A stretch of 64,000 bases of DNA, taken from positions 5,315-69,314 of the forward strand of contig CAYYGL010000001.1 of assembly GCA_964471235.1 (NCBI GenBank), given 5' to 3'. Under the pieces are notes generated by a model. The model worked only from the letters and a program-made list of their open reading frames with translations, searched no databases and was not told the DNA's origin. How positions within the stretch are numbered: the first letter of the stretch is position 1; every line of letters begins with the position of its first letter. Below, in pieces: positions 1 through 64,000 of this stretch. Origin of the DNA: an uncultured Calditrichaceae bacterium. GTDB lineage: Bacteria > Calditrichota > Calditrichia > RBG-13-44-9 > J075. The translations under genes were made by a program, and so were the position numbers.

Positions 1-189
1 GAAGGCGAATTGTAAAAAACTTTTACAAAATTGAATCCAAAATTGTTGGCAGGAAGCCAAAACCATCCCCCCGAAGTTCTTCAATCTATCACTCCTCGCA
101 TGGAAGCGAATCGGTTGCTTGTTGGCAAGTACTTTGCTGTGAAAAGAATTACATGACAATCAGCAAAGAGAAACTTCGGGAAACCTAAC

Positions 190-582
190 ATGTTGGCGTT
201 GTTTATGAAAAAAATACTGGTTGCAGAAGATGACCGCAATTTAAGCCGCAGTATGGATACCTGGCTCACCCTGGAAGGGTTTGAGGTCGTTACCGTGTAT
301 AACGGCGCAGAGGCATTGAATAAGCTGCTGCATCACAAGTATGATTTGCTGATAACCGATATTGTGATGCCGCAATTGAACGGGGTGGAGTTGATCTCAC
401 AGATTCGCCGACTGAATCCGACGCTGCCGATTATGGTGGTTTCCGGAAAATTAAACGGCGAGGTCCTCACGGAGTTGCGAGGGCTGAATGTGAATCATAT
501 CCTTCCCAAACCCATAAAACCGGCTGAATTTCGTAAAATGATCGATCAGGTTTTTTTAGATGAATCTCTCACCTCAAATTAA
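190..582 (+). CDS. Stand-alone response regulator receiver (CheY-like REC) protein; alternative start at 205 (MKKILV)
   Basis: Translation shows the ILVAEDD acidic pocket, the phospho-acceptor Asp in LLITDIVMP, and a conserved Lys (VSGK). It is about 130 aa with no output domain. Confidence 0.75.
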   Translation: MLALFMKKILVAEDDRNLSRSMDTWLTLEGFEVVTVYNGAEALNKLLHHKYDLLITDIVMPQLNGVELISQIRRLNPTLPIMVVSGKLNGEVLTELRGLNVNHILPKPIKPAEFRKMIDQVFLDESLTSN

Positions 583-777
583 ATAACCCTTCATTTCCGT
601 TTTACAGGCTCCCCTTCTTTTCGACCAACAGGAAATTTTTAATCCTATCAGGCCATGTCAGGGAGTGAACCGAGTCCCTTTCCCGATTGATAAGAAAATT
701 TCTCTCGACAAACTTTCTTTTGCGGAAGGAAAGCAATGGTGATTCTTCTGGAGCAATGGAGGTGGAAACATAGCAAG

Positions 778-815
778 AAAAGCCCGGATGGTATCTCCGG
801 GCTTTTCCTGGCATA
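778..815. terminator. Bidirectional rho-independent terminator hairpin downstream of sod
   Basis: AAAAGCCCGGA-TGGTATC-TCCGGGCTTTTCC. A GC-rich 8-bp stem is flanked by an A-run on one side and a T-run on the other, immediately 3' of the minus-strand sod stop. Confidence 0.45.
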
Positions 816-832
816 TCTGTTTTCGCAACAAA

Positions 833-1438
833 CTAACCGGCAAACCGTTTGGCAATGGCATCCCAGTTTACCACATTCCACCAGTTCTCAATATATTCTG
901 CCCGGCGGTTCTGATATTTTAAATAATAGGCGTGTTCCCAGACATCAATGCCCATTAACGGGTATTTCCCTTCGGATATCGGGTTATCCTGATTGGGCGT
1001 GGAGAGCACTTCCAGGGAACCGTCACCGTTTTTCACCAGCCATGCCCAGCCGCTGCCAAAACGGGTCAGGGCAGCTTTGGAGAACGTATCCTTGAAATTC
1101 TGAAAGCTGCCAAATGTGCCGGAGATGGCGTCGCCCAGGCTTCCGGCAGGCTCGCCCCCGCCATTGGGAGACATGATCACCCAGAAAATGCTATGGTTGT
1201 AATGACCGCCACCATTGTTCCGAACCGCGGTGCGAATATCTTCCGGCACCTGGTTCAGGGATTTCAAAACCTCTTCGATATCCTTTCCCTGCCACTCGCT
1301 ATGATTTTCCAACGCTGCATTTACATTCTTCACATAACCACCATGATGCAGATCATGATGGATTTGCATGGTGCGCTGGTCAATATAGGGTTCCAGGGCA
1401 TCATATCCGTAGGGAAGGGGGGGGAGTTCGTAAGCCAT
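833..1438 (-). CDS. sod: Fe/Mn-family superoxide dismutase
   Basis: 201 aa. The N-terminus [16 protein letters not shown]...[10 protein letters not shown] and the C-terminal DVWEHAYYL metal-ligand motif are hallmarks of Fe/Mn SOD. Metal specificity cannot be determined from sequence. Confidence 0.9.
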
Positions 1439-1545
1439 GATAAAACCTCCTTTTTAATTTATGATTAATTTGGTTGATGATAAGCTAAAGACCAGGCTAA
1501 AAATAGAGGGAGTTTAGAGGGGAGTCAAGGGAAAATCAAAACGAC

Positions 1546-1574
1546 TTGACACGTTTCTTTTGGAGACGTAAAAT
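1546..1574 (+). promoter_or_regulatory. Sigma70-like promoter for tpx (TTGACA-17nt-TAAAAT)
   Basis: A perfect -35 TTGACA at 1546-1551 and -10 TAAAAT at 1569-1574, with a 17-nt spacer. It lies about 55 nt upstream of the tpx ATG, in the sod/tpx divergent intergenic region. Confidence 0.4.
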
Positions 1575-1630
1575 TGAAAACTTTATATTGACAGTAGATG
1601 CCCAAAATCCATAGCAAAAAGGAGATAAAA

Positions 1631-2143
1631 ATGAGCACTCAGGCAACCGTGACACTGCGAGGAAAACCAATGCAATTAGGTGGAAATGAGGTGAGTGTGG
1701 GGGATAAAGCACCGGACAGCACCTTGATTACCATAGATTCCCAGCCAAAGCGGTTATCCGAATTCTCCGGAAAAATTCGGATTCTCTCGGCAGTTCCTTC
1801 CCTGGATACATCCGTATGTGATGCCGAAACCCGCCGGTTTAACGAATTGGCATCCGAATTGGGTGATGATGTGGAGATTATTACCGTCAGCATGGATTTA
1901 CCCCCTGCCCAGAAACGCTGGTGCGGTGCCGCCGGTGTGGACCGGGTTACATTGCTCTCCGACCACAAAGACGCTTCTTTTGGGAAAAACTATGGGGTAT
2001 TGATTCCGGATATCCGACTTCTGGCGCGCTGTGTTTTTGTGGTGGATAAAGACGATGTGGTGCGCTATAAACAATTAGTGCCGGAAATCGGGCAGGAACC
2101 GGATTATGAGGATGTCCTGAATGCCGTGAAGGCACTGCTTTAA
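1631..2143 (+). CDS. tpx: Thiol peroxidase (atypical 2-Cys peroxiredoxin, Tpx family)
   Basis: A strong RBS AAAGGAGATAAAA precedes the ATG at 1631. The protein has a Tpx-like N-terminus TVTLRGKP..G..V.VGD.APDF, the peroxidatic Cys context SVPSLDTSVCDAETRRF, and a resolving Cys in LARCVFVVD. Confidence 0.85.
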   Translation: MSTQATVTLRGKPMQLGGNEVSVGDKAPDSTLITIDSQPKRLSEFSGKIRILSAVPSLDTSVCDAETRRFNELASELGDDVEIITVSMDLPPAQKRWCGAAGVDRVTLLSDHKDASFGKNYGVLIPDIRLLARCVFVVDKDDVVRYKQLVPEIGQEPDYEDVLNAVKALL

Positions 2144-2211
2144 ACGTTGGAATAGATAATCACTGAATCGTTGATTGGAGCAATGGTATCTTTTAAGAAA
2201 GAAGGTGACAG

Positions 2212-3330
2212 ATGATCGACCCGCGCTGGCAAAAATTAGCTGATGTTCTGGTAACGCATTCGACTAAAATTCAGTCCTCTGAGAACGTATTAATTGAAGC
2301 CTCCGATATTCCCCCGGAATTTGTTAATGTGCTGGCAAAAACGGTTACAGCACGAGGCGGACTGCCTTTCATCTGGCTTAAGCAAAACACTGTACAGCGC
2401 CGCTTGCTAATAGATGCGGTTGAGGAGCAGTTAAAGCTCCTCGGCGAGTTGGAATTGCAATGGATGAAGGAAATGCAGGTATACATCGGGGTGCGGGGCG
2501 GTTTAAATGTAAATGAGCTCTCCGATGTTCCCGGCGAAAAGATGCAGCTTTATCAAGCCCACATTCTGAAGCCGGTTCATTTTGAACAGCGCGTCAAACA
2601 TACCCGCTGGGTGGTGCTGCGCTTCCCCAGCCCTTCTTTTGCCCAACAGGCAGGAATGAGCAGTGACGCCTTTGAAGATTTCTTCTTCGATGTCTGTACC
2701 ATGGATTACCAGCGGATGGCAGAAGCCATGAAACCGCTGGAAGAACGGATGTCAACAACAGACCGGGTATTGATAACCGGACCCGATACCCGTCTGGAAT
2801 TCTCCATCAAAGATATTCCGGTAATCGGCTGTGCCGGTGAAAACAATATCCCCGATGGAGAAGTCTTCACCGCACCGGTAAAAGAATCCGTTAACGGCTT
2901 TATTCATTTTAATACCCCTACCATTTATCGGGGCATGACATTTAACGACATCTCCCTGAAATTTGAGAACGGTAAAATTGTGGATGCAACGGGAGATAAA
3001 CCCGATAAGTTGAATGAAATACTGGATACCGATCCGGGTGCCCGATACATCGGGGAATTTGCCCTGGGATTTAACCCCCATGTGACCACGCCCATGCTGG
3101 ATATCCTGTTTGATGAGAAGATGGCGGGGTCGTTCCATTTTACCCCCGGGCAGGCGTATGAGGATGCCGATAACGGGAACCGCTCTGCAGTTCACTGGGA
3201 TATGGTCATGCGGCAGACCCCGGACCTGGGCGGCGGGGAAATTTATTTTGACGGTGAGTTGATACGCAAAGACGGATTATTTGTGCCGGAGGACCTTCAG
3301 GGGCTGAATCCGGAAAATTTGTTGCAGTAA
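2212..3330 (+). CDS. M29 family aminopeptidase (AmpS/PepS-like thermophilic metalloprotease)
   Basis: 372 aa. The layout and conserved segments (NVLIEA...; VIGCAGENNIPDGEVFTAP; GEFALGFNP; HWDMV) match the aminopeptidase T/S family. Confidence 0.7.
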   Translation: MIDPRWQKLADVLVTHSTKIQSSENVLIEASDIPPEFVNVLAKTVTARGGLPFIWLKQNTVQRRLLIDAVEEQLKLLGELELQWMKEMQVYIGVRGGLNVNELSDVPGEKMQLYQAHILKPVHFEQRVKHTRWVVLRFPSPSFAQQAGMSSDAFEDFFFDVCTMDYQRMAEAMKPLEERMSTTDRVLITGPDTRLEFSIKDIPVIGCAGENNIPDGEVFTAPVKESVNGFIHFNTPTIYRGMTFNDISLKFENGKIVDATGDKPDKLNEILDTDPGARYIGEFALGFNPHVTTPMLDILFDEKMAGSFHFTPGQAYEDADNGNRSAVHWDMVMRQTPDLGGGEIYFDGELIRKDGLFVPEDLQGLNPENLLQ

Positions 3331-3459
3331 AAGCCGGCAGAGTTCTGCGTTTTCCGGGGCTAACCCGTATTGTTACAAAAAAGATTTGATTTGCCGATAA
3401 AATAATGTAATTTTTATCTTTAATTATGTACGGTAATACATAAAATAACAGAGCCACCG

Positions 3460-4185
3460 ATGCCTAAAACGGAACAACAAATTGCCCTGGTTACCGGCGC
3501 CAGCCGGGGGATTGGTCGGGCAATCGCGATAAAACTGGCAGCCAACGGCTATGCCGTTGCGTTAACCGCTCGAAGTCGGGACGGATTGGAGGAAACTGCC
3601 CGTGCCATCAAAAAAAGCGGTGGCAGTTCGGCCCTCATCGTTCCGGCGGATTTGCGAAATCCCTCCCGGGTCGAAGAAATGGCAGAACAGGTGCTCACCG
3701 AGTGGGGAAAGATAGACGTGTTGATAAATAATGCCGGGGTGATGTACAACAAACCGTTTCTGGAAATCCGCCTGGCAGAGCTTGAAGAAATGCTGGAGGT
3801 CAACTTTACCTCGGTCTTTCTTTTGACCCAGAAAGTTTTACCGGCAATGCTGGATCGCCGGGAGGGAACAATTGTCAACATCGCATCGTTAGCCGGAAAA
3901 CACGGGTTTAAACATGGCAGCGGTTATGCCGCCACCAAATTTGCCCTGCGCGGATTCGCCCAATCCCTGATGCTGGAGGTGCGAGATAAAGGGATTCGGG
4001 TCATTACGGTTTTTCCCGGCTCCGTGAATACCGCTTTAAGTGGAAGACATCCCACTTCACCCCGGGCGGAATCTATTCTACAACCCGAAGACGTTGCCCA
4101 CGCAGTATATGCCGCCATTTCGGTTGATAACCGGGCGATGATGAGCGAAATTGATTTACGTCCCAGTAACCCCCAAAAAAGTTAA
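3460..4185 (+). CDS. Short-chain dehydrogenase/reductase (SDR) family oxidoreductase
   Basis: [12 protein letters not shown] Rossmann motif, NNAG, the catalytic S...Y...K (SGYAATKFA), and 241 aa. Confidence 0.85.
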
Positions 4186-4195
4186 AGGAGGCAGT

Positions 4196-4744
4196 ATGTC
4201 TTCCGAAGGAATACAAGGGAAAAGTTTTACCACCACACGAGTAGATAAATTTCTGAATTGGGCGCGAAAAAATTCCTTATGGCCCATGCCGTTCGGCACC
4301 GCCTGCTGCGCCATCGAATTGATGGCAACACTTGCTTCGCGCTTTGACCTGGCGCGTTTCGGTGCCGAGGCAATTCGCTTTACCCCGCGGCAATGTGATC
4401 TGATGATCGTCGCCGGGCGGGTGGCAATTAAAGAACTGCCCATTCTGAAACGGATATGGGATCAGATGCCGGAACCCAAGTGGTGCATTTCTATGGGCGC
4501 CTGCGCCTGCTCGGGTGGCATATTCGATACGTATACCCTGGTGCAGGGAATCGATCGCTTTATCCCGGTGGATGTCTATATCCCCGGCTGCCCACCCCGA
4601 CCGGAAGCGGTGATTGATGCGGTGATGAAGATTCAAAAACTGGTGGAAGAAGATAGCTGGAGCGCCTATAAAAAAGAAAATCTGGAAAGAATGCGCAAAA
4701 ATAAAATTTTTACCGGACCCAATTTCCCCTGGGAGCCCCGCTAA
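4196..4744 (+). CDS. nuoB: NuoB-like [4Fe-4S] protein (NADH-quinone oxidoreductase subunit B / group-4 hydrogenase small-subunit fold), orphan
   Basis: An AGGAGG RBS precedes the ATG at 4196. All four N2-cluster cysteines are present ([21 protein letters not shown]). No other nuo genes lie within 30 kb on either side. Confidence 0.75.
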
Positions 4745-4906
4745 AATCTTTTACCGGCGCTTTCGTTTTTCCCGGATTCTCTTTGCATTGCCAATACCGA
4801 TTCCTGTTCGTGAATAATTGGAATGAGTTGTTTGATCTTTTAAAACCCATGTCAATGGTATTCCGGGCATGGGTTTTGTAATACTTAACGAAATTGAGGT
4901 GAGTCG

Positions 4907-5377
4907 TTGTTACCGGAATTTCGACTGCCGTGCATCCAGGGAGAGGAACTCACACCCGCGAAAATTTTGGAAAAACCCTCATCCTTGCTGGTCTTCTTTA
5001 AACGAACCTGTGAGACCAGCCTTCTAACCCTGAACTTCATAACAGACCTGGTCTCTCGTGAACCGGCTTTGGGAGAATATCTGTTTCTCATCTCACAGGA
5101 TAGTGCAGAGGAAACAACTCGTCTGCTTCAAGAAACCGCCATATCTCTGCCGATAGCCGTGGATCATCCGGGATACCTGCTGTCTCAGGCATTTGATTTT
5201 CAATTTGTTCCGGCATTGTTTCGGCTGGATTCTTCCGGTAAAACGGTGGAAGAAAGCCAGGGATTTCATAAAGCGGAATTTGAGAAAATTTTCCGAAACC
5301 TGATCCGGGAAAATCGTTTAACACAAATCCCCGTGTTTCAGGATTTAGCGAAGGTGCCGATAATGCGTCCTGGCTGA
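4907..5377 (+). CDS. Hypothetical protein, possibly thioredoxin-fold
   Basis: The ORF has a non-ATG start and is GC-typical with reasonable length. It has a weak redoxin-like TCETS segment and no confident family. Confidence 0.35.
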   Translation: MLPEFRLPCIQGEELTPAKILEKPSSLLVFFKRTCETSLLTLNFITDLVSREPALGEYLFLISQDSAEETTRLLQETAISLPIAVDHPGYLLSQAFDFQFVPALFRLDSSGKTVEESQGFHKAEFEKIFRNLIRENRLTQIPVFQDLAKVPIMRPG

Positions 5378-5440
5378 ATGGCAAAGCATGTGCATTTCGG
5401 GGAAATGTAATTTGAGGCGCTTAATCACGAACGTAAACTC

Positions 5441-6235
5441 ATGATTGACATTCATAACCACATTATTTACAACTTTGATGACGGACCGGCAACCAGGGCT
5501 GATGCTCTGGAAATGATTCGGATGGCTTCCGACCAGGGCATCACGGCAATTTTTGCCACCTCTCATTTCAACGAAGTGATCCAACCGGATGTTGAAGCAG
5601 ATTATTTTGCCAAGTTAAAAAAACTTCGTAAAGAGACGGCAAACAAGGGCATTCCGGTTCAATTGTATTCCGGTTCCGAGATGTTTTACCATCATTTCCT
5701 GGAAAAGACAATCAAAAAAACCAAAGTTGGCACATTGTGTGGTTTGGGATTGTATGTGCTGATGGAATTCCCTCTCTATCTGATGCCTGCCGGGATAGAG
5801 GAAACCCTGTTTAAATTAAATCTTGATGAAGTCATCCCCATAATTGCTCATCCGGAACGATATTCCGCTATTATCGAAGAACCGGAAAAAGTTGTTAACT
5901 TTCTGAAACATGGGGGATTGCTGCAAGTAAATGTGGGCAGTGTATTGGGAAAGTTCGGACGCCGGGTTCAGAAAGTTGCCATGTGGCTGCTGGAAAATCG
6001 AGCTGTCCACTTTTTGGGCTCCGATGCCCATTCTCCGAAAGGGCGCACTTTTGAACTGGCAAAGGCAGTACATTATCTCGAAAAACATCTGGAACAGGAA
6101 TACATTCAGGAACTGGTCAATATCAACCCCCAGAAAATTATTGATAATGAAAAATTGGAAAGAGCAAATTTCACCCTCTCGGAAGAACAATCCGGTTTCC
6201 TGCAGCGAATGAAGCGAAAATTGGGTCTTTCCTGA
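5441..6235 (+). CDS. CpsB/YwqE-type PHP-domain protein-tyrosine phosphatase
   Basis: N-terminal MIDIHNHIIYNFDDG, HFNE, IAHPERY and GSDAHS motifs are typical of the CpsB/CapC manganese-dependent Tyr-phosphatase family. Confidence 0.75.
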   Translation: MIDIHNHIIYNFDDGPATRADALEMIRMASDQGITAIFATSHFNEVIQPDVEADYFAKLKKLRKETANKGIPVQLYSGSEMFYHHFLEKTIKKTKVGTLCGLGLYVLMEFPLYLMPAGIEETLFKLNLDEVIPIIAHPERYSAIIEEPEKVVNFLKHGGLLQVNVGSVLGKFGRRVQKVAMWLLENRAVHFLGSDAHSPKGRTFELAKAVHYLEKHLEQEYIQELVNINPQKIIDNEKLERANFTLSEEQSGFLQRMKRKLGLS

Positions 6236-6470
6236 GTGGGCGTGTAGAAGCCTTTGAATAATTATCATTCTTCACTGCACCCATCTCATTTCATCTTCCC
6301 CTTTTATCCCGCTTATCTGATCGTCTCAGTATTAAATTCTCTTGTTTTAATCCTTCCTGTCTTCTAAATTTTATTTCGTGGTACGGATTTGCAGCAACTT
6401 CCTTATCCGCTGAAAATGCCGAGTTTATTGTTAAGCGATTATCAACCCGTCTCTTTCCAAGGAGGAACTT

Positions 6471-8501
6471 ATGAATGCGACAGCGACACTTCCCGGAAAA
6501 ATTGTTTTTACCTTGATGCTTCTCACCTCTCTGATCACCTTTATCTGGCTGATGTACCGGCGAATCCGGGTGATGACCCTGGCACAGCCGTTAAACCGAT
6601 TTAATCGCATTGGTGAACGGCTGAAAGGGGTGCTGGTTTATTTTTTAGGGCAGAAACGTATTTTGGATCGGAAACACCGGGGTGCCGGCATTATGCACGC
6701 CTTTATTTTCTGGGGTTTCCTGGCGGTCTCCATTAATTCCCTGCACCTTATCGGCCGCGCTTATTCCCCGGAGTTTCACCTCCCGCTGTTCGGTCCTCAC
6801 GATATTTTCGGTCTCCCCTACATCTTCATCCGTGATGTATTTGAAGTGCTGGTATTGATCATGGTGCTGGTCGCAGCCTACCGGCGAATTTTCATCAAAC
6901 CGGAACGCATCACCCTCTCCTGGGATGCGGCTCTCATATTGACTCTGATCGGCACCCTGATGGTCACCGATTTTATCTCTAACGGGGCTGAGACCGCGGT
7001 GCATGGTAAAACCGCCGAAGCCGCTTCTTTTATGGCATCGTTTATTGCCGGCTGGTTTCAATCGATGGGACTGTCCGCTGCTGCTCTATCCACCCTCCAT
7101 GCCGCTGCCTGGTGGATTCACATGGCGGCGCTGCTGTTTTTCCTTGCCTATCTGCCCATCTCCAAACACTTCCATGTGGTAACTGCCCTGTTTAATGTGT
7201 TCTTTCGTAATCTGGAACCCAGCGCCTTGCCGGCAATGGATTTGGAAGATGAGAACCTGGCATATTTCGGGGCCTCTCAGATTGAGCATCTGGACTGGAA
7301 GGATATCCTGGATATTTATACCTGCACGGAATGCGGGCGCTGCCAGGATGCATGCCCGGCGTATGCCACTGAAAAACCGCTTTCCCCCAAGCGCTTTAAT
7401 GAAGACCTGAGACACCATCTCTTCGATAAAACACCCTGGTTATTAAAAATGGCGGCACAAATCAATGGCGATTCTCCGGAATACGACGGTCCGGCGATGG
7501 TTGGGGAGGTGATACAGGATGCCACCATCTGGTCTTGTACCACCTGTAAAGCCTGCGAAGAAGCCTGCCCAATTTTCATCGAGTTTATTGACCGCTTTGT
7601 GGAAATGCGGCGTCATCTGGTACTGGAAGAAAGCCGGTTCCCCCAGGAACTGGTGACCATCTATAAAAACCTGGAAAACAGCGGCAACCCCTGGGGAATA
7701 GCGGCGGAAGACCGGGAGAACTGGGCGGAAGGGCTGAATGTGCCCAAAATCAGGGATAACGATGAGGAAGTAGAATACGTTTACTTTGTGGGGTGTGCCG
7801 GGGCATTTGATCAACAGGCACAGAAAACCATGCAAGCAATGGTGGAGATATTAAATGCTGCCGGGGTAAATTATGCCATTCTGGGTAAGGAAGAAACCTG
7901 CACCGGCGATCCGGCGCGGCGGTCCGGTAATGAATATCTTTACCAGATGTTAGCTGAACAAAACATCGAGACGTTGAATAGCAAAAGTTTTAAAAAGGTA
8001 ATTACCAGTTGCCCGCACTGCTATAACACCATTCGCAATGAATATCCTCAATTGGGCGGCAAATATGAAGTGGTTCATCATACCGAGCTGCTTGCAGACC
8101 TGATTGCTTCCGGGAAAATCAAACCAACTCATCCGGTTTCGGAAACCATCACCTTCCACGATTCCTGTTATTTGGGCAGGCATAACGGCATTTATGATGC
8201 TCCCCGGGAAATTTTGAAATCGATTCCGGGAATCACCCTGGAAGAGATGCCGCGCAGCCGGGAGAAGGGGTTTTGCTGCGGCGCCGGCGGCGGGCGAATG
8301 TGGCTGGATGAGGACAAACCCCGGGTGAACCAGAACCGGGTGGAAGAAGCCCACAGCCAGACCAACGCCACCTGCATCAGCACTGCCTGCCCGTTCTGTT
8401 CGATCATGATTTCCGACGGTATTAAAGAAACCGGGCATGAGGAAGCTCTTAACACCTTGGATGTGGCGCAATTGGTGGCAAAATCCATGGGGAAAGCTTA
8501 A
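6471..8501 (+). CDS. Membrane-anchored HdrD/GlpC-like Fe-S oxidoreductase. An N-terminal polytopic His-containing (cytochrome-b-like) domain is fused to a 2x[4Fe-4S] ferredoxin and two CCG domains.
   Basis: The first ~250 aa carry 5-6 hydrophobic helices with conserved His. Next come CTECGRCQDACP and CTTCKACEEACP ferredoxin motifs. Two cysteine-rich CCG-type segments follow (CPHCYN...DSCYLG; FCCGAGGG...CPFCS). Confidence 0.65.
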   Translation: MNATATLPGKIVFTLMLLTSLITFIWLMYRRIRVMTLAQPLNRFNRIGERLKGVLVYFLGQKRILDRKHRGAGIMHAFIFWGFLAVSINSLHLIGRAYSPEFHLPLFGPHDIFGLPYIFIRDVFEVLVLIMVLVAAYRRIFIKPERITLSWDAALILTLIGTLMVTDFISNGAETAVHGKTAEAASFMASFIAGWFQSMGLSAAALSTLHAAAWWIHMAALLFFLAYLPISKHFHVVTALFNVFFRNLEPSALPAMDLEDENLAYFGASQIEHLDWKDILDIYTCTECGRCQDACPAYATEKPLSPKRFNEDLRHHLFDKTPWLLKMAAQINGDSPEYDGPAMVGEVIQDATIWSCTTCKACEEACPIFIEFIDRFVEMRRHLVLEESRFPQELVTIYKNLENSGNPWGIAAEDRENWAEGLNVPKIRDNDEEVEYVYFVGCAGAFDQQAQKTMQAMVEILNAAGVNYAILGKEETCTGDPARRSGNEYLYQMLAEQNIETLNSKSFKKVITSCPHCYNTIRNEYPQLGGKYEVVHHTELLADLIASGKIKPTHPVSETITFHDSCYLGRHNGIYDAPREILKSIPGITLEEMPRSREKGFCCGAGGGRMWLDEDKPRVNQNRVEEAHSQTNATCISTACPFCSIMISDGIKETGHEEALNTLDVAQLVAKSMGKA

Positions 8502-8638
8502 AACAAACGTAACGATTTAGCTATATGCCCTGTTTTTTGTGGCGGGAGGGGGTGGGTGAGGTTAAAAAACAACCCCTTAACCACAAATAAGCTCTGAGGC
8601 ATCTCAACTTCAGCAAGCATCATGGCAATTTTTTGGGG

Positions 8639-8667
8639 TTGATTTATCAGCGACAATCGACTATATT
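8639..8667 (+). promoter_or_regulatory. Candidate promoter for the tRNA (TTGATT-17-TATATT)
   Basis: A -35-like TTGATT at 8639-8644 and -10 TATATT at 8662-8667 lie about 25 nt upstream of tRNA position 1. Confidence 0.35.
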
Positions 8668-8691
8668 CTCAACGCTTTTTACGGAGCATGT

Positions 8692-8765
8692 GCGCCCGTA
8701 GCTCAATTGGATAGAGCATCGGACTTCGGATCCGAGGGTTGGGGGTTCGACTCCCTCCGGGCGTG
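8692..8765 (+). tRNA. tRNA, anticodon read as TCG (Arg)
   Basis: The 74-nt cloverleaf has acceptor GCGCCCG/CGGGCGT, D-stem GCTC/GAGC, anticodon stem TCGGA/TCCGA with loop CTTCGGA (anticodon TCG), T-arm GGGGG-TTCGACT-CCCTC, and discriminator G. CCA is not encoded and a T-run follows. Confidence 0.8.
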
Positions 8766-8947
8766 CAATTTTTTTGTACGGCTTTGTGATGCGGTACTCA
8801 GTGGCTGAATGGGTTTGGAAAAAGATGCGGTTATCACCTTATTTACCTTTGCTTTCATCATTCCGCTCTTCCTGCCGGTGACGCCCTCACAACCCCGTCA
8901 GGTTTAATAATTCAATTATCATCTCAAGTTAACATGAAGGATTTCTC

Positions 8948-9646
8948 ATGAAAAAGTTTATGGTAGCAGTACTGTTGCTGGTATTTGCAGCCTGCCAGCA
9001 AAATAATTCAAGTGGTGGCAATGTTAGCCTTGCCAGCCAGAACGACAGCCTGAATTACAGCCTGGGTGTCGAAATCGGGAAAAACTTAAAACCGATTGCC
9101 GAAGACATTAAGGTGGAAGTGGTGATGCAGGGGATTCGGGACGGCCTGGCAGGCGGCGATTTGAAATTAACCGACCAGGAAGTGAAAAAAAGTTACCAGG
9201 CGTTGCAGCAAAAAATGAATACCAAAATGCAGGAAGAGCGCAAACAATTGGCTGAAAAAAACAAAACCGAAGGCGCTGCGTTTCTGGAAGAGAACAAAAA
9301 GAAAGAGGGCGTGGTAACCCTGCCAAGCGGTTTACAGTACAAAGTGCTCAAAGAGGGCAAAGGTCCCAAGCCCAAGGCGGATGATACCGTCATCGCCCAT
9401 TACGTTGGGAAGCTGTTGGACGGCACCCAGTTTGACAGTTCTTATGACCGCGGAAAACCGCTGACCATCCAGGTGAACCGGGTGATTCCCGGCTGGACAG
9501 AAGCCCTGCAACTCATGCCGGTGGGATCCAAATGGGAACTCTATATTCCCTCGAATTTAGCATACGGCGCCCGGGGCGGCGGCTCTGTCATTCCCCCCAA
9601 TGCCACCCTGATCTTTGATGTGGAGTTGCTGGATATTAAAAAGTAA
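8948..9646 (+). CDS. FKBP-type peptidyl-prolyl cis-trans isomerase, lipoprotein (FkpA/FklB-like)
   Basis: Lipobox LLLVFAAC. A coiled N-terminal domain is followed by a C-terminal FKBP domain (VIAHYVGKLLDGTQFDSSYDRGKP...IPGW...GSKWELYIP..LAYG). Confidence 0.85.
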   Translation: MKKFMVAVLLLVFAACQQNNSSGGNVSLASQNDSLNYSLGVEIGKNLKPIAEDIKVEVVMQGIRDGLAGGDLKLTDQEVKKSYQALQQKMNTKMQEERKQLAEKNKTEGAAFLEENKKKEGVVTLPSGLQYKVLKEGKGPKPKADDTVIAHYVGKLLDGTQFDSSYDRGKPLTIQVNRVIPGWTEALQLMPVGSKWELYIPSNLAYGARGGGSVIPPNATLIFDVELLDIKK

Positions 9647-9750
9647 ACATTGATGACACTGATATCGGCGCAGGCGTTTCCCCTGGCATCCTCCATGGGA
9701 AACACCTGTGTCTTAGAGAAGACAACCAAAGGATATGTTTCTTGACCTCG

Positions 9751-10323
9751 TCAATTGTCCCGCTGTTCAAACAGTTCCACCCGATCAAAACAGGTAAAGC
9801 CCCCCACGTTTTCTGTTCCACCGCCGGAAATCACTACCGATAAACTATCTCCTTCGTTGATCACCAGTGTATCCCGTAAGGTGTATTTTGTCCAAACAGT
9901 ATCTGTCACTATCTGTGCTGCGGTTACATCTCTTGTCTGATCTGTTTTGAGAATAAACATTGCCACTCCGTTGATAATATAGAATTTGCCATAAAATGAG
10001 AGCTCCAGAATATGCTTACCCGGTGGGAGTGGAACAAAATAAGCCGGGGAGTCCGGCAGGGGGCCAAACCATTCCGCTGGCAGGCAAATTGACCAGTTAC
10101 CACCACCGGGCGGGGTATCGTTGGAAAAGGAAATGCTATCGTCCTCCTGAACATACCAATAGGATAGGGAAGGATTGCCATTCTCCTCAAACGAGGAATT
10201 TTTAATCAGGTTTGCTGAGGTGCCGTGGGGAATCCCCAACGGAGCGGTTTTTTTTTTGCAGCCTGAGTTGCTTAGAAAAATGAATAACACCAAACCCGGG
10301 ATTAAATAGAACGATTTCATCAT
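9751..10323 (-). CDS. Hypothetical lipoprotein
   Basis: Signal peptide with lipobox (LSNSGC). 190 aa, no recognisable family. Confidence 0.45.
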   Translation of the reverse strand: MMKSFYLIPGLVLFIFLSNSGCKKKTAPLGIPHGTSANLIKNSSFEENGNPSLSYWYVQEDDSISFSNDTPPGGGNWSICLPAEWFGPLPDSPAYFVPLPPGKHILELSFYGKFYIINGVAMFILKTDQTRDVTAAQIVTDTVWTKYTLRDTLVINEGDSLSVVISGGGTENVGGFTCFDRVELFEQRDN

Positions 10324-10634
10324 TTCTCCTCCCTTTTCAGAAATCTATCCATTAAAAGAGATCATCCAACACATTTGTCACATGGTGTTAAACTCAATTC
10401 GTCCCTGATTTCATCAATACCTACTGCAACTATTAAACCATAACTAAGCATCCATAAGAATTTATCCGAACCCATGACCTCTTTTACAGGTTTCGCAATA
10501 CAAATGGGTATAGAACAGGGATGACTCGGAGGAGACGCGGTATCACTAAAATGACAATTATTTGAAAAAGTACCGAAAATCTGTACGTTCCACTTTTTAT
10601 TCTTAATGCACTGCTTATCAAGTTTTTACCTGTT

Positions 10635-11924
10635 TCAGAAACTAAACTTCACCTCCAGGAACGCCCGGGAGTAAGGTTCGTTCCTGCCAAAGGGGCTGCC
10701 TGAGGGACCGTGAAAGAGGGTCGCCCCGGCAAAAATGTTCAGCCCGTCTGCCAGACCGTAGGTGAGAATCGGCAGCAGGAAAAAATCACCATCCCTCAAA
10801 TTGACCACCCCAATTACCTGCACGTCACTGAAATCGGCAAATTGGTAATGGATTCTTCCGGAAAGCGATTGGGCATACTTCTCCGGCGGATTGGGAGATG
10901 GATTTCCCACCTGGTGCAAGCGGCGAATTTCCGCGGCCCGGTCATATTTCAGGCGGATGGTCTGGATAAACTGGGCGTTCAGGGAGATGTCATCACTGAG
11001 ATTGTAATCACTCCCCAGAACATACTGAATATGGGGATTTTCCACAAACACATCCGTTCCCCGGCGGTCGTGGGTCAAAAAATAGGCGCCCTCACCCTTT
11101 AAAGAGAACTTCCCGGCAGTGGTCACGAAATCCATCCCGAATACCTGCAAGGGAAAGTAATGAGGCTCAAACACTATCCGTACCGGGAGAAAGTTTTTAT
11201 CAAATTCCGGGGTGACCAGCACGGAGGGATTTTTATCAAAGCCGTGGTAGTAACTGAAGGAATAATCGATTTGAAATATTTGGGATGCCAGCCGGATGGC
11301 ATATTCGGAGCTCTCCAGCTCATTCCGGGGGAGAGTCGGATCCAGTAGGATTACCGGCAGATGCCCCATGGAATCGGGCGCGGTCAGGGGGATTTTATGC
11401 GGGGTAAAGCGGGGAATCCAGACGCCCTCCACTGTCCAATTATCCCCGAAGTAATAATCCGCTTTCAGGGCAGAAACGGCGATACGGTAATCCTCTATTT
11501 CGGCAGCAATGTTCTGGAAATCCCAGGGATTCAGATTATCGGTGGGATTAATCCAATCGGCGGTTCCCCAGAAGATAAACTGTTTGCCAATCCGCAGGTC
11601 CAGGTTTTTTAAAAACAGGTCAATGTAGGTTTCCACCGGGTAAATCTCCGTGGTGGCAGCCCGGGATTCATTTAACCTGCCGGTGGAACGGGTTTCTTCC
11701 ACATTGAAATCAAAGGACGCGAAGAAAGCCGCCTTGCTGCCCAGATTGCGATCCAGCGTAAGCTGCAAGCGAGATCCCAGGCGGTCGAAAGGGAAGGGGC
11801 TGTTTAAATTGGGATGGGCAAAAAATTTTAAATAGCCGGAAAGGTCGACCTGTTGTGCGGCTGTCGTTAATGAAACGCTCGGGAGAAGAAATATAAGATA
11901 TAGGAGAATATGTCGAAATTTCAT
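10635..11924 (-). CDS. Putative outer-membrane beta-barrel protein (DUF1302-like partner of RND exporter)
   Basis: N-terminal signal peptide, alternating beta-strand-like pattern, and a C-terminal aromatic (…EVKFSF) typical of OMP barrels. It sits in an operon with the LolA-like and RND genes. Confidence 0.5.
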   Translation of the reverse strand: MKFRHILLYLIFLLPSVSLTTAAQQVDLSGYLKFFAHPNLNSPFPFDRLGSRLQLTLDRNLGSKAAFFASFDFNVEETRSTGRLNESRAATTEIYPVETYIDLFLKNLDLRIGKQFIFWGTADWINPTDNLNPWDFQNIAAEIEDYRIAVSALKADYYFGDNWTVEGVWIPRFTPHKIPLTAPDSMGHLPVILLDPTLPRNELESSEYAIRLASQIFQIDYSFSYYHGFDKNPSVLVTPEFDKNFLPVRIVFEPHYFPLQVFGMDFVTTAGKFSLKGEGAYFLTHDRRGTDVFVENPHIQYVLGSDYNLSDDISLNAQFIQTIRLKYDRAAEIRRLHQVGNPSPNPPEKYAQSLSGRIHYQFADFSDVQVIGVVNLRDGDFFLLPILTYGLADGLNIFAGATLFHGPSGSPFGRNEPYSRAFLEVKFSF

Positions 11925-12021
11925 ATTGACCTTACCCGGTTAGTTGTAAGTTTCACAAATCATTTGTCTTACCTGTTTTAATTGACCCGCAACGCACAGC
12001 AAAAAAGAATACCTCCTCTCT

Positions 12022-12810
12022 TTATCTTGCCCGTTGTAAAAAACGCCGGGTAAAGAAATCCGCCGGAATCCCCCGGTTCACTTCCACATTGTAAAATTTC
12101 ATCTCACTGGAGTGCCCGGTCTGTATATCCTTCATCACCATATCGGTCTGGAACCACACCCCGGCAATATTTTCCACCATCGGCACGTCCAGCGTTTTCC
12201 ATTCCCGCAACCCCCGGTCGAAGTAAAGAGATTTCACCGTCACCAGCCGTTCCTGGTCGATCCAGCGGATAATTTTTCCATACCCGGTATCGCGGGCGAT
12301 TTGTTTATCTGCCGGGAGGGATTCGATCCGGTAACACTGCCGCCCGTTCACTGCTTCATCGGGAAGACGTTTGTACGTCCAATCATTCAATTTGGGCTTG
12401 CCGATGTCGTAATAGGTAAAATCGGAGGACATAAAATTGCCACCTTTGCCGCTGGAGGCAATTCGCTTTACCCGCCGCAGCGCCGGTAAGTATAAATATC
12501 GTTCATCATCGCTGTTTTCATGTTCCTTCAACAGAAAAGCGGTGCCTTTCACATCTGCCGGGGCAGTAAAACGCATCAGCATGTCGCTTTCGTTGGGGGT
12601 GCGCTTGCGGCTGTACATTACCATTTTCCGGACCCGACGTTCCCCCCGGGCATTGGTCAAAATCAACTCCACTTCACCCTGCATATCCTGCCAGGTGGTC
12701 TTGTTAAGGGAGCGTTTCATAATCTCGTATCCACTTAATTCCTGGGCAGAAACCGAGTAGACGACCAGAAACAGGATCATGAGAATGCCTCCCCAAAAAA
12801 ATTTTTTCAT
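12022..12810 (-). CDS. LolA-like outer-membrane lipoprotein-sorting family protein
   Basis: Signal peptide, 262 aa. Its start overlaps the RND gene stop (ATGA), and this family is typically paired with COG1033 exporters. Confidence 0.6.
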   Translation of the reverse strand: MKKFFWGGILMILFLVVYSVSAQELSGYEIMKRSLNKTTWQDMQGEVELILTNARGERRVRKMVMYSRKRTPNESDMLMRFTAPADVKGTAFLLKEHENSDDERYLYLPALRRVKRIASSGKGGNFMSSDFTYYDIGKPKLNDWTYKRLPDEAVNGRQCYRIESLPADKQIARDTGYGKIIRWIDQERLVTVKSLYFDRGLREWKTLDVPMVENIAGVWFQTDMVMKDIQTGHSSEMKFYNVEVNRGIPADFFTRRFLQRAR

Positions 12811-15170
12811 TTCTTCACCTCCGGTTGTGAGCGAAAAACACTGGGTTTCATCAACAATAAAATGACCGGCAAGATGGAAATTGCCCCGAAGCAGGAGGTT
12901 AACATGGCGATGGCAATTAACAAACCCATGTGCTGAACCCCGCCGAATGTGGAAAAGGTAAGCACCGCAAACCCCAGTCCCACGGTCAAGGCGTTGATAA
13001 CAATCGGAATTCCGGCATCTTTTAAAGCGCTGCGAACCCCCTGGGCTTCATCCTGAGTTTGCAGTTCCAGCCGGTAGCGATAAATGAAATGCACAGCGTA
13101 ATCCACTCCCACCCCAATGGCGATGGAAGAGGTGAGCATGGTGACGATATTCAGATTGATATGCGCCCAGCCCATGAAACCGAAATTAAATACCATGGCA
13201 AAGAAGAGCGGAATTACGTTCAATAAGCCGATACCTACCGAACGAAACAGAATTGAAGTTACCGCAGTAACCAGCAGCAGTGATACCAGGATGCTGTAAA
13301 ATTGCCCGGAGACCACCAGATCGTTAATGGCTAAAAATAGCTCAGAAGTGCCGGTGAGCGCCATTTTGAGATTCGGGAAATGCTCTCGGATATATTGCCG
13401 GGTTTTCCGGTCAATCTCCCGCAATACATTGCTGGATTCGGTATCAATAAAGGCGTTGATGCGGGCAATCCGGTAGTCGTAATTCACCAGGTTGGCTAAG
13501 TCTTCCGGTTTACCGGACATCTCATACAACTGCAAATATTGGGAGATTAACTCCCTTCCGGGCACCCGGAATGCCACCTCCTTTTCCACCCATTTACCGT
13601 TTACTTCCACCCAATCGATGCCCACCTCCTGAACGGTATCCGCCGGAATGCGGTCATACGCCGGATCATCGGCATGGAGTACTTTGTTCATTCGCCGGAT
13701 GTAATCCGTTAAAGAGAGGGTGGCACCCACATGGGGTAGCGATTTCAGGTAAGTCTCCAGAGAATCCATTCCCTGCAACATTGCCGGTTCTTTTATCTGG
13801 TTGGCGCTGTCACCTTCCACCATCACCGTTAAAAAGGTGGTGCCGGCAAAATGACGGTTAATGTGTTCGTAATCCACCCGCGCCGGGTGATGCCTGGGAA
13901 AATTGCTGACGGTGTTATTTTCCAGGTGTATCCGGGGGAAGCCCAGCACCGAGAAAAGGATGATCAAGATGATAAATGCCAGAACATACCACCGCCGGTT
14001 CACCACAAAGTCTCCATAAGCTGTTGCCAGACGGTAGAAGCGTCCTTCCATCCGCCGGGTGATTGCCCGCCGGGGAATTTTTAAAAGGCTTAATGTTGCC
14101 GGGATGACACTGAGGGAGAAAATCATGGCAATCATCACCCCCAGGGCGGTAAACCAGCCCAACTGCCCGATGGAACCGATATTGGAGGTATTCAGCGCCA
14201 GGAACCCGAAGGCGGTGGTTACAGAGGTAATGATGACGGGACCGTTTAATTCCCGCATCACCTCAAGCACTAATTCCGGGGCTTTCTCAAATCCCGGCGC
14301 ACGGTGGTAATAATGATTCAGGATGTGAATGCCGTCTGCCACCGCGATAGATGCCAGAAGGATGGGCAGCATGTTGGTGGAATGACTGATGGGAACCCCC
14401 AGGAGCGCCATGATGCCAATCGTCCAGACAACGCTGGCAAGCACCACCGAAAGGGGCAGCAACACCCCCCGGAAACTGCGGAAGCTGAGCCACAGAATTA
14501 AAATAATCAATAAAATGACCAACGAAAAGAGCACCCGGATGTCTCGTGCCATCCCACGCCCCAGGTAAAACGTCAGGATTGGTTTTCCGGTGAGGTAAAT
14601 GCGGGCATCCGTCTTCAGACTATCGATATATCCTTTGATCTCCCCGGCGGCATCTTCCGGTTTGACAGTGTTCTTTAAAAATACCATGATGCCCGCCATG
14701 CGGTGATCTTTGGAGATGATGTTCTCGATGGGGAGATCACTGTGATACAGAATCTGACGGTATTGCGCAATTTCCCGGGGTGTTTCCGGTGGAGCGGAAA
14801 GGATTTCCTTCACCTCCATGCCCTCTTCCGTTCCCCGGATCACCTTGATATTAGTAGGGCTCATCACTGAGTAGACATCAGGCAGATCCTGGAGGTGTGT
14901 GGTGATATCAAAAATCAGTTTCAGAATTTTGGGAGTGAAGATGGAATCGCTTTCCACGGCTATCAATACAAAATCCCGGCTGGGAAAGATCTCGTTCATC
15001 CGATCATAAATGAGTTTGGCAGGTATTTTTTGGGGAAGGGAAGAGGTGATATCCGGATCTACATGTATCAACCGGATGCTATATCCGAAAAAGAGAGTTA
15101 ATAAGAAAATCAGAATGATGGTGGAACGGGGAAAACGCACCACCAATCGAGTAAATGAAAGCATTGGCAT
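12807..15170 (-). CDS. RND-superfamily exporter (MMPL / COG1033 family)
   Basis: 787 aa, with two 6-TM bundles each preceded by a large periplasmic loop. The GxxxD-containing TM segments are typical of MMPL-type RND proteins. Confidence 0.8.
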   Translation of the reverse strand: MPMLSFTRLVVRFPRSTIILIFLLTLFFGYSIRLIHVDPDITSSLPQKIPAKLIYDRMNEIFPSRDFVLIAVESDSIFTPKILKLIFDITTHLQDLPDVYSVMSPTNIKVIRGTEEGMEVKEILSAPPETPREIAQYRQILYHSDLPIENIISKDHRMAGIMVFLKNTVKPEDAAGEIKGYIDSLKTDARIYLTGKPILTFYLGRGMARDIRVLFSLVILLIILILWLSFRSFRGVLLPLSVVLASVVWTIGIMALLGVPISHSTNMLPILLASIAVADGIHILNHYYHRAPGFEKAPELVLEVMRELNGPVIITSVTTAFGFLALNTSNIGSIGQLGWFTALGVMIAMIFSLSVIPATLSLLKIPRRAITRRMEGRFYRLATAYGDFVVNRRWYVLAFIILIILFSVLGFPRIHLENNTVSNFPRHHPARVDYEHINRHFAGTTFLTVMVEGDSANQIKEPAMLQGMDSLETYLKSLPHVGATLSLTDYIRRMNKVLHADDPAYDRIPADTVQEVGIDWVEVNGKWVEKEVAFRVPGRELISQYLQLYEMSGKPEDLANLVNYDYRIARINAFIDTESSNVLREIDRKTRQYIREHFPNLKMALTGTSELFLAINDLVVSGQFYSILVSLLLVTAVTSILFRSVGIGLLNVIPLFFAMVFNFGFMGWAHINLNIVTMLTSSIAIGVGVDYAVHFIYRYRLELQTQDEAQGVRSALKDAGIPIVINALTVGLGFAVLTFSTFGGVQHMGLLIAIAMLTSCFGAISILPVILLLMKPSVFRSQPEVKK

Positions 15171-15380
15171 CTCTCCCTTTCACATCAACCGTATACGAGG
15201 TTCTGTAAGCCTGTTAACTCATAGAACCCATAACCCATCATCAAAATGTACAGCCATTTTTCAATTCACCTCATCCCCTGGTGAAAAGGAGTAAAACATC
15301 TCTCTAAATGTAATCATTTTCCCGGAAAAATATAACTGCAATAAATTTTTCTGAGATGGAATTTTGTAACGACTCAGGTG

Positions 15381-15473
15381 GTTATACCGCAACGAACGCA
15401 ACGTTGGCAACGAACAGATGTTTATCTCTTTCATGATGCGGTCCGTCGCGTATCCGCTGCGTTCATTGCGGTA
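15381..15473. repeat. MITE/REP-like intergenic repeat, copy A (inverted relative to copy B)
   Basis: The reverse complement aligns to 24125-24210. Shared segments include TACCGCAATGA.AGCAGCGGA.ACGCGACGG, AAACATCTGTTCGTTGC.AACGTTGCG and GTATAAC. Terminal inverted repeats read TACCGCAAYGAACGCARCG. Confidence 0.6.
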
Positions 15474-15732
15474 CAGAAAAAGTTTTGATGACAAAAAACA
15501 GATTTCTAGAGCAACTCTTTCTTTTCTACCTCCTAAATAGCTACTACCTGAGTAGTTGCGTAATTTTAAACAATTTACAGAACTGCGAAAAACGGGCGGT
15601 AAATTTTGTTTGTGTCCGGGCAAGATGCTTCCAATAGATGGCATCGTCAAAAGATTACCGGGGGGCATGCCGGGTATCAACTGCAAACAGCCGGATTTTG
15701 AAAATCCGGAGTCAATTGAACATCACGAAAGT

Positions 15733-16785
15733 TTACTCTCTCCGCGCTGGCGGCAAATGCTCCCGGGCGCGGGCTTCCCGTTCCGCCATTTCCTTCACTT
15801 TCCACTGCTTTACTTTTACCTGCTCCTTTATTAACTCCAGCGATTGCAGGAAGATATCTTTGGTGATTTGATCCAGTTGAAAGTCTGCTTCTTCGGTTAA
15901 AAGCGTTTCCAGGGTGATATCGGTAAAATCGGCTATTACCGGTTTATTGTTGGCAGAGGCAAGGTCCTCGATTGCCCCGTTAATCACATTAAATACGATG
16001 TCACTGATGGCTTTTTCCAGGTTGTCGGCAATGATGGACCCGAACACCGGGATCTGGCTGATGGTGTTGATCTCGCGATTTTTATCCACCGCTTCGGCAA
16101 TGCGCCGGTCCACGTATTTTTTAATGTCTTCATGATAAGCGTGATGGGCATCGGCAGACACCTTTTGCACCCGCCGGGCAATCCATTCCACCAGAAATTC
16201 TTTCTGAGGGGAAATCACTTCCCGGAGCACCCGGTTGGTTACCGGGGTGCCGTGCCGAATTTCTTCCTGCACTCCTTCAATGATGTTCACCACTACCCGG
16301 TCGGAGATTTCTTCTACCAGAATGTTGTAGTACTTCACTCCCTTTTCAAAAAGGTAGGTTTTGGTCAAATCGATGATTTGCAGTTTATGTAGTCGAATAA
16401 TGATTGAAATAACCCGCAGAATCCGCAGAAACCGGAAGGAGAGCACCGGAACGCATCCCAACAAATCGTACCAGTGGATGAACGGGTAGAAAAACCAGCG
16501 GTGGTAGATATGGCGCCGGGCGGCGAGAACCCAGCGCAGACTGAATTCCAAAAGAAAAATGATGACAAACCCAAGATCGATAATTAAAAAATTCCGGTGG
16601 ATACGCGTTTCGTAAAAATAATAAAAATCGGGGGTATAGCGGGAAAGGAGATTCTGGAGGGTCTCAGTGATGAATAACCAGTCAAACAGGATTAATCCCA
16701 GGTTAATCATCAGCAAACCCAGCATAAATACATCCAAAATGATAATTTCCACGTTGCGATTCTTCAAAATTTTAGATAGCTTCAT
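15733..16785 (-). CDS. Voltage-sensor-domain (S1-S4) membrane protein with a ~200-aa cytoplasmic C-terminal domain and no pore domain
   Basis: Four N-terminal TM helices carry the canonical VSD signature. This includes the S2 FLLEF charge-transfer Phe/Glu, S3 YDLL, and S4 RFLRILRVISIIIRL with Arg every third residue. No hydrophobic segment follows S4. Confidence 0.55.
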   Translation of the reverse strand: MKLSKILKNRNVEIIILDVFMLGLLMINLGLILFDWLFITETLQNLLSRYTPDFYYFYETRIHRNFLIIDLGFVIIFLLEFSLRWVLAARRHIYHRWFFYPFIHWYDLLGCVPVLSFRFLRILRVISIIIRLHKLQIIDLTKTYLFEKGVKYYNILVEEISDRVVVNIIEGVQEEIRHGTPVTNRVLREVISPQKEFLVEWIARRVQKVSADAHHAYHEDIKKYVDRRIAEAVDKNREINTISQIPVFGSIIADNLEKAISDIVFNVINGAIEDLASANNKPVIADFTDITLETLLTEEADFQLDQITKDIFLQSLELIKEQVKVKQWKVKEMAEREARAREHLPPARRE

Positions 16786-16880
16786 TTTTTATCCTTGATT
16801 AGGGGGTTAAAGGGTTACATATAATTCTATCACAAGTGATAAAAGTAAGTAATCATGTTGATTTCCCTGTCTATCCAAAA

Positions 16881-18302
16881 ATGGTACGGAATATGAAAGA
16901 ATATCAAAAAGTTTTTGAAGCGCAAAAAGCTTTTTTTCAATCCACCGTGCGGCATTCGACTGCCCGGGAGCGAATCGCCAAATTGCGGCGGATAAAATCG
17001 TGGATCTTTGCTCACCAGTCAGAAATTCAGCGGGCGGTATATGAAGATTTCCGAAAAGCCGACGCCGAGGTGGATTTAACGGAGTTGAAACCGGTGCTTA
17101 CGGAAATTGCCCACGCTTCCGCTCATCTTAAGAAATGGATGCGTCCCAAAAGGGTAAAACCAAACCTGCTGTTACTTGGCACCCAATCCTATATCCTCCC
17201 TGAACCAAAAGGAGTGGTGTTAATTTTGGCTCCCTGGAATTTTCCGTTCATGCTAACGGTGGGTCCGTTGGTTTCTGCTATTGCCGCCGGTAATTGTGCA
17301 ATCCTGAAGCCATCGGAGATGACGCCACATACCGCTGAACTTATCAGGAAGATGGTTAGCGATTTATTTGCCCCACAGGAAGTGACCACGTTCTTAGGCG
17401 ACCATCTTGTGGCTCAATCCCTACTAAATTTACCTTTTGATCACATCTTTTTTACCGGCAGCCCGGAAGTGGGTAAGAAAGTGATGAAAGCCGCTGCAAA
17501 CCATTTAAGCTCCGTCACCCTGGAATTAGGCGGGCAAAACCCTACCATCGTGGATGAAAGCGCCGATTTAAAAGATACTGCGGAAAAATTGGTATGGGGA
17601 AAATATTTTAATTGCGGGCAATCCTGTATGGCACCCAATTACACTTTCGTACACGAGAAGGTGCATGACCCTTTACTGGAAGAATTGCGGAAGGCATTTT
17701 CCCGGTTGTATCCGGAAAATAGTAAAAGCATACGGGAAAATGCGGATTTTGCCCGGGTGGTTAACGATCGCCACTTTCGGCGCTTAAGAAAACTAATCAA
17801 TCGTTCGGTAAAAAAAGGCGCAGCCGTCATCATGGGTGGGGAAATGGCAGAAGAAGATTGCTTTATCGCCCCGACCATCCTGGATGATGTGCCCCTGGAT
17901 GCCCCGGTAATGCAGGAAGAAATCTTCGGACCGGTGCTGCCCATCCGAACGTATCAAAATATCGATGAGGTGTTGGAGTTTATCAATCGCGGGGAGAAGC
18001 CGCTGGCACTTTACATTTTTAGCCGGAATCGGAAAAATATTCGCAGAATCGTGAACAGCACCTCCTCCGGAACTGTATGCATCAACGATACCACGGTTCC
18101 CTTTGTGCATCCCAATTTGCCTTTTGGTGGGACAAATTACAGCGGCATCGGGAAAGCGCACGGATATTATGGGTTTATGGCATTCTCCAATGAAAAAGCG
18201 GTGGTGAAACAAAAACGGGGGTTTACCAGCTTAAAATTGGTTTATCCGCCCTATACCAGAACCGTTAAGCGAATGATTCATTGGGTATTAAAATACTTTT
18301 AG
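16881..18302 (+). CDS. Aldehyde dehydrogenase (ALDH3-like, NAD(P)+)
   Basis: APWNFPF, catalytic ELGGQNP and CGQSCMAPNY Cys motif, and GTNYSGIGKAHG. The exact start is uncertain (16836, 16881 or 16896). Confidence 0.85.
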   Translation: MVRNMKEYQKVFEAQKAFFQSTVRHSTARERIAKLRRIKSWIFAHQSEIQRAVYEDFRKADAEVDLTELKPVLTEIAHASAHLKKWMRPKRVKPNLLLLGTQSYILPEPKGVVLILAPWNFPFMLTVGPLVSAIAAGNCAILKPSEMTPHTAELIRKMVSDLFAPQEVTTFLGDHLVAQSLLNLPFDHIFFTGSPEVGKKVMKAAANHLSSVTLELGGQNPTIVDESADLKDTAEKLVWGKYFNCGQSCMAPNYTFVHEKVHDPLLEELRKAFSRLYPENSKSIRENADFARVVNDRHFRRLRKLINRSVKKGAAVIMGGEMAEEDCFIAPTILDDVPLDAPVMQEEIFGPVLPIRTYQNIDEVLEFINRGEKPLALYIFSRNRKNIRRIVNSTSSGTVCINDTTVPFVHPNLPFGGTNYSGIGKAHGYYGFMAFSNEKAVVKQKRGFTSLKLVYPPYTRTVKRMIHWVLKYF

Positions 18303-18311
18303 GAGAAAGAG

Positions 18312-19262
18312 ATGAAATTGGTTGATAATCATACCCGGAACCGGCTGGGCTGTCTCCTGCTGTTCCTGTTGGTTGCTATCGGAATCATCGGTTGTGAACA
18401 TGGACAGAGCAGCGAGAACCATAATACCCCGGCAGATAATGATGCGTTTAAGGACTATTGGTATGCCGGGCTGGCGGAGTTAAATCATTATTCCCTGGAG
18501 CAGGCACGCTACGGTGAAATTCACAAGGGGGATGCCGTGCTGATTTTTGTGACCGAGGACTTTTTGCCGGACCAGCAGGTGAAGTATGAGCATGGTCCAA
18601 AACCGGGCAACACCGAATCGGTCTTAAAATTGAATTTTGTCCGCAAATTTTTCACCGGTATCTACCCATACTCTATGATGAGCTCCATCTTTACCCCGAT
18701 CTCCTCCGCGAATCCCACTCTGAAAGTCAGCACCTCCAGCCAGGAATGGTGCGGGCATACGTACCTGCAATTGAATTACAAAGAACAGCGGTATCAAGGA
18801 TTTCTCCACTCGTATTTTCAGGATGAGGTGTACCGGGAGTATTCGCTGGATGCCGTGGTGTTAGAAGATGCGCTGTGGAATAAAATCCGGATCAATCCCG
18901 GCAGATTGCCGGAAGGGGAGATTCCACTGATTCCCGCCACTCAATTTTTGCGTTTCCGCCATCTGCCTGCAAAAGTTCACCCGGCAATGGCGGTACTAAA
19001 GACCGCTGTTCGGAAAGATATCTCAAGCGATTCCCTCTTTGCCTATCATGTCCGCTATTCGGATATTCAACGGGAGTTGACCATCTACTTCACCCGGGAA
19101 TTTCCGTATGAAATTCTGGGATGGGAAGAAACCTACCCGAGCGGTTTCCGCAACCCCAAATTATTAACCACCCGTGCGGTTCGCACCCACGTGATGCGGC
19201 TGGATTACTGGCGTCGACACTCGGTGGCGGATTCTACCTATCGGAAAGAATTTGGCTTTTGA
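18312..19262 (+). CDS. Hypothetical lipoprotein
   Basis: Signal peptide with lipobox (IIGC), 316 aa. It is tightly linked to the ALDH gene (10-nt gap) and has no recognisable family. Confidence 0.45.
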   Translation: MKLVDNHTRNRLGCLLLFLLVAIGIIGCEHGQSSENHNTPADNDAFKDYWYAGLAELNHYSLEQARYGEIHKGDAVLIFVTEDFLPDQQVKYEHGPKPGNTESVLKLNFVRKFFTGIYPYSMMSSIFTPISSANPTLKVSTSSQEWCGHTYLQLNYKEQRYQGFLHSYFQDEVYREYSLDAVVLEDALWNKIRINPGRLPEGEIPLIPATQFLRFRHLPAKVHPAMAVLKTAVRKDISSDSLFAYHVRYSDIQRELTIYFTREFPYEILGWEETYPSGFRNPKLLTTRAVRTHVMRLDYWRRHSVADSTYRKEFGF

Positions 19263-19396
19263 AGCTGGATGAGACGTAATGTACATAAGCGGATGGAATG
19301 ACGGAAGTTTGAGCAGCAGCATATCTACAGAGGTTCATTCTAAGTATCCGAACAAATAAAAAGGAATTTTACACCCCAATTCCAATTTTGTAAAGT

Positions 19397-19431
19397 GGGG
19401 TTGACAAAAATGTTCATATTTTGTCAACCCC
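19397..19431. repeat. Perfect 13-bp inverted repeat GGGGTTGACAAAA-9nt-TTTTGTCAACCCC between convergent genes (candidate bidirectional terminator or operator)
   Basis: The sequence was read directly. It is nested within a longer imperfect palindrome (ACACCCCA...TGGGGT). Confidence 0.5.
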
Positions 19432-19645
19432 ACCTTACACTTTTTCAGTAGAGAACGCTTTTCGGAATTTACATCAGTCGGTTGCGTTTCAATTTCATGT
19501 AAAATTGTAAGCCCAATCTGTCATGTCGGTTTGTGCTGCTATCAGGCAGGCGATACTGTCACAGAGTGGCTCCGTTGGAGGCTTCTCATTCCGGAGATTC
19601 TTCCAATTTACACAGATTTTCTGATTTTGAGGAAAAGGGAGAAAA

Positions 19646-20335
19646 TTAGGCAACCCCCAGCAGCTCCGGCAATTCCGTCAGCGTGCGAATTTCCGCATCG
19701 GCGTGATAAGGGAGTTGTTCCGGGCGCTGCTGAAAGCGGTTCACCCAGACGACTTTTAACCCGTAGGCTTTTGCCCCGGCAACATCCCAGGCATTGCTGG
19801 AAAGAAACACAATGTCCCGTTTAAATACCTCAAATTCGTCTTCCGCCAGTTGATATACCCTGGGATGGGGTTTAAACACCCGCACTTTTTCCACGGAGAT
19901 AATGGCATCCAGCAGGCTGAACAACTGGCTGTTCTTTACTGCCGCTTCCAGCATTTTCGGGGAGCCGTTGGAGAGAATGGCGGTTTTGATATTCTTTTCT
20001 TTTAAACGCAGCAGTGCTTCCCGTACATCCGAATAACAGGTTAATTTCATGTATGCCTCCATCAACCGGTCAAACAGCTCCGGATTGGATAACCCGACCG
20101 CTCCAAAGGCATATTCCAGTGCTTCTTTGGTGACCTGCCAGAAATCGGCATGCCGCTGCATCAGGCTGCGCAGCCAGGTATATTCCAGTTGTTTGGTACG
20201 CCAGAGTACGGAGACCTGTTCAGCGGCTTCCCCCAGTTGTTCTTTATAGGGCGCCACGGCAGAGTGTACATCAAACAGGGTGCCGTAAGCGTCGAAGACA
20301 CAATATCGGATTCCGAGTAATGTTTTTTGGCTCAC
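19646..20335 (-). CDS. HAD-superfamily hydrolase, type II haloacid dehalogenase-like
   Basis: N-terminal motif I VFDAYGTLFDV, SNG, and a K...D motif, in 229 aa. Confidence 0.7.
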   Translation of the reverse strand: MSQKTLLGIRYCVFDAYGTLFDVHSAVAPYKEQLGEAAEQVSVLWRTKQLEYTWLRSLMQRHADFWQVTKEALEYAFGAVGLSNPELFDRLMEAYMKLTCYSDVREALLRLKEKNIKTAILSNGSPKMLEAAVKNSQLFSLLDAIISVEKVRVFKPHPRVYQLAEDEFEVFKRDIVFLSSNAWDVAGAKAYGLKVVWVNRFQQRPEQLPYHADAEIRTLTELPELLGVA

Positions 20336-20366
20336 AACTCTCTCCTGTGTTTAAAACAATGAAACG

Positions 20367-20849
20367 TTAACCCTGCCAGATGCCCAGGGCACGGCGCAGG
20401 GTAATCAACTGACCGACATGGTAGGCGTTGTGGTCAATCACCAGCAACATCTCCCGTAAATAGGTATACCCTTTGGCGTGGGGTAACTCGGACATGAGGT
20501 CAATTTTCGGATTGGCGGCAATTTCCTGGATCACCTGTAAATCCGAGCGTATTTGCTCGATGGTGGCATTCCAGGCAGCCTGGTCCGCTTCCTGACCCGG
20601 TTTTGGCCAGTAATCGCGGGGCCAGTCCGGAGTGACATAATCAGGATTGCGCATGAAATCGAGAATATCCCACTGGGCAAGGCGGATGTGTTCCAGGAGC
20701 TCCCAGGCAGTGTAGGGAATGCTCTTCACCCGGGCATTATAAAAGTCAGACGGAAAGTCGGCGATAGCCTGCTCAAAGGTCGCGTGGGCATTGGCATCTT
20801 TTAAAAAACTAACCAGAAGATTTCGGAGCACCTGATCGCTTTGTGACAT
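20367..20849 (-). CDS. DinB/YfiT-like (DinB_2/DUF1572-type) four-helix-bundle protein
   Basis: The MSQSD start at 20849 sits directly downstream of uvrA. The C-terminal HNAYHVGQLITLRR resembles the DinB-family His-triad segment. A paralogue lies at 31204-31752. Confidence 0.55.
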   Translation of the reverse strand: MSQSDQVLRNLLVSFLKDANAHATFEQAIADFPSDFYNARVKSIPYTAWELLEHIRLAQWDILDFMRNPDYVTPDWPRDYWPKPGQEADQAAWNATIEQIRSDLQVIQEIAANPKIDLMSELPHAKGYTYLREMLLVIDHNAYHVGQLITLRRALGIWQG

Positions 20850-20946
20850 CCAAATTTCTCCTTTTTTAAATTTTACTCGGATTTTCTTCCCGCTTTTGTG
20901 AAATCCCGGCACCTTTGAGATGTAGCCGCACTCTTTCGGAAACGCA

Positions 20947-23814
20947 TTATGAGGCTTCCTCCAGATCATGGGTTGCCTGATAGGTTAGCCAGTGGTCCAG
21001 TTCCTGTTTGAGAAATTTTCCGGTATAAGAGGTCGGGTGAGCTGCCACTTCCTCGGGCGTTCCTTCCGCCACAATTCGCCCGCCATCGTCACCGCCTTCC
21101 GGTCCCAGGTCAATAATCCAATCTGCCGTCTTGATCACATCCAGGTTGTGCTCAATAACAATCACCGTGTTGCCCTTTTCCACCAGGCGGTTCAGCACCT
21201 CCAGCAGCATCTTGATGTCATCAAAATGCAGCCCGGTGGTCGGTTCATCCAGAATATAAACCGTACGCCCGGTACCCACCAGGGAGAGTTCGGTCGCTAA
21301 CTTTACCCGCTGTGCTTCTCCGCCGCTCAGGGTGGTTGCCCGCTGACCGAGGTGGATGTAGCCCAGGCCCACATCGTGCAGGGTTTGCAATTTCCGCTTA
21401 ATGCTGGGGATTTTATCAAAAAACTCCAGGGCTTCATTGACGGTCATTTCCAGCACATCGGAAATGTTTTTTCCCCGGTATTTGATTTCCAGGGTTTCCC
21501 GGTTGTAGCGTAATCCGTGACACACCTCGCAGGTAATATAGACATCCGGCAGAAAGTGCATCTCGATTTTCTTCACCCCGTCGCCGTCGCAGGCATCGCA
21601 CCGCCCGCCCTTCACATTAAAACTGAACCGCCCCGGTTTGTAACCCCTGATTTTCGATTCCGGCAGCCGGGCAAACAGGTCGCGGATAAAGGTAAACACC
21701 CCGGTATAAGTCGCCGGATTGGAACGGGGCGTACGCCCGATGGGGGATTGATCAATGGCGATAATTTTGTCAACGTATTCCAATCCCTCTACTTTCCTAT
21801 ATTCCAGGGGGATTTTTTTGCTGTTATGTAGATAGGATGCCAGCAGGGGATAGAGGGTGTAATTCACCAGGGTGCTTTTACCGGAACCGGAGACGCCGGT
21901 AATGCAAATGAATTTTCCGAGTGGAAACTTCACCGTGATGTTTTTCAGATTGTTACCCCGGGCACCCTTCAGGGTTAAGAATTGACCGTTCCCTTCCCGC
22001 CGAAAGGGCGGCACCGGGATGTATTTTTTATAAGATAGATATTGCCCGGTGATGGAGCGGGGATTACGGGCAATCTGGCGGGGAGTGCCCTCCGCCACCA
22101 CTTCGCCGCCGTGTTTTCCGGCACCAGGTCCCAAATCGATCACATAATCCGCCGTCTCAATGGTCTCCCGGTCATGTTCCACCACTAAAACGGTGTTGCC
22201 AAGGTCTCGCAATTGCAGGAGTGTGTTGATCAGGCGGGTATTATCCCGCTGGTGTAAACCAATCGAGGGTTCATCCAAAACGTAGAGCACCCCCACCAAC
22301 TGGCTGCCGATCTGGGTTGCCAGGCGTATTCGCTGCGCTTCTCCACCGGATAAGCTGCCGGCAGTGCGATCCAGGGTGAGATATTCCAGACCGACGTTTA
22401 GCAAAAATTTTAACCGGGCTTTAATTTCTTTTAGAATTTGATGAGCAATGGTTTTTTCCTGGCGACTCAACTTTAAGGAATCAAAAAATTCAAAGGCGTT
22501 TTTGATATTTTTCGCGGTCACTTCTGCGATGTTCAAACCGGCAACTTTTACCCCTAATGCCTCTTTTCGCAGCCGGGCGCCGTGGCATTCCGGGCAGGGG
22601 ATTTCGTTCATGAATCCTTCTATCCAGGTACGGATATGTTGAGAAGCGGTCTGCCGATACCGCCGGTAAAGATTGTTGATGACCCCTTCAAAATTGGATG
22701 AAAATTCGAATTTGGAGCGTTCCCGTTGAAACCGAAAGGTAATTTTTTTACTACCCGTACCATACAGGATGATCTTTTTGATTTCTTCCGGTAATTTTTT
22801 CCAGGGAGTATTCAGGCTGAAGCCGAATTCTCGCGAGAGAGCCTCGATCATCTCGAAATACCAACTGGCGCGCTGAACCCCCACCGGTTGGATGGCGCCC
22901 TGATTGATGCTGAGATTGGGGTTGGGCACCACAAGCCGGGGATCTATTTCCAGCTTGAAACCCAGCCCGTCGCAGTTGGGGCAGGCGCCGTAAGGGCTGT
23001 TAAAGGAAAACATGCGCGGCTCCATCTCCTCATAACTGATATTGCAGCGCTGGCAGGAAAAGTGTTCGCTGAATAACTGTTCCTCGGCTGCGTCAATGTT
23101 ATCCAGAATCACCAGTCCGCTGCTCATCTTCAGGGCAATTTCTATCGATTCATTGAGCCGCTGACGAATTTTCGGGTGAATCTTCAAACGGTCAACAACC
23201 ACTTCAATGTTATGTTTGATTTTTTTGTTAAGCCGGATGTCATCCTCGATGCTGAACAATTTGCCGTCCACCCGCACCCGCACAAAACCTTCTCGTTTTA
23301 TCTCCTCGAACAAATCCCGGTATTCCCCCTTACGCCCCCGAACCACCGGGGCTAAAATTTGCACCCGGGTGTCTTCCGGAAGCTGCAAAATGGTATCGAC
23401 AATTTGTTGAGGAGTCTGGCGAGAAATGGGGTTTCCGCAATTGTAGCAATGGGGTTTTCCGATGCGGGCATATAGCAAGCGCAGGTAGTCATAGATTTCC
23501 GTAACCGTTGCCACCGTGGACCGGGGATTTCGATGGGTGGTTTTTTGCTCAATGGAGATTGCCGGGGACAGCCCATCAATGTAATCCACATCCGGTTTTT
23601 CCATTAATCCTAAAAATTGGCGGGCATAGGCGCTTAACGATTCCACATAACGGCGCTGTCCTTCCGCATAAATGGTATCAAACGCCAGACTGGATTTGCC
23701 CGACCCCGACAGACCGGTAATCACCACAAACTTCTGCCGGGGTATCCGAACGTCGATATTCTTTAAGTTATGTTCTCTCGCCCCTTTGACGATTAAAAAT
23801 TCTTTCTTACCCAT
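20947..23814 (-). CDS. uvrA: Excinuclease ABC subunit A
   Basis: 955 aa with two ABC ATPase modules ([12 protein letters not shown] and [11 protein letters not shown] Walker A; LSGGEAQR signatures twice) and zinc-finger CxxC pairs. Confidence 0.97.
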
Positions 23815-24124
23815 ACTGCCTTTCCATGAGTGTTATCACTTCATTTAAAAATGGACCGGGAGGATGTCACCATCTCTCGCCATCAATTTACCTCCCTCAA
23901 TTAAAGCGCTATTTGTGTGTGCCTATCGGCACCAGCACATGTGCTGCCTTAGTGAACATTGATGCACGCCAAATATAGAGGATTAATGGGAAAACAGCAA
24001 CCGCAATTTGAATGAAGATTTTGAGAATCCGACCCCATTTCGGAAAAACCTGTGGTAACTATTCAGAAGGCAGACCATAAAGAGTTCCTGTATAAAGATG
24101 CATCTGTAATCAACAGTGTCTTTT

Positions 24125-24210
24125 TACCGCAATGATAGCAGCGGAGACGCGACGGCGGCCGCAACGGGAAAGAGACAAACATCTGTTCGTTGCGAACGTT
24201 GCGGTATAAC
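24125..24210. repeat. MITE/REP-like intergenic repeat, copy B
   Basis: See copy A. It lies in the uvrA–methyltransferase intergenic region. Confidence 0.6.
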
Positions 24211-24342
24211 ACCCTGAATCCCTACAACTTGTGAAAAGGGGAGAAGGGTTCCGGTTGGTGCCCATTTTGGGTTCCGGATTAATTTTCTTTTCGATTTTTG
24301 ATAGCATCTGCTTAACTTGCTCGCAAGGCATGATGTTATCGA

Positions 24343-24987
24343 ATGACTACAGTGGATATTGAGATGACAATTCAGGATGCCTACGACAGGTGGTCAATTA
24401 CGTACGACAGCGATAGAAACCGCACCCGCGACCTGGATGGCGAGGTTACCCGGAAGGTTTTGGGAAAGATGCGCTTCGAGCGGATTCTGGAAATTGGCTG
24501 CGGCACCGGAAAAAACACTGCTTTTCTATCCGGGATCAGCACATCGGTGCTGGCGTTGGATTTTTCGGAGAAAATGCTGAAGAAGGCAAAGCAGAAGAAA
24601 TTTGCCGGTGAGGTCACATTTGCCAGGGCAGACATTACCCAACCGTGGCAGATAGCGCAAAATATGTTCGATTTGATCTCCTGCAACCTGGTACTGGAAC
24701 ACATCGAAGACCTCACGTTTATCTTCTCCGAGGCAGCCCGGGTTTTAAAAGCCCCGGGATATTTCTTTATTTCCGAATTACATCCATTCCGGCAATACCA
24801 GGGCACCCAGGCAAATTTTAAAAACACCCAAGAAACGGTTGTGATACCGGCGTTCGTTCATCATATCTCGGAATTTTTAGGAGCTGCCATCCATGCCGGC
24901 TTTACCCTGATCGACTTACAGGAATGGTGGCATGAAGAAGATGCCGGCAAACCGCCCCGACTGTTGACCCTTTTGTTTGATAAATGA
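24343..24987 (+). CDS. Class I SAM-dependent methyltransferase
   Basis: ILEIGCGTGKNT motif I and an acidic motif II (ALDFSE), in 214 aa. Confidence 0.75.
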   Translation: MTTVDIEMTIQDAYDRWSITYDSDRNRTRDLDGEVTRKVLGKMRFERILEIGCGTGKNTAFLSGISTSVLALDFSEKMLKKAKQKKFAGEVTFARADITQPWQIAQNMFDLISCNLVLEHIEDLTFIFSEAARVLKAPGYFFISELHPFRQYQGTQANFKNTQETVVIPAFVHHISEFLGAAIHAGFTLIDLQEWWHEEDAGKPPRLLTLLFDK

Positions 24988-25010
24988 TATTCCAAATACT
25001 CTCCCCCTGT

Positions 25011-25130
25011 CCCACTGTCTCCCTGTCTTACTGTTCCACTGCCTTACTGCCCCACTGTCTTACTGTCTCCCTGTCGCACTGCCTTACTGCCTCACTGTCT
25101 TACTGTCCCACCGCCTCACTATCCCTCTCC
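25011..25130. repeat. Imperfect 40-bp tandem repeat x3 within a ~200-bp pyrimidine-rich, G-poor tract upstream of hpnC-like gene
   Basis: Units CCCACTGTCTCCCTGTCTTACTGTTCCACTGCCTTACTGC, CCCACTGTCTTACTGTCTCCCTGTCGCACTGCCTTACTGC and CTCACTGTCTTACTGTCCCACCGCCTCACTATCCCTCTCC. There are about 17 G in 200 nt. Confidence 0.6.
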
Positions 25131-25240
25131 CAAATCCCAATTTCACCATTTCCTCCCATCCCCCAATAATCATCCCAACTCCACCGCTTTATCTTCTATA
25201 ATTCACCTTTGAGAAGATAAAAAATCGAAGTATCTTTAAT

Positions 25241-26134
25241 TTGATGGAAGATATTAAGGAATTTGAAATGCTTTCGGTAAATACCGGGGCTGATATAGAA
25301 GCGGCGTACCGGGCATGCCGGAGGATTACCGAGACGCATTATGAGAATTTTCCGGTGGCGTCCCGATTGTTACCGGCGGGGGTACGGAAGCACATCTACC
25401 CGATTTATGCGTTTGCCCGCTATGCAGATGACCTGGCAGATGAGTACCGGGATGAAGAAGGGTTATTGCACTGGCGGGAAAAGCTGTATCGCTGTGTGAA
25501 TGAACCGGTTGACCACCCGATTTTCCTTGCCCTCGCTGACACCATTCACAAGAAAAATATTCCGGTGGCGTTGCTGGATGACCTTCTGTCGGCGTTTCTC
25601 CAGGATTTAACCAAAAACCGCTATCAGGATCTCACCGAGTTGCTTCACTACTGCCGGTTTTCCGCCAACCCGGTGGGACGGATTATTTTGCTGCTTCATG
25701 GCTATGGGGATGAATCCCTGATGCAACTCTCCGATATCATTTGCTCTGCCCTGCAACTGACCAATTTCTGGCAGGATATCAGCATTGATATTCACAAAGA
25801 TCGCTTATATATCCCCCTGAGCTATCTGGACAAATATGGGATAACGGAAGGTGAAATTTTTTCCGGGCGAACATCACACAATTTTCGACGTTTAATGTCC
25901 GAACTGGTCAGGGAAACCCGGCAAATGTATCGGAAGGGTTCCGGATTGTTGACTCATATCCGGGGAAGGCTGCGCTGGGAGTTGTATTTTACCATTGCCG
26001 GCGGGAAGCGGGTACTGGATAAAATTCAGCGGATAGATTACAATGTGTTGGATCAGCGGGTAAAATTGACGAAAAGAGACTGGCTCGTTCTCCTGATCCG
26101 TGGAGCGATTAAAAAAAAGAGGCGTTATGAATGA
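25241..26134 (+). CDS. hpnC: Squalene/phytoene synthase family enzyme, HpnC-like (first of two tandem paralogues)
   Basis: YENFPVAS, YAFARYADDLADE (first Asp-rich motif) and a second Asp-rich region. The assignment to hpnC rather than hpnD is by gene order and is uncertain. Confidence 0.7.
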   Translation: MMEDIKEFEMLSVNTGADIEAAYRACRRITETHYENFPVASRLLPAGVRKHIYPIYAFARYADDLADEYRDEEGLLHWREKLYRCVNEPVDHPIFLALADTIHKKNIPVALLDDLLSAFLQDLTKNRYQDLTELLHYCRFSANPVGRIILLLHGYGDESLMQLSDIICSALQLTNFWQDISIDIHKDRLYIPLSYLDKYGITEGEIFSGRTSHNFRRLMSELVRETRQMYRKGSGLLTHIRGRLRWELYFTIAGGKRVLDKIQRIDYNVLDQRVKLTKRDWLVLLIRGAIKKKRRYE

Positions 26135-26990
26135 AACAGTTTTAGACCCGGCGCTTACCCGGGAGAGCAAAAGTAGCTTTTTGTACTCCTTTTTTCTGTT
26201 ACCCAAAGAGAAACGTCGGGCAATCTACACACTTTATGCGTTTTGTCGTCAAACCGATGATATTGTTGACAACAACAACAGTCCCCTGGAAAAACGGCTC
26301 TGGTTGTTGAACCGCTGGGAAAAAGAGCTAAAGCGATGCTTTCTGAATCAGGTTTCCAACTACTTCGATTCCCTGCATCAGGTTGCCGAAGTTTTTAAAA
26401 TCCCATTTGAGTATTTTCTGGAGTTAATCGCCGGGGTACGGATGGATTTGACCGAAATCGGCTTTCGGTCTTTTGAAGACCTGAAACTGTATTGTTACCG
26501 GGTGGCTTCCATTGTTGGTTTAATGAGTATTGAAATTTTCGGTTACCGGGACCCCCAGATTAAACAATATGCGGAGAACCTGGGAATTGCCCTGCAGTTG
26601 ACCAATATCATCCGGGATGTCGGGGCGGATGCCCGGTTGGGGCGAATCTATATTCCCGAGGAAGACCTGGAACGATTTGCAGTGACAAAAGCCGAGATCA
26701 TGAATAAACGCTATAGCGACCGGTTTTATCAACTGATGAGTTTTCAATCCCGGCGGGCACGCAAGTATTACCAACTGGCAGAAGCGTATCTGCCCGGTTC
26801 GGAAAAGCTGAACATGCTGGTTTCCGAAATCATGAAAAACATTTACTGGCGCTTGTTAAACAAAATTGAAGCGGAACAATACAAAGTGCTGGATAGACGA
26901 CTATCGGTCTCCACCACTTCAAAAGTCTGGATTACCCTCCGCACGGTTTCCAAAATTAAGTTGGATAAAATGTTAGGAGAAGTCAGCTAA
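26100..26990 (+). CDS. hpnD: Squalene/phytoene synthase family enzyme, HpnD/CrtB-like (second tandem paralogue)
   Basis: YAFCRQTDDIVD and NIIRDVGADARLGRIYIPEED Asp-rich motifs. Its start overlaps the upstream paralogue by 35 nt. Confidence 0.7.
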   Translation: MERLKKRGVMNETVLDPALTRESKSSFLYSFFLLPKEKRRAIYTLYAFCRQTDDIVDNNNSPLEKRLWLLNRWEKELKRCFLNQVSNYFDSLHQVAEVFKIPFEYFLELIAGVRMDLTEIGFRSFEDLKLYCYRVASIVGLMSIEIFGYRDPQIKQYAENLGIALQLTNIIRDVGADARLGRIYIPEEDLERFAVTKAEIMNKRYSDRFYQLMSFQSRRARKYYQLAEAYLPGSEKLNMLVSEIMKNIYWRLLNKIEAEQYKVLDRRLSVSTTSKVWITLRTVSKIKLDKMLGEVS

Positions 26991-26991
26991 G

Positions 26992-28326
26992 ATGGCATCC
27001 GGTCGGGTGTTAATAGTCGGGGGAGGCGTTGCCGGCATCAGTGCCGCGGTTGCCGCCATCCGGAAAGGGCTGCAGCCGGTGTTGGTGGAAAAGAATCGTA
27101 CCCTGGGCGGCAGAGCCCGTTCCCTGTACGCCCGGGATATCCGCCGCACCATTGACAATGGGCAGCATGCCCTCTCCTACAATTATCAGCACACCCGCTG
27201 GTTATTGGCCACTCTGAATTCTCTTGAACGGATCCATTTTCAAAAGCGGCTGGAAATCCGTTTTTACCTGTCGCATCACCGTCGAATCCACTTTCGGGTC
27301 TGGAATTTACCGGTACCGTTTCATCTGCTCCTTCCGCTGTTTCTTCTTCTCCCCCTGACCCCGGCAGACCGAAAATTTTTGGTGCGCTGGGGGTGGATGA
27401 ACCGAAATCTGTCTGAATATCAACTGAAATCCATGACGGCAAGGGAATGGCTATACCAGGCAGGAGATGCCCCGGTGTTGGAACAAGTATTCTGGACGCC
27501 CCTGACGCTGGCAGCGCTGAACACGCCAATCGAAAACGCCAGCGCCCTTCTGCTGTACCGTGCGTTGCGGCAGGGATTTTTAAGCGGAGCTGCCCGGAGC
27601 GGTTTGGGGTTGCCGACAGATATGCTTGGTGAAATTTTTGCCAACCCTGCCGCACAGTTTATCCGCTCCCGGGGCGGATAGGTATTAACCGGCACTGCGA
27701 TAAAAAAAATAAATTCCGCCAACGGCAGAGTGGTTAGCGCCACAACCGGGCAGGGGAAAGTGCTAAACGCCAGGCACTTCGTTCTGGCAACCTCCCCCTC
27801 CGCCCTGGTAAAAATTCTTCACCGGAGTGAGACAGGGGAGGAAAAATGGTGGAAACCGTTTTCTAAATTCCAATATTCCCCGATTATTACCATAAATTTT
27901 TGGACCCGGGAGCCGCTTCCCGCCGGACCCCCCATTGCCCTGGTAAATTCGCCATTGCAGTGGATATTTCCAATACCCAACCACGATAAACCCGGAGAAG
28001 GATATGGCTATACCGGGGTTATCAGCGCCGCATTCCGTGAAGTAGATTGGGGAAGAGAAACACTATTGGAGATGATAGACCGGGAGTTTGTTCGGTTTTT
28101 TAAACGAAGCCTGGTAACGGATTTCCACCTGATCGAGAGCAAAATTATCAAAGAAAAAACCGCCACCATCCTGCAAACACCGGATTCGCTACGATTGCGC
28201 CCCGGCGGAGTCACGCCTTATCCCAATCTGGTATTGGCAGGAGATTGGCTGGATACCGGTCTGCCGGCAACTATCGAAAGTGCGGTGCAAAGCGGCAGAG
28301 AGGCAATTGATAAATTAACCGCATGA
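26992..28326 (+). pseudogene. hpnE: HpnE-like FAD-dependent amine-oxidase family oxidoreductase (hydroxysqualene dehydroxylase-like) interrupted by a single in-frame TAG at 27679-27681
   Basis: N-terminal dinucleotide fold VLIVGGGVAGISAA...VEKNRTLGGRARS. The reading frame continues unchanged through the TAG (…FIRSRGG*VLTGTAIKKINSANGRVVSATTGQ…) to 28326. Combined length is ~445 aa, as expected for HpnE. Confidence 0.7.
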
Positions 28327-28361
28327 TGGATACACCGGATCAAACACAAAAGGGGCACTTG

Positions 28362-29405
28362 ATGCCAATGGTTCAACTTAACATTCGCCTGTATGTCTAT
28401 TTTATGCTGATGCTGCCTGTTCTTGCGGCATGTGGCAAGGAGCCTCCGGCGGAGACTGTTCCGCTACCGGAAGGGAAACACTACTACCTGGGCGTAATCG
28501 CAAAGAATCTTGCCATTCAGATGGAATTATCATTTACCGATTCCACCGTTACCGGTAGTTACTATTATGAAAAGAATGGGACCGCAATACCCTTAACCGG
28601 CAAAATTGCAAAAGATGGAACGATTTTGTTGAAAGAATACGGCAAGGCTGACCAAATCACCGGGGAATTTAAGGGCAAGCCGGATGTAGCAACCAGGAAA
28701 ATTCGCGGTGCCTGGACCGGGAAAGAGAACGGAAAACGGCTAAGGTTTCAGTTAACGGAAGTAGCCGGTTATGTTTCGAGTGAAATGAAAGAGGACAACA
28801 TCACCGTCACAGCTAGTTATCCCCGGTTTCATTCCACTGCCGAATCCTTTCAACAACTGAACCGTCTGCTGCGAGATTCCGTTTCCCGGGAACAGCAGGA
28901 TTTTATCAACACCGGAAAAGAATATCTACAGCCGGAAGACCCGATGTATGAGATAGGGTGGCAGAAAGAGATTGATTATTCCATTAAGTATTACTCGGAG
29001 ACGCTGGTCAGCATATTGGAAACGGTTTCGGAATATACCGGCGGTGCTCATGGAAATTTAACCTATCGGTCTTTCAATTATCACATAACGCAAGATAAAC
29101 CGGTGCCGGTGAAGTTAACCGATTTGATTGTGCCGGAAGAACGTGGTATGGCGGTATTGTCGGAGAACTGTTTGCAGCAATTGCGAAAAAAAGGAGCCAG
29201 TGAAGTTACCGGTGGCAGGATACGGCAATTCAGGCCGGAGGACTTAAGCGCATTTACTTTAAATCCCGCCGGGATCACCATTTATTTTGCCCCTTATTCG
29301 GTGGCGTCTTATGCCGAGGGCACCTTTACAGTGCTGATACCTTATCAGGAGCTCAAAGATATCATTAAAACGAAGAGTCCGGTGGATGCTTTTATCAAAC
29401 GGTGA
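28362..29405 (+). CDS. DUF3298/DUF4163-family lipoprotein (RsiV/PdaC C-terminal-domain-like)
   Basis: Lipobox LAAC. The EYTGGAHGN segment matches the conserved GGAHG motif of DUF3298. The start is uncertain (28323-28368). Confidence 0.55.
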   Translation: MPMVQLNIRLYVYFMLMLPVLAACGKEPPAETVPLPEGKHYYLGVIAKNLAIQMELSFTDSTVTGSYYYEKNGTAIPLTGKIAKDGTILLKEYGKADQITGEFKGKPDVATRKIRGAWTGKENGKRLRFQLTEVAGYVSSEMKEDNITVTASYPRFHSTAESFQQLNRLLRDSVSREQQDFINTGKEYLQPEDPMYEIGWQKEIDYSIKYYSETLVSILETVSEYTGGAHGNLTYRSFNYHITQDKPVPVKLTDLIVPEERGMAVLSENCLQQLRKKGASEVTGGRIRQFRPEDLSAFTLNPAGITIYFAPYSVASYAEGTFTVLIPYQELKDIIKTKSPVDAFIKR

Positions 29406-29414
29406 GTGCGGCCG

Positions 29415-29747
29415 CTATTCGTTAAAATGTTGCAGCAGCATTATCGAACATTCCGGTTGAAAAATATTTAACGGGGTAAAAAGGATGATGTCGGATTTAC
29501 GTTTCACGGTTTTACGTCGCTCTAACAACGCATTGTAACGTGGGTCCAAAATTATCATTCGCCAGGCATGTTCAACGGCGGTCAGGTTGATGATGATGTT
29601 GTTTTTCAGATAGTCTTCGTAGCGTCTGCCCACTAACCGACGACGTTCCATTTGCGATCTCCTGACATCCTTGATAGCTTTGTTTAACATCCGATTCCGT
29701 TCGGATTTGCGGTGGTTAAGTTGTGTCGATACTGCTGAGTGTAACAA
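29415..29747 (-). CDS. Small basic hypothetical protein (110 aa)
   Basis: It is the only non-overlapping ORF in the 460-bp gap between two plus-strand genes. It is Arg/Lys rich with no recognised family. Confidence 0.25.
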   Translation of the reverse strand: MLHSAVSTQLNHRKSERNRMLNKAIKDVRRSQMERRRLVGRRYEDYLKNNIIINLTAVEHAWRMIILDPRYNALLERRKTVKRKSDIILFTPLNIFQPECSIMLLQHFNE

Positions 29748-29868
29748 ATGGTCCTCCCATATAGTTTAGAAATGCCCGACCCCCTAATAAACAATATTTC
29801 GGCAGCAAAGAGGTGTTCAATATCAATTTCGGAAGATAAAAATACAAAAAATTGGGGAGAAAAAGAAG

Positions 29869-31056
29869 ATGCCTGACAAGAAAATAACCGATTTTCCATT
29901 ACAGGAGACTTGTAAGACGGTTTTCCCGAAGGTGTTGCATTTCCGGGAAATGCTGCATCGCTACCCGGAATTGGGCTGGCAGGAGTATGAGACCACCCGG
30001 AGAATCCGGGAAATATTGCATGATCACGGCATCGAATCTTTTTCCACTCCCATGGAGACCGGTGGGGTGGTGGACTTTCAATTTCATGAAAACCGACCCT
30101 ACCTGTTGTTACGAGCGGATATTGATGCCTTGCCGATAACCGATGAGAAACGTGTTTCTTACCAATCGCAGAATTCGGGGGTGTGCCATGCCTGCGGGCA
30201 TGATGTGCATACCGCGGTTGTCGTTGGGGTTGCCCTGTGTTTGCAGGAGCTGTCGGAAAAACCGCCGTTGAATGTTCGGCTGGTATTCCAGCCGGCGGAA
30301 GAACCGATTCCCAGCGGGGCACCGAAAATGGTGGAAGCAGGGGTGCTAAAAAACGTGAAATACGCCCTGGGGATGCATGTGGACCCACGGTTTCCGGTGG
30401 GAACAATCGTTTTAACCCCGGGGTGGGTAAATATGCAGAGCATCCGGTTGGATCTGACCCTGAAGGGACCGGGTGGGCACTCGTCACGCCCCCAGGATAC
30501 CGCCGATTTGCTCTGGATTGCCAGCCGGATTATACAAGATGGATACCAATTGGTATATCGCACCGTCAACCTGCTGGATTCCGATGTAATCCTTACTTTC
30601 ACGGAAATTGAAGCTCGTCAGGGGTATAACGTCATCCCGCGATGGTTAACCATGTCCGGCACCTTGCGCCTGGCGGATGCCGAAAAGAAACAACGGTTTC
30701 TGGATAAATTCCGACGCTACCTTCATTTTTTGGCGGAAGAATCCGGCTGTCAAATTCACCTGAAAATCCAGGAGGGTGCACCAGCGATTTATAATGATCC
30801 CAACTTAACCGAAATGCTGCAAAAGAACCTCTCCCGAAATTTCGAGATTCCGGTAACCCTAAATACTACCTACCGTACACCGGGCGCCGATGATTTCAGT
30901 TATTACAGCCAGGCTGTTCCCGGTGTTATGGTTCGTTTCGGCACCTCCGGTGAGGAACCGGCTCCCGGTCTGCATGAGGGATTATTTGACGTACCGCAGG
31001 AGGTCATTAGAATTGCCATGATGTTTTTTTTACACCAGGTTTATCACCTCAGGTAA
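29869..31056 (+). CDS. M20D-family amidohydrolase (N-acyl-amino-acid amidohydrolase / hippuricase-like)
   Basis: VCHACGHDVH metal-binding motif and QPAEE, in 395 aa. Confidence 0.8.
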   Translation: MPDKKITDFPLQETCKTVFPKVLHFREMLHRYPELGWQEYETTRRIREILHDHGIESFSTPMETGGVVDFQFHENRPYLLLRADIDALPITDEKRVSYQSQNSGVCHACGHDVHTAVVVGVALCLQELSEKPPLNVRLVFQPAEEPIPSGAPKMVEAGVLKNVKYALGMHVDPRFPVGTIVLTPGWVNMQSIRLDLTLKGPGGHSSRPQDTADLLWIASRIIQDGYQLVYRTVNLLDSDVILTFTEIEARQGYNVIPRWLTMSGTLRLADAEKKQRFLDKFRRYLHFLAEESGCQIHLKIQEGAPAIYNDPNLTEMLQKNLSRNFEIPVTLNTTYRTPGADDFSYYSQAVPGVMVRFGTSGEEPAPGLHEGLFDVPQEVIRIAMMFFLHQVYHLR

Positions 31057-31203
31057 GGGAAGAATGGTGGGAAAGTGATTGAGTGCATTTCACAATGTGT
31101 CTGCATTGCAACTGTCTCACCGAACACCCTCCCACTGAATGCTGCATTACTGATCACTGATTATCACACCATGCAATCATTGCAGTTTGGTTACGGAACT
31201 CAC

Positions 31204-31752
31204 CTATTCCTCACTTTCGTCTAAATATTTTCCCGGGTTGCGATTAAAATCCTCGGATTTGCCTTTTGGAATACTCAACGACTCCCAGGCGTCGCCGGTA
31301 AAGTGTTTCGCCAGGAAAACGATTTGTCCCACATGGTAAGCATAGTGAGAGAGCTGTCGAAGCAGCGCCTGGCTAACCAACAGCGGCTCCCCGCGAATGG
31401 TGATGGTACGGCTTAAATCCGCTGGCGTCAATGTTTCCAGGGTATTGGTTAGAATTTGCCATCCGGTTTCCCATTGCTTATGGAGGTTGTTAAAATCATC
31501 ATCTTGGGTAATTTCAAACTCCATATCCCGGTGACGATCCGGCTTCTCACCGTCGGTAGTAAGAAAATCGCGCCAGCGGGATCGCATATTGCCGGCAAGG
31601 TGTTTCATGATCACCGCAATCGAATTGGATACCTCCTCATTCAGGGAGTCGAACATCTCTTCAGTGTTTACCTGGGATATCGCTCCATCTGCCAGTTGAC
31701 GCAGCCGGGAAAATTCCCGACGAATATCGGTTAAGAATTGCTCCAGATTCAT
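31204..31752 (-). CDS. DinB-like/DUF1572 family protein, translationally coupled to the upstream helicase
   Basis: HYAYHVGQIVFL C-terminal motif, as in the 20367 paralogue. Its ATG overlaps the helicase TGA (ATGA) at 31749-31752. Confidence 0.55.
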   Translation of the reverse strand: MNLEQFLTDIRREFSRLRQLADGAISQVNTEEMFDSLNEEVSNSIAVIMKHLAGNMRSRWRDFLTTDGEKPDRHRDMEFEITQDDDFNNLHKQWETGWQILTNTLETLTPADLSRTITIRGEPLLVSQALLRQLSHYAYHVGQIVFLAKHFTGDAWESLSIPKGKSEDFNRNPGKYLDESEE

Positions 31753-34121
31753 ATTTTACCTCCGGTTGGTTTGTCGATAACGGGCAGGGATTTCCGTTTG
31801 TGCAGGGGCACTCCCTGCGAGTGAAATATCGTTATCTGTTGTGTATTGAATTCCAGCAAATAGTGTTGAATGATTAATTCCGCAAGATGTTGAATTCTTT
31901 CCACATCGGAAAAAGTGTTGATAGTCAACTGTTCCGGTAGGGCATAAATTTTTTGCCCGTCGGCTTTTAATATTTTTGGCAAAATCTCCGGATGGATAAT
32001 GAGATGATACAACTGCTGGGCAGATTTAAAGCGCAGTGTTTCCAGGTAAAGGCGATCCCAATCCACCACATCCCAGATATCTTTGTTGACAGCGACCGGT
32101 TTTGCACGGGATACTCCGGAGTTTCCTACTCCCTCTGATGTGATTTGTGAAAAAACCGGACGGATATCAACCCGGAGCTTTTTCAGGATGTTATTGTTCA
32201 CGGAAACTTCTACTGCCGGTGCGTTCCCGTTTTCTGAAGAAACAGGTGGTGTTATTGCCGGCTCCAAAGCAGGTGTGGAGGATGTGCCGGGTCGATCCGT
32301 TCGCTTATCTCTTCCGTTTGTCTGAATCCCTTCTTTGACAATGGCGTTCAAAAAGGCGTTCATATAATCTGCGTTCAGTCCGTAAATATAAAGTGTTTGT
32401 AAGCAGGCGATTTCCGGGCGGGCAGTGGCTTCTCTCCTCAGAGAAAAATCTTTTCCTTTCAGGCGAACCCCTCTACCGAATAGCTGAATAATCTGGGGAC
32501 CTTCTCCTTTTCCCATGTTCATCAATACCATGGTCGAGACCCGCCAGCTATTCCACCCTTCGATAAATTTTTTTGCACCGATAAGCAGGTTGATGGGAGA
32601 ACGGGCAGTATTGATATCCTCAAACAGGGAGGCGGAAAAGTAATCCGGTTTCACCTCGATTCCATTGCTTGCCAGCAGTTTTTTGAGCGGCGCAACATTT
32701 CCAACATGGATAATGCCGAAATAATTCCCGGCTCCGTTGGTTTTCAATCCTAATTCTCCATCGCCATGTAAAATTTCGTAAACTTCAAGTTCCCCGCTCC
32801 CATGAAATACCAGCCGGAATAACTTCTCCTGTTGTGCCTGCCGATCATCCGCTGGGGAATTAAGCAAGTCACCCACAGGGAGATTTGCCGGTATCGCCGA
32901 TAGAATCCATTGGATGTGTTCCCATAATCGCCCCGGATCATGAAGAATTTTTTTCGGGGACATCGTGATTGAGAGGATGTCGGAATCCTGCTTTTTTCCC
33001 GCCACCCGGCTGCCCACAAACACCCAGAGAGGTTTCTCAAGCTGGTAAGTGTTTATATCGATTTCTCCGGACTGAAAAAGGGAAAGCTGCCGGTAAAAGG
33101 TTGACAGTGCCCCGGACAGCACCCCCTGTTGCACTTCCGGTGTGTAGTGATCTTTATGAAGGTTCACCGCCTGGAACGCCTTGCCATACCTGTCTTCATA
33201 GAAAAAACGGTAAGAAAAATCAAAAATAATGGATTTGGCATATTCCGAGAGTAGAAAGCTATTCTTGCCGATTACCTGGGCAAAAGTAGCACTGTATTCG
33301 ATAATTATGCCCTGGGTTGCCAGTTTTTCCCGCAGGGTCTTCCAGCGTTTTTCCTCGGATTTCTGCCCCTTATGCCCCTCATCGATGAAAATGAGGTTTT
33401 TCCCTTCAAAAGCCGCGACATCCACCCTTACCCCGCCGGAAAGTTTTTGGTCCATCAACTTGTGAATGTCGATGACCAATACCTCATTTCGGCGGGTATA
33501 AAGGTTGTCCGGGTTGCCGTCATATAACTTTGCTGGTATGCCGCTCAGTTGATACTCCTGCCAGTGTTGACGGGACATACCTTCGTTTGGGGTGATCAGC
33601 AAAATATTATCCCAGGTGAAAGGGGTATAGTGCAGCACCTGCCAGTAGTTGATGTGCATAATCAAAGTTTTACCGCTGCCGGTTGCCATCCAGTAGGCAA
33701 TTTTGTGTAGGTCCGGTTCATGAAATGGCGGAATTGACTGCGAATGACGTCGATTAAATTCTTCTAAAAACAAATTTAAGTCGGATAAAAAGCCGGAGAC
33801 ATCGGTAAACAACCGGTCAAAATAGATTTCGCTGAACAGGGCTGCCAACTGCTGGAAGTATTTCAATCGGAATTGGGGTTGTTGACGATTGGCGCGCAGA
33901 CGGGATTGGTAGGAGTCAATCGATTGTTGGTAGTTGAATAATTTTTCCGGTGATAGTTTAGAACGCCCGCTTTGTTGTAAAGCATCCCAGAACGTATCAT
34001 GGAACTTAACGGATGAAACAGGGGAGGGGAGAGGGAGTATTGCTCTCAGGCGAGCAAACTCATCCACCCCGAGTAAATCCAGGAAAAAATGAAACAGGAC
34101 CAGGTGTTTTTGTAATTTCAT
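31749..34121 (-). CDS. SF2 helicase, ResIII-type (type III restriction Res-subunit-like) with DEGH box
   Basis: Motif I WMATGSGKT, motif II IFIDEGH, motif III YSATF, and motif VI QLFGRGVRL. It has a ~145-aa N-terminal and ~240-aa C-terminal extension without an obvious PD-(D/E)xK motif. Confidence 0.75.
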   Translation of the reverse strand: MKLQKHLVLFHFFLDLLGVDEFARLRAILPLPSPVSSVKFHDTFWDALQQSGRSKLSPEKLFNYQQSIDSYQSRLRANRQQPQFRLKYFQQLAALFSEIYFDRLFTDVSGFLSDLNLFLEEFNRRHSQSIPPFHEPDLHKIAYWMATGSGKTLIMHINYWQVLHYTPFTWDNILLITPNEGMSRQHWQEYQLSGIPAKLYDGNPDNLYTRRNEVLVIDIHKLMDQKLSGGVRVDVAAFEGKNLIFIDEGHKGQKSEEKRWKTLREKLATQGIIIEYSATFAQVIGKNSFLLSEYAKSIIFDFSYRFFYEDRYGKAFQAVNLHKDHYTPEVQQGVLSGALSTFYRQLSLFQSGEIDINTYQLEKPLWVFVGSRVAGKKQDSDILSITMSPKKILHDPGRLWEHIQWILSAIPANLPVGDLLNSPADDRQAQQEKLFRLVFHGSGELEVYEILHGDGELGLKTNGAGNYFGIIHVGNVAPLKKLLASNGIEVKPDYFSASLFEDINTARSPINLLIGAKKFIEGWNSWRVSTMVLMNMGKGEGPQIIQLFGRGVRLKGKDFSLRREATARPEIACLQTLYIYGLNADYMNAFLNAIVKEGIQTNGRDKRTDRPGTSSTPALEPAITPPVSSENGNAPAVEVSVNNNILKKLRVDIRPVFSQITSEGVGNSGVSRAKPVAVNKDIWDVVDWDRLYLETLRFKSAQQLYHLIIHPEILPKILKADGQKIYALPEQLTINTFSDVERIQHLAELIIQHYLLEFNTQQITIFHSQGVPLHKRKSLPVIDKPTGGKI

Positions 34122-34289
34122 CGCAAGCTTATATCATCATTCGGATAATTATAACTTTATGTCAATTCGATATAAAAAAATAGAACGCGGATGGACCCGG
34201 ATGACCCGGATTTTCGCAGATTTTTTTGATATGATAACCAATCATCCATGTAAATCATCATTTGGGTTCTATGTCAAGTTACGTCGAAC

Positions 34290-35111
34290 TCACGTTAACT
34301 TATTTAAAAGCCAATCGCCCAGGAATTTGTCAAGTGTCATTTTGTGCATCTCATTATATCCAAACAAAATTCTCTGTTCCTTGCGATGGGGGTCGAAGAA
34401 TGCCGGCGAGCGCACCGCTAACTTTCTCTCCTGCATAAAATTGTAAATATAGCAGGTGGTTGTGTCCTGTTCCGGTAAAAACATCAGGTAAAAGCGAAAA
34501 TTTTTCAGCATCTCCGGGTTAACAATATCCGTAACAATTTCCCGAAACGAAAGATATTGCCCATGCCCGATGCTGCCGCCTCCCTGAGTATAGAGCTTTT
34601 CTTCCAGCAATGTCAACCGATTATCGGCTTCGTGAAAAATCAGAAAATCAATGTCAGTGCTGGCAACCCTGCCGTACATATTCAGGCGTAAAAATTTGCT
34701 TAATGACGATACCCGGGCACTTTCCCTGATCGTTGCGGTGCTGGGTTGCCACTCTTCTTTGCCATCACACTTTAAGACTTGTAATAAAAATTTTGCCAGA
34801 TGGTCCGGATTCTCAAATGACTTTTGGGTGGCGGCTTTTAAGCTTCGGATATGGATTCGGTCCTCTTCCCAGAAGATGTTTCCCAGTCGCAATCCAGCGG
34901 TAAAAAATGGTGCTATCTGCAGTAAGGCATTGTCCTCAAACTCCCTCTCACTCTTACATTCTTTCAGCAAAATATATCGGGAAGCCGGATTCGGATTAAT
35001 CCGATGGAGGCAGGTGGCAAAGAACAAATTGCGAAAAATCCGAAAGTCAAAAATTGCATTCAAACGACTGGGACGGGTGCCATAAATTTCATCTTTTACC
35101 GGTTTTGCCAT
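34290..35111 (-). CDS. Hypothetical protein (273 aa), first gene of the AT-rich block
   Basis: A long ORF co-directional with its neighbours. It is AT-rich with no recognised motifs. Confidence 0.45.
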   Translation of the reverse strand: MAKPVKDEIYGTRPSRLNAIFDFRIFRNLFFATCLHRINPNPASRYILLKECKSEREFEDNALLQIAPFFTAGLRLGNIFWEEDRIHIRSLKAATQKSFENPDHLAKFLLQVLKCDGKEEWQPSTATIRESARVSSLSKFLRLNMYGRVASTDIDFLIFHEADNRLTLLEEKLYTQGGGSIGHGQYLSFREIVTDIVNPEMLKNFRFYLMFLPEQDTTTCYIYNFMQERKLAVRSPAFFDPHRKEQRILFGYNEMHKMTLDKFLGDWLLNKLT

Positions 35112-35175
35112 GTATTAAGTTGCGTTTGTTGCTGTTAAATAGATTTTGAACACTACATTACTTATGTAAAAATTT

Positions 35176-35709
35176 TTAAGTTAAATTGGGTACCCAAACT
35201 GAAAAATATTTTAGCCTAAAGTCAATATCCATTTTTATTCCGGCATCCACAAGGCAGTTAATACCTAATATGGGGCGCGCTTCTTTCCATTCATTACGGT
35301 AAGAATGATTGAAAATAGCTGCTCCACCATTCACATCAATGCGATAAGGATAGTTAGCAAAATTAGGCAAATTACTGCACAACCAGAGCGTTAAATCACG
35401 CGTGGGTTTTCGAGTCATGCTGCCATCCGAAAGTTCTACATCCACGAGACCGCCGATAGGACCACTGAGTGAAATACCTACTTTCGAAAGAGTCTCCTTT
35501 GTTATAATGGCATGGCTACAACCGGTATCGATCATAAATTCTATTGCCGGGGCTCCCATGGGAGGTGTATCAACAAATGGTTCGGAAATGAGCATCAAAA
35601 CCCGAATTTCGTTAAAAGATTTAAGGGATTGGTCACTGGATCTGAATTTAGCAAATGGCATTTTATGAATAAACAAGTTCATGATCTTATCCCTCCTGGG
35701 TGACAACAT
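35176..35709 (-). CDS. Retropepsin-like aspartic protease (clan AA, single-lobe, presumably dimeric)
   Basis: The catalytic FMIDTGCSHAII (hydrophobic-hydrophobic-D-T-G-S) and the downstream ILGINCLV match the retroviral-protease ILGxDxL flap/closing motif. 177 aa. Confidence 0.6.
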   Translation of the reverse strand: MLSPRRDKIMNLFIHKMPFAKFRSSDQSLKSFNEIRVLMLISEPFVDTPPMGAPAIEFMIDTGCSHAIITKETLSKVGISLSGPIGGLVDVELSDGSMTRKPTRDLTLWLCSNLPNFANYPYRIDVNGGAAIFNHSYRNEWKEARPILGINCLVDAGIKMDIDFRLKYFSVWVPNLT

Positions 35710-36382
35710 TTATGTATCTCCGTAAGTCAAGAGGAGGAGGTAATGGTTCAATTCGTCTTACCAAAATTTCATTCAAATTATAATTTTCTTTTTTTAAGAC
35801 TTTATATATTTCTTTTTTTGACGGTTCAATAGCTATTCGAGATTCTCCTCGGTAGGCTACCCATTTACCGGGTGCGGTTTCCATAAGCAATGGAAGTTCT
35901 TGTTGAAATTTTTCCCATCCGATTGATTGGAATTCAGATAGTAACAACGTATCGAACCGTTTTGTGATACGTTCTATCGTAAAATCGATGAGTCGATCTA
36001 TCTCCCGGGTTTGAAAAGGGGGAGATTCTTTAACTTGTTTTAATAAGTTCAAATCTTCAACTTCACCACATTCACACATCCACCACAGCGAAGCAATGAA
36101 ATCTTCTTCTGTTGCCGGAGAAACTAAATCTAACCGGCGAGTGAGCTTCTCATAAGTGAAGGGAATAATATGCCATTCTTTTTCAATTTTTTGCCATTCG
36201 TTATTGCTGCAATGTTTGGCGCTGTGAATTATGCCTGAAAGGCAACTTCCGATTAATGTGGCGACCTGGCGTTCGAAGTCCAATTCTTTTTCCGGAAGGA
36301 TATATTTTTCGCTTACTTGGATTGCCTGATGAAGATTGCTAAAGAGTTCCTGAACTCCCGGGGGGTTATGAAGTGAGATCAT
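35687..36382 (-). CDS. Hypothetical protein (231 aa) overlapping the retropepsin-like gene start by 23 nt
   Basis: The ORF shows operon-style overlaps on both sides. It has a Cys-containing segment WWMCECGEVED and no recognised family. Confidence 0.45.
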   Translation of the reverse strand: MISLHNPPGVQELFSNLHQAIQVSEKYILPEKELDFERQVATLIGSCLSGIIHSAKHCSNNEWQKIEKEWHIIPFTYEKLTRRLDLVSPATEEDFIASLWWMCECGEVEDLNLLKQVKESPPFQTREIDRLIDFTIERITKRFDTLLLSEFQSIGWEKFQQELPLLMETAPGKWVAYRGESRIAIEPSKKEIYKVLKKENYNLNEILVRRIEPLPPPLDLRRYINVVTQEG

Positions 36383-36384
36383 TT

Positions 36385-36804
36385 TTATCTTTTTCCCTTC
36401 TCATTTTTGTTTAATATGTTGTTAATCTCTTCAACCAACTCAAACTCTAATAAGTTTATTTTTCTGAAGAACCAACAATTTTTTTCTGTATAAAATTTCT
36501 CAGCGATGTTCGGATCAGCTACATGGGTAAAAATAATCACCGGAAGAGTTTTATTAACCTCCCTGATTTTTTCATAAAAACGAATTCCGGTACGAAATCC
36601 CATCTGTGTGTCATCCAGGTTAAAGCTCTTTCCTGGCGGCATCATAATATCCAAAATTATTAACTCAATTCTTTTAGAATGTTCTGTAAGAAAATAAAGA
36701 GCATCATCCACATCCGTGCATAATTTAACTGAATAACCGGACTCTTCCAATTCCATAATATAGTTCTCCATTCTTCTTTTTTCGTCATCAACGAAAAGTA
36801 TCAT
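36385..36804 (-). CDS. Stand-alone response-regulator receiver (REC) protein
   Basis: ILFVDDE and LIILDIMMP (phospho-acceptor Asp) and a conserved T and K further on. 139 aa, no output domain. Its start overlaps the kinase stop by 17 nt. Confidence 0.75.
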   Translation of the reverse strand: MILFVDDEKRRMENYIMELEESGYSVKLCTDVDDALYFLTEHSKRIELIILDIMMPPGKSFNLDDTQMGFRTGIRFYEKIREVNKTLPVIIFTHVADPNIAEKFYTEKNCWFFRKINLLEFELVEEINNILNKNEKGKR

Positions 36805-39800
36805 GGGGGAACTCCTTTAATCTTTTGGGAATTAAAACATGAAATTCGGTTGGCTTATACCGGTTTTTTAAAATTAAATCCCCCCCCAACTCCTGCATTG
36901 TTTTTTTAGCGATTGGTAATCCCAATCCAGTGCCTGCCACATCTTTATTTATCGCTTCCGGCGTGCGATAACCTTCTTCAAAAATTTTTTCTTCATAACT
37001 CTTACGAATCCCAATACCCCAATCTTTAAACTTGATAATATAATACTCCCGGTCTTCATCTAAATCAATTCGGATCGCAAATTTTTCAGGGTCATCTTCT
37101 GCGTATTTTATCGCATTTGTCAATAGGTTGTGAACAACAGAATTCAATTTGGAACGATTTACGTAAATTTTTATTTTATGGGCATCTTTTACGTTAAAAT
37201 AAATTTTTTTGTAATCAAGCCCCTTACCCACTACCAACGGATTGAACTGCTTAATTGACTTGATGATAATATCACGGTAAACAATGGTGCGTTCCTTTTT
37301 AGAACTCGGCGATTCACCGCCCAGTAAATGTTGTATCTCCTCTATTTTCAATTTTAATATTTCACAATCTGTCAGTATATCATCAAGCTTGGCTTTATAA
37401 AGGTGAGATGGGAGGTTCGGCAACCTTCGTTTTAAGAAAGATGTGTTGCTTCTGATGCCACCAAGTGCAGAATTAAATTCATGTTGAATTTTTTCCAATA
37501 ATAGTTGTCTGTGTTGCTCCAGTGCTTTTACACTATATTCCACTAATCCTTTTAAGATTTGAACATCTCGTTCATAAATATATTTACGATAACCTTTTTG
37601 ATAGCCTGCTTCTACCGTTCCCATGACCTGGTTCTTTTTTGCGGTTGCAATCATCGGAATATAGACTCGTAACAAGCGATCATGATGGAACCGCTTATAA
37701 ATATGAGTATCATATCTTTTGTCATCACTCCCCGGTGCCTCAATTTGTCTATTCCTGACCACATCTGCCTGGATATCGTTACTGTTCAAGGAGTGAATTG
37801 CTAATTGTTTGAAGATTTCTTTTTCTTCATCCGGGATCCCAACCACATATTCAGTTTGAATCCTATTTAGCTCTGGAATGACAAACGAAATGTTTACATA
37901 TTCATATCCCAACGTTTCGGTAATGGCTTTTGAAACAATTTGAACAATTTCAGTTCGGTCACTGGTGCCAACAATCTCCTTCTCAAATTGTGCCATCTGG
38001 GTTAATTTCTGGTCGAAATCTAATTTCTCGAACATAATAGCAGCATGACGGGCTAAAGACCACAAAATCACCTCATCGGATTTGGAAAATGCATTGAGGG
38101 CAGGGCTTTCAATATTCAACACACCAATCGGTTTTGACCCCCATCGAATTTCTTTTCCCACCCGAACTTCAGCATTGGAAATCACTATCGGAACTGCTAA
38201 TTCGGAACGGGTATCATCCCAACATTTAACGTAAATATCCTTCCACTCACTGCTATGGACATTTCCCACTCGGATAGGTCGTTCGGCGGACAAAGCCTTC
38301 CCGGTAATTCCCCGACCTAATTTAAGAGAATGTTTTCGGGGAGGTGAGCCACTGTATTCAACCAGATGTAATAAGCCGGTTTTAAAATCCAGCCGACTCA
38401 CCCAACCTCTTTCCGAGTCTACCAATTTTAATCCTTCATCCAAAACCAACCTCAACAGTTCGTTGACATCTCGTGTTTCTGCCATTTGTTTAATAACTTT
38501 ATTAAGCTTTTGAAACCGGCGTCTGCTGTTTAAATTTTCAATGGCAACCGAGGTCTGTAAAGCCAGGGTTTTGAAAATGTTTTTATGCCATTTGGTAAAA
38601 TGACGTTCATGTTGGAACGAATATACTTCAATAATGCCAATTACTTTTTTTCCATAGGATAATGGCATTGCCAGCATGGATTTCCAACCTAAATTTTTAA
38701 CTAATCTGTAATAAGGATGAGTCTCTATGACACTGGCATCTTCCAGATAGTAAGGTTTGTTTTTCAGTAAAAAGCGGGTTAAACATTTACTATCATTTCG
38801 TAGTACCAAATCCTTAAGGGGGGCTCCCTGCCCTTCCGGGATACTGTATTCTGAAACTACGAAACCATCTTTATTCTTATCATGTAGCCACACAATACAG
38901 ATTGGTTCGCTCATCAAATCTTGGGTTAAATTCACCACCTTTTTTAATAATACATCCAATGATTCTAAATGAGTCATCAATTCCGGTAGCTGGAGCAATA
39001 TATCGTTTAGCATGGCTTGCTCAATCGCCAGAGCTACTTTCTGAAGCACTTTTAGTAGGGATGGAAAATCATCCGAGTTAAAAGCATCCGGTTTACTTTT
39101 TCCTACACTCACCGTAGCAATAACAGCATCTCCTGACTTGATAGGAGCACAATAAATTGAATCACCAATATTAAACCCGCCATATTTGGGGTCAGTGGAA
39201 GCATTGCGACAGTAATAAGGTTTTTTAGTTTTTGCAACATATCCTGCAATACCCTTTTCTATAGGAAACGAATGTTGAATTTGAGTGCCAATCCGGGGAT
39301 ATATGGCTTTAAGTTCCAGTCGATTGGTGGCTTTATTCCAAATTCTCAAACAACACGAATCGGCGTTGGTTATTTTTGCACAAGTTTCGACAATTCGGCT
39401 CAGCTTTTGCTGAAATTCCCCGGCATCTACATTTTCATAAGAGATTTCAGCGGAAGTATCTAACAATTGAGATTGGTATCGTAAAATTTGACTTTCGCGC
39501 ATTAATTCGGCTTTCTGGATTGAGAATGCAGCGTGATTGGCAAAAATACCGAATAATTCCTTTTCCCAAACTTTAAAATGGCGTTTGGTTTTGGTATATA
39601 AATTAAGCATGCCAATTAACTTCTCTTCTCCAAACCACATTGGGGCACTCAAAAGCGATATCCAACCTCTCTGTTTTGCTTCGCGAGGATGACTATACAT
39701 AGAGTTCGGTTTGGTAACGTCTTCAAGATACCCAACTTTTTTACCGGTTAAATGTTGTTGAATCCCTGGAAAATGAATATCCAATTCCAGTTGTTTATAT

Positions 39801-40540
39801 TCTTCGTCCACTTCTCCAGTGGTTGCAACAATCTTCAATTTGGTTAAGCTGGCATCCAACATCCAAATGATACAGATTGGAACGGAAAGTAATTCGGAGG
39901 CTTTTTCAGAAACTATTTGTAAAAATTCATGAGGTGTTAAATTCTGCAATTCACGGGATAATGAATACAATATGCTTAGAGTTCTTTCCAACATTCGTAG
40001 ATAATCAAACCTTTCAATAGTCAACACAGCATGTCTAGCAAAAGATTCGAGAAGATGAATTTCATCCGGGGGAAATTTCTGTAGTGTGTTGGAAAAATGA
40101 TTAAAATAGCCGATGAGATGATTGTCACTTTTTAAAGGGTATGATAAAACTGATTGTAAATCATACCTTACGGCTATTTTGGGATTAGCTACACCTTGAC
40201 CAGATTTTTGTAGATTATACTTCTCTATAATTTCTCCGGAAGCGAATAAATTATAATCAAGAGAAGTCGATTTACCTGATGAACTGTTTGTTCTGGTATT
40301 CCTGAACGTGTAATATGCATATTTTTTAAAATGATTATCAAAACCGGCACAGGCGGCAAGTTTCAAAGTCTTGGTTTCTTGATCAATAAGAATGAGTGTG
40401 CAGGCGTGGGAATGAAGGGCTTTTTTACCCAATTCTGTTAGTCGATTCAGTGCCGACGCTTTATCTTTATATAGAATCGGTACTTTACTTAACTCATTTA
40501 TGAGATCTACAAAATCGATTTGTTGAGTAGAGGTCCCCAT
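36788..40540 (-). CDS. Sensor histidine kinase with multiple tandem GAF domains (about five) and C-terminal HisKA + HATPase_c
   Basis: 1250 aa with repeated GAF-like modules. It carries an H-box (…QHEFNSALGGI…), N-box NLLTNAIKYA, G1 DWGIGI and G2 GTGLGLPI. There is no TM segment, so it is cytoplasmic. Confidence 0.85.
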   Translation of the reverse strand: MGTSTQQIDFVDLINELSKVPILYKDKASALNRLTELGKKALHSHACTLILIDQETKTLKLAACAGFDNHFKKYAYYTFRNTRTNSSSGKSTSLDYNLFASGEIIEKYNLQKSGQGVANPKIAVRYDLQSVLSYPLKSDNHLIGYFNHFSNTLQKFPPDEIHLLESFARHAVLTIERFDYLRMLERTLSILYSLSRELQNLTPHEFLQIVSEKASELLSVPICIIWMLDASLTKLKIVATTGEVDEEYKQLELDIHFPGIQQHLTGKKVGYLEDVTKPNSMYSHPREAKQRGWISLLSAPMWFGEEKLIGMLNLYTKTKRHFKVWEKELFGIFANHAAFSIQKAELMRESQILRYQSQLLDTSAEISYENVDAGEFQQKLSRIVETCAKITNADSCCLRIWNKATNRLELKAIYPRIGTQIQHSFPIEKGIAGYVAKTKKPYYCRNASTDPKYGGFNIGDSIYCAPIKSGDAVIATVSVGKSKPDAFNSDDFPSLLKVLQKVALAIEQAMLNDILLQLPELMTHLESLDVLLKKVVNLTQDLMSEPICIVWLHDKNKDGFVVSEYSIPEGQGAPLKDLVLRNDSKCLTRFLLKNKPYYLEDASVIETHPYYRLVKNLGWKSMLAMPLSYGKKVIGIIEVYSFQHERHFTKWHKNIFKTLALQTSVAIENLNSRRRFQKLNKVIKQMAETRDVNELLRLVLDEGLKLVDSERGWVSRLDFKTGLLHLVEYSGSPPRKHSLKLGRGITGKALSAERPIRVGNVHSSEWKDIYVKCWDDTRSELAVPIVISNAEVRVGKEIRWGSKPIGVLNIESPALNAFSKSDEVILWSLARHAAIMFEKLDFDQKLTQMAQFEKEIVGTSDRTEIVQIVSKAITETLGYEYVNISFVIPELNRIQTEYVVGIPDEEKEIFKQLAIHSLNSNDIQADVVRNRQIEAPGSDDKRYDTHIYKRFHHDRLLRVYIPMIATAKKNQVMGTVEAGYQKGYRKYIYERDVQILKGLVEYSVKALEQHRQLLLEKIQHEFNSALGGIRSNTSFLKRRLPNLPSHLYKAKLDDILTDCEILKLKIEEIQHLLGGESPSSKKERTIVYRDIIIKSIKQFNPLVVGKGLDYKKIYFNVKDAHKIKIYVNRSKLNSVVHNLLTNAIKYAEDDPEKFAIRIDLDEDREYYIIKFKDWGIGIRKSYEEKIFEEGYRTPEAINKDVAGTGLGLPIAKKTMQELGGDLILKNRYKPTEFHVLIPKRLKEFPHDTFR

Positions 40541-40617
40541 GCTAGAATCCTCCTTCGGACTGGGGAATAGCTCAAATAAAAAAGTAGTAAAACTGCATTT
40601 TCCCCATATCCGACCTA

Positions 40618-41397
40618 TCAGTTACCAGGGAAAATTAAAGGTAGTTCAACATTAAGTTGGTTTGTAGTTGTTGAAAACGTACCAACTTTTATCTTAAGCG
40701 AATCAAATTCAAAAAAGACACTTAATCCTTCAGAATCGGTTCCCGTTAAATTCTGATTTGGTATTAATAGATGAAGGGTTAACTTACCCTTTTCGTCAAT
40801 GGAAAATCGTACAATTTGAAAGTGGATGTCACAGTGTGTAATTTCCGTCACGACACGTACTTTGATATGATGGGGAATAAAACATCTATCATCTAAAATT
40901 TTTTCTTTCTGCAAATGATAAATCCTGGCACTTGCTACACGCATTACCGGAAAAGGGGTTGGTTCTACATCAGAGATTGGTTCTACATCAGAGAATAGAG
41001 AGCTTGTAGTAGATTCGCATACTAACCATTTATAAACTTCATGTAATATTTCCCTGGCAGATGTGTCATTTTGTTTTGCGCGGTTTATCAAATCGATTAG
41101 ACTACTTTTTCTTGCTTCGTTTAGTTTTTCAGCCATTTCAATTTGTTCAACTGTTTTTTCCGCAAGTGATTCAATTTCCCTTTGCGAGAAAGTCGGTTCT
41201 TTTTCAGATTTAAATGGCTCAAATAATAACTCGCCTGCAACTTCCGTTTGAATCGCCTTTGCAATCTGTTTTCGAAGTTTCGGATACCTACCAAAATAAT
41301 AATCAATGTTTTTAGATCCACCAGAACGTTTTGCCCTGATGTATTCATCGACGATTTTAGTAATCTTATCAGGTTTATAGACACTATTCCGGCTCAT
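40618..41397 (-). CDS. Hypothetical protein overlapping the sigma-factor stop (candidate anti-sigma / partner protein)
   Basis: The 14-nt overlap with the sigma-like gene is typical of sigma/anti-sigma pairs. It contains a perfect 18-bp tandem duplication (40959-40994, SDVEP repeat) and no recognised domain. Confidence 0.4.
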   Translation of the reverse strand: MSRNSVYKPDKITKIVDEYIRAKRSGGSKNIDYYFGRYPKLRKQIAKAIQTEVAGELLFEPFKSEKEPTFSQREIESLAEKTVEQIEMAEKLNEARKSSLIDLINRAKQNDTSAREILHEVYKWLVCESTTSSLFSDVEPISDVEPTPFPVMRVASARIYHLQKEKILDDRCFIPHHIKVRVVTEITHCDIHFQIVRFSIDEKGKLTLHLLIPNQNLTGTDSEGLSVFFEFDSLKIKVGTFSTTTNQLNVELPLIFPGN

Positions 41398-42388
41398 GTT
41401 TGTCCTGCTTATTATTTCCGATAATAACTTCCTTCTCTAAAAAATTATAAATTTTACGACGAACTAGATGAGCATTTTTCGTATCCCCGGCTATTTGGGC
41501 ATACGTCTTCAAATGTAGGAAATGTTGGGTTGCTTTAGCGGAGGCAGAATTCGTTGAGACCGAGGTAAAAGAAATTACAATTTTTCTATTTGAATATGCA
41601 GAAAACCATTTTTTTTCAAATTCCAGCGCGTTTTTTAATGCTTGGTGGTTCCCGTCTATTACTGGGAATAAGTCTTTCAAATCATTCATCGACAGAATTT
41701 TAGCAGTTCGTAAGGATTGGCAATATTCATCAAGAATATCGGTAATTATAATATCTTGTAATTTTTTTTGAGCTCTCTGTGTCCTTTTGCGAATCGTCGC
41801 TGGGTTGATATCTTGAAACACATAAGCGATTTCTTCATAGGTAAATTCTTCACAAAATCGAAGCAATAACAAACTCCTGTCCTGATGAGGAAGACGTTTC
41901 AGAAAATTATTTAATTGGATTTTTTTTCTATCTTGTAAATCATTATGTACAGTATATGCAAGGGGTTGATTTTCTAACTCCCCCTCAACCATTTCTTTTT
42001 CAATATCCCGATCACGAAAGTTGGGATTATCTAAAGATATTACGATCAGATGTGGTTTTCTTTTTCGGGCGGTAAGGATTTGTTTATTACAAATCCAATA
42101 CAACCATTTCTTAAAATTAGTACCCAACTCAGTTTCGTCTATATCTTCAGGTATAGTAAAAACCTCACGTGCTTTCCATGCCTGAAGAAAAGTCGCCTGT
42201 AATATTTTACTGGTATCAAACTTATCAAATCCTGATCTGGTAATAAAATTCTCCAATTCTGCACCGTATTTTTTAAACAGATAAGCAAAGCACTGTTTGT
42301 CACCTTCCTTAAAGCCCCTAATTATCTCAATTAAGGACATAGGCGTTCTCCAATGTTGTATTTTGATCCACTTGCCTGAACCCCACAT
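41384..42388 (-). CDS. ECF-type sigma-70 family factor with ~130-aa C-terminal extension
   Basis: Region-2-like FLQAWKAREVF and region-4 HTH LLLLRFCEEFTYEEIAYVFQDINPATIRKRTQRAQKKL. The start is possibly at an internal Met. Confidence 0.6.
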   Translation of the reverse strand: MWGSGKWIKIQHWRTPMSLIEIIRGFKEGDKQCFAYLFKKYGAELENFITRSGFDKFDTSKILQATFLQAWKAREVFTIPEDIDETELGTNFKKWLYWICNKQILTARKRKPHLIVISLDNPNFRDRDIEKEMVEGELENQPLAYTVHNDLQDRKKIQLNNFLKRLPHQDRSLLLLRFCEEFTYEEIAYVFQDINPATIRKRTQRAQKKLQDIIITDILDEYCQSLRTAKILSMNDLKDLFPVIDGNHQALKNALEFEKKWFSAYSNRKIVISFTSVSTNSASAKATQHFLHLKTYAQIAGDTKNAHLVRRKIYNFLEKEVIIGNNKQDKHEPE

Positions 42389-42710
42389 CCCTATACCGGG
42401 AAGGCTGTAAATACGTTATTCCTTCCGTGGAGAGTTATGTTTAAAACTCGGTCTGGAAATTACTCATGAAGTATAATGTTATTGTTTTTTTAAAATACAC
42501 TCTTCCCAAAGAAAGAAAAAGAAAAAATACTTTTTACAACTACTTTATAACTATCAACTACTTTTTATTATGTGTGACATATTTTGTAGTATTATTTTTT
42601 TATTTTCCCTTATTCATCTAATCTTAATCCATTTCTGTGGGAATCAGTCCCATCCGTGAAAAATAAGACTATAATTAATATAGAGTATGTAAAATGGGGA
42701 AGGAGCGTAT

Positions 42711-42971
42711 ATGTTCTTAGAAGGTTCATTCAGAAGTTTTTTGGCAGGAAATATTTTTGGGTTGCTTTGGGGCTTCTCCGGTGTTATCGGGAGACGACTT
42801 TTGCAGATTTTTTTTGCTGTCTGTGTAATTGTGGTTATTGTTTTTATTGTTTTTGAGGGAATGGATGATGTCGTAAGTCTTTTCGAGTGGATGTTTGACC
42901 AATTACTAAATTATGTATACTTTGCCATGGGCGTAGTGAATGGTATGTTGATCTCCTATCGGCGCACATGA
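42711..42971 (+). CDS. Possible small hydrophobic protein (86 aa) in the AT-rich leader region, opposite strand
   Basis: Two predicted TM helices. It lies inside a ~700-bp AT-rich non-coding stretch and could be spurious. Confidence 0.2.
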   Translation: MFLEGSFRSFLAGNIFGLLWGFSGVIGRRLLQIFFAVCVIVVIVFIVFEGMDDVVSLFEWMFDQLLNYVYFAMGVVNGMLISYRRT

Positions 42972-43094
42972 AAGTTTGTTAGTTCTAGGTGTTATACTGG
43001 AGTGTGATGGAAGTGTTTTTGCTATCGTAACCTCTTTTGAAATACAATTTTTTCCATTGAGAAATTCCAGAGTTCCAGTCAACAGTATCGCTGT

Positions 43095-45806
43095 TCAAAA
43101 CACAGGCTGACTGCTTTCTTTCATCACTCCTTCAATACTCTCCACACCCGCTAAAGCACAATCGCCATTGATAAAAACACGCCTGTCGGAATATTCCCGG
43201 AGAATGTCGGTAAGAAACTGTTTCTCTGCCTCATAATCCAGGTTGTCTGCCACACGCCAGATTGTGACAACCGGCTGTTCTTGCAGTTTCCCGGTTACAA
43301 ATAAATATCGACGGTTCTGATGGGGGCGAGCAAACACCTGTTCCACCTCTATCCCCAGCCAATTTACAAATGTTTGCACCAGGTCGATTGTGGCGGTTGA
43401 GGAACCCCCGGCGCGGAACAAATTCAACTTGTATTCAAACGGATTGCGCATTCGGTTGATATTCAAAAACGTTGGGCTTTGCCGGGTCTCGCTGGAGAGC
43501 ATATACCGGACGGTGTAGTCCGGCAACTCAGTTAACATGTTCGAAGAATTGCCAAATGTTATGTTTTCAAGCGCATCTTCAAATTGTTCCAATCCCTGGT
43601 AACAGAAAAACCCGCCGCCTTCCCATCCTAAATCCCGGGAAATTTTTCCCGGATCGCCATGCAGCACTTTTTTCATTCGCGGTAAGATGACCGAGTAAAA
43701 ATGCTCTCCCATCTCCACCCCCACCCATTTTCGTTTCATTTTCTGCGCTACGGCAATCGTAGTGCCGGAACCCAGGAAGAAATCCATCACCCATTCCCCG
43801 GGCATGGTGGAAGATTCTATCACACGTTGCAGTAAGGCTTCGGCATTTTCGGTGGCAAAATGATGCCGTTGGGCATACCCGGGAATGTCCAACCACTCAT
43901 TGCCGACCATCTCGCTATCATATAACAACTCCGGCACTCCTTTTATCGTATTCCCGAAGCAATCCACATAACTTTTTTCCGGGTTGATACGCACTTTATT
44001 GCGGGCGATCAGCCGGTCGATTCGCTGCTGAGAAAGCGCCCAGCGGCGGTTCCGCGGGGGATAATAGGTTCTTCCCAGTATTTTCCGGGGACGCTCATCC
44101 TTGCGGGGAAAATGGAGCAGAGGGTACCAGCGCGGGGGGGTCGGGCGTTCCACCGGGTTCGGCTTAAACCGGGGGGATTTGGCATATAAAAACAGAGTCT
44201 CGGTTTTCACGGTAAACTGGGTATCCACCTGCTGTTTTGCCAGGGTGCGATTCACGATAATCTCATTGCGGAAATTATCTTTCCCGAAAAGACGGTCCAA
44301 CATCAAACGGGCATACATGGTTCCATTGTAGTCGCAACGCAGAAACAAGCAGCCATCGGACCGCAGTGATGAATGAGCCAGACTTACCCGGTTCTCCAAC
44401 ATGGTTATCCAGGTGGAATCTTTATACCCCACTTTATACAGGTAATCCGCTTCCTGTTCTTTATTAAAGGGGGGATCAATATAGATGCATTTGATTTTCT
44501 CTTTCAAAAGCGGTGAAATGGTATTTAAGGCAGTCCAGTTTTCACTGTTCCATACGTAACCATCAATGATGTCGGCTAACCGATGGTTTGCTGATAGTCC
44601 TTCCAAAAGCTTTACCTTAAACGACTCATCGAAGAAACGGGTATCAATCGGAAGGTGCTGCCATGTTGGTTGATATAGCAACATTTCCAGTGTTTCCCGT
44701 ACCTCGCTGTCGAAGTGAAAACCGAATAAATCCCGCCATTCCCTTAATTGTGCTGTATTATCGGCAAGCTGTTCTACCACCCACCCCCACAGGTCATTGC
44801 CAGCATAGTGTTGAATGTGGCTGAGGCTGATGACATAATCTGTGCTGAGCACGAAACTTCTTTTCTCCCAGACCTGTTTTTGAAAATCCTCGATTTGCCC
44901 CAGCATTTCAATGACTTTAGCAGCAATGGTATGTACGATCGTTGCCAGATGAAGTTGATAGCGAAGATTGCTCTCGGTCAGAGTGGGGAAATTGTCAAAA
45001 TTGAAAATCTCGGATTTGATATAAAAATCCAATTCGGTTATCAGAAAATTTGCCAGATCCTTGTGGATGAAATAATCCTGTTCATTTTTTCGGGTAAAAC
45101 GGGATAAGTGCTCCGCCAATGTTCTCAGGAAATCATCCGCTACATTGCCGGGTAGGGGGAGTTGGGGGAGTGAGTTTCGAAAAGCTTCCAGAACAGAGGC
45201 ATTGATGTGTTTCTGGGTGATTTTTCCGAAATGCTCCCTCTCCGCTTCTTTCGGGGATCGAAATTCAAAGTAAAAATGAAGTTGGTTTTCCTGAATTTCC
45301 CATGCCGGCCGGGAAAGGAAAAAATATTGTTTATGAGTGCTTTTTATGTTCCCATGAAAAGCCTCTGCCTGCACGATCCGAAATGAGATTTCCCATCCAT
45401 CGTGGGTAAAGCGGTAGCTCTGGAAAAACGGGCTGGATTTAATAAAATACTGATCGTGATTGATCCAGTAGAAGGCAATTTCTTCCCCGTTATAAGGCAG
45501 GATGTACTTATGTTTTTTGCCATAACGCCGTTGGGGAATAAAATCTCCCCCATGATAATAGCGAGAGAAAAAACGAATGAGGTGATTGTAGACCTCGCCC
45601 TCCGGTTCAGCAGCTTTCGGGGCGTCCCGGGTGAGTTTCGGTAAATGCTCCTGAATAAATCCAACCAGATCCTGATTGATAAAGCGCAGAATTTCTTCCC
45701 GCCGATAGCGGATGATTCGATAGATTCCGAAATCCAGATCCGGTTCATTCAGATAGAAAAGGGATTGCAACAGGTTCAAAAATTGTTCTCGGAGAGGTTC
45801 GCTCAT
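43095..45806 (-). CDS. Beta-class N6-adenine/N4-cytosine DNA methyltransferase (type III Mod-like) with 440-aa N-terminal extension of unknown function
   Basis: Motif IV IYIDPPF precedes motif I WVMDFFLGSGTT (beta permutation), with ~240 aa between them as a putative TRD. The N-terminal 440 aa have no recognised motif. 903 aa. Confidence 0.8.
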   Translation of the reverse strand: MSEPLREQFLNLLQSLFYLNEPDLDFGIYRIIRYRREEILRFINQDLVGFIQEHLPKLTRDAPKAAEPEGEVYNHLIRFFSRYYHGGDFIPQRRYGKKHKYILPYNGEEIAFYWINHDQYFIKSSPFFQSYRFTHDGWEISFRIVQAEAFHGNIKSTHKQYFFLSRPAWEIQENQLHFYFEFRSPKEAEREHFGKITQKHINASVLEAFRNSLPQLPLPGNVADDFLRTLAEHLSRFTRKNEQDYFIHKDLANFLITELDFYIKSEIFNFDNFPTLTESNLRYQLHLATIVHTIAAKVIEMLGQIEDFQKQVWEKRSFVLSTDYVISLSHIQHYAGNDLWGWVVEQLADNTAQLREWRDLFGFHFDSEVRETLEMLLYQPTWQHLPIDTRFFDESFKVKLLEGLSANHRLADIIDGYVWNSENWTALNTISPLLKEKIKCIYIDPPFNKEQEADYLYKVGYKDSTWITMLENRVSLAHSSLRSDGCLFLRCDYNGTMYARLMLDRLFGKDNFRNEIIVNRTLAKQQVDTQFTVKTETLFLYAKSPRFKPNPVERPTPPRWYPLLHFPRKDERPRKILGRTYYPPRNRRWALSQQRIDRLIARNKVRINPEKSYVDCFGNTIKGVPELLYDSEMVGNEWLDIPGYAQRHHFATENAEALLQRVIESSTMPGEWVMDFFLGSGTTIAVAQKMKRKWVGVEMGEHFYSVILPRMKKVLHGDPGKISRDLGWEGGGFFCYQGLEQFEDALENITFGNSSNMLTELPDYTVRYMLSSETRQSPTFLNINRMRNPFEYKLNLFRAGGSSTATIDLVQTFVNWLGIEVEQVFARPHQNRRYLFVTGKLQEQPVVTIWRVADNLDYEAEKQFLTDILREYSDRRVFINGDCALAGVESIEGVMKESSQPVF

Positions 45807-45892
45807 ACCGGGTCAAGTTTATAGAGTTAACGTAGTTAAAATGCACAAAGGGAAGCCGATGGTGCTAAAACCCAGCGTTATGCCGTAGAATT

Positions 45893-46693
45893 TTACTCGG
45901 AATCGGATGACGTATCAACCAAATTGTTATCCGAATGCCGGTTTTCCGGGGTAACACGCCGTACCGACAGGGATTCCATATTCCCAATTACAATGTGGAA
46001 AACACCTTGTTCCTGTAATGCCCTTGCCAGTTGGATAGCCCGATTTTCCAGACGAATGTTCTCTACACCGGCAATAAAGAGCACCGTTTGCCAGTTCTGC
46101 CGGAACATTCTGCCCATCCCCCATGCCGTATTGGTAAAATATTCTACCAAAATTTCCTGAGAAAGGGTGCGGGCGTCCGGGAATTTTTTCCGGATTGCCT
46201 GAATAACATTTGGGGTAAATCCTTCAAGGGGTTGATCAACATGCAGGATATTGAAATAATAAACCAGTTGATGCCAGGGAGCGTGTTTTATCCAAGTCGT
46301 GATCTGATTTTTGTCACAAAATATTCGATTGCTTCCATTGGAAACATCATACAGTAGATAGTAATGCTCCGGTAGGCGCTTTTTCAAGTCTGCTACATCG
46401 GAAAAATTAAATCCGATAATCGAATCCCTCTGTACCGCTTTTCCGGCATGAATGACAGGATGCCGGGCAAATTCCTTCCGAAGTTGAGATAATAGAAGGG
46501 AGTTATCCTTACCGATAATCAATTCACCGATGATGGAAAGTTTACGAAATTCAGGGGAGGAAATGATCACCCGTTTTTGCATTCGGGAAATTTCTTCACT
46601 CAACCGATGAATAAGAGATAACCGCTTCTTTTCTCCACAAAAGGCAATGATCCGGCTGTCAGAGTTCACTAAAATACTTCGGTAAAAAAGCAT
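45893..46693 (-). CDS. Hypothetical protein (266 aa) immediately upstream of the methyltransferase
   Basis: A co-directional ORF 86 nt upstream of the MTase with no recognised motifs. Its position is compatible with a divergent restriction-enzyme-like or specificity partner, but unsupported. Confidence 0.45.
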   Translation of the reverse strand: MLFYRSILVNSDSRIIAFCGEKKRLSLIHRLSEEISRMQKRVIISSPEFRKLSIIGELIIGKDNSLLLSQLRKEFARHPVIHAGKAVQRDSIIGFNFSDVADLKKRLPEHYYLLYDVSNGSNRIFCDKNQITTWIKHAPWHQLVYYFNILHVDQPLEGFTPNVIQAIRKKFPDARTLSQEILVEYFTNTAWGMGRMFRQNWQTVLFIAGVENIRLENRAIQLARALQEQGVFHIVIGNMESLSVRRVTPENRHSDNNLVDTSSDSE

Positions 46694-46786
46694 ATTTGAG
46701 TAGTTCCTGTTAACTTACATTAACCTGTCCTGCGGGTGTAAAACCAAACTTTTCCGCCTGATGTTTCCTGACGAGAGGTAACCGTT

Positions 46787-47212
46787 TTAAGCATGCCTTC
46801 CTGGCAGCACTTTTAATCCCAGTTCCTGAAAAGAGGCTTTGGTCGTGAATATGTTCCGGATTCGGCGCCGATTCATGAACATATAAGCCGCGTAATCATA
46901 GAGGTTCAAATCCAACTCCGGATGCTTTCTCATCAGTCTCACCGCTTCCCGCTGGGTTTTTCTACCTACCCACAGGATATGTAGGTGTGTTCCGGTATAC
47001 GCTTCTTCAATAGTTTCGTAAAATTTAAAAGCCACCGACAGATTCAGATTGTTTTTCAGGGTGTCAAACGCCATCCCGATAGAAATATTATGGGTAAAAA
47101 AACTGTCACCCTGGTTTAGCATTTGTTGAAATGCTTCTTCAAATACATCATGGTGCTCTGCGGCCGGATTTATCAATTGAACCCAGCCGGTGTCGTCAAT
47201 AAATATCTTCAT
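46787..47212 (-). CDS. vapC: PIN-domain toxin (VapC-like)
   Basis: N-terminal MKIFIDDTG acidic start, ~140 aa. Its ATG overlaps the stop of the upstream AbrB-type gene (ATGA). Confidence 0.55.
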   Translation of the reverse strand: MKIFIDDTGWVQLINPAAEHHDVFEEAFQQMLNQGDSFFTHNISIGMAFDTLKNNLNLSVAFKFYETIEEAYTGTHLHILWVGRKTQREAVRLMRKHPELDLNLYDYAAYMFMNRRRIRNIFTTKASFQELGLKVLPGRHA

Positions 47213-47424
47213 TCCGATTCTGATTTTTGGAGTTTTCCAGCCAGACCAATTAATTGATAAAGGGGATTTTCCGAGAGGATTAAATCCAGGCGCCCGGATT
47301 TAATCTTTTTTATTGACACCTCCACCCGATCCCCCGATTCTAATCGTAATTTTTGCCGCACTTCCTGAGGCAGTATAATGCTTTTATCTTCCTGAATCTG
47401 GGTTACAAACGTTGCAAATTTCAT
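47209..47424 (-). CDS. vapB: AbrB/SpoVT-type antitoxin (VapB-like)
   Basis: A 71-aa product starts at MKFATF with the RBS GAAGGGGA. The swapped-hairpin-like ILPQEVRQKLRLESGDRVEV is typical of AbrB/MazE-fold antitoxins. Confidence 0.55.
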   Translation of the reverse strand: MKFATFVTQIQEDKSIILPQEVRQKLRLESGDRVEVSIKKIKSGRLDLILSENPLYQLIGLAGKLQKSESE

Positions 47425-47823
47425 AAATTCCCCTTCAGTGTATCCACATGTTCCCCTGATCTGAACATCAGGAGATCTCTCCCTGTCCTGACTTATGAAC
47501 ATTCTGAAAAACAAAAAAAATTAGCAATCTTTACTTCCGGTTACAAGACATTTCTATACTTGCAGTTGAATACCTTGTGGGTTCTCATTCGGAACTCAAC
47601 CATTCCATGTCCACACGCAAGAAGGTTGTCCTGGTTAATAAATGCAAAAAAGGAGAGATATTTGAGAAATATATCAACAACCTTACTTTGGATTTGTGAA
47701 CGAGACCAACATACCCCCAGTTGAAAAATGCCTTGGGAATTCATACCAACCGAAGTATCTTCGATAATTAGAAAACAACCACGAGTTTTCCTTGTTTACT
47801 CGGAGTGAGAGGAGAGTAATGAG

Positions 47824-48753
47824 TTGAAAAAAATGTTAAATTCAAAAACAATCCCCGTTCGGGTAGCCATACTGGATTTATATAACAATGAACCGAACCA
47901 GGGAATGCGTTGCCTGAAAGAGATCGTCCGCAGCATGGATAAAGCTGTTCATGATATTCCGGTGACATTTTCCGTATATGAAACCCGATACAAGGGAGAA
48001 ATACCATCGTCTGAGTATGATATCTATATCTCCTCCGGTGGGCCGGGCAGCCCGTTTGATGGAAAGGGAAAGCCGTGGGAAGAAAAATATTTCAGATTTA
48101 TTGACCGCCTCTGGAATTTCAACCAGCACCCCACCAACGAAAAAAAATATGTCTTTTTCATTTGCCATTCTTTCCAATTGATGGCGCGCTTATTTCAGAT
48201 AGCCGTTATCCGGAAGCGAGTTCGGCGTTCGTTCGGAATCGTGCCGGTGTACAACACACCGTGCGCCGAATCCGATCCCCTCTTCTCCCGATTGCCGAAA
48301 AAATTTTTTGCGGCGGATTTCCGGCAATATGAGGTAATTGAGCCGGATATCAAGCGATTGCACGAATTAGGGGGTAGGGTGCTCTCAATCGAAAGGGAAC
48401 GCAATGACCCGGGAACGGAGCGGGCAGTGATGGCGATCCGGCTGTCAGAAGAAATGATCGGCACCCAGTTCCATCCCGAGGCAGACCCGAAAAGTATGCT
48501 CTACCATTTTCAGCAGCCGGACCGAAAGAAACAGGTAGTAGAAGAATACGGTGAACAGAAATATTACGAGATGATCGCTCGATTGGAGGAGCCGGAGAAT
48601 ATCCTCCTAACGCGCCGAACGGTCCTCCCCGGGTTCCTGAGGAACGCTATCGAGAAATTACGCCTGGGCGAGCGTTCCGGGAGTGAAAAGCAAGTGCCTC
48701 CCCAAATTCCTGCTGTAACAGAGAAGAACGATACTTCCAAAATCGTTTGTTAA
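47824..48753 (+). CDS. Class I glutamine amidotransferase-like domain protein
   Basis: The nucleophile-elbow-like FICHSFQLM with the following His (TQFHPE) resembles the GATase1 catalytic triad. 309 aa. Confidence 0.55.
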   Translation: MKKMLNSKTIPVRVAILDLYNNEPNQGMRCLKEIVRSMDKAVHDIPVTFSVYETRYKGEIPSSEYDIYISSGGPGSPFDGKGKPWEEKYFRFIDRLWNFNQHPTNEKKYVFFICHSFQLMARLFQIAVIRKRVRRSFGIVPVYNTPCAESDPLFSRLPKKFFAADFRQYEVIEPDIKRLHELGGRVLSIERERNDPGTERAVMAIRLSEEMIGTQFHPEADPKSMLYHFQQPDRKKQVVEEYGEQKYYEMIARLEEPENILLTRRTVLPGFLRNAIEKLRLGERSGSEKQVPPQIPAVTEKNDTSKIVC

Positions 48754-49254
48754 GGGCTTTCGCCCGTTTCCTGTACCCATAAAAGCCGGTATGTTTCGAT
48801 CCGTAAAGTTTGTACCGTTTTATAGGTCAACCTTTGTTAGGAGCAACGCTTGAGGGATAATTTTCCGGTCTCAGGAACTCATCCCTCAAAACCCTTTACA
48901 CGGCGGTACTTTGCGTTCTGCCAAATCCGGCAGGACATATTCCCACAGCGTTTTGAACTTTGCCACCCGGGAAAACATGCCCCGTGGCGGACACCACCGA
49001 TGTTACATTTCAACCGCTCATTTCCCGATGACAAAGCCATAAAGGTTTCGGGCATGCTCATAAAAAGAATGAATTATTCTTTTGTTATTTAAATTGCAAT
49101 TTGTAATTTCATTGCGTTGGCAAAAAGATATCTCAATTACATCAAATTGATCGGAAAAATTGCATTCTCCTGAGATGAAGTAGATAGGAAATTGTTGTTT
49201 GAGTTAAATAGATATGGCTAAACTTGTCGTTTCATTGGTGTGAGAGGTGAAAAA

Positions 49255-50706
49255 ATGAAGAGAGCGCATTTTCGGAACAAAGGGAAGTTTATCGGTTTAC
49301 TCCTGATCATCTATGCTTTCGTTTCCTGTGCAGTGAATCCGGTAACCGGCAAGCGAGAACTGATGTTGTTATCAGAAGCGGATGAGATAAAGCTGGGGCA
49401 GCAATCCGATCCGGAAATTATCAAAATGTATGGGTTGTATGATAACCCGGCACTCTCTCAATACATCACGAAGCTGGGAACCCGAATGGCAAAAATTTCT
49501 CATCGCCCGAATTTGCAATATCAATTTCGCTTGTTGGATACCCCGGTGATCAATGCGTTTGCCGTGCCGGGGGGATATGTCTATATCACCCGGGGAATTT
49601 TAGCTTACCTGAACAACGAGGCGGAATTAGCCGGGGTGATGGGGCATGAGATAGGGCACATCGCTGCCCGACATTCTGCCAAACAATACAGTAAAGCCCA
49701 ACTGGCTCAGGTTGGATTGGGATTAGGGACAATTCTTTCCCGGGATTTTGCCCGTTTTGCCGGGATAGCCCAAACCGGGATGGCGTTATTGTTTTTGAAG
49801 TTCAGCCGGGATGCGGAACGGCAGGCGGATCAATTGGGAGTGGAATATTCCACAAAAGTTGGCTACGATGCCCGGGAGATGGCAAATTTCTTCGAAACCC
49901 TGGAACGGATGCAGCCATCCGAAGGCGGTGGGCTGCCAGGCTGGCTATCCACCCACCCCAATCCGGCAGACCGGGTGGTTGCAGTCCGGAAACTGGCTGC
50001 CGAATGGCGCCAGAAAGTTGGAAACATCCAATTTAAAGTCAACCGAAATTCTTATCTAAAACGTCTGGAAGGACTGGTTTTCGGAGATGATCCCCGGCAG
50101 GGATATGTGGAGAACAACACTTTTTATCATCCCGAATTAACGTTTCGCTTCCCGGTTCCCGCTGGCTGGAAGGTGCAAAACACGCCGTCCCAGGTACAAA
50201 TGATTAGCCGTAAGGAGGATGCCGCCATCTTATTTACCTTATCCTCCCAGGCGTCTCCGGCAGGGGCAGCCAATTCCTTTGTCTCCGAATCCAAAGCCAG
50301 GGTGATTGAGGCCACTGCGGTCAAAGTCAATGGTCTGAATGCCCGCCGAATGATTTCCGATATTACCACCCGGCAGGACGTCCTGCGGGTGTTGTCCTAT
50401 TTTATTCAGTACGGCGGTAACGTGTATGAATTTCACGGCTACAGCAGCCAAAACGATTTTGCTTCACATAAGGCAGTTCTGGAGCAAACCATGAGCGGAT
50501 TTCGGAAGTTGACCAACCCGGCAAAAATTAATGTAAAGCCGAACCGTGTTCATATCAAAACGGTCTCCCGAACAACTACGGTTCGCAACGCATTAAAATC
50601 ATTTCATGTAGCGGATGATAAATTGGAGGCGATTGCCCTGTTAAACGGGTTGCACTTAACGGATAAGGTTCGCCAAAATACCCTTTTAAAAGTTATTGGA
50701 AAATAA
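49255..50706 (+). CDS. M48-family zinc metalloprotease lipoprotein (BepA/YfgC-like)
   Basis: A GAGGTG RBS precedes the ATG at 49255. Lipobox FVSC, HEIGH zinc motif (MGHEIGHIAARH), and a downstream E for the third ligand. Confidence 0.8.
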   Translation: MKRAHFRNKGKFIGLLLIIYAFVSCAVNPVTGKRELMLLSEADEIKLGQQSDPEIIKMYGLYDNPALSQYITKLGTRMAKISHRPNLQYQFRLLDTPVINAFAVPGGYVYITRGILAYLNNEAELAGVMGHEIGHIAARHSAKQYSKAQLAQVGLGLGTILSRDFARFAGIAQTGMALLFLKFSRDAERQADQLGVEYSTKVGYDAREMANFFETLERMQPSEGGGLPGWLSTHPNPADRVVAVRKLAAEWRQKVGNIQFKVNRNSYLKRLEGLVFGDDPRQGYVENNTFYHPELTFRFPVPAGWKVQNTPSQVQMISRKEDAAILFTLSSQASPAGAANSFVSESKARVIEATAVKVNGLNARRMISDITTRQDVLRVLSYFIQYGGNVYEFHGYSSQNDFASHKAVLEQTMSGFRKLTNPAKINVKPNRVHIKTVSRTTTVRNALKSFHVADDKLEAIALLNGLHLTDKVRQNTLLKVIGK

Positions 50707-50717
50707 GAGGAAAACGA

Positions 50718-51356
50718 ATGAGCTGCCAGCAATGCCGGGGCATCGAAGCGGAATTTGACCGGAAATATGCCCGGCGATCATTGAAAAGATACCGGAAAAA
50801 AGGTCCGGCTAAAACGACCCGGCTGCTGTTACACGCCATCAAAGCACAGGGTGTGGAAGGTGCTTCGTTGATGGATATTGGCGGGGGAGTGGGAACCATC
50901 CAACATGAATTACTAAACGCCGGGGTTCGGGAAGTGGTGAATGTGGAAGCCTCACCGGCATTTTCCGAAACCGCCCGGGAGGAGGCACGCCGCCAGGGGC
51001 ATGAGCAGGCAATCAAATTTTACCTCGGGAATTTTGTGGAGTTGGCTGAGCAACTTCCCGCAAGCGATATCGTTACCCTGGACAGGGTCATTTGCTGTTT
51101 CGATGATATGGAAGAGCTGGTGGGCAAATCTTCTCATCTGGCAAAAAAAGTATACGGTGTGGTTTTTCCACAGGATACCTGGTGGGTTCGGATTGGGTTT
51201 TATGCTCTTAATTTCTTTTTGAAAATCCTGCGACGTGAATTTCGAACTTTTCTTCATTCCACCCAAAAGGTCGATGAACTCATCCGCAAAGCCGGATTAA
51301 GCCCAGCTTATTATCAAACTGCCGGTATCTGGCAGGTTCGGGTGTATTCCCGGTAA
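50718..51356 (+). CDS. Class I SAM-dependent methyltransferase
   Basis: LMDIGGGVGT motif I, 212 aa. It is separated from the M48 gene by 11 nt. Confidence 0.7.
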   Translation: MSCQQCRGIEAEFDRKYARRSLKRYRKKGPAKTTRLLLHAIKAQGVEGASLMDIGGGVGTIQHELLNAGVREVVNVEASPAFSETAREEARRQGHEQAIKFYLGNFVELAEQLPASDIVTLDRVICCFDDMEELVGKSSHLAKKVYGVVFPQDTWWVRIGFYALNFFLKILRREFRTFLHSTQKVDELIRKAGLSPAYYQTAGIWQVRVYSR

Positions 51357-51464
51357 GCGTGTACGGCATCTTCCGGTAAATATTTTGTTGTATGGACTTC
51401 CGTAGAGTAAAATTTCCAGTCTTTAGCCATTGCCTGAACCTCAATAAACCACGATGTTGCATTC

Positions 51465-52649
51465 ATGAAACCCCAACCTGCGGAACAGACAACTCTTAAT
51501 CACCCCACCAACATCCGGGGAAATGTGTTTTTCCTGGGGCTGGTCAGTTTATTTAATGATATCGCTTCGGAGATGGTGTACCCCATTGTACCATTATTTT
51601 TAACCGGTGTGTTGGGGGCGCCGGTCTCCGTGGTGGGTATTATTGAGGGTATTGCCGAAGCTACTGCCAGTGTGCTTAAGGCATTTTCCGGTTGGCTATC
51701 GGACCGATTGCGGAGACGGAAATGGTTTGTTGTAGCGGGGTATTCGTTTTCCACTTTATCCCGCATCGGATTGGCGCTTTCCACCCGCTGGCTGCACGTG
51801 CTGGCTGCCCGATTTGTTGACCGGTTTGGGAAAGGCACCCGCACCTCTGCCCGGGATGCCCTGATTGCGGATTCCACTGATGCGACTCAGCGCGGCGCTG
51901 CCTTCGGGTTCCATCGCGCCATGGACACCGTGGGAGCCATTATCGGGCCCCTGCTGGCAATTTTATTTCTAAAACTCCTACACGAACAATATTCCCTCTT
52001 CTTCTGGCTGGCAGCCATTCCCTCGGCAATTGGGGTGCTCATTTTAGTGGCATTTGTTCGGGAACCGGTGCGGCGTTCTACGGTGGTGCAAGCACTGCCA
52101 AAATTTTCCCTGTCTCAATTCAATCGCCCCTTCAAACTCTTTTTGGCAGTCAATGTTATCTTTGCCCTGGGCAACAGTTCCGACGCTTTTTTAATCCTGC
52201 GCGCCCGAGATAGCGGTTTTTCGGTGATAGGCACGGTAATGCTTTATGTACTATTTAACATTGTATACGCCCTGTTTGCTTTTCCGCTGGGAAAATTAGC
52301 GGATCGCTGGGGTGCCAAACCGGTGTTGCTGCTCTCGTTTTTGATGTTCTCGGTGATTTACGCCGGGGTGGGAGTTGCATCCGGCCCGTTTTTATGGGGA
52401 TGGTTTGCTCTCTACGGGGTATTTATGGCAATGAGTGAAGGAATCGGCAAAGCCTATATTTCGGTGCTGGTGCCCGCGGCGCTTCGGGCGACTGCACTGG
52501 GAATATTTTATGCCGTCACCGGAATTGTGATGTTCTTTGCCAGTGTGATTGCCGGGGCACTGTGGGAATTGGTGGGTTCCGGCGCCCCGTTTTTCTACGG
52601 GGCTGGGCTATCTCTGCTTGCCGGGATTCTTTTCTGGAGAATGGATTGA
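51465..52649 (+). CDS. MFS transporter
   Basis: 12 predicted TM helices, a GWLSDRLRRRK motif-A-like loop after TM2, and 394 aa. Confidence 0.8.
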   Translation: MKPQPAEQTTLNHPTNIRGNVFFLGLVSLFNDIASEMVYPIVPLFLTGVLGAPVSVVGIIEGIAEATASVLKAFSGWLSDRLRRRKWFVVAGYSFSTLSRIGLALSTRWLHVLAARFVDRFGKGTRTSARDALIADSTDATQRGAAFGFHRAMDTVGAIIGPLLAILFLKLLHEQYSLFFWLAAIPSAIGVLILVAFVREPVRRSTVVQALPKFSLSQFNRPFKLFLAVNVIFALGNSSDAFLILRARDSGFSVIGTVMLYVLFNIVYALFAFPLGKLADRWGAKPVLLLSFLMFSVIYAGVGVASGPFLWGWFALYGVFMAMSEGIGKAYISVLVPAALRATALGIFYAVTGIVMFFASVIAGALWELVGSGAPFFYGAGLSLLAGILFWRMD

Positions 52650-52751
52650 CAAGAGAAGATACGATAGTGGGGCGGAGATTAACTTTTGAAGGGTCTTTAA
52701 CGCTGGGTGTTCAAACGCTACCATATTTTTATAGCCTGATACCAATAAGTT

Positions 52752-53156
52752 CTATAGCTTATCATACAGCTTCTTAGGAAAAAGCGGAAGTAATATTTTG
52801 CGAAGTTTTTTTAAGGTTTTTAATGCCAGACGAGATTCCTCAATTGAAGTATCATCGCCGGGATAGCGAAATTGAACCGAATAGGGATTGAGTATTTCCA
52901 ACCATTCACGATAAAATACAAGTGAAGGAAAATTTTTCTCCAACAAAGTGAGCAGCACCAACAAATCATGTGTTTTGGGGAATGAAATTTCTTGCTGAAT
53001 AAGTAAAGCTTTCAGGTATTTTTCTGCTGACTGTTGACAATGAAAACAAACCAGATCGGGTAATGGCTTTTTTCTTCGACGCGAGAGATCAATAGCTCCC
53101 TGGTAATCGTTTTCCGCTTTTTTTAACCAGGCGATTATTTCATCCGGATCTCGCAT
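52752..53156 (-). CDS. HEPN-domain protein (toxin partner of the adjacent nucleotidyltransferase)
   Basis: FHCQQSAEKYLKALL helix typical of HEPN. Its start overlaps the upstream MNT gene by 17 nt. Confidence 0.65.
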   Translation of the reverse strand: MRDPDEIIAWLKKAENDYQGAIDLSRRRKKPLPDLVCFHCQQSAEKYLKALLIQQEISFPKTHDLLVLLTLLEKNFPSLVFYREWLEILNPYSVQFRYPGDDTSIEESRLALKTLKKLRKILLPLFPKKLYDKL

Positions 53157-53499
53157 ATACTACCATCCCTTCCGATAAAACGGCATGCATAAAGGGGTCT
53201 ACCCGTTTTTCTGCTGCCCTCACCTCCCCAGGTGTTTTTACAATGATGTCAAGAGGGATTTTCCGTGGATATAATCGGCGGGAAATCATTCTTTGGCGCT
53301 CTGCCGGTGCTAAGGTAGTCTCCATAATTACCAACAGGTCCAGGTCGCTATCTTTGCTCTGTTTTCGGGTAGCATACGAACCAAATAAAATAATTTTTTC
53401 CGGTTCAAAATCATTGATAATCGTCTGAATAACCTGTATAATAAAAGTTGGGAGTCGCCGGTGAATGGAATTCGTCAATTTTATAGTATTTTCAGCCAT
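53140..53499 (-). CDS. Minimal nucleotidyltransferase (MNT) domain protein
   Basis: LFGSYATRKQSKDSDLDLLVI is the GS…D.D polymerase-beta-like NTase motif. 119 aa. Confidence 0.7.
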   Translation of the reverse strand: MAENTIKLTNSIHRRLPTFIIQVIQTIINDFEPEKIILFGSYATRKQSKDSDLDLLVIMETTLAPAERQRMISRRLYPRKIPLDIIVKTPGEVRAAEKRVDPFMHAVLSEGMVVYARSG

Positions 53500-53637
53500 T
53501 GGTTGTACCTGATGAGATGTTTTGTAACCCCACTAAAAAAACATAACAAAATGAAATGGGATTTTCAAGTCATTCTTGATATGCGGAGAAATGCGAATGT
53601 CAATCTATTGACTTTCCTTTGATTCCGAAATGTGCCG

Positions 53638-53735
53638 TATTACCGTGACATTCCCCACCACGGCAGGGTCGCGGTCGCAAAGATAGAGCCTCTTCAAAAA
53701 CGTTGCGCACGTTGCGTTTGCTTTGCGTTCGTTAC
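53638..53735. repeat. Possible degenerate third copy of the MITE/REP-like repeat
   Basis: It shares TACCG…, GCGGTCGCAAAGATAGAGCC (cf. GCGGCCGCAACGGGAAAGAGAC) and CGTTGCGCACGTTGCG (cf. CGTTGCGAACGTTGCG), and is intergenic. Confidence 0.3.
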
Positions 53736-53906
53736 AGTTAAGCAAACCGCTGTAAGCCATTGCTCGGGTATCTAAACAACCAGAGTCGTTACAGTTATCC
53801 CAACCGATGACAATACCGGAAGGTCCAAACAATCAACCCGGTTTATCAATGGGAGTTTCAGTAAGCAGCGGTATGGGATTTCAAAACAAGTTTTGACGCT
53901 CCAATC

Positions 53907-55943
53907 TTACAACAAATCCAGTGCCGCTTCAGCTACTTTTTCCGCTGTTAAACCGAAGCCGTCGTAGATATCCTGGTAGGGGGCGGAAGCGCCGAAATGG
54001 TCTAATCCCACGATTTTCCCCTTTCTGCCCACATATTTATACCATCCCAACGAGACGCCTGCTTCTATTGCCACCCGGGCTTTTACCGAGGATGGGAGCA
54101 CCTGCTCGCGGTACTCTTCCGGCTGTTGGTCGAACAGCTTCCAGCAGGGGAGGGAAACAACCTGGGCGGCAACCTGTTCTTCTTCCAGCAGTTGCTGGGC
54201 TTTCAGGGCGATATGCACTTCGGAGCCGGTTGCCAGAAGCAGCACATCAGGAGTGCTTTGCCGGAGAAGGGCATACCCCCCATGGAGCGCTTCCGAAACC
54301 GGGGCATATTCTAATTTCTCCCGTTCCAAGATCGGCAGTTTTTGGCGGGTTAAAATCAAGGCGGTCGGTCCGTTTCGATGCTCCAGAGCAATTTTCCAGG
54401 CAATTGCGGTTTCGTTGGCATCTGCCGGACGTACCACCCACAAGTCCGGTATGGCACGCAATGCGGTGAGTTGTTCCACCGGCTGGTGGGTGGGTCCATC
54501 TTCTCCCAGACCGATGGAGTCATGCGTGAACACAAAAATCACCGGGAGCTTCATCAATGCAGCCAGGCGAATGCTGGGACGCATGTAATCGGAAAACACC
54601 AGAAAGGTGCCGCCATAGGGAATCACCCCACCATGAAGCGCCATCCCGTTTAACATCGCTGCCATCCCATGTTCTCGCACCCCGAAATGGATATACCGCC
54701 CGCTGAAATCCTCTGGGGTAATGTCGGTTTCCCCGGCAGGCCGGGTGTTGTTGGAAGGAGTTAAATCTGCCGAGCCACCAATGAACTGGGGGATACGTTT
54801 CGAGATGACATTGATGACTGCGCCCGAAGCGGCCCGGGTTGCCAGCGGCTTTTCGTTGGTAAAAACCGAGAGGTCTTTTTCCCATCCCTTCGGCAGCTCC
54901 CGTTGAAGGGCAACCGAGAGTTCCTCACTGACTTCGGGAAACTTTTCCCGGTATTCCCGATATTCCTTTTCCCACTCTTCCTGGGCTTGGGCTCCCTGCA
55001 CCATCGCCTGCCGCATATATTTGAGAACATCTTCCGGTATATAAAACGGTTTATCAACCGGTAATCCCAACTGTTGTTTGGTTAATTTCACCTCTTCCTC
55101 TCCCAGGGGCTCCCCGTGTGCTTTGGAAGTACCGGCGCGATGTGGGCTGCCATAACCGATGGTGGTTCGGCAGGCGATAATCGACGGTTGATCGGTAACG
55201 GTCCTGGCAAGAGCGATTGCCTGAAAAACTGCCTGCGGATCATGACCATCGACCCGTTGGATATGCCAGCCGTAAGCCTGAAAACGCTTTAATACATCCT
55301 CGTTGAAGGCTAAATCAGTGGAACCATCAATGCTGATATGATTATCGTCATAAAGCACGATCAATTTTCCAAGCTTTAGATGCCCTGCCAGGGCGCAACT
55401 TTCATGGGAAACGCCTTCCATCAGGTCACCATCGCTGGCAATGGTATAGGTGAAGTGATCAATTACCGGGTAATCGGGGCGGTTATAGCGGTTCGCCAGC
55501 CATTTTTCGGTAAATGCCATTCCCACGGCGTTGGAGATTCCCTGTCCCAGGGGACCGGTGGTGGTTTCCACCCCGGGGGTCAATCCGTATTCCGGATGCC
55601 CGGGGGTTTTGCTCTGCCATTGACGGAATCTCTTTAATTCCGAGAGCGGGAGGTCGTAACCGGTTAAATGCAGCAATGAATACAGCAGCATGCTGCCATG
55701 CCCGGCGGAAAGCACAAACCGATCCCGGTTTGCCCAGTGGGGGTCGGAAGGATTGTGCGTCAGAAATTGGGTCCACAACACTGCCGCCACATCTGCCATC
55801 CCCATGGGCATCCCGGGGTGCCCGGAATTCGCTTTCTGCACGGCATCCATGGCTAAGCCGCGAATGATGTTTGCACACCGTTGTAGAAGCGCCTGGGTCT
55901 CTTTGTTTAGCCCGGTCCTATTGTTCAGGTCTTTGGTTGCCAT
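53907..55943 (-). CDS. tkt: Transketolase
   Basis: 678 aa with a ThDP-binding GDG…N motif ([14 protein letters not shown]), [11 protein letters not shown], and a full three-domain layout. Confidence 0.95.
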
Positions 55944-56100
55944 TCTTTTTCTCCTGAGTTAAAATGTTGGTTCTCGTTTTTTCAGTAATTCTGTGTTCAG
56001 TGTTCCGTTGTAAGCGCAAGGTGATGAAGTTATGTTCATCAGAGGTTCTTGCGCTATAGAAGTGGGGGGACAGAAGGTTGCCCATCTGTTCCTGGGAAGC

Positions 56101-56772
56101 TTAAACAAACAACGCTTTCAACTCCCCGGCTTCCCGGATATAAAAATCAGCCTTCAATTTTCTCAGAACTTCTGATGGTCTGAAGCCGTATTCCACCGCA
56201 CAGGTGATGACTCCGGCAGCTTTCCCGGCAAGAATATCGGTATCCCCATCACCAATAATGACGGCTTTTTCCGCCGGAACCGTTAGTTGTTGCAAAATGT
56301 GGAGGATGCCATCCGGTTCCGGTTTTAAAGCAATCCCGGAATGTCCACCGATAATCAGATCAAAAAAATGATCCAGGTTCAGTTGTTTTAAAATCGGTTC
56401 ACTGTATTCAATCGGTTTATTGGTTAGAACGGCTTTCGTTTTTCCGGAGAAATATGCTAACACCTCCGGAATGCCCGGGTAGGGGCGGGTGTGATCCGTC
56501 AGATGATCAGCATAATACAGGCGAAACAGGCTTTTTGCTTCCTGCAGTTCTCCATCGGAAGGATTTTGAAGGGCGTATTGGAGGAATTTATTTAACCCTT
56601 CTCCCACATACCTCCGTACCTGCGGCAGGGTTAACGTTGGTCTGTTTAACTGCTGTAAAGCAAAATTGACGGCATTGGCAAGGTCCTCAAGGGTATCTAC
56701 CAGGGTGCCGTCCAGATCGAAAATCAATAATTTGACCGGTATGGGAACAGGCATCGGGGATAGAGCATCCAT
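56101..56772 (-). CDS. HAD-family phosphatase (phosphoglycolate-phosphatase-like)
   Basis: LLIFDLDGTLVDT motif I, TNK motif, and GDGDTD motif IV. Confidence 0.8.
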   Translation of the reverse strand: MDALSPMPVPIPVKLLIFDLDGTLVDTLEDLANAVNFALQQLNRPTLTLPQVRRYVGEGLNKFLQYALQNPSDGELQEAKSLFRLYYADHLTDHTRPYPGIPEVLAYFSGKTKAVLTNKPIEYSEPILKQLNLDHFFDLIIGGHSGIALKPEPDGILHILQQLTVPAEKAVIIGDGDTDILAGKAAGVITCAVEYGFRPSEVLRKLKADFYIREAGELKALFV

Positions 56773-56837
56773 ATATTCTCCTTACATAAGAACAAAAAGC
56801 ATCGAAAAAGGTGAAGCAGTTAACAGACATCGATCTC

Positions 56838-58619
56838 TCACAGGTAAAAATAATAAATTAAAACAATCGCAACAACCCCGGTTATAAACTGTAAGGGAAC
56901 TCCTATTTTCAGAAAATCTTTGAAGCGATACCCACCGGCGCCGTAGACCATTAAGTTGGTCTGGTAGCTGATGGGGGTGGCAAAACTGGCAGCTGCGGCA
57001 ATCACCACGGTAATGGCGAAGGCATGGGGGTCGGCACCAACGGTTTTAGCTGCCGAGTAGGCAATGGGGAAGAGGAGGGCAGCCGTGGCATTGCTGGTAA
57101 TCACCACATTGTAGAAGCTGGTCAGGATGTAAATGCCAATCACCACCCCCAGAATACCGGTGCCGGCGCTCATCTCCACTATCAGTCCGGCAAATTCCCG
57201 GGCTAAGCCGGATTTTTCCACCGCCCGGGCAATTCCCAGGGAAAGGGCAATGATAATCAGTACTCGCCAATCCACCGTGCTGCGCGCTTCGGAAGGTGTG
57301 ACGGTTCGGGTGGTGATTAACACCACCACGCCGGCACCAATGGCAGCCAGCAGGGGAAGTACTTTCAGTATTGCCAATGTTAGACTAAGCAGGAACACTC
57401 CCAGGGACAAATAGGCTTGCCAGACCGGTTTGGAAGGAATGGATTCTGCGCCGGCAATCAGGTAAAAGTCATTGGAATGATACCAGCGGTTCCGGAAGGA
57501 TTTATCCGCCAAAACCAGCAGAGTATCTCCGGCTTTTAATACAATATCACCCACTTTCTGTTGAATCCGTTCCCCATGACGGTGAATGGCAATTATCACT
57601 GCTTCATATTTTTTACGGAAGTTGCTATCCCGCACCGTTTTCCCCACCAATGGAGAACCGGGTGAGATGACGCATTCAAAGGTCTTGATCTTGGAAGAAT
57701 CATACTGTTTGAGATCGAAATGAGAATCTTTGGTTAAACGAAGACCGGGGGTTTTCTGCAATTCCAGGATGGTTTCCGGCACTCCGGTAAAAAATAGTCG
57801 GTCTCCCAGTCGTATTTCTTCATCCGGGCTGGCTGGAGCAATGATATGCCCGTTGCGTTCAATCTGGAACAAAAATAACCCCTTTAAGTGACGCAATCCG
57901 GCTTGTTGGATTGTTTTTCCGATTTGTTCATATTTGGATGTCACTTTCAATTCGATCACAAATTCCCGGGTCTGTTCTCCCAACTCCACCAGGTGTTCCT
58001 TCTTCTCCGGCAGCAAACGATATCCAATGAAACTGATAAACAGAATACCGACAATTGCTACCGGAATACCGACTTTGGAAATTTCAAAGAGACTCATCCC
58101 TTCCATGCCGTATTCAATCATCAGCCCGTGAACGATCAACGTCGTGCTGGTACCGATCAGGGTACAAACACCGCCTAAAATCGCTGCATAAGAGATGGGA
58201 ATCAGGTATTTGGACGGGGCATGATTATTTTTGATAGACCAGGAACGGATTGCCGGAATCAACATTGCCACCACCGGCGTGTTGTTCATAAAAGCAGAGA
58301 TAGCCGAAACCGGGAAAAGAATCCGCAGTAATTTTCGGGAAACGGAGGAATTGTTGGTGCCAAACAGGGCGGAGGTGAGGTTCTTCAGGATACCGGAATT
58401 GTGCAGTGCTCCGGCAAAAATAAATAAAAGTGCAATGGTCAACATCCCCGGATTCGAGAAACCGGAGAATGCTTCCTGAACCGTGATGACATTGCCAATT
58501 ACCAACAGCAGCAGAGTTGAGAACACCACAATTTCAATCTCCAGCCATTCCTTGATTAAAAAAATGCTCATCAACACCAATAATGCTGCTGTAAACCAGA
58601 GGTCAAAGTTTGCTGTCAT
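56838..58619 (-). CDS. SLC13/DASS-family anion permease with two central TrkA-C domains (putative sulfate transporter)
   Basis: Two TM bundles flank two TrkA_C-like soluble repeats. It is located at the end of the sat-cysC locus. Confidence 0.75.
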   Translation of the reverse strand: MTANFDLWFTAALLVLMSIFLIKEWLEIEIVVFSTLLLLVIGNVITVQEAFSGFSNPGMLTIALLFIFAGALHNSGILKNLTSALFGTNNSSVSRKLLRILFPVSAISAFMNNTPVVAMLIPAIRSWSIKNNHAPSKYLIPISYAAILGGVCTLIGTSTTLIVHGLMIEYGMEGMSLFEISKVGIPVAIVGILFISFIGYRLLPEKKEHLVELGEQTREFVIELKVTSKYEQIGKTIQQAGLRHLKGLFLFQIERNGHIIAPASPDEEIRLGDRLFFTGVPETILELQKTPGLRLTKDSHFDLKQYDSSKIKTFECVISPGSPLVGKTVRDSNFRKKYEAVIIAIHRHGERIQQKVGDIVLKAGDTLLVLADKSFRNRWYHSNDFYLIAGAESIPSKPVWQAYLSLGVFLLSLTLAILKVLPLLAAIGAGVVVLITTRTVTPSEARSTVDWRVLIIIALSLGIARAVEKSGLAREFAGLIVEMSAGTGILGVVIGIYILTSFYNVVITSNATAALLFPIAYSAAKTVGADPHAFAITVVIAAAASFATPISYQTNLMVYGAGGYRFKDFLKIGVPLQFITGVVAIVLIYYFYL

Positions 58620-58842
58620 TGCATTGGAAGACCGTTCGTAGTGGTGACGTTGACGTTAGAAAAGCATAGGGGGAGGTAGGGGATAAGGGAAAGTCGGAAT
58701 GCCTGATTTGATATCCCGAATTCCCTTTTTTCAGATATTCAACACTCCACCATTAGGGACTTCTATAGATTCATCCCCGAATCCCTTCTTATGAATTCCC
58801 TATACCCTTATACCTGATCCCCATATACTTCCCCCCCCCTCT

Positions 58843-59996
58843 TTATGCCCGGTTTTTCATGGCTTCCATCAAAATTTTGGCTACTTCCGGGCGGGTGAAT
58901 TCTTTCGGAGGCAATTCCCCGCGGCGGAGCATTTCCCGCACCTTGGTGCCGCTCAGAAACACATGGGAGCTGCTGTCATGGGGGCAGGTTTTGGCGCTTG
59001 CCATGTTGCCGCAGGTAGTGCAAAAAAAGGCATGTTCAAAGAAGAGGGGAGTAATATCCAATTCTTCCCGGGTAAACTCTTTGAAAATGTGCTGCGCATC
59101 GTAGGTGCCGTAATAGCTCCCCACACCGGCATGATCCCGTCCGATAATAATATGGGTGCAACCGTAATTTTTACGCACCAGAGCATGGAAAATAGCTTCC
59201 CGGGGACCGGCATAGCGCATGGCAGCCGGAAATACCGATAACATATAACGCCCTTCCGGGTAATAATGCTTGAGCAATTCCAGGTAGCTTTGCATTCGGA
59301 TTTCCGCCGGGATATCATCGGATTTGGTTCTGCCACCAGCGGGTGAATTAATAAACCGTCCACTATCTCCAGGGCGCATTTCTGAAGGTACTCATGGGCA
59401 CGATGAATGGGATTGCGGGTTTGAAAGGCAACGATGGTTTCCCAGCCTTTCTTCTCAAATGCTTTCCGGGTAGCTGCCGGCTCCAATCGATAATCCAAAA
59501 AATCCTCATGTGCCGGACGATTGAGCATGGTGATTTCCCCGCCTACCAGGTGCTCACCTTGCGAATATACATAAGCGACGCCGGGATGATTTTCATCTGT
59601 CGTTCGGTAGACCTTCTCCGCTTCATGTTCTTTGTTGTAAGTGTAGATATCTTCTACCTGCATTGTTGCCAGAATATTCCCCGCCGCATCCTTCAGGGCA
59701 ATTTCTTCCCGGTTTTGGATGGATTCTTTTGCCGCATCATCAATCGCCAGGGTGATAGGAATGCTCCATGCCAGACCGTTTTTCAGGTGCATGGTATCTA
59801 CTACCGATTGATAATCATCCTGCTTCATAAAGCCGGTCAGGGGGCTCATTGCGCCGCTGGCAATCATCTCCAGATCGGAGATGTTTTTGTCATCTAACTG
59901 CAATGCGGGCAATTGGGATGCTTTCTCCAAAAGCGATTGCCGCTCCGATTCCGCAGCATATTGATTAATTAATGTTCCGCCATGTGGTAATATCAC
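58843..59996 (-). pseudogene. sat: Sulfate adenylyltransferase (single-chain ATP sulfurylase) with a -1 frameshift near 59331-59340
   Basis: Frame A gives the N-terminal 225 aa, including [11 protein letters not shown] and …LLIHPLV. Frame B continues with [14 protein letters not shown]…GRDHAGVG… to the stop at 58843. The junction CTGGTGGCAGAACC is consistent with loss of one G from a G-run. Confidence 0.8.
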
Positions 59997-60026
59997 AATA
60001 TTTCTCCTTTCAAATTTAAAGTAACC

Positions 60027-60890
60027 CTATGCTGTTAATGTTTGTTTTCGCTCTAAAAGGTTTCGGTAAATTGTATCGGGTACATTGAACTTCCGGTGCT
60101 TCCCATATCCAAGTTGAATGTCGGGTTTAACCGTCCCGTGGAAATCGGTTCCGCCGGAAATCACCAGGTCCGCTTCATGTGCCAACTCAATCAGTGCGGT
60201 ATGAAACTCAGCAGGCATCTCCGGGTAAAATGCCTCCACCCCATCTAATCCCATCTCTTTTAGTTGCAAAATCTTTTTGCGTGTATCGGCAAAGGTGGCA
60301 AAGTTCATATAATGGGGATGCGCCAGAATTGCCAGTCCTTCCGCAGAATGGATCAATTGAATCGTTTCCGCCTCACTAAGCTTTACCTTCTCTATATACG
60401 CCGGTTTTCCTTTGCTGAGAAACCGATCAAAGGCTTCCTGTACCGAATTGACGACGCGGTGTTTCATTAAGACCCGGGCGACATGAGGTCTTCCAATCGA
60501 TCCTTCCCCGACTTCTGCCATCAATTCTGACAGGGTTACCGGAATTCCCAGCGAATTCAGGGCATCTACCATCTTGCGCGCCCGTTCACTGCGATGTTTC
60601 ACCAGAAATGCCAGCTTCTCATTCAGTTCCCGACTCCGGTGATTGATGAATAAACCCAGGATATGAATATGACCATTCCCGGGGAGTTTGCTATCAACAC
60701 TAATTTCCACTCCGGGAACCGTGGGTACCTGCATCTCCTTTCCGTAACGGATAAACTCATCCAGCCCCCCGGTGGTATCATGGTCAGTAAGGGCGATAGC
60801 GCTTAAACCGATTTGAGCCGCGGCTTGAATCAGTTGTAAGGGGCTAAAGGTACCGTCTGAGTATGAACTATGAGTGTGCAGGTCGACCAT
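60027..60890 (-). CDS. PHP-domain phosphoesterase (putative 3'-phosphoadenosine-5'-phosphate phosphatase)
   Basis: MVDLHTHSSYSDG PHP N-terminal motif, 287 aa. It is positioned between sat and cysC. Confidence 0.7.
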   Translation of the reverse strand: MVDLHTHSSYSDGTFSPLQLIQAAAQIGLSAIALTDHDTTGGLDEFIRYGKEMQVPTVPGVEISVDSKLPGNGHIHILGLFINHRSRELNEKLAFLVKHRSERARKMVDALNSLGIPVTLSELMAEVGEGSIGRPHVARVLMKHRVVNSVQEAFDRFLSKGKPAYIEKVKLSEAETIQLIHSAEGLAILAHPHYMNFATFADTRKKILQLKEMGLDGVEAFYPEMPAEFHTALIELAHEADLVISGGTDFHGTVKPDIQLGYGKHRKFNVPDTIYRNLLERKQTLTA

Positions 60891-60951
60891 TCTTTAATCC
60901 AGGTAGTGATGTCAAGGAACAGAAAAGTGATTTTTTAACGGACCGGAAAGG

Positions 60952-61608
60952 TTATACGTTGACTGTGGTTGGTTCCGATTCGTTCTTGCTAATGTTCAAA
61001 TAACCATGCGATAACAGATAATCCACCACTTTACGAGCATTTTCCCGGGCATCGGTATTCACACCGGTGTTGATTACCAACTCCGGATTGTTCGGGGCTT
61101 CATACGGGGCGGATATGCCGGTAAACTCCGGAATTTCACCGGCACGGGCTTTTTTATACAATCCCTTGGGATCGCGCTGTTCACAAACTTCCAGATCACA
61201 TTCCACATAAACCTCAATAAATTGACCGTCATCCAGCAATTCCCGAACCTTATCCCGGTCTTTCCGGTAGGGAGAAATGAATGCCGTCATTACGATCATT
61301 CCGGCATCTACAAACAGTTTGGCAACTTCCCCAATCCGCCGAATGTTCTCTTCTCGATCTTCCGGGGAAAATCCCAGGTCTTTATTCAATCCATGCCGGA
61401 TATTATCACCATCCAGCACGTAGGTATGTGCGCCCATTTCATAAAGGATATTTTGAGCTTCTACTGCCAGGGTGGATTTGCCGCTGCCGGATAACCCGGT
61501 AAACCAGATGCACACCCCACGGTGCTTGTTGAGACGTTCCCGGTCTTCCCGTTTAATATCGCCTTCGTGCCAGTGAATATTGGTTGCCTTCTGTTTCATC
61601 AGTCTCAT
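60952..61608 (-). CDS. cysC: Adenylyl-sulfate (APS) kinase
   Basis: [17 protein letters not shown]-loop and the APS kinase fold, in 218 aa. Confidence 0.9.
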
Positions 61609-61714
61609 TTCCTTTGTTTGATAAGTGTCTGTTGGATTTAATTTCTAAATCATTGTGAGTTAGGGTTATTTTTTCGTGTCAAGCTTGATAGTTAATGAGA
61701 GTCGTGCCCGGGCG

Positions 61715-62659
61715 TTATGGGGTGATTTGATATTTCTGTCGATACCATTCAATGGTTTTCTTCAATCCTTCTTCAAAAAATACTTTCGGTTGATATCCCA
61801 GGGTGGTTTTGAGTCGTTCGATATCGGCAAAAGAATGTTTGATATCGCCCGGGCGCGGATCGGTATAAACCGGTTGAATATTTTTGCCAACAATTTCGTT
61901 AATCAGTTTCACCAATTGATTCAGATTGATGCGTTGGTGCACCGCACAATTCATTACAATGCCCGGGGGGCAATCCACTTCGGTTGCCAGGATGTTCGCT
62001 TCGATGGTGTTGTCCACATACGTAAAATCCCGGCTCTGTTCGCCGTCTCCGTAGATCACCGGTGATTGATCCAGCAAAATGGCTTTGATGAATTTGGGTA
62101 TCACTGCGGAATATTGGGAATTGGGATTCTGGCGAGGACCAAATACATTGAAATAACGCAAAGCGATTGTATGAAGTCCATAGATATTGGCAAAAACCTG
62201 GGCATATTTTTCTCCGGCGAGCTTGGAAACAGCATAAGGGGAGAGAGGATTAACCGGCATATCTTCTTGTTTCGGTAATTTGGGGCTGTCACCGTAAACC
62301 GATGAAGAAGATGCAATGACGACCCGTTTGATACCGGCATCCCTGGCAGCATACAGCACATTCAGGGTACCGGAAACGTTTACTTCATTCGAGGAGATCG
62401 GATCTTGAATAGAGCGGGGCACAGAAGGCAGCGCCGCCTGATGAAGCACAAAATCCATTCCCTCGGATGCTTCCCGCACATTATGGTAATTTCTTAAATC
62501 TCCTTCGATAATTTCAATTCGATCGGCAATTTCTGCCAAATTCTCCCGGCTGCCAGTGGAAAAATTATCCAATACTCGAACCGTATGACCTCGCTTCAAT
62601 AATTCAATACAGATGTTGGATCCAATGAACCCCGCACCTCCCGTTACTAAATATTTCAT
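61715..62659 (-). CDS. NAD-dependent sugar-nucleotide epimerase/dehydratase (UDP-glucuronate/UDP-glucose 4-epimerase-like)
   Basis: VTGGAGFIGSN and the YxxxK catalytic motif (YAVSKLAGE), in 314 aa. Confidence 0.85.
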   Translation of the reverse strand: MKYLVTGGAGFIGSNICIELLKRGHTVRVLDNFSTGSRENLAEIADRIEIIEGDLRNYHNVREASEGMDFVLHQAALPSVPRSIQDPISSNEVNVSGTLNVLYAARDAGIKRVVIASSSSVYGDSPKLPKQEDMPVNPLSPYAVSKLAGEKYAQVFANIYGLHTIALRYFNVFGPRQNPNSQYSAVIPKFIKAILLDQSPVIYGDGEQSRDFTYVDNTIEANILATEVDCPPGIVMNCAVHQRINLNQLVKLINEIVGKNIQPVYTDPRPGDIKHSFADIERLKTTLGYQPKVFFEEGLKKTIEWYRQKYQITP

Positions 62660-62693
62660 GGATTCACTCCGTGCTCAAATTTAACCATTTCAT

Positions 62694-63206
62694 TCACAGT
62701 TCCGCTACGGTTGCTTCGGCTTCAATTTTCTTAACAAAGTATTTATCGACCACAAAGCTGGCAGATTGATAAATTCCATCGATTAAAATAGCTATGCGGG
62801 ATTCTCCCCGTTTCTCTCTCAGGTATCCCCGTACTCCCTTTAATGGTCCTTCCACCACTTCTACATAATCACCAACCTTCAAATACTCTTCCGGTTGTAT
62901 CGACGTGCCTTCCTGCAAAATTTTATTTAGCTGCTCAATTTGCCAGTCCGGAATGACGGCCGGAACGCCCCCAAAACTGACCATTCTCACCACTCCATGG
63001 GTCTGCAATGCCTGCAGGCGATCCTTCAAATCAATATTGACAAATACATAACCGGAAAACAGAGGCATTTCCACCCATTTTTTACGGTCTTTCCATTTCC
63101 GGAGCTGTTTGGTTAATGGCAAAAAGGATTCGACTCGTTTTTCCACTAATTGCTGGTAAACTGTCTTCTCGTGGCGCGGTCGAACATATAAAGCATACCA
63201 TGCCAT
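62694..63206 (-). CDS. NusG-paralogue transcription antiterminator (UpxY/LoaP-like; NGN + KOW)
   Basis: WYALYVRPRHEK NGN start and a KOW-like GDYVEVVEGPLKGVRG, in 170 aa. It is the first gene of the epimerase–cysC–PHP–sat–permease operon, preceded by a ~430-bp leader. Confidence 0.7.
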   Translation of the reverse strand: MAWYALYVRPRHEKTVYQQLVEKRVESFLPLTKQLRKWKDRKKWVEMPLFSGYVFVNIDLKDRLQALQTHGVVRMVSFGGVPAVIPDWQIEQLNKILQEGTSIQPEEYLKVGDYVEVVEGPLKGVRGYLREKRGESRIAILIDGIYQSASFVVDKYFVKKIEAEATVAEL

Positions 63207-63608
63207 ATTGTTCCCCTCATGCTAATTGGTTTAGTACATTTTTCGTTTAACAATATATCGGTCATTTTAACCCGGAATCAACCAAAATGATTGAGTTTGA
63301 GCAGAGTTTGTTCCATCGGGTGAGCGACAGCTCCTTTATCACCGGCTGTTGTTTGGAGAAACATCCGGGTAAAAATCTCTCCCCTGAAATCCCTCATCCT
63401 AAATTAAAAGACCATTCTCACATTAAAGAACACTTAATTTAAGCACAGATTTTCTGAAATCCGTGATAATTAACAAATTTTTGCAAGGAGTAAGTTTTAA
63501 CCGATTGTCGTTCTACATTTTTTTTACCACAAGCTTTACCAGTTTCAGGTTGCCAGGTGAGAAAATGTTGAAAAAATGACTTGCTATGGAAGCCGTTTTT
63601 CTATATAC

Positions 63609-63624
63609 TTGAACAGTTGTTCAA
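63609..63624. promoter_or_regulatory. Perfect 7-2-7 palindrome TTGAACA-GT-TGTTCAA ~20 nt upstream of the ArsR-family gene (candidate autoregulatory operator overlapping a TATATA -10-like element)
   Basis: The sequence was read directly. ArsR/SmtB repressors typically bind inverted repeats overlapping their own promoter. Confidence 0.4.
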
Positions 63625-63642
63625 ATGTTAAAGTGAGAAAAC

Positions 63643-64000
63643 ATGGCAAGTAAAACAAACGACGTCTGTTCGGTAACCGCCGTCAATTACGAAAAAGTGA
63701 ATGCGGTTCGGAAACAACTTCCGCAAAGTAGCGAAATTCAAGCTCTCTCGGACACATTCAAAGTGTTGGGCGATCCCACTCGCCTGAAGATTGTGCTGGC
63801 ACTGGCAAAGGAAGAATTATGCGTGTGTGATCTGGCAACGCTGATTGGTCTTTCCGTTTCGGCCATCTCCCATCAACTGCGGTTGCTGCGCAATATGCGG
63901 CTGGTGAGATTTCGCAAGGAAGGAAAGATGGTTTATTACGCCCTGGATGATCAACATATTGAGACCATCATCGGGGAAGCTCAAACGCACGTGAGAGAGT
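63643..64000 (+). CDS. ArsR/SmtB-family transcriptional regulator (3' end beyond window)
   Basis: FKVLGDPTRLKIVLAL…ELCVCDLATLIGLSVSAISHQLRLLR is a canonical ArsR wHTH with the Cys pair. Confidence 0.8.
   Translation, partial: MASKTNDVCSVTAVNYEKVNAVRKQLPQSSEIQALSDTFKVLGDPTRLKIVLALAKEELCVCDLATLIGLSVSAISHQLRLLRNMRLVRFRKEGKMVYYALDDQHIETIIGEAQTHVRE

Follow-up and report, generated by a model that had tools for sequence, protein, structure and literature searches.

Bacterial MITEs are in general small, non-coding, intergenic elements that possess terminal inverted repeats, are bordered by target-site duplications, have a strong fold-back potential and occur in many dispersed copies, which differ in presence or absence between relatives. 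Examples include Correia/NEMIS of Neisseria, ERIC/IRU of enterobacteria, and RUP of Streptococcus pneumoniae. MITEAba12 is a MITE of Acinetobacter (PMC6382973). Here, we describe a repeat family found in a stretch of 64,000 nucleotides from an uncultured Calditrichaceae bacterium (the window), which we regard with high confidence as a MITE of ~195 nt with ends of the IS66 (ISBst12-group) type and 8-bp target duplications. It shares the general features listed above. As far as general knowledge rather than an alignment can tell, it is unrelated in sequence to the named bacterial MITEs, and it differs from them in its host phylum, in its IS66-type ends and in its asymmetric build, with a long hairpin in the right half only that carries an array of one to three 9-nt units.

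In the ISfinder family table, GTAA ends together with a direct repeat of 8 to 9 bp are the signature of IS66 and the ISBst12 group. ISDge4 from Deinococcus geothermalis, a single-ORF member of the ISBst12 group of the IS66 family, has the ends GTGACTACTCAGCA and GTAACTGCTCAGCA and an 8-bp direct repeat, and its transposition has been observed (PMC12898284); other IS66 ends start with GTAAGCG or GTAACCG (PMC12888890). The ends of the Calditrichota element begin with 5'-GTAA, as IS66 ends do, and match each of the two ISDge4 ends at 11 of 14 positions. More generally, the ends of the MITE and of the ISBst12 group of the IS66 family both begin with GTAACTACTCAG, and both produce an 8-bp duplication.

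An earlier note on this DNA had described two copies of a ~90-bp repeat in opposite orientation, one of them with an extra 9-bp unit, together with a diverged third copy, all in intergenic DNA and all possibly belonging to a miniature non-autonomous element. The relationship of the two clear copies was confirmed: after reverse-complementing, the hairpin of copy 1 is ~85% identical to that of copy 2, and copy 1 has one more TTCGTTGCG unit. The window thus contains two clear copies and one decayed relic within 38 kb, and all three are indeed intergenic. The assumed extent, however, proved too narrow. Similarity among copies continues beyond the hairpin for ~85 nt on one side and 19 nt on the other, and the ~90-nt hairpin makes up only the inner module on the right of an element of ~195 nt, to which the profile matches at 15366-15559 and 24052-24224 correspond. 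Likewise, the inverted repeats TACCGCAA.../...TTGCGGTA, taken by the earlier note for the termini, are real and form the hairpin, but they are internal; the true ends, situated 85 and 19 nt further outward, are the 14-nt terminal inverted repeats GTAACTACTCAGGT (left) and ACCTGAGTAGTTAC (right), which in the consensus are exact reverse complements over their 14 nt. In a flank alignment of 22 copies, conservation spans the stretch from one terminal repeat to the other, with unrelated sequence outside, and in at least 17 copies it ends exactly at the terminal repeat bases.

Copies range in length from 171 to 198 nt. The open reading frames that overlap them are only spurious, and none contains a transposase gene. 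In the right arm of the hairpin, 9-nt units (NNCGTTGCG) are arrayed in tandem, with one unit in 3, two in 5, and three in 13 copies. In the window, each clear copy contains the inverted repeat TACCGCAAYG...GCARCG / CGYTGC...CRTTGCGGTA, and the pattern TACCGCAAYGNNNGCARCG ... TTGCGGTA matches copies 1 and 2 only (expectation in shuffled sequence, 0.00). There are exactly three occurrences of the double heptad CGTTGCGNNCGTTGCG in the window, one per reported place, with ~0.4 expected even if two mismatches are permitted. The positions of all features are compiled in the table.

Table. Features of the MITE family and of related elements. Positions refer to the window for copies 1 and 2 and the relic, and to the respective locus for L198, L215, and L173.
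Feature	Positions	Strand	Details
Consensus of the MITE family			195 nt; GTAACTACTCAGGTAGTAGCTATTTAGGACGTAGATAAGAAAGAGTTCCTGTAGAAATCTGTTTTTGTCATCAAAACTTTTTCTTTACCGCAATGATCGCAGCGGATACGCGACGGCAGCCGCAACGTGAAAGAGATAAACATCTGTTCGTTGCGAACGTTGCGTTCGTTGCGGTATAACAACCTGAGTAGTTAC
Consensus, part 1: left terminal repeat			14 nt; GTAACTACTCAGGT
Consensus, part 2: left body			~70 nt; A/T-rich
Consensus, part 3: hairpin			73-92 nt; imperfect
Consensus, part 4: spacer			5 nt; TAACA, before the right terminal repeat
Consensus, part 5: right terminal repeat			14 nt; ACCTGAGTAGTTAC
MITE copy 1	15366-15559	-	194 nt, full length; profile positions 1-195, E 2e-63 (nhmmer)
Copy 1, left terminal inverted repeat	15546-15559	-	GCAACTACTCAGGT; 1 mismatch to consensus GTAACTACTCAGGT
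Copy 1, right terminal inverted repeat	15366-15379	-	ACCTGAGTCGTTAC (element strand)
Copy 1, left target-site duplication	15560-15567		AAAATTAC (element strand); 7/8 match to partner
Copy 1, right target-site duplication	15358-15365		AAAATTCC (element strand)
Copy 1, internal hairpin	15385-15473	-	three right-arm units TTCGTTGCC AACGTTGCG TTCGTTGCG
MITE copy 2	24055-24225	+	171 nt; left end GTAACTATTCAG at 24055
Copy 2, left target-site duplication	24047-24054		AACCTGTG; 7/8 match to partner
Copy 2, right target-site duplication	24226-24233		AACTTGTG
Copy 2, internal hairpin	24125-24206	+	two 9-nt units
Third-copy relic, decayed	53578-53792	+	local alignment to consensus positions 34-195
L198 insertion sequence	2463-4295		1833 bp; one 535-aa ORF
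L215 deletion derivative (IMG/VR contig)	2946-3623		678 bp; ends GTAACTACTCAGGT; remnant of IS66-type transposase N-terminus
L173 MITE (IMG/VR contig)	5746-5901		156 bp; ends GTAACTACTCAGGT; 9-bp (or 8-bp) duplication CGTAAGTG(C)

The three places in the window represent different states of preservation. Copy 1 is complete and 80-89% identical to copies from a metagenome (see below). Copy 2, matched by the 195-nt family profile on the forward strand with an nhmmer E value of 1e-37, lacks one of two 13-nt quasi-repeats at the left end as well as one 9-nt unit, and its right end has decayed to ACCCTGAATCCCTAC; this copy is the older and more diverged of the two. Outside the element, the flanks of the window copies are mutually unrelated. 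The third place, a diverged copy in the earlier note, is an old, badly decayed insertion: its alignment to the consensus scored 69, compared with a mean of 41.4, a standard deviation of 6.5, and a maximum of 61 for 380 random windows, and the alignment stops exactly at a right end, ACCAGAGTCGTTAC at 53779-53792, that deviates from the right terminal repeat by 2 mismatches. CGTTGCG units are still recognizable at 53701-53716, ~33 nt have been inserted ahead of the right end, and nothing of the left arm or left end survives. Neither a left end nor a target-site duplication was recognizable at this relic, and in nhmmer alone it reached an E value of only 0.21.

Beyond the window, metagenome contigs were scanned with a pattern of ~23 specified bases that requires the base of the hairpin; this pattern misses copies with a diverged hairpin, and conservation at the hairpin base among the copies retrieved is partly forced. 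The scan returned 23 loci, 4 of which were chance matches and 19 of which contained true relatives. A profile search of these defined 20 further copies on 19 different contigs, one of which carries two, all from the JGI metagenome Ga0256841; 18 copies are full or nearly full and two (L133 and L138) are truncated at the 5' end. These contigs have only the element in common with the window. In the scan of genome contigs with TACCGN{50,75}CGTTGCGNNCGTTGCG, an overly loose pattern, at least 118 matches were obtained, which were spread over unrelated taxa and attributable to chance, and BLAST of the copies against these loci found nothing. At least two related populations of Calditrichota carry the MITE. 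Identity among copies is 85-95% (mean, 89%).

The metagenome copies are all intergenic, lie in both orientations and neighbor unrelated genes, such as those for an M4 peptidase, an aminotransferase, a Rieske protein, an ABC permease, CheB, a histidine kinase, a glycosyltransferase, a short-chain dehydrogenase, an acyl-ACP thioesterase, and a PorV-like protein. Relative to the next gene, 10 of 16 copies are co-oriented and 6 are convergent.

Target-site duplications, which the earlier note had advised looking for, accompany most copies. In 15 of 17 full-length copies, the two flanking 8-mers agree in at least 6 of 8 positions (8/8 in 4, 7/8 in 8, and 6/8 in 3), compared with a mean of 2.46 matching positions for 8-mers with shuffled partners, 1.5% of which reach 6 or more. 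The two full-length copies that lack a duplication are L126 and L127. The left flank of L126, GAGTTACC, equals the right flank of a near-identical copy in L141, suggesting that L126 is an assembly chimera or a recombinant between copies. The identity of 85-95% among copies, together with the many duplications matching at 7 of 8 positions, fits an old burst of transposition.

An orthologous site with and without the element was found for the copy that precedes the M4 peptidase gene in L135, and the same insertion is present in ENA and Logan assemblies (L269 and L270). The filled site in L269 reads ...AAACG GGATAGTC (MITE) GGATTGTC GAGAGTTTGTAATA..., and the empty site in L271 (GCA_025491055.1), a locus with 86% amino acid identity to the filled one, reads ...AGCAG GGATTATA CGGAATTTGTAATG..., with a single 8-bp target and conserved flanks. 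For copy 1, the closest relative of the MMPL locus in the window, L001 (94% amino acid identity of the MMPL protein and 86% nucleotide identity), likewise does not contain the element. Here, the promoter-proximal 190 nt are conserved and homology resumes at window position 15358, and the exact empty site is undefinable because divergence of the L001 intergenic DNA on the left side is too great. Among named organisms, Calditrichaeota MAGs encode the closest relatives of the MMPL protein from the window. Exact look-ups of proteins from the window returned no record.

The copies evidently arrived by transposition, given their terminal repeats, the duplicated targets and the empty site. The family thus displays what characterizes MITEs, being short and free of a transposase gene, with terminal inverted repeats at its exact ends, a duplication of fixed length (8 bp), dispersed copies at unrelated sites and presence or absence at an orthologous site. 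The proposal of a miniature non-autonomous element family is thereby borne out by dispersed copies, duplications and the empty orthologous site alike.

Scanning viral contigs for the 14-nt end yielded mostly chance matches but provides a link between this MITE and a known transposase family. Three loci, L198, L215, and L173, carry the end twice and inverted. L198 holds an insertion sequence whose ends (GTAACTACTCAGGTAGG...) agree with those of the MITE at every position, over 16 nt at the left end and 14 nt at the right end, and which is flanked by a perfect 8-bp duplication, TCTTTTTG. Its 535-aa protein matches Pfam DDE_Tnp_IS66 (PF03050) with an E value of 8.7e-36 as well as zf-IS66, and the NCBIfam model transpos_IS66 ("IS66 family transposase," NF033517) with 2.3e-79, above the cut-off. 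Past the first 14-16 nt, no similarity exists between the MITE, which codes for nothing, and the L198 insertion sequence. The interiors of the L173 and L215 elements are also unrelated to the Calditrichota MITE, so that both derive independently, in other hosts, from insertion sequences of this group.

Given the ends and the 8-bp duplication shared with L198, ISDge4 and the elements described in the literature, we assign the MITE to the ISBst12/IS66 type, an assignment that is probably correct and that is based on 14-16 nt of the ends and on the length of the duplication, with no subterminal homology to a parent insertion sequence. Searches with the L198 transposase (tblastn) detected no IS66-like transposase in the window or in the MITE-bearing contigs (~100 kb). 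The named relatives of the L198 transposase are from Bacteroidales, not Calditrichota, and its homologs are located on short contigs. In the search for the parent insertion sequence, a look for related loci in viral contigs returned only the query itself, and there MITE-specific subterminal 22-mers had 0 matches. No paper describing an IS66-derived MITE was found in the searchable literature, a scope that does not extend to subscription journals and ISfinder.

In the mechanism that we propose, a DDE transposase supplied in trans would cut and integrate the MITE, and staggered cuts 8 bp apart in the target would give rise to the 8-bp direct repeats. The mobilizing transposase would most likely belong to the IS66 family, single-ORF ISBst12 group, and an IS66-type enzyme of this Calditrichota lineage may be presumed to fill this role.

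The hairpin, with its variable 9-nt array, raises the question of whether the element carries more than its ends. Folding predictions, which the earlier note had recommended, gave a strong RNA structure for the element strand of copy 1 (-48.1 kcal/mol, z -7.1), but not for the opposite strand (z -1.3) or for copy 2, which folds weakly (z -2.5). The strand asymmetry is due to two positions that form G-U pairs on one strand and that have been inherited by all copies, and since it goes back to the founder copy, it is no evidence of selection. Across 19 copies, no compensatory changes supporting the hairpin were detected, and the inner left arm varies without matching changes in the right arm. Among the parts of the element whose conservation was unforced, the right-arm units are conserved best (mean column identity, 0.96, compared with 0.87 in the left arm); the conservation of the hairpin base proves nothing, because the search pattern required it. 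By eye, an outward-directed sigma-70-like promoter (TTGCCA-18-TATAAC) appeared to be present in the right arm of copy 1, but it was not called by the promoter scan and is absent from copy 2. Rather than serving a selected function, the hairpin and its array are most probably carried as a passenger structure, altered by replication slippage; a role in protein binding or RNA stability, or as a promoter, found no support. It is improbable that the hairpin with its CGTTGCG array represents functional cargo, acting as a binding array for a protein of the host or a transposase protein, or as an RNA or DNA structure that alters expression of the downstream gene. If it did, the copies preceding the HpnCDE-like squalene and the MMPL/LolA-like operons might have been co-opted for membrane-lipid genes, and the number of units (one to three) would tune or phase-vary expression.

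A related but very unlikely explanation is that the repeats are a shared cis-regulatory element, with the CGTTGCG / CGCAAYG heptads serving as an operator or upstream activating array of a lipid regulon that comprises an MMPL-LolA_like-DUF1302 exporter operon and a methyltransferase-HpnC/D/E-like squalene operon. It draws on the gene context in the window, where both clear copies lie upstream of, and in the same direction as, functionally related lipid operons: copy 1 is located 195 nt before the MMPL gene of the MMPL/RND-LolA_like-DUF1302 operon, and copy 2 is located 117 nt before a methyltransferase gene, which is followed by two squalene/phytoene-synthase genes (HpnC/D-like) and an amine-oxidase gene (HpnE-like). 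The regularity of the heptads, which form a 9-bp array very unlikely to arise by chance, and the high conservation of the right-arm units would also be in line with operator function. However, the orthologous MMPL operon of the closest relative, L001, has no such element upstream, and more distant relatives of this locus have a TetR gene there and lack the heptad pair. Other copies are adjacent to functionally unrelated genes, 6 of 16 face the 3' end of the neighboring gene, and, as the termini, the duplications, and the empty site show, the copies came by transposition. As an account of the origin of the repeat, the operator or regulon idea is largely refuted by L001, the orientation count, the neighboring genes, and the duplications. 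Secondary co-option may have occurred at single sites. Most likely, the window copies of the MITE are found upstream of lipid operons only because intergenic DNA tolerates insertions.

The likelihood is slightly lower still that the element functions as a structured RNA through its hairpin, whether as an sRNA gene or as a 5' leader or riboswitch. Such an RNA would explain why one strand of copy 1, with its consistent G-U positions, folds so much better than the other, but this asymmetry is inherited from the founder copy, the fold of copy 2 is weak, and among 19 copies the inner stem has changed in one arm only, without compensation in the other. Moreover, no Rfam family covers the copies, either at the gathering threshold or at E values up to 10, and the only Rfam match in the window is a tRNA. 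The orientation relative to genes is mixed, and the sole promoter-like site near copy 1 is situated past the element, between it and the gene, within the part that is conserved with L001.

REPs are palindromes of 20-40 nt that are usually clustered and have neither terminal inverted repeats nor a target duplication. The alternative offered in the earlier note, a REP/BIME-type palindromic repeat spread by a RAYT, an IS200/IS605-like Y1 transposase, has next to no probability left. REP/BIME repeats and the MITE are alike in being intergenic and present in many copies, and the strong, if imperfect, palindrome suits both, but they differ in size, terminal repeats and duplications, as well as in the enzyme that they imply, HUH/Y1 in the case of REPs and DDE in the case of the MITE. 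A REP origin is contradicted by the length of the repeated unit (~195 nt), by its 14-nt terminal inverted repeats and the 8-bp duplications, and by its ends, which are those of a DDE insertion sequence of the IS66 family. Among the annotated neighbors of the copies, no Y1/RAYT gene was noticed. A local segmental duplication or assembly artifact confined to the window, an idea prompted by the three copies within 38 kb and entertained in the earlier note for the case that no others existed, is equally close to being excluded, being refuted by the unrelated flanks of the window copies, by 20 further copies on 19 independent contigs, and by the recurrence of the same insertion in separate JGI, ENA, and Logan assemblies.

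For annotation of this genome, our analysis means that ~195 nt at two sites, along with the relic, are a mobile-element repeat. Their gene context invites misreading as a regulatory motif or an sRNA common to two lipid operons. Such repeats also break metagenome assemblies, as the likely chimera involving L126 and L141 illustrates. The MITE is an ordinary kind of genomic parasite, and the value of its recognition lies mainly in correct annotation; at the same time, it is a clear-cut case of ISBst12/IS66-type ends on a MITE from Calditrichota, a phylum that has been little studied, and its copies are useful as markers of strain and species history. Finally, these MITEs imply an active or recently active IS66-type transposase in this lineage.

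The left end of the MITE (consensus positions 1-28) contains two tandem 13-nt quasi-repeats, GTAACTACTCAGG and GTAGCTATTTAGG, one of which is missing from copy 2 of the window in what looks like a slippage deletion. Two metagenome contigs, L127 and L136, have in common a segment of about 60 nt abutting the left end of their respective MITE copies. The start of this segment resembles an element end, GTAACT(G/A)TTCAGTTG. The segment could be a related miniature element in its own right, or it could stem from duplication of the left end. Two MITE copies, including that of L127, lack a target duplication. The copies on two further metagenome contigs, L126 and L141, are near-identical, and the left flank of the former (GAGTTACC) is identical to the right flank of the latter. 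Therefore, the L126 contig is probably a chimera joined via the repeat, unless the two copies have recombined.

Ends of the sequence GTAACTACTCAGGT were common to a complete ISBst12-type IS66-family insertion sequence, a 678-bp deletion derivative, and an unrelated 156-bp MITE, all located on contigs catalogued as viral.

Coordinates of MITE-associated segments, elements with matching ends, and other window features
Feature	Location	Remark
Left-end quasi-repeats, copy 1	window 15532-15559	- strand
Left-end quasi-repeat, copy 2	window 24055-24068	
Shared segment of about 60 nt	L127:7933-7993; L136:5531-5591	approximate
Left flank of MITE copy	L126:4819-4826	
Right flank of MITE copy	L141:147-154	
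Complete ISBst12-type insertion sequence	L198:2463-4295	IMG/VR contig
Unrelated 156-bp MITE	L173:5746-5901	IMG/VR contig
678-bp deletion derivative	L215:2946-3623	IMG/VR contig
21-nt inverted repeat	window 19389-19439	intergenic
CTGTCTCA array	window 25007-25120	
HpnE-like ORFs	window 26992-27681; 27730-28326	
Low-G+C region	window ~36000-44000	
HEPN-domain and nucleotidyltransferase genes	window 52752-53499	

When the MMPL operon of the window (10635-15170) was compared with the relatives L002-L006, a TetR-family regulator gene was observed directly 5' of the MMPL-LolA_like-DUF1302 operon in relatives at about 70% identity; no such upstream gene was found in the window or in its closest relative, L001. 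An intergenic inverted repeat, TGTAAAGTGGGGTTGACAAAA / TTTTGTCAACCCCACCTTACA, with 95% complementary arms and a 9-nt loop, is probably a terminator or binding site.

Near copy 2, the 250-nt gap between the end of a methyltransferase gene (24987) and the start of the first squalene/phytoene-synthase gene (25241) harbors about 14 tandem copies of the 8-nt unit CTGTCTCA (69% matches), with a higher-order period of 40 nt. In the HpnC/HpnD/HpnE-like squalene operon, which is otherwise intact, the HpnE-like flavin amine oxidase is apparently split into two ORFs, matching positions 1-179 and 235-438 of Pfam Amino_oxidase, respectively. The split could be due to a frameshift or to an error in sequencing, or the gene could be a pseudogene.

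Directly downstream of the decayed third MITE copy, a gene for a HEPN-domain protein and one for a nucleotidyltransferase likely constitute a toxin-antitoxin-type pair. Elsewhere, G+C content drops to 0.38, compared to 0.47-0.50 in the remainder of the window, in a region with long ORFs (e.g., 36788-40540, 1250 aa). No IS66-type transposase was detected in this region by tblastn, and the region may represent a horizontally acquired island.

Follow-up and report, generated by a model that had tools for sequence, protein, structure and literature searches.

Does this stretch of DNA encode a bacterial voltage sensor that stands alone, with no ion-conducting pore attached? To our knowledge, pore-less voltage sensors (Hv1, VSP, TMEM266 and the SLC9C1 sensor) are known only from eukaryotes. 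According to two recent reviews, Hv channels are absent from both bacteria and archaea, and one of the two holds that each prokaryotic S1-S4 module comes with a pore (PMC10377628, PMC13095418). The question is raised by a single gene in a 64,000-nucleotide stretch of the genome of an uncultured Calditrichaceae bacterium (hereafter, the window). An earlier note, made from the letters of the window, had read this gene as a voltage-sensor domain that is followed by a soluble domain instead of a pore.

The open reading frame on which that reading was built is real. The ORF list of the window contains it on the reverse strand from ATG to TAA (stop codon at 15733-15735), and it encodes a protein of 350 amino acids (Table 1). 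The protein has four transmembrane helices. In a Kyte-Doolittle analysis with a 19-residue window, hydropathy peaks are found only at approximately residues 23, 74 and 111-131. Beyond residue 145 there is no hydrophobic segment, and the maximum value is 1.03. Thus, the protein lacks S5 and S6, in agreement with the proposal that no S5-P-S6 unit follows S4. AlphaFold2 (AF2) places S1, S2 and S4 at the residues given in Table 1 and S3 at residues 94-109, kinked at P101, with a pLDDT of only 64-78 in the S3-S4 region. The N-terminus and the S2-S3 loop each carry a net charge of +3, and a predicted N-in topology, with both termini in the cytoplasm, fits this charge distribution. The relatives of the protein are overwhelmingly of similar length (~330-380 residues) and, among the matches listed, are full-length, indicating that the 350-residue protein is not a truncated channel.

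Table 1. Features of the 350-residue protein and their positions in the window.
Feature	Position in the window	Strand	Basis
Whole gene, 350-residue protein with putative pore-less voltage-sensor domain	15733..16785	-	ORF list and same-size full-length relatives
S1, residues 12-38: D18 (cytoplasmic end), N28 (mid-helix), D35 (outer end)	16672..16752	-	AF2 helix, hydropathy peak
S1-S2 periplasmic loop, residues 39-65; two short helices	16591..16671	-	AF2, conservation
S2, residues 66-90: D70, F77-x-x-E80-x-x-x-R84-W85	16516..16590	-	hhalign alignments, conservation
S3, residues 94-113: W97-F-F-Y-P101...W105-Y106-D107...P113	16447..16506	-	AF2 helices 94-99, 101-109
S4, residues 115-134: R118, R121, R124, S127, R131, K134	16384..16443	-	sequence, alignments
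Post-S4 linker and first cytoplasmic helix, residues 135-178	16252..16383	-	AF2 helix 144-178, conservation
All-alpha cytoplasmic domain, residues 179-342	15760..16251	-	AF2 helices, no database match
Arg/Glu-rich C-terminal tail, residues 331-350	15736..15795	-	residue composition

The residues that the earlier note had singled out are all present, namely the phenylalanine and glutamate of S2 (F77 and E80), the S3 aspartate (D107), and the S4 series R118, R121 and R124 with R131 beyond it. The S2 sequence F77-x-x-E80-x-x-x-R84-W85 constitutes the charge-transfer-centre motif. The centre is complete, comprising F77, E80 three residues on, D107 in S3, and the outer acids D35 and D70. S4 contains at least three basic residues, one at every third position (R118, R121 and R124, corresponding to R1-R3, in the sequence R-F-L-R-I-L-R). 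The small, uncharged S127 occupies the R4 position and is followed by R131 and K134. Only R118, R121 and R124 are in the i+3 register, with R131 and K134 lying one position off.

Conservation was assessed in 110 representatives of clusters formed at 50% identity. The sensor residues N28, D35, D70, F77, E80, R84, D107, R118, R121 and R124 are kept in 74-100% of these relatives, most of them in >85%. In S1, D18 is present in 107 sequences and D35 in 94, while position 28 is Asn in 99 and Asp in 7. In S2, D70 is found in 102 of the 110, E80 in 99 (with Asp in a further 10), and W85 in all; position 77 is Phe in 81 and Tyr in 23. S3 contains D107 in 99 sequences and Glu at this position in 10, and P113 is kept in 109. 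The S4 arginines are similarly retained (R118 in 97/110, R121 in 108/110, R124 in 110/110), the residue preceding R121 (R2) is Leu or Phe in 105, and position 127 is Ser, Ala, Gly, Val or Thr in 102. The conservation of the signature residues in 110 diverse relatives excludes that they arose by chance. The loops are also distinctive. The S3-S4 loop consists of only 4 residues, a length shared by 98 of the 110 relatives. The S1-S2 loop contains two helices (residues 41-50 and 52-63) that have the highest pLDDT in the AF2 model, and P52, F54, Y58 and H63 within it are conserved. In 13 of the 110 relatives, this loop is enlarged to 130-190 residues.

We further characterized the relatedness of the N-terminal domain to known voltage sensors via profile and fold searches. 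The 350-residue protein itself matches Pfam Ion_trans (PF00520) with 9.9 bits (E-value 0.53), below the cut-off of 25 bits for that family. Across the family, Ion_trans is the only recurrent Pfam match, found in 22 of the 110 members at E-values of 0.1 or lower (best 6.1e-5), with the next Pfam family matched by 3 members. A smaller sample gave Ion_trans matches in 14 of 38 members. The matches fall on the S1-S4 part of Ion_trans (profile positions 4-117). Among 676 proteins ranked against the family profile, NavAb is first and KvAP second, and BacNav sequences make up 22 of the 24 best matches in a local HMM search with 673 decoys. Alignment of the family with a BacNav profile by hhalign, with S1, S2 and S4 in register, resulted in a P-value of 4.3e-4 at a probability of only 34%. 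A reversed-profile control still produced a P-value of 6.7e-3, which shows that hhalign overstates significance for a query as hydrophobic as this one; for this reason, the empirical ranking, with 673 decoys drawn from real proteins, was added. The BacNav profile was required, as the alignment to the lone NavAb sequence extended over only 12 columns, all in S2; this profile adds little depth because all of its members are at least 68% identical to NavAb. HMMER profiles found no solved voltage sensors among the PDB sequences. Since the long C-terminal helices dominated the full-length Foldseek search, the N-terminal 148 residues were re-modelled alone for the fold search, and this sensor model, with the S3-S4 pLDDT values given above, returned Foldseek E-values of 2 or higher. 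With Ion_trans recurrent and NavAb and KvAP top-ranked, the profile searches support the predicted voltage-sensor domain, though only below curated thresholds. The N-terminal four-helix bundle is best read as a relative of the S1-S4 module found in voltage-gated cation channels.

Inspection of the hhalign alignments revealed the residue correspondences. N28 aligns with NavAb N25, and D35 with NavAb E32. The S2 spacing of D70/F77/E80/R84 is identical to that of NavAb N49/F56/E59/R63 and of KvAP D62/L69/D72/R76. D107 aligns with NavAb D80 and KvAP E93, with another register in one alignment; S3 is in register with NavAb and KvAP in two of the three profile alignments and is shifted in the BacNav-profile alignment. 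R118/R121/R124 align with NavAb R99/R102/R105 and KvAP R117/R120/R123. The protein thereby resembles the NavAb/BacNav and KvAP sensors in its four helices and N-in topology, in the spacing of a mid-S1 Asn and an outer-S1 acid, in the S2 succession of outer acid, aromatic, acid and base, in the acid and Pro of S3, and in the R-x-x-R-x-x-R of S4. Unlike these channels, which have four arginines, it has three in-register arginines and an uncharged R4 position. Its 4-residue S3-S4 loop and its structured, conserved S1-S2 loop also set it apart, and it has no S4-S5 linker, S5, P-loop or S6.

The earlier note had raised the possibility that a pore is encoded in a missed adjacent ORF. Gap ORFs, the Pfam matches of neighbours and filter motifs show no pore gene in the vicinity, at this locus or at 75 related ones. 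A six-frame search for K+ or BacNav filter motifs near the gene was negative at this locus and at 80 related loci. The only TIGYG in the window belongs to a 683-residue ORF at ~55.1 kb, far from the sensor gene, which we take by its motif to be a transketolase. The downstream genes encode MMPL, LolA_like and DUF1302 proteins, and an aldehyde dehydrogenase gene lies upstream in divergent orientation. A 562-nucleotide gap contains a 141-residue ORF, for which Pfam gives no match. Across the 75 related loci, none of the neighbours is conserved, the commonest being present in 14 and lineage-specific, and the surroundings of the gene thus offer no hint of a partner or function.

The remainder of the protein was proposed to be a cytoplasmic domain of about 200 residues with unknown function, and in the database searches it matches no known family. 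Pfam, NCBIfam, PADLOC, PHROGs and the PDB sequences were searched with both domains, by single sequence and by HMMER profile, and gave no significant match for either. AF2 predicts residues ~144-342 to be all-helical, with long helices at residues 182-235, 249-275, 278-296 and 298-342 and pLDDT values of 79-89 over residues 190-290. The helix at 144-178 has a hydrophobicity too low for a transmembrane helix. The most conserved soluble motif is K151-Y152...E158-E159-x-S161-D162-R163-V164, in which E158 is kept in 103, E159 in 108, D162 in 107 and V164 in 100 of the 110 relatives. The strongly conserved polar residues of the domain comprise E158, E159, D162, P246 and W328. Full-length Foldseek gave only non-significant matches to chemoreceptor-like and long coiled-coil structures, a search for internal repeats in the domain found none, and no enzymatic or binding fold is recognisable in it. 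The pairing of the two domains is obligatory: in a search for other architectures among the relatives, the C-terminal domain was never seen without the sensor. Relatives of odd length, considered as alternative architectures, appear to be gene calls that are fragmentary or carry frameshifts. The conserved polar residues and the constant attachment to the sensor argue that the domain is a functional module rather than just a coil for dimerisation. At the extreme C-terminus, the Arg/Glu-rich tail described in the earlier note is present (5 Arg, 5 Glu and 1 Lys in the final 20 residues), but its sequence varies among the relatives and is not conserved.

We favour, with moderate confidence, the reading that the protein is a stand-alone S4-type sensor of membrane potential that drives a family-specific cytoplasmic domain, a function that we regard as putative. 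In an energised cell (inside negative), R118, R121 and R124 would be located near the acids on the inner side, E80 and D107, with the aromatic plug F77 above them. On depolarisation, S4 would shift outward toward D35 and D70. The short post-S4 linker, followed by the conserved acidic helix E158-E159-x-S-D162-R, may relay this shift to the cytoplasmic bundle, which would change its conformation or oligomeric state and so act on a partner. We infer the movement of S4 with voltage, the direction of the coupling and the existence of the partner. The coupling logic would be that of Ci-VSP or TMEM266, in which the sensor drives a cytoplasmic module, and not that of a channel.

Judged by its sequence, the protein is neither a typical Hv1 nor a VSP. 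The phosphatase of VSP/Ci-VSP is PTEN-like, whereas the C-terminal domain of the bacterial protein has no Pfam match and is all-helical and unrelated. Residues 149-350 contain no cysteine, and thus no CX5R active site is present. TMEM266 (HVRP1), likened here by description only, similarly combines a sensor that lacks a pore with a cytoplasmic C-terminus that is not an enzyme, and no effector is known for it. It is reportedly a non-conducting, sensor-only protein (said to be the finding of Papp et al. 2019 in eLife, under a title that reports regulation by extracellular Zn2+). However, TMEM266 is eukaryotic, and the C-terminal domains of the two proteins are not comparable.

The comparison with Hv1 bears on an alternative that we consider unlikely, in which the sensor itself would be the path for a voltage-gated leak of protons or other cations and the C-terminal helices would only oligomerise and modulate gating. 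Hv1 is likewise a pore-less sensor with a long helical C-terminus after S4, and the three S4 arginines followed by the uncharged S127 match Hv1 R205/R208/R211/N214. The proton selectivity of Hv1 depends on D112 in S1, where neutral substitutions abolish it. In the hhalign alignment (Hv1 sequence checked against 5oqk), this aspartate lies opposite N28, and although 7 of the 110 relatives do have an Asp there, the 350-residue protein and 99 relatives have an Asn. The Hv1 S4 motif RxWRxxR contains a Trp described as totally conserved in one of the two reviews (PMC10377628, PMC13095418), whereas S4 of the 350-residue protein has R-F-L-R in its place. Cation conduction is described for an isolated Shaker sensor (PMC5092046), but here the F77 plug is in place and no counter-charge is missing, as in sensors that do not conduct. 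With the lone Hv1 sequence as template, Hv1 ranks only 15 of 676 against the family profile (P 0.058), and its S2 and S3 are misaligned. The C-terminal domain is much larger than that of Hv1 and conserved, and at 200 residues with invariant polar positions, it far exceeds a dimerising coil. In addition, an inward proton leak would cost the cell proton-motive force.

That there is no voltage sensor at all, the four helices being an anchor with an Arg-rich fourth helix that is S4-like by convergence or for lipid or anion binding, and the function being all soluble, is distinctly improbable. Convergence would have to match the exact spacing of eleven positions in four helices (N28, D35, D70, F77, E80, R84, D107, P113, R118, R121 and R124), these positions would also need to be under strong purifying selection, and the top two of the 676 ranked proteins come from two unrelated channel families. 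We consider it very improbable that the sensor is one part of a split channel, joining a pore-only channel or transporter encoded elsewhere as an auxiliary subunit and conferring voltage dependence on it. The post-S4 amphipathic helix could act as an S4-S5 linker in such an assembly, sensor and pore modules can function without a covalent link (PMC4389246), and a 2026 preprint reports that a VSP sensor and Kir2.1 assemble together. Yet the sensor gene adjoins no pore-like gene, either here or at the 75 related loci, none of its neighbours is conserved, and the conserved 200-residue cytoplasmic domain would be left unexplained.

To return to the reading of a sensor that drives its own cytoplasmic domain, three separate searches for relatives yielded 1120 clusters, matches in at least 587 species, and 485 representatives at 50% identity, respectively. 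The pore-less family is distributed over Bacteroidota, Calditrichota, Balneolales/Rhodothermales, Spirochaetaceae and some Gammaproteobacteria. The earlier note had called such proteins rare in bacteria; the two reviews go further and treat pore-less sensors as unknown in prokaryotes, yet the family is widespread. The literature that we searched describes neither this family nor a pore-less sensor from any bacterium. In our estimate, the chance is slightly better than even that this is the first family of pore-less S4 sensors from prokaryotes, in which a dedicated membrane-potential sensor is combined with an undescribed helical effector domain; the minority with a mid-S1 Asp may instead represent a primitive voltage-gated proton pathway. 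If so, the family would contradict the textbook view that all prokaryotic voltage sensors are attached to pores. The sensor module would be used alone in bacteria too, with a bearing on the origin of Hv1 and VSP, and would provide a candidate molecule for the long-standing question of how bacteria sense the potential across their own membrane. The C-terminal domain would then be a new kind of voltage-controlled module.

The sensor idea is directly testable, since family members occur in cultivable, genetically tractable species. Acinetobacter baumannii carries a family member (WP_001181648.1), and Halomonas and Bernardetia sp. OM2101 are further cultivable hosts. At the DNA level, nothing in E. 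coli genomes matches the A. baumannii homologue. Matches to phages proved to be mislabelled A. baumannii chromosomal contigs, and those to plasmids were mostly chromosome-sized records. Two histidines, H63 and H104, are kept across the pore-less family and are presumably located near the outer face of the membrane.

The earlier note had described a voltage-sensor domain (VSD) without a pore, fused to a cytoplasmic domain, and the ORF, hydropathy, models and residues confirmed this observation as a whole, with every sensor residue it named present in the 350-residue protein. In a 19-residue Kyte-Doolittle scan, hydrophobic peaks lay only at about residues 23, 74 and 111-131. No S5/S6-like segment occurs past residue 145, because the hydropathy maximum there (1.03) is too low for a transmembrane helix, which bears out the claim that S5-P-S6 is missing. 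The N-terminus and the S2-S3 loop each carry a net charge of +3 and the S1-S2 loop carries none, the N-in, C-in arrangement that voltage sensors have. AlphaFold2 modeled residues 1-148 from a 27-sequence alignment (pLDDT 78, pTM 0.66), and the full-length model is all-helical (pLDDT 75, pTM 0.37). The tail is Arg/Glu-rich as described, with 5 R and 5 E in the final 20 residues, and its sequence is not conserved among relatives. An inverted repeat (ccggatttt-c-aaaatccgg, window 15691-15709, minus strand), lying 24 nt past the stop codon and followed by ctgtttgc, could from its sequence be a weak terminator hairpin; a consensus scan made no call there.

Features of the sensor protein (query residue numbering, conservation among 110 representatives), of its gene neighbourhood and of the wider window
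Feature	Position	Strand	Observation
Sensor gene	15733..16785	-	ATG start, TAA stop
S1	residues 12-38		AlphaFold2, residues 1-148
S1 D18	residue 18		kept in 107/110
S1 N28	residue 28		Asn in 99/110, D in 7/110
S1 D35	residue 35		D in 94/110, E in 6
Two short helices in S1-S2 loop	residues 41-63		AlphaFold2, residues 1-148
S2	residues 66-90		AlphaFold2, residues 1-148
S2 D70	residue 70		kept in 102/110
S2 F77	residue 77		F in 81/110, Y in 23/110
S2 E80	residue 80		E in 99/110, D in 10
S2 R84	residue 84		kept in 86/110
S2 W85	residue 85		kept in 110/110
S3	residues 94-109		kink at P101; AlphaFold2, residues 1-148
S3 D107	residue 107		D in 99/110, E in 10
S3 P113	residue 113		kept in 109/110
S4	residues 115-134		AlphaFold2, residues 1-148
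S4 R118	residue 118		kept in 97/110
S4 R121	residue 121		kept in 108/110
S4 R124	residue 124		kept in 110/110
S4 position 127	residue 127		S/A/G/V/T, uncharged, in the 102/110 listed
S4 R131	residue 131		R in 98/110, K in 9
S4 position 134	residue 134		R in 43, K in 42 of 110
Long helices	residues 144-178, 182-235, 249-275, 278-296, 298-342		full-length model
MMPL, LolA_like, DUF1302 genes	10635-15170	-	downstream of sensor gene, same strand, past 562-nt gap
Aldehyde dehydrogenase gene			upstream of sensor gene, divergent
316-aa protein without family assignment, HAD hydrolase, DinB protein, 955-aa ORF			beyond aldehyde dehydrogenase
WP_001181648.1 gene	L081:4821-5867 = NZ_CP043459.1 247049-248095		A. 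baumannii
Multi-GAF histidine kinase, 1250 aa	36788..40540	-	in low-GC stretch
Sigma-70 region-4 protein	41384..42388	-	in low-GC stretch
N6/N4 DNA methylase, 903 aa	43095..45806	-	in low-GC stretch
tRNA gene	8692-8765	+	sole Rfam match in window at gathering threshold

The query reached no curated threshold in HMMER searches, and HMMER profiles of the sensor family retrieved no solved sensor from the PDB sequences. Four independent lines nevertheless agree on a VSD. Query residues 17-137 align with positions 4-117 of Pfam Ion_trans, its S1-S4 part (9.9 bits, E 0.53), and Ion_trans is the sole Pfam family that recurs among members, with matches in 22 of the 110 representatives (best E 6.1e-5; the next family has three) and 14/38 in a smaller set. 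For profile-profile comparison we aligned relatives of NavAb, whose sequence is 100% identical to protein P0121. The family matched this BacNav alignment across all four helices (P 0.0072, 104 columns), pairing N28/N25 and D35/E32 in S1, D70/N49, F77/F56, E80/E59 and R84/R63 in S2, D107/D80 and P113/P90 in S3, and R118-R121-R124/R99-R102-R105 and S127/R108 in S4 (family residue first). The single KvAP sequence, checked against 6uwm, aligned S2-S4 in the same register (D70/D62, F77/L69, E80/D72, R84/R76; D107/E93, P113/P99; R118-R121-R124/R117-R120-R123). A more diverse query profile gave P 4.3e-4 and a probability of 34% against BacNav, in an alignment that shifts the S3 register (W97 against NavAb W76), unlike the 104-column BacNav and the KvAP alignments.

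Since a reversed BacNav profile, run as a control, still gave P 6.7e-3, we built an empirical null from 673 real proteins of related loci, to which NavAb, KvAP and human Hv1 were added; in this set the family profile ranked NavAb 1st, KvAP 2nd and Hv1 15th. BacNav proteins took 22 of the top 24 places in a local HMM search; as these proteins are closely related among themselves, this amounts to roughly one observation. Unrelated four-helix bundles (FliS, designed proteins) scored Z values similar to sensors in structure comparison, with structure-based identities to the query of 3-10% against mostly 12-20% for sensors. Nine of ten Foldseek matches were sensor-bearing proteins, none significant (E >= 2). 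The N-terminal domain is very probably genuinely homologous to the S1-S4 module, and the earlier voltage-sensor interpretation is supported by the recurrence of Ion_trans, the in-register alignments and the ranking.

The family comprises 1120 clusters (90% identity) matching at E <= 1e-3, or 485 representatives at 50% identity (340 at E <= 1e-10, 202 at E <= 1e-30), and at least 587 GTDB species carry relatives. Among the matches listed, almost all span 320-390 aa, members are mostly full-length and none carries a precomputed Pfam domain; the few of odd length appear to be frameshifted or incomplete gene calls. Across the 110 representatives, which share 23-50% identity with the query, conservation at the sensor positions ranks with the highest anywhere in the protein, and the S3-S4 loop has four residues in 98. 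In 13/110 the periplasmic S1-S2 loop bears a helical insertion of 130-190 aa; a sub-family of 450-490 aa (P0363, P0369, P0371, P0383) has such an apparently helical insertion (window equivalent 16591-16671). These long insertions hint that the loop may be a sensing or interaction surface. H63 and H104 are conserved and would lie near the outer face; they may resemble the Zn2+/pH-sensing histidines of Hv1.

The C-terminal domain (residues ~144-342) is all-helical, with pLDDT 79-89 for residues 190-290 of the full-length model. Its most conserved motif lies on the first post-S4 helix, K151-Y152 followed by E158-E159-x-S161-D162-R163-V164, in which E158, E159 and D162 are kept in 103-108 of the 110 representatives; P193, P246, G249 and W328 are also conserved. 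It lacks cysteine and conserved histidine, and a search for internal repeats found none. The database check suggested in the earlier note gave no match for this domain in Pfam, NCBIfam, PADLOC, PHROGs or PDB sequences. Its sole structural neighbours, at non-significant scores, were long antiparallel coiled coils, chemoreceptor signalling domains among them. The domain never occurred without the sensor in the best 150 of 485 representatives.

A pore in an adjacent missed ORF, set beforehand as the finding that would count against the call, was looked for around the gene and none was found; six-frame scans of the window and 80 related loci revealed no K+ (T[VIL]G[YF]G) or BacNav filter motif near it. 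Clustering all ORFs within 6 kb at 75 loci gave no conserved neighbour, the commonest being lineage-specific and present in 14 loci. With neither a pore nearby nor a conserved neighbour, the gene thus appears to stand alone. The DUF1302/LolA_like/MMPL trio resembles an export cluster for envelope lipids or lipoproteins and is not kept beside the family in other genomes. A 141-aa ORF in the gap before MMPL has no Pfam match, and the rest of the gap holds no assigned feature. From its translation, the 955-aa ORF looks like UvrA.

The protein thus unites intact, strongly conserved gating charges, counter-charges and an aromatic plug with an obligatory conserved cytoplasmic domain, and has no pore. 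We lean towards a sensor-to-effector working, by the logic of Ci-VSP or TMEM266. The resting bacterial potential would hold S4 in a down position and keep the S4 arginines close to E80 and D107, and depolarisation would shift the helix towards D35 and D70. The short linker could relay this movement to the acidic helix after S4 and on to the helical bundle; the bundle would alter its conformation or assembly and so act on a putative partner. The main rival, Hv1-like conduction through the sensor domain itself, is unlikely. Three S4 arginines followed by a small residue do mimic R205/R208/R211/N214 of Hv1, but mid-S1 position 28, which aligns with the selectivity-filter residue D112 (Hv1 sequence checked against 5oqk), is Asn in the query, which also lacks the S4 tryptophan of Hv1 and retains the hydrophobic plug, and Hv1 matches the family profile poorly. 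Convergence without voltage sensing is improbable beside the in-register alignments, and assembly in trans with a pore protein, for a gene with no constant neighbour, is highly improbable. Asp replaces N28 in seven of the representatives, including P0276, P0303 and P0331 (alignment A4; window 16702-16704), and this sub-group would be the best place to seek proton conduction.

In sequence and topology the query passed as an S1-S4 sensor. It differs from a 6TM channel in having no pore, from Hv1 in lacking the selectivity Asp and RxWRxxR, and from VSP in lacking the phosphatase. According to a 2023 review, every known prokaryotic sensor is accompanied by a pore (PMC10377628), and Hv channels are absent from bacteria and archaea (PMC10377628; 2024 review, PMC13095418). 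Full-text searching found no published description of the family within the literature library covered; automated annotation labels some members 'ion transporter'. Pore-less sensors as such are known; what appears new here is a bacterial one bearing a new effector domain, with a putative function.

Among the matches listed, the family occurs in Calditrichota, Balneolales, Rhodothermales/Salinivenus, Spirochaetaceae and many Bacteroidota (Cytophagales, Flavobacteriales including Chryseobacterium, Chitinophagales, Bernardetia), the closest relatives being 92% (Logan assembly) and 70% identical (Calditrichaeota MAG). Gammaproteobacteria hold more distant members. The A. baumannii homologue WP_001181648.1, annotated as a hypothetical protein (348 aa, 25% identity, E 2e-19), has the S2, S3 and S4 motifs of the family, and its gene follows a yihG/PlsC-type acyltransferase at a distance of 15 nt and closely precedes minCDE. 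The Halomonas homologue (L082:4863-5867, 334 aa, 38% identity) has different neighbours; neither matches any Pfam or NCBIfam model. E. coli gave no DNA-level match. No real link to phages or plasmids emerged: two records deposited under the name 'Acinetobacter phage MD-2021a' (CAKLQH020000030.1, our locus L083, and CAKLQF020000028.1) contain rep, minCDE and ftsK and resemble contigs of the A. baumannii chromosome, and most matched 'plasmid' records are chromosome-sized.

Elsewhere in the window, GC content falls to 0.35-0.42 at 34000-48000, against 0.47-0.50 outside this stretch, which also holds several ORFs without a Pfam match and may be a horizontally acquired island.

Follow-up and report, generated by a model that had tools for sequence, protein, structure and literature searches.

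The third gene of an hpnC-hpnD-hpnE squalene cluster carries a single in-frame TAG in the 64-kb stretch of DNA analysed here (the window). We give somewhat better than even odds (a probability of about 0.55) to this stop being genuine, as a G>T nonsense allele of hpnE that arose very recently and is probably segregating. The features of the region are as follows.

25268-26134, plus strand: hpnC, hydroxysqualene synthase, intact (TIGR03464; Pfam SQS_PSY 3-262 of 263)
26127-26990, plus strand: hpnD, presqualene diphosphate synthase, intact (TIGR03465)
26992-27678, plus strand: 5' part of hpnE, codons 1-229, with the N-terminal FAD-binding GxGxxG Rossmann segment (Pfam NAD_binding_8, PF13450)
27679-27681, plus strand: in-frame TAG, codon 230 of hpnE; GAG (Glu) in the closest relative
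27682-28326, plus strand: 3' part of hpnE, codons 231-444 and the TGA, fully HpnE-like, with the conserved C-terminal motif LAGDWLDTGLPATIESAVQSG
28323-29405, plus strand: PdaC/DUF3298 protein gene, 3' of hpnE (Pfam PF13739 and PF11738); the start of its longest possible frame and the hpnE stop overlap (ATGA)
27663-27718, no strand: gap between near-identical contigs of assembly ERZ27262647; 56 nt that include the TAG; no other uncovered stretch was found

Translation of positions 26992-28326 gave a single frame of 444 sense codons with one internal stop and no frameshift, ending at a TGA (28324-28326). The internal stop falls after two glycines (...AAQFIRSRGG*VLTGTAIKK...), and a listing of ORFs cuts the gene there into a 229-aa ORF (26992-27681) and a 198-aa ORF starting at GTG 27730. 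When the two parts were joined with an X at the stop, the product scored 348.5 bits on the NCBIfam equivalog model for HpnE (TIGR03467, cut-off 283.05), with residues 6-443 aligned to positions 1-429 of the 430 in the profile. The Pfam Amino_oxidase profile (PF01593) likewise falls on both halves, positions 1-179 on the 5' part and 219-438 of 443 on the 3' part. The initial annotation, made from the letters, had described one in-frame TAG inside this gene without a frameshift; the translation and the full-length TIGR03467 match confirm it. The encoded protein thus has the flavin amine-oxidase fold, the N-terminal dinucleotide-binding motif and the C-terminal FAD-contact motif of an HpnE; what it lacks is an uninterrupted frame of about 440 codons giving a functional enzyme. 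As sequenced, hpnE is a pseudogene or a null allele rather than a functional member of its family, to be annotated as a pseudogene or a possible sequencing error.

A search of a 5.8-billion-protein collection returned 309 matches, 120 of them listed. None of the 120 listed matches is split at the position of the TAG: 118 are uninterrupted proteins of 423-729 residues, and the other two are a protein of 414 aa and a 314-aa fragment. The window protein was aligned with 19 homologues taken from these matches, and all 19 run uninterrupted through the stop position. This column comes right after two nearly invariant glycines and is occupied by Glu in 9 of the 19, the most frequent residue, and otherwise by Ser, Thr, Asp, Lys or Asn. 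Forty-one columns of the alignment are invariant, among them G10, G12, G15, G39-R41, G417-W419 and T422-S434. The window hpnE retains every one, including the 20 that lie in its 3' part, where LAGDWLDTGLPATIESAVQSG is found. The best named matches, among those listed, are proteins of Calditrichota MAGs at 38-50% identity; the closest relative among them all (P0001) shares 88% amino acid identity with hpnE. Its gene is found on a Logan contig of 4.6 kb (L001), which agrees with the window in gene order and, with only four gaps, aligns to it at 85.6% nucleotide identity; the two codons concerned are GGG GAG on L001 and GGA TAG in the window. The stop is therefore explained by one G>T transversion in a Glu codon. 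Comparison of the orthologous codon in relatives, which had been proposed as a check, has thus given a sense codon in the closest relative and in all aligned homologues. The GAG and the uninterrupted homologues exclude the possibility, also raised at the outset, that orthologues naturally end here and that the downstream ORF is a separate gene. Two neighbouring genes sharing a frame by chance are likewise ruled out, by the 19 uninterrupted homologues and by the lack of any split protein among the 120 listed.

The hpnC and hpnD genes adjoin hpnE and are intact. Each passes the threshold of the equivalog model for its own family and scores better there than on its sister's model: hpnC reached 302.4 bits on the HpnC model TIGR03464 (cut-off 250.45) versus 165.1 on the HpnD model, and hpnD 292.7 bits on the HpnD model TIGR03465 (cut-off 278.6) versus 167.5 on the HpnC model. 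The first assignment of two synthase paralogues and an amine-oxidase flavoprotein to HpnC, HpnD and HpnE is therefore borne out by curated models, and so is the claim that both synthases are intact. The hpnC gene is called, with 288 aa, on contigs L002 and L006, and the exact 287-aa product of hpnD is recorded in two other assemblies. Although the longest ORF of hpnC begins at TTG 25241, the gene is called from ATG 25268 on the ENA contig identical in sequence. With this start, hpnC and hpnD overlap by 8 nt, and hpnE starts 1 nt past the hpnD stop. The PdaC/DUF3298 gene follows hpnE in the same order at the orthologous locus on L001. It is probably co-transcribed with hpnE, and so may suffer polarity from the premature stop. 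A scan of the hpn cluster for promoters and terminators gave counts no higher than expected by chance, and the large ORFs scanned in the window included neither a squalene-hopene cyclase nor a further hpn gene. The three genes form an HpnCDE squalene operon of the standard type, and for a biosynthetic gene to carry one premature stop is ordinary and calls for no new mechanism.

The age of the lesion can be judged from the sequence on its 3' side. hpnE is 1335 nt long both in the window and on L001, with no indel. Between these two sequences, dN/dS ratios were calculated by the Nei-Gojobori method (dS about 0.5), with the following results.

hpnE codons 1-229: dN/dS 0.11
hpnE codons 231-444: dN/dS 0.155
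downstream PdaC-like gene: dN/dS 0.168
M20 peptidase gene: dN/dS 0.147
hpnD: dN/dS 0.018

The ratios of the two hpnE halves are close to the 0.15-0.17 of neighbouring genes. Purifying selection has acted on the part 3' of the stop over practically the whole divergence from L001. An old, decaying pseudogene is ruled out, as there is a single lesion, the length is that of the orthologue, and dN/dS is hardly different downstream and upstream of the stop. Given the absence of indels and the purifying selection on the 3' part, the stop, if real, must be very recent. By the same token, the strong purifying selection on both halves implies that the lineage needed HpnE until very recently, which counts against a real null allele.

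Whether the T at 27679 is real at all is the main question, and here independent assemblies are informative. Exact-protein look-ups of neighbouring genes led to contigs of the same organism, about 5-14 kb long, in ENA assembly ERZ27262647 (MEGAHIT, k141_* names) and in Logan run SRR7968113. One contig (L002) corresponds to positions 15911-27662 of the window with 1 mismatch in 11,752 nt, and another (L003, ENA) corresponds to positions 27719-33002. All of them stop short of the TAG: L002 and L006 end at 27662 and L007 at 27409, while L003 begins at 27719. Taking one break per 5-14 kb, we estimate roughly that the chance of such a gap hitting a given codon is below 1%. A break of ERZ27262647 exactly at the TAG means that this spot is either variable in the population or poorly resolved and hard to assemble. 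No sequence across the TAG was found in genome contigs by protein-based and DNA-pattern scans, nor in JGI metagenome contigs by DNA-pattern scans, and no exact record of the 229-aa or 198-aa half-product exists in any assembly looked up. With no independent sequence across 27663-27718, the T at 27679 rests on one assembly. A literature search with the sample accessions found no papers.

Two observations argue for variation in the population. Position 27663, where coverage first fails, is the synonymous third base of its codon, and L001 differs there as well; a haplotype bubble would produce just such a pattern. Further along, L003 and a Logan contig from SRR7968113 (L004) match the window perfectly up to 32955 and then show 8 SNPs within 34 nt (32956-32989); L003 ends at 33002 and L004 at 33000, about 10 nt past this cluster. 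Such a cluster is direct evidence of co-occurring haplotypes, or of a recombination tract. It lies in an ORF on the minus strand (31749-34121) for a ResIII/DEAD helicase-like protein of 790 aa. If the TAG likewise lies in a stretch where co-occurring strains differ, the assembled sequence represents one haplotype of a mixed population.

The same break is open to another reading, namely that the organism has a sense codon here, GAG or some other, that the T arose as a consensus error or through a chimeric path, and that hpnE is intact and functional. The contig break equally fits low local coverage or an unresolved region of the graph, where bridging by an assembler can lead to a false base call or to a chimeric path. 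G>T changes, moreover, are the typical oxidative-damage error of short-read libraries. That an independent assembly of the same population fails precisely around this codon, that the rest of hpnE is without decay and keeps all invariant residues of the family, and that other assemblies hold no gene product ending at this TAG are all as expected of an artefact. However, the window agrees with independent contigs elsewhere at 99.98-99.99%, so that the general base-error rate is very low, and a priori true nonsense polymorphisms should be met more often than substitution errors that by chance produce a stop. We regard an assembly or sequencing artefact as a possible but doubtful explanation. Were it correct, hpnE should be annotated as intact. 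In either case the base call at the TAG, coinciding as it does with an independent contig break, is not to be trusted without reads.

A second lesion in the window provides a calibration for this question.

58843-59996, minus strand: sat (ATP sulfurylase), frameshifted, with the Pfam ATP-sulfurylase domain split over two ORFs

Positions 2-60 of the ATP-sulfurylase profile fall in ORF 58953-59996, and positions 53-211 in an overlapping ORF in another frame (58843-59379). The lesion, at CTGGTGGCAGAACC, looks like the loss of one G from GTGGGC, near 59335. An independent MEGAHIT contig from ENA (L005), which differs from the window by 2 mismatches and no gaps over 8,811 nt, encodes the same truncated sat product of 347 aa. 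The sat frameshift is therefore real at the read level, which speaks against a window prone to artefacts, and being real it indicates that fresh inactivations by a single lesion do occur in this lineage. A Pfam analysis of five overlapping same-strand ORF pairs revealed no other hidden frameshift; the domains found belonged to different, complete families. The neighbours of sat look intact, on one side cysC (APS kinase, 60952-61608) and on the other a permease of the CitMHS family (PF03600, 56838-58619).

We return to the reading of a true nonsense allele, for which the following course of events is proposed. In the assembled haplotype, a single G>T transversion would have changed codon 230 of hpnE from GAG (Glu) to TAG. 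Translation would end after 229 residues, with loss of the substrate-binding part and of the C-terminal FAD-contact motif, and owing to this double loss the allele would be null. Cells carrying it would be expected to pile up hydroxysqualene instead of squalene by the HpnCDE route. The mutation would be very recent and is probably not fixed; we infer that it segregates with the sense allele.

The stop would be without consequence if the TAG were decoded, by a suppressor tRNA, by near-cognate readthrough or by recoding, for example with pyrrolysine, so that full-length HpnE was still made. Three points agree with this. The stop column is variable in the family, so that HpnE would tolerate nearly any residue put in there; both halves of hpnE are under purifying selection; and low-level natural readthrough of UAG occurs in bacteria. 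We scanned the six frames of the window for places where one stop separates two open segments that each span 100 codons or more. Four cases were found, all at TAG, and hpnE is the only genuine split gene among them. An aldehyde dehydrogenase gene and a lipoprotein-like gene are separate genes, the second having its own Met and a signal-like N-terminus. A PHP protein gene and sat are likewise separate neighbouring genes; both these pairs are on the coding strand, and the fourth pair lies in a non-coding antisense frame. TAG serves as an ordinary stop in the window: in a greedy gene map, 48 long ORFs end with TAA (23), TGA (19) or TAG (6), and the superoxide dismutase ORF, which ends at a TAG, does so 3 residues past the end of the Pfam profile. 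With no other gene split by TAG in the window and other genes ending normally at this codon, genome-wide recoding of TAG is rejected. The GAG of the closest orthologue indicates that the position is not conserved as a stop, which also argues against a programmed event. Within the 64-kb window the sole tRNA (Rfam) is a tRNA-Arg(TCG), and no tRNA with a CUA anticodon and no pyl genes were found; RNA folding 3' of the stop was no better than in shuffled controls (z = -0.82). Decoding of this TAG is accordingly very improbable.

A functional split enzyme was also considered, in which the 229-aa N-terminal piece and a separately initiated 198-aa piece would associate into an active HpnE. An ORF with a GTG start is indeed present 48 nt past the stop, at 27730. 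However, a restart there would cost the conserved fold 16 residues, no convincing ribosome-binding site could be seen in front of it on direct reading, none of the 120 listed homologues is split at this place, and look-ups found no called protein corresponding to either half. We find this arrangement hardly credible. Positive support is absent for readthrough or recoding as well as for the split enzyme. Of the three causes first offered for the TAG, stop-codon suppression is thus left without support, while a nonsense mutation, as the favoured cause, and an assembly error, as the doubtful one, both stay.

One variant of the nonsense-allele reading goes further. The TAG allele might be real and kept in part of the natural population, defining a sub-lineage with the last squalene step switched off while HpnC and HpnD stay constrained. 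The end product would then be hydroxysqualene or a derivative of it, or else a trickle of HpnE would be supplied by low-level UAG readthrough at this residue-tolerant position. Maintenance of this kind seems to us very unlikely. If it did apply, a natural truncation of the pathway would be in progress in an uncultured, probably Calditrichota-related lineage.

In the squalene route concerned, HpnD joins two molecules of farnesyl diphosphate into presqualene diphosphate, HpnC turns this into hydroxysqualene, and the FAD enzyme HpnE reduces hydroxysqualene to squalene. The pathway was reportedly first described in Zymomonas mobilis and Rhodopseudomonas palustris. The window resembles it in passing the thresholds of TIGR03464, TIGR03465 and TIGR03467 and in having the order hpnC-hpnD-hpnE with overlapping or abutting genes. 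Unlike the characterised examples, it has a TAG at codon 230 of hpnE, and its lineage is distant from theirs. In Methylobacterium extorquens PA1, deletion of hpnE abolishes hopanoids and squalene-derived carotenoids, and hydroxysqualene accumulates (bioRxiv 10.1101/2020.12.21.423902). By analogy, loss of HpnE with HpnC and HpnD intact, as in the window, would be expected to have the same outcome. The M. extorquens result, however, comes from a constructed deletion and measured lipids, whereas the window offers a candidate point mutation in an uncultured organism known from sequence alone. The irregular distribution of hpnC, hpnD and hpnE in bacteria has been attributed mostly to gene loss (Santana-Molina et al. 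2020, PMC7306690). A newly arisen nonsense allele would mark the start of a loss of this kind, but in contrast to an eroded cluster, the window hpnE is complete but for one base and shows no relaxed selection.

If the stop is real, the strain cannot make squalene via HpnCDE, and anyone predicting hopanoids or squalene for it because the cluster is present would be mistaken. Taken with the sat frameshift, the hpnE stop makes a strain-level look worthwhile before metabolic conclusions are drawn from the consensus.

Several other features of the window were recorded. Between a methyltransferase gene (24343-24987) and hpnC lies a tandem array (25007-25120) of an 8-nt unit, CTGTCTCA, in about 14 copies with 69% matches, which can alternatively be described by a 40-nt period. 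Spurious ORFs with an 'LSHCLPV' repeat stem from this array. About 10 kb upstream of the hpn genes, a pair of genes on the minus strand encodes an RND-type transporter with MMPL and sterol-sensing domains (12807-15170; PF03176, PF02460, PF12349) and, near it, a DUF1302 protein (10635-11924). On the same strand, a HEPN domain protein gene (52752-53156) overlaps one for a Pol-beta-type nucleotidyltransferase (53140-53499), an arrangement matching a HEPN/MNT toxin-antitoxin pair. Also on the minus strand, 43095-45806 encodes a large N6/N4 DNA methylase of 903 aa (PF01555); this gene and the helicase-like one at 31749-34121 may be restriction-modification or defence genes.

Follow-up and report, generated by a model that had tools for sequence, protein, structure and literature searches.

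When a DNA methyltransferase gene and a helicase gene lie on the same strand but 9 kb apart, do they belong to one restriction–modification (RM) system and, if so, which protein cleaves the DNA? The question is raised by a 64,000-nucleotide stretch of DNA from an uncultured Calditrichaceae bacterium (contig CAYYGL010000001.1; hereafter 'the window'), for which a sequence-only reading had proposed a type III-like mod–res module split by an AT-rich cassette. Type III enzymes act as Mod2Res1 complexes on an asymmetric site that is methylated on one strand; two inverted sites are needed, and cleavage is ATP-dependent and occurs ∼25–27 bp from the site. Their mod and res genes are contiguous in one operon, mod first. 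Res has been defined by GSGKT and DExH motifs together with a C-terminal PD-(D/E)XK domain (PMC8259958). We propose, with a probability of about 0.7, that the locus encodes a type III-like RM system of three proteins, split in this genome by a foreign cassette.

The methyltransferase and its helicase partner

The mod gene (positions 43095–45806, minus strand) encodes a 903-aa β-class DNA methyltransferase, as had been read from the sequence. The open reading frame is exact and motif IV (DPPF, aa 444–447, nt 44466–44477) precedes motif I (FLGSGT, of the form F-x-G-S-G-T; aa 677–682, nt 43761–43778), the β-class order, with the target-recognition region between them as in a type III Mod. The protein matches PF01555 over aa 438–706 (1.3e-31) and the PADLOC model MTase_III (PDLC03638) over aa 7–824 (9e-143), and retains all residues invariant among 28 homologues. 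Its N-terminus had been called an unexplained 440-aa extension; it is indeed present, but a domain of ∼440 aa at this end occurs throughout the family. The N-terminal 437 aa have no Pfam match even at E ≤ 1, which disposes of the DUF1156-type family suggested for them.

Directly upstream of mod lies the gene of a 266-aa protein to which no function is assigned (45893–46693, minus strand), without a significant Pfam match and without any NCBIfam or PADLOC match. It is a conserved neighbour, with homologues directly upstream of mod in the related loci L087 (46–48%), L088 (32%) and L091 (33%); in L095 the position is held by an unrelated 271-aa gene. Its membership of the RM system is uncertain.

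The second gene (31749–34121, minus strand; open reading frame again exact) encodes a 790-aa Res-like SF2 ATPase, here called the helicase. Its assignment as a ResIII/DEGH helicase was confirmed by matches to ResIII (PF04851) and to PADLOC REase_III (PDLC03654, 1e-97), and by the motifs Walker A GSGKT (aa 148–152, nt 33666–33680), DEGH (aa 247–250, nt 33372–33383), SAT (aa 277–279) and QxxGRGxR (aa 546–553; Q546, G549-R550-G551, R553). It has, therefore, the GSGKT and DExH motifs of a type III Res, and all residues invariant in its family are retained. The same polypeptide has no C-terminal PD-(D/E)xK domain. Long relatives of the helicase carry such a domain, with a PD...DxK motif, and the window helicase stops where it starts; its last 230 aa have no Pfam match, and tblastn and HMM searches of the 64-kb window detected no leftover of the long-form domain. 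The earlier remark that a helicase of only 790 aa showed no nuclease was thus borne out. In the helicase tree, the seven closest helicases form an all-short clade.

Adjacency of the two genes in related genomes had been set beforehand as a test of their pairing. Among the 49 species-representative genomes that have a full-length mod and enough downstream DNA, 47 have mod followed within 3.5 kb by the helicase, in the same orientation; the gap is < 0.5 kb in 27 and 0.6–3.5 kb in 20. The shared strand and mod-then-res order noted in the window are therefore those of the family. Many Mod and helicase homologues lie on common contigs, and the two are partners across bacteria and archaea; the closest named relatives are Calditrichaeota MAGs. 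In the window itself the mod stop and the helicase start are 8,973 bp apart, so that the genes keep the order of type III systems without their contiguity.

A candidate nuclease gene beside the helicase

The two genes had been described as parted by exactly the cassette. This proved incorrect, because a host-like gene that had been missed (34290–35111, minus strand; GC3 0.50) and a 168-bp spacer also lie between them. The gene encodes a stand-alone 273-aa predicted PD-(D/E)xK nuclease with the motif D153-x-D155...E170-E171-K172 (nt 34596–34655), and these aspartates, glutamates and lysine are invariant in 38 sequences of its family. The core of the PD-(D/E)xK superfamily is alpha-beta-beta-beta-alpha-beta, with an acidic residue at the head of a strand that is followed by a strand with (D/E)xK. 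The 273-aa protein has a nuclease-like motif and, probably, a nuclease-like fold. Its predicted structure has a whole-model pLDDT of only 64, and Foldseek comparison of this model with the PDB gave nothing significant (best E 0.1), Hjc, PvuII and HincII being top-ranked. The family matched no Pfam, NCBIfam or PADLOC model, a few members having sub-threshold Pfam matches to NERD, PDDEXK_4 and YhcG_C, and its profile had no match among PDB sequences. At 50% identity the family forms about 70 clusters in a set of 1.84 billion representatives; two JGI metagenome scans and one IMG/VR scan revealed neither further loci of the family nor loci of the cassette gene at 35687–36382.

The window ORF is 48–60% identical to the ORF that separates mod from the short helicase in L001, L087 and L095, where genes of the mod–helicase region overlap by 8–16 nt. 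Besides the window helicase, all members of the short-helicase clade that can be traced by context or contig (P0122, P0123, P0124 and P0219; four out of four) are on a contig with an ORF of the 273-aa family. The 'missing nuclease' of the helicase is thus probably this separate gene, and the motif and gene context suggest that its product most likely supplies DNA cleavage in trans. Compared by hhalign, the family and the nuclease domain of long Res proteins show no relation (probability 0.1%), and we therefore treat the replacement as non-orthologous.

The absence of profile similarity to the Res domain would also fit a protein that is an accessory or independent nuclease travelling with type III loci, in which case the Mod–helicase pair would be non-cleaving or served by a nuclease encoded elsewhere. 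Distant members of the family do adjoin complete type III systems in which Res has its own nuclease motif, in L096–L098 with the layout mod668–Res838–268aa and in L090 with the 273-family gene divergent from mod960–Res1131. The family therefore does not serve simply as a replacement for a missing nuclease, and these loci hint at a wider accessory role. For the window, however, we consider the accessory explanation rather unlikely, since in its clade the gene is squeezed in between mod and helicase, codons overlapping, and this is precisely the setting in which the nuclease domain of the helicase has been lost, and since an independently shortened Archaeoglobus clade has an analogous small ORF, with DIDF...VEEK, at the same position. 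A broader proposal, to which we give slightly less than even odds, is that the 273-aa proteins constitute a so far undescribed nuclease family, stand-alone and dedicated to type III-like systems, which in at least one clade has taken the place of the Res nuclease domain and created there a true three-subunit Mod/ATPase/nuclease type III enzyme.

The inserted cassette and the state of the system

Between the nuclease gene and mod lies an AT-rich cassette of 7,983 bp (35112–43094), with its main genes all on the minus strand. In the order of transcription, 706 bp of non-coding DNA (42389–43094) are followed by genes for an ECF-type sigma factor (41384–42388), a 259-aa protein with no assigned function (40618–41397), a histidine kinase with five GAF domains (36788–40540), a receiver-only response regulator (36385–36804) and a 231-aa protein, also unassigned (35687–36382), and by a 177-aa ORF with a weak retropepsin-like match (35176–35709); the domain assignments come from Pfam and NCBIfam. 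The cassette has a GC content of 0.33–0.41 and a GC3 of 0.27–0.38. The near-host composition claimed for mod and the helicase holds, with GC3 values of 0.53 and 0.51 against 0.54–0.58 in the flanking genes.

An empty site is preserved in L095, which has the flanks of the window (peptidase M48, GATase, a MazE-like gene and a 141-aa gene, 56–61% identity) around a single cassette-free operon of overlapping mod, nuclease and helicase genes, 48–49% identical to those of the window. L001 and L087 likewise have no cassette, and in L001 the three genes follow one another without interruption, the nuclease gene in the middle. We conclude from the shared flanks and uninterrupted operon of L095 that 35112–43094 was inserted downstream of mod and upstream of the nuclease gene. 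The idea of one type III-like module split by a cassette therefore stands, but the module has three genes, and it is from the nuclease gene that mod has been parted. Each junction of the cassette is also found in independent assemblies (L002, L085 and L086), so that the arrangement is not an assembly chimera. The cassette has no integrase, transposase, flanking tRNA gene, terminal repeats or target-site duplication; the one tRNA gene found lies at a distance of 25 kb, and short imperfect repeats considered as insertion marks, such as a 17/19 match between 34209–34227 and 42796–42814, were judged to be chance.

We envisage that Mod would recognize and methylate an asymmetric DNA site, that the 790-aa SF2 ATPase would act as motor or switch, being what is left of a Res whose C-terminal nuclease domain is gone, and that the 273-aa nuclease, encoded just upstream of the ATPase gene, would cleave in trans. 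The three proteins would then form one enzyme with the 273-aa protein as its catalytic nuclease, which by analogy with EcoP15I may work through a Mod dimer and an ATP-triggered Res. In the presumed ancestral state, persisting in relatives, mod, nuclease and helicase would form a single translationally coupled operon. In this genome the foreign cassette, bringing a sigma factor, a GAF histidine kinase, a receiver protein and three uncharacterized proteins, would have entered between mod and the nuclease gene, with the 168-bp spacer now also parting nuclease from helicase, so that expression of Mod would be separate from that of the restriction genes. That spacer (34122–34289, GC 0.36) replaces the 8–16 nt overlap of the nuclease and helicase genes in L001, L089 and L095. 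It contains the sigma-70-like hexamers TTTATA-17-TATAAT and TTGACA-18-AATGAT, in a promoter and terminator scan that did not rise above shuffled background overall (49 promoter-like sites; shuffles, 38.8 ± 7.3) and hence was not informative; no promoter of the nuclease and helicase genes was demonstrable by it.

Translational coupling has thus been lost at both junctions, by 7,983 bp and 168 bp, and this could mean that the system is decaying, with Mod a solitary (orphan or epigenetic) methyltransferase and the uncoupled nuclease and helicase unused for restriction or on their way to being lost. In several of the closest relatives (L088, L091/L092 and L093) mod has no nuclease or helicase gene within 8–10 kb, from which it follows that mod can persist alone, and in one Calditrichaeota MAG mod and the nuclease and helicase genes are on different contigs. 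Against decay, all three ORFs are full-length relative to their homologues and keep every family-invariant catalytic residue, and, as a Res-type protein depends on Mod only in trans, the system need not be inactivated by physical separation. We therefore regard decay as unlikely, and the intact reading frames and residues suggest that the three-gene system is probably still functional.

A more speculative possibility is that the cassette has become a working part of the locus, its imported ECF sigma factor and two-component sensor now controlling the genes for nuclease and helicase, so that restriction would respond to a signal. The cassette genes are co-oriented with and directly upstream of these genes, across a 64-bp spacer without a terminator-like site. 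Such a role is nonetheless quite improbable, given that none of the related loci examined has the cassette, that its composition is foreign, and that its genes have no link to RM or defence beyond weak PADLOC matches to generic domains.

Foreign genes have often entered the mod–res junction of this family, with co-oriented extras in 20 of the 47 loci. Those examined are of toxin–antitoxin or defence type, and the 8-kb regulatory cassette is the largest insert of the survey.

Comparison with known systems

DISARM consists of DrmA (a helicase), DrmB (DUF1998) and DrmC (PLD), with DrmD/DrmMI or DrmE/DrmMII, and BREX of the PglX methyltransferase, the PglZ phosphatase and the BrxC ATPase (with BrxA/B/L). 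That the methyltransferase and helicase are a system of either kind, or merely unrelated neighbours, had been allowed for because the helicase is short, Mod long and the distance 9 kb, but is scarcely credible given that PADLOC places both proteins in type III models only, that they are partners in 47/49 genomes and share an operon in L095, and that the Mod N-terminus matches neither DUF1156 nor any other Pfam family. No PADLOC Drm model was matched by any of the 10 ORFs scanned, which have no DUF1998 or PLD domain, nor was there a PADLOC BREX match among 10 ORFs, or PglZ or BrxC in the Pfam scan. Mod, as a PF01555 β-class enzyme, scores only on PADLOC RM-type (II/III) and orphan methyltransferase models.

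The three-protein type III-like system that we favour resembles the classical enzymes EcoP15I and EcoPI (Mod2Res1; PDB 4zcf) in its β-class Mod, whose catalytic half finds its best PDB sequence matches in the type III Mods 6k0w, 7dsu and 4zcf_A, and in having, downstream of mod, a gene for an SF2 ATPase with GSGKT and DEGH. It differs from them in that Res has no nuclease domain and the gene of a separate 273-aa PD-(D/E)xK-like protein stands between mod and the helicase, in the extra ∼440-aa N-terminal domain of Mod, and in the non-contiguity of its genes. The helicase family, moreover, has no sequence-detectable match to EcoP15I Res, and the helicase profile matched no solved structure among PDB sequences.

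A conserved third component of a type III locus has a precedent in Eco86II and related systems, in which a helicase-like ATPase is encoded 5' of mod and Res keeps its nuclease (PMC8259958). In the window, by contrast, the extra gene is that of a predicted nuclease and Res has lost this domain. Closer in layout is L083 of Archaeoglobus fulgidus (mod966–138 aa–154 aa–helicase775), in which a helicase of the same family, likewise short and without a nuclease domain, is separated from mod by small ORFs. In the 138-aa ORF a QDIDF-x13-FVEEK aligns to the motif of the window's 273-aa protein. This alignment covers the motif region only (13.8 bits in a two-sequence search), the N-terminal half being missing, and the Archaeoglobus helicase belongs to a separate short clade of the helicase tree.

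Type III enzymes are defined by a Res in which ATP-driven switch and nuclease share one polypeptide. If our proposal is correct, a natural counterpart with motor and nuclease on separate proteins would allow the two activities to be studied and mutated separately, and would show how a nuclease is recruited following ATP-triggered sliding. Annotation pipelines built on two genes would miss a component, and such loci may have been labelled as helicases without a nuclease. The frequent retention of mod without restriction genes in the window's clade bears on the origin of orphan methyltransferases.

The nearest larger group is an uncharacterized family of long Mod (∼1000 aa) and long Res (∼1040 aa) proteins, covered by PADLOC PDLC03638 and PDLC03654, to which the window Mod and helicase are 38–47% identical over their full length and with which they share gene order. 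Its Res ends in a ∼260-aa domain with YPDF...FIDPKG, whereas the window's clade has the 273-aa gene instead; a 273-family gene was found within 10 kb of none of 80 long-form loci. The long family is widespread in thermophilic bacteria and archaea, among them Dictyoglomus, Aquificota, Methanothermobacter and Asgard archaea.

Mod and helicase are partners in a type III-like system

A sequence-only reading had placed two co-oriented ORFs on the minus strand, and its positions and motifs proved exact. The 903-aa Mod (43095–45806) carries DPPF at residues 444–447 followed by FLGSGT at 677–682, and matches Pfam N6_N4_Mtase (1.3e-31). The 790-aa helicase (31749–34121) has GSGKT, DEGH, SAT and QxxGRGxR motifs, and matches ResIII and the PADLOC type III restriction enzyme model PDLC03654 (1e-97). 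The first 440 aa of Mod, which had been called unexplained, are a family-wide feature: the PADLOC type III methyltransferase model PDLC03638 matches residues 7–824, nearly the full length (9e-143), the top 120 homologues are mostly 870–1055 aa with 97–99% coverage, and many positions in this region, which also lies within PDLC03638, are invariant among homologues. A Pfam search of the N-terminus, DUF1156 (the family proposed earlier) included, gave no match. The 668-aa Mod of L096, a homologous locus from another assembly (as are the other L-numbered loci), lacks the extension and is 44% identical to the catalytic domain of the window Mod.

Many Mod and helicase homologues were found on common contigs. 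A survey limited to a single genome for each species yielded 80 loci; in 49 of these the mod homologue was full length and was followed by 3 kb or more of sequence. The helicase lay downstream on the same strand within 0.5 kb in 27 of these and at 0.6–3.5 kb in 20, and was absent in two. The two families are thus partners; this pairing (47/49), together with the operon in L095, bears out the proposal of one type III-like module, and contradicts the idea that the helicase family has no restriction–modification (RM) association or is never adjacent to the methyltransferase. A DISARM- or BREX-like system, also suggested earlier, is unsupported by Pfam and PADLOC scans of 10 ORFs.

In 20 of the 47 paired loci, which belong to the family with long helicases, co-oriented extra genes lie between mod and res (L007, L009, L011–L013, L025, L026, L028, L030, L034, L037–L039, L046, L048, L050, L052, L060, L072 and L078). 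Those scanned are mostly accessory types of toxin–antitoxin or defence modules (HTH–peptidase M78 with DUF4411; AAA_21 with DUF4276; Fic; DUF1016/YhcG; PRiA4_ORF3), and nucleotidyltransferase/HEPN-like pairs were judged by eye. These genes indicate that the junction is a frequent landing site in this Mod–Res family and behaves as an insertion hotspot. The 9-kb gap in the window is the largest among the loci surveyed.

The helicase lacks a nuclease domain and is accompanied by a third gene

By length, the helicase homologues form two classes: of the 120 best, about 95 have 1000–1100 aa and 23 fewer than 850 aa. Over its whole length the window helicase aligns with the N-terminal ∼760–780 aa of the long forms, whose extra ∼260 aa contain a conserved YPDF...x13...FIDPKG, the classical PD...DxK motif, and correspond to the final portion of PDLC03654. 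A short relative from A. fulgidus (P0134, 775 aa) matches that model only up to position ∼880 of 1154. The sequence-only reading had remarked on the missing nuclease, and indeed the last 230 aa of the window helicase gave no Pfam match and no conserved catalytic-looking motif, with no trace of the long-form domain anywhere in the window. In a neighbour-joining tree the window helicase falls within an all-short clade of seven, in which all four other members with traceable context or contig also have a gene of the 273-aa family described below on their contig; the Archaeoglobus helicases form a separate short clade.

A 273-aa ORF (34290–35111, minus strand) precedes the helicase, and its GC3 of 0.50 resembles that of mod and helicase, not that of the AT-rich genes upstream of it. 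It is 48% identical to the middle gene of the closest paired locus, L001, where mod (912 aa), a 271-aa gene and the helicase (761 aa) have overlapping stop and start codons. This stand-alone family is small: a word-indexed search gave 14 clusters, and 77 matches at E ≤ 0.001 emerged when its profile was run exhaustively against 1.84 billion representatives. Apart from a handful, most of them very long proteins matched in several stretches, these are stand-alone proteins of 230–270 aa or shorter fragments, and none of the 77 forms the tail of a Res protein.

The 273-aa protein had no match among Pfam, NCBIfam or PADLOC models. Residues invariant over 38 members, down to 21% identity, include D153, D155, E170, E171 and K172, in the motif TDIDF-x12-lvEEK. 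In an AlphaFold model, weak in its N-terminal half and with pLDDT 80–90 from residue ∼150, D153 and D155 immediately precede a strand, and the strand after it contains E170-E171-K172. Foldseek against the PDB ranked Hjc, PvuII and HincII at the top, none significantly, a PDB sequence search was empty, and only four of the 38 members gave sub-threshold Pfam matches (NERD, PDDEXK_4 or YhcG_C). We therefore regard the protein as a probable, rather than proven, PD-(D/E)xK nuclease. Profile comparison revealed no homology to the long-form nuclease domain, so that replacement of that domain by the 273-aa protein, if real, is non-orthologous. The Archaeoglobus locus (L083/L084; A. fulgidus CP006577.1 1300788–1315115) has the order mod (966 aa), 138 aa, 154 aa, helicase (775 aa), and its 138-aa ORF carries QDIDF-x13-FVEEK, which aligns with the motif of the window protein. 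This locus appears to be a second instance, independent of the first, in which Res lacks the nuclease domain and a small nuclease-like ORF is encoded between the two genes.

Family members also occur beside complete systems. In L096–L098 (JGI 3300024432, JGI 3300009488 and ENA ERZ27251131) a distant member (34% identity) directly follows a canonical mod (668 aa)–Res (838 aa) pair whose Res has an NPDF-x12-EIK motif of its own at the C-terminal end, and in L090 a member is divergent beside a mod (960 aa)–Res (1131 aa) operon whose Res has the long-form nuclease domain. The family is therefore tied to type III loci, though not solely as a substitute for the Res nuclease. The 80 long-form loci have no family member within 10 kb. 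In L096 a BglII-like endonuclease and a Dam-like methyltransferase follow the family member, which marks a defence island.

A foreign cassette interrupts the operon

The block between mod and helicase is AT-rich (GC 0.35–0.40 versus 0.45–0.50). mod and helicase have GC3 values of 0.53 and 0.51, close to the flanking genes (0.54–0.58) as had been noted, and the six co-oriented genes between them have values of 0.27–0.38. Both block junctions recur in independent assemblies (L002; L085/L086), and hence it is not a chimera. The earlier view that precisely this block separates mod from helicase needs one correction, since the third RM gene also lies there: the cassette proper (35112–43094, 7,983 bp) separates mod from the nuclease gene. 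AT-rich spacers of 64 bp and 168 bp lie upstream of the nuclease gene and between it and the helicase, respectively; the latter two genes overlap by 8–16 nt in L001, L089 and L095. Transcription of the nuclease and helicase genes may now start either at promoters within the cassette or in these spacers.

Comparison with syntenic loci lacking the cassette, as had been proposed, identified L095 as an ‘empty site’, with the uninterrupted order peptidase M48–DUF480–GATase–MazE-like–142 aa–271 aa–mod–nuclease–helicase–FKBP and mod overlapping the nuclease gene by 16 nt. Genes in common with the window are collinear and in the same orientation, with identities of 60% (peptidase), 61% (GATase), 56% (MazE-like), 57% (141-aa gene) and 48–49% (the three RM genes). 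In L087, which has the closest Mod relative (61% identity), the nuclease gene starts 13 bp after mod. Because of this empty site, the adjacency in L087 and the foreign composition, insertion of the cassette into a formerly contiguous operon is the most economical reading. A convergent FKBP gene follows the helicase in L001, L089 and L095, where the window has a DinB-family gene (DUF1572, 1.2e-61; 31204–31752, minus strand) overlapping the helicase stop codon by 4 nt; synteny thus stops at the helicase 3′ end.

The cassette encodes an ECF-type sigma factor (41384–42388, minus strand; 334 aa, with a ∼120-aa C-terminal extension past region 4), a histidine kinase (36788–40540, minus strand; 1250 aa, five GAF domains and HATPase_c, no HisKA match at E ≤ 0.01), a receiver-only protein and three further proteins that gave no match. 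It is accompanied by no integrase, adjacent tRNA gene or convincing terminal repeats; the sole RNA gene detected in the window, tRNA-Arg(TCG) (8692–8766, plus strand), is far away. A 19-nt near-repeat (17/19; 34209–34227 and 42796–42814, GATTTTCGCAGATTTTTTT and GACTTTTGCAGATTTTTTT) has one copy downstream of the nuclease gene and the other downstream of mod, both in AT-rich non-coding DNA, and may be due to chance.

The evidence supports a type III-like locus of three genes, in which Res is split and an 8-kb regulatory cassette of foreign origin interrupts the operon; the proposal of a module split by a cassette is thereby upheld and sharpened to three genes, with the cassette between mod and the third. 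On the EcoP15I model (PMC4490356, PMC8259958), Mod would recognise an asymmetric site as a dimer and methylate a single strand. The ATPase would associate with Mod, and ATP hydrolysis would switch the complex to a sliding state; on an encounter with a second complex, the 273-aa nuclease, anchored on either the ATPase or Mod, would cut the DNA. Type III restriction requires Mod for site recognition (PMC8259958). Separation of mod from the restriction genes should therefore be tolerated, as without Mod there is no targeting and uncoupled expression is not suicidal.

Mod is often solitary in the window's clade

The window arrangement might also be a step towards a solitary mod, since L088, L091/L092 and L093 have no nuclease or helicase gene within 8–10 kb of mod; L091/L092 share the window's upstream genes. 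In a Calditrichaeota MAG (GCA_003695285.1) the genes after mod (L088, 54% identity) are of housekeeping type, LapA/LapB and SPOR among them, and the nuclease–helicase pair is on another contig (L089), behind a divergent glycosyltransferase gene. Mod can therefore persist without restriction genes. Against decay, all three window proteins are full length and keep every invariant residue.

Upstream of mod, a MazE/AbrB-like ORF (47209–47514, minus strand) overlaps a 141-aa ORF (46787–47212, minus strand) by 4 nt; its true start is probably internal, its homologues being only 72–73 aa. The pair recurs at 50–61% identity in L091 and L095 beside the same GATase gene, and is probably a type II toxin–antitoxin pair with a toxin that Pfam does not match. 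Two unrelated, uncharacterised families occupy the position immediately upstream of mod: X in the window (266 aa; 45893–46693, minus strand), L087, L088 and L091, and Y in L095 (271 aa) and L091 (280 aa), L091 carrying both.
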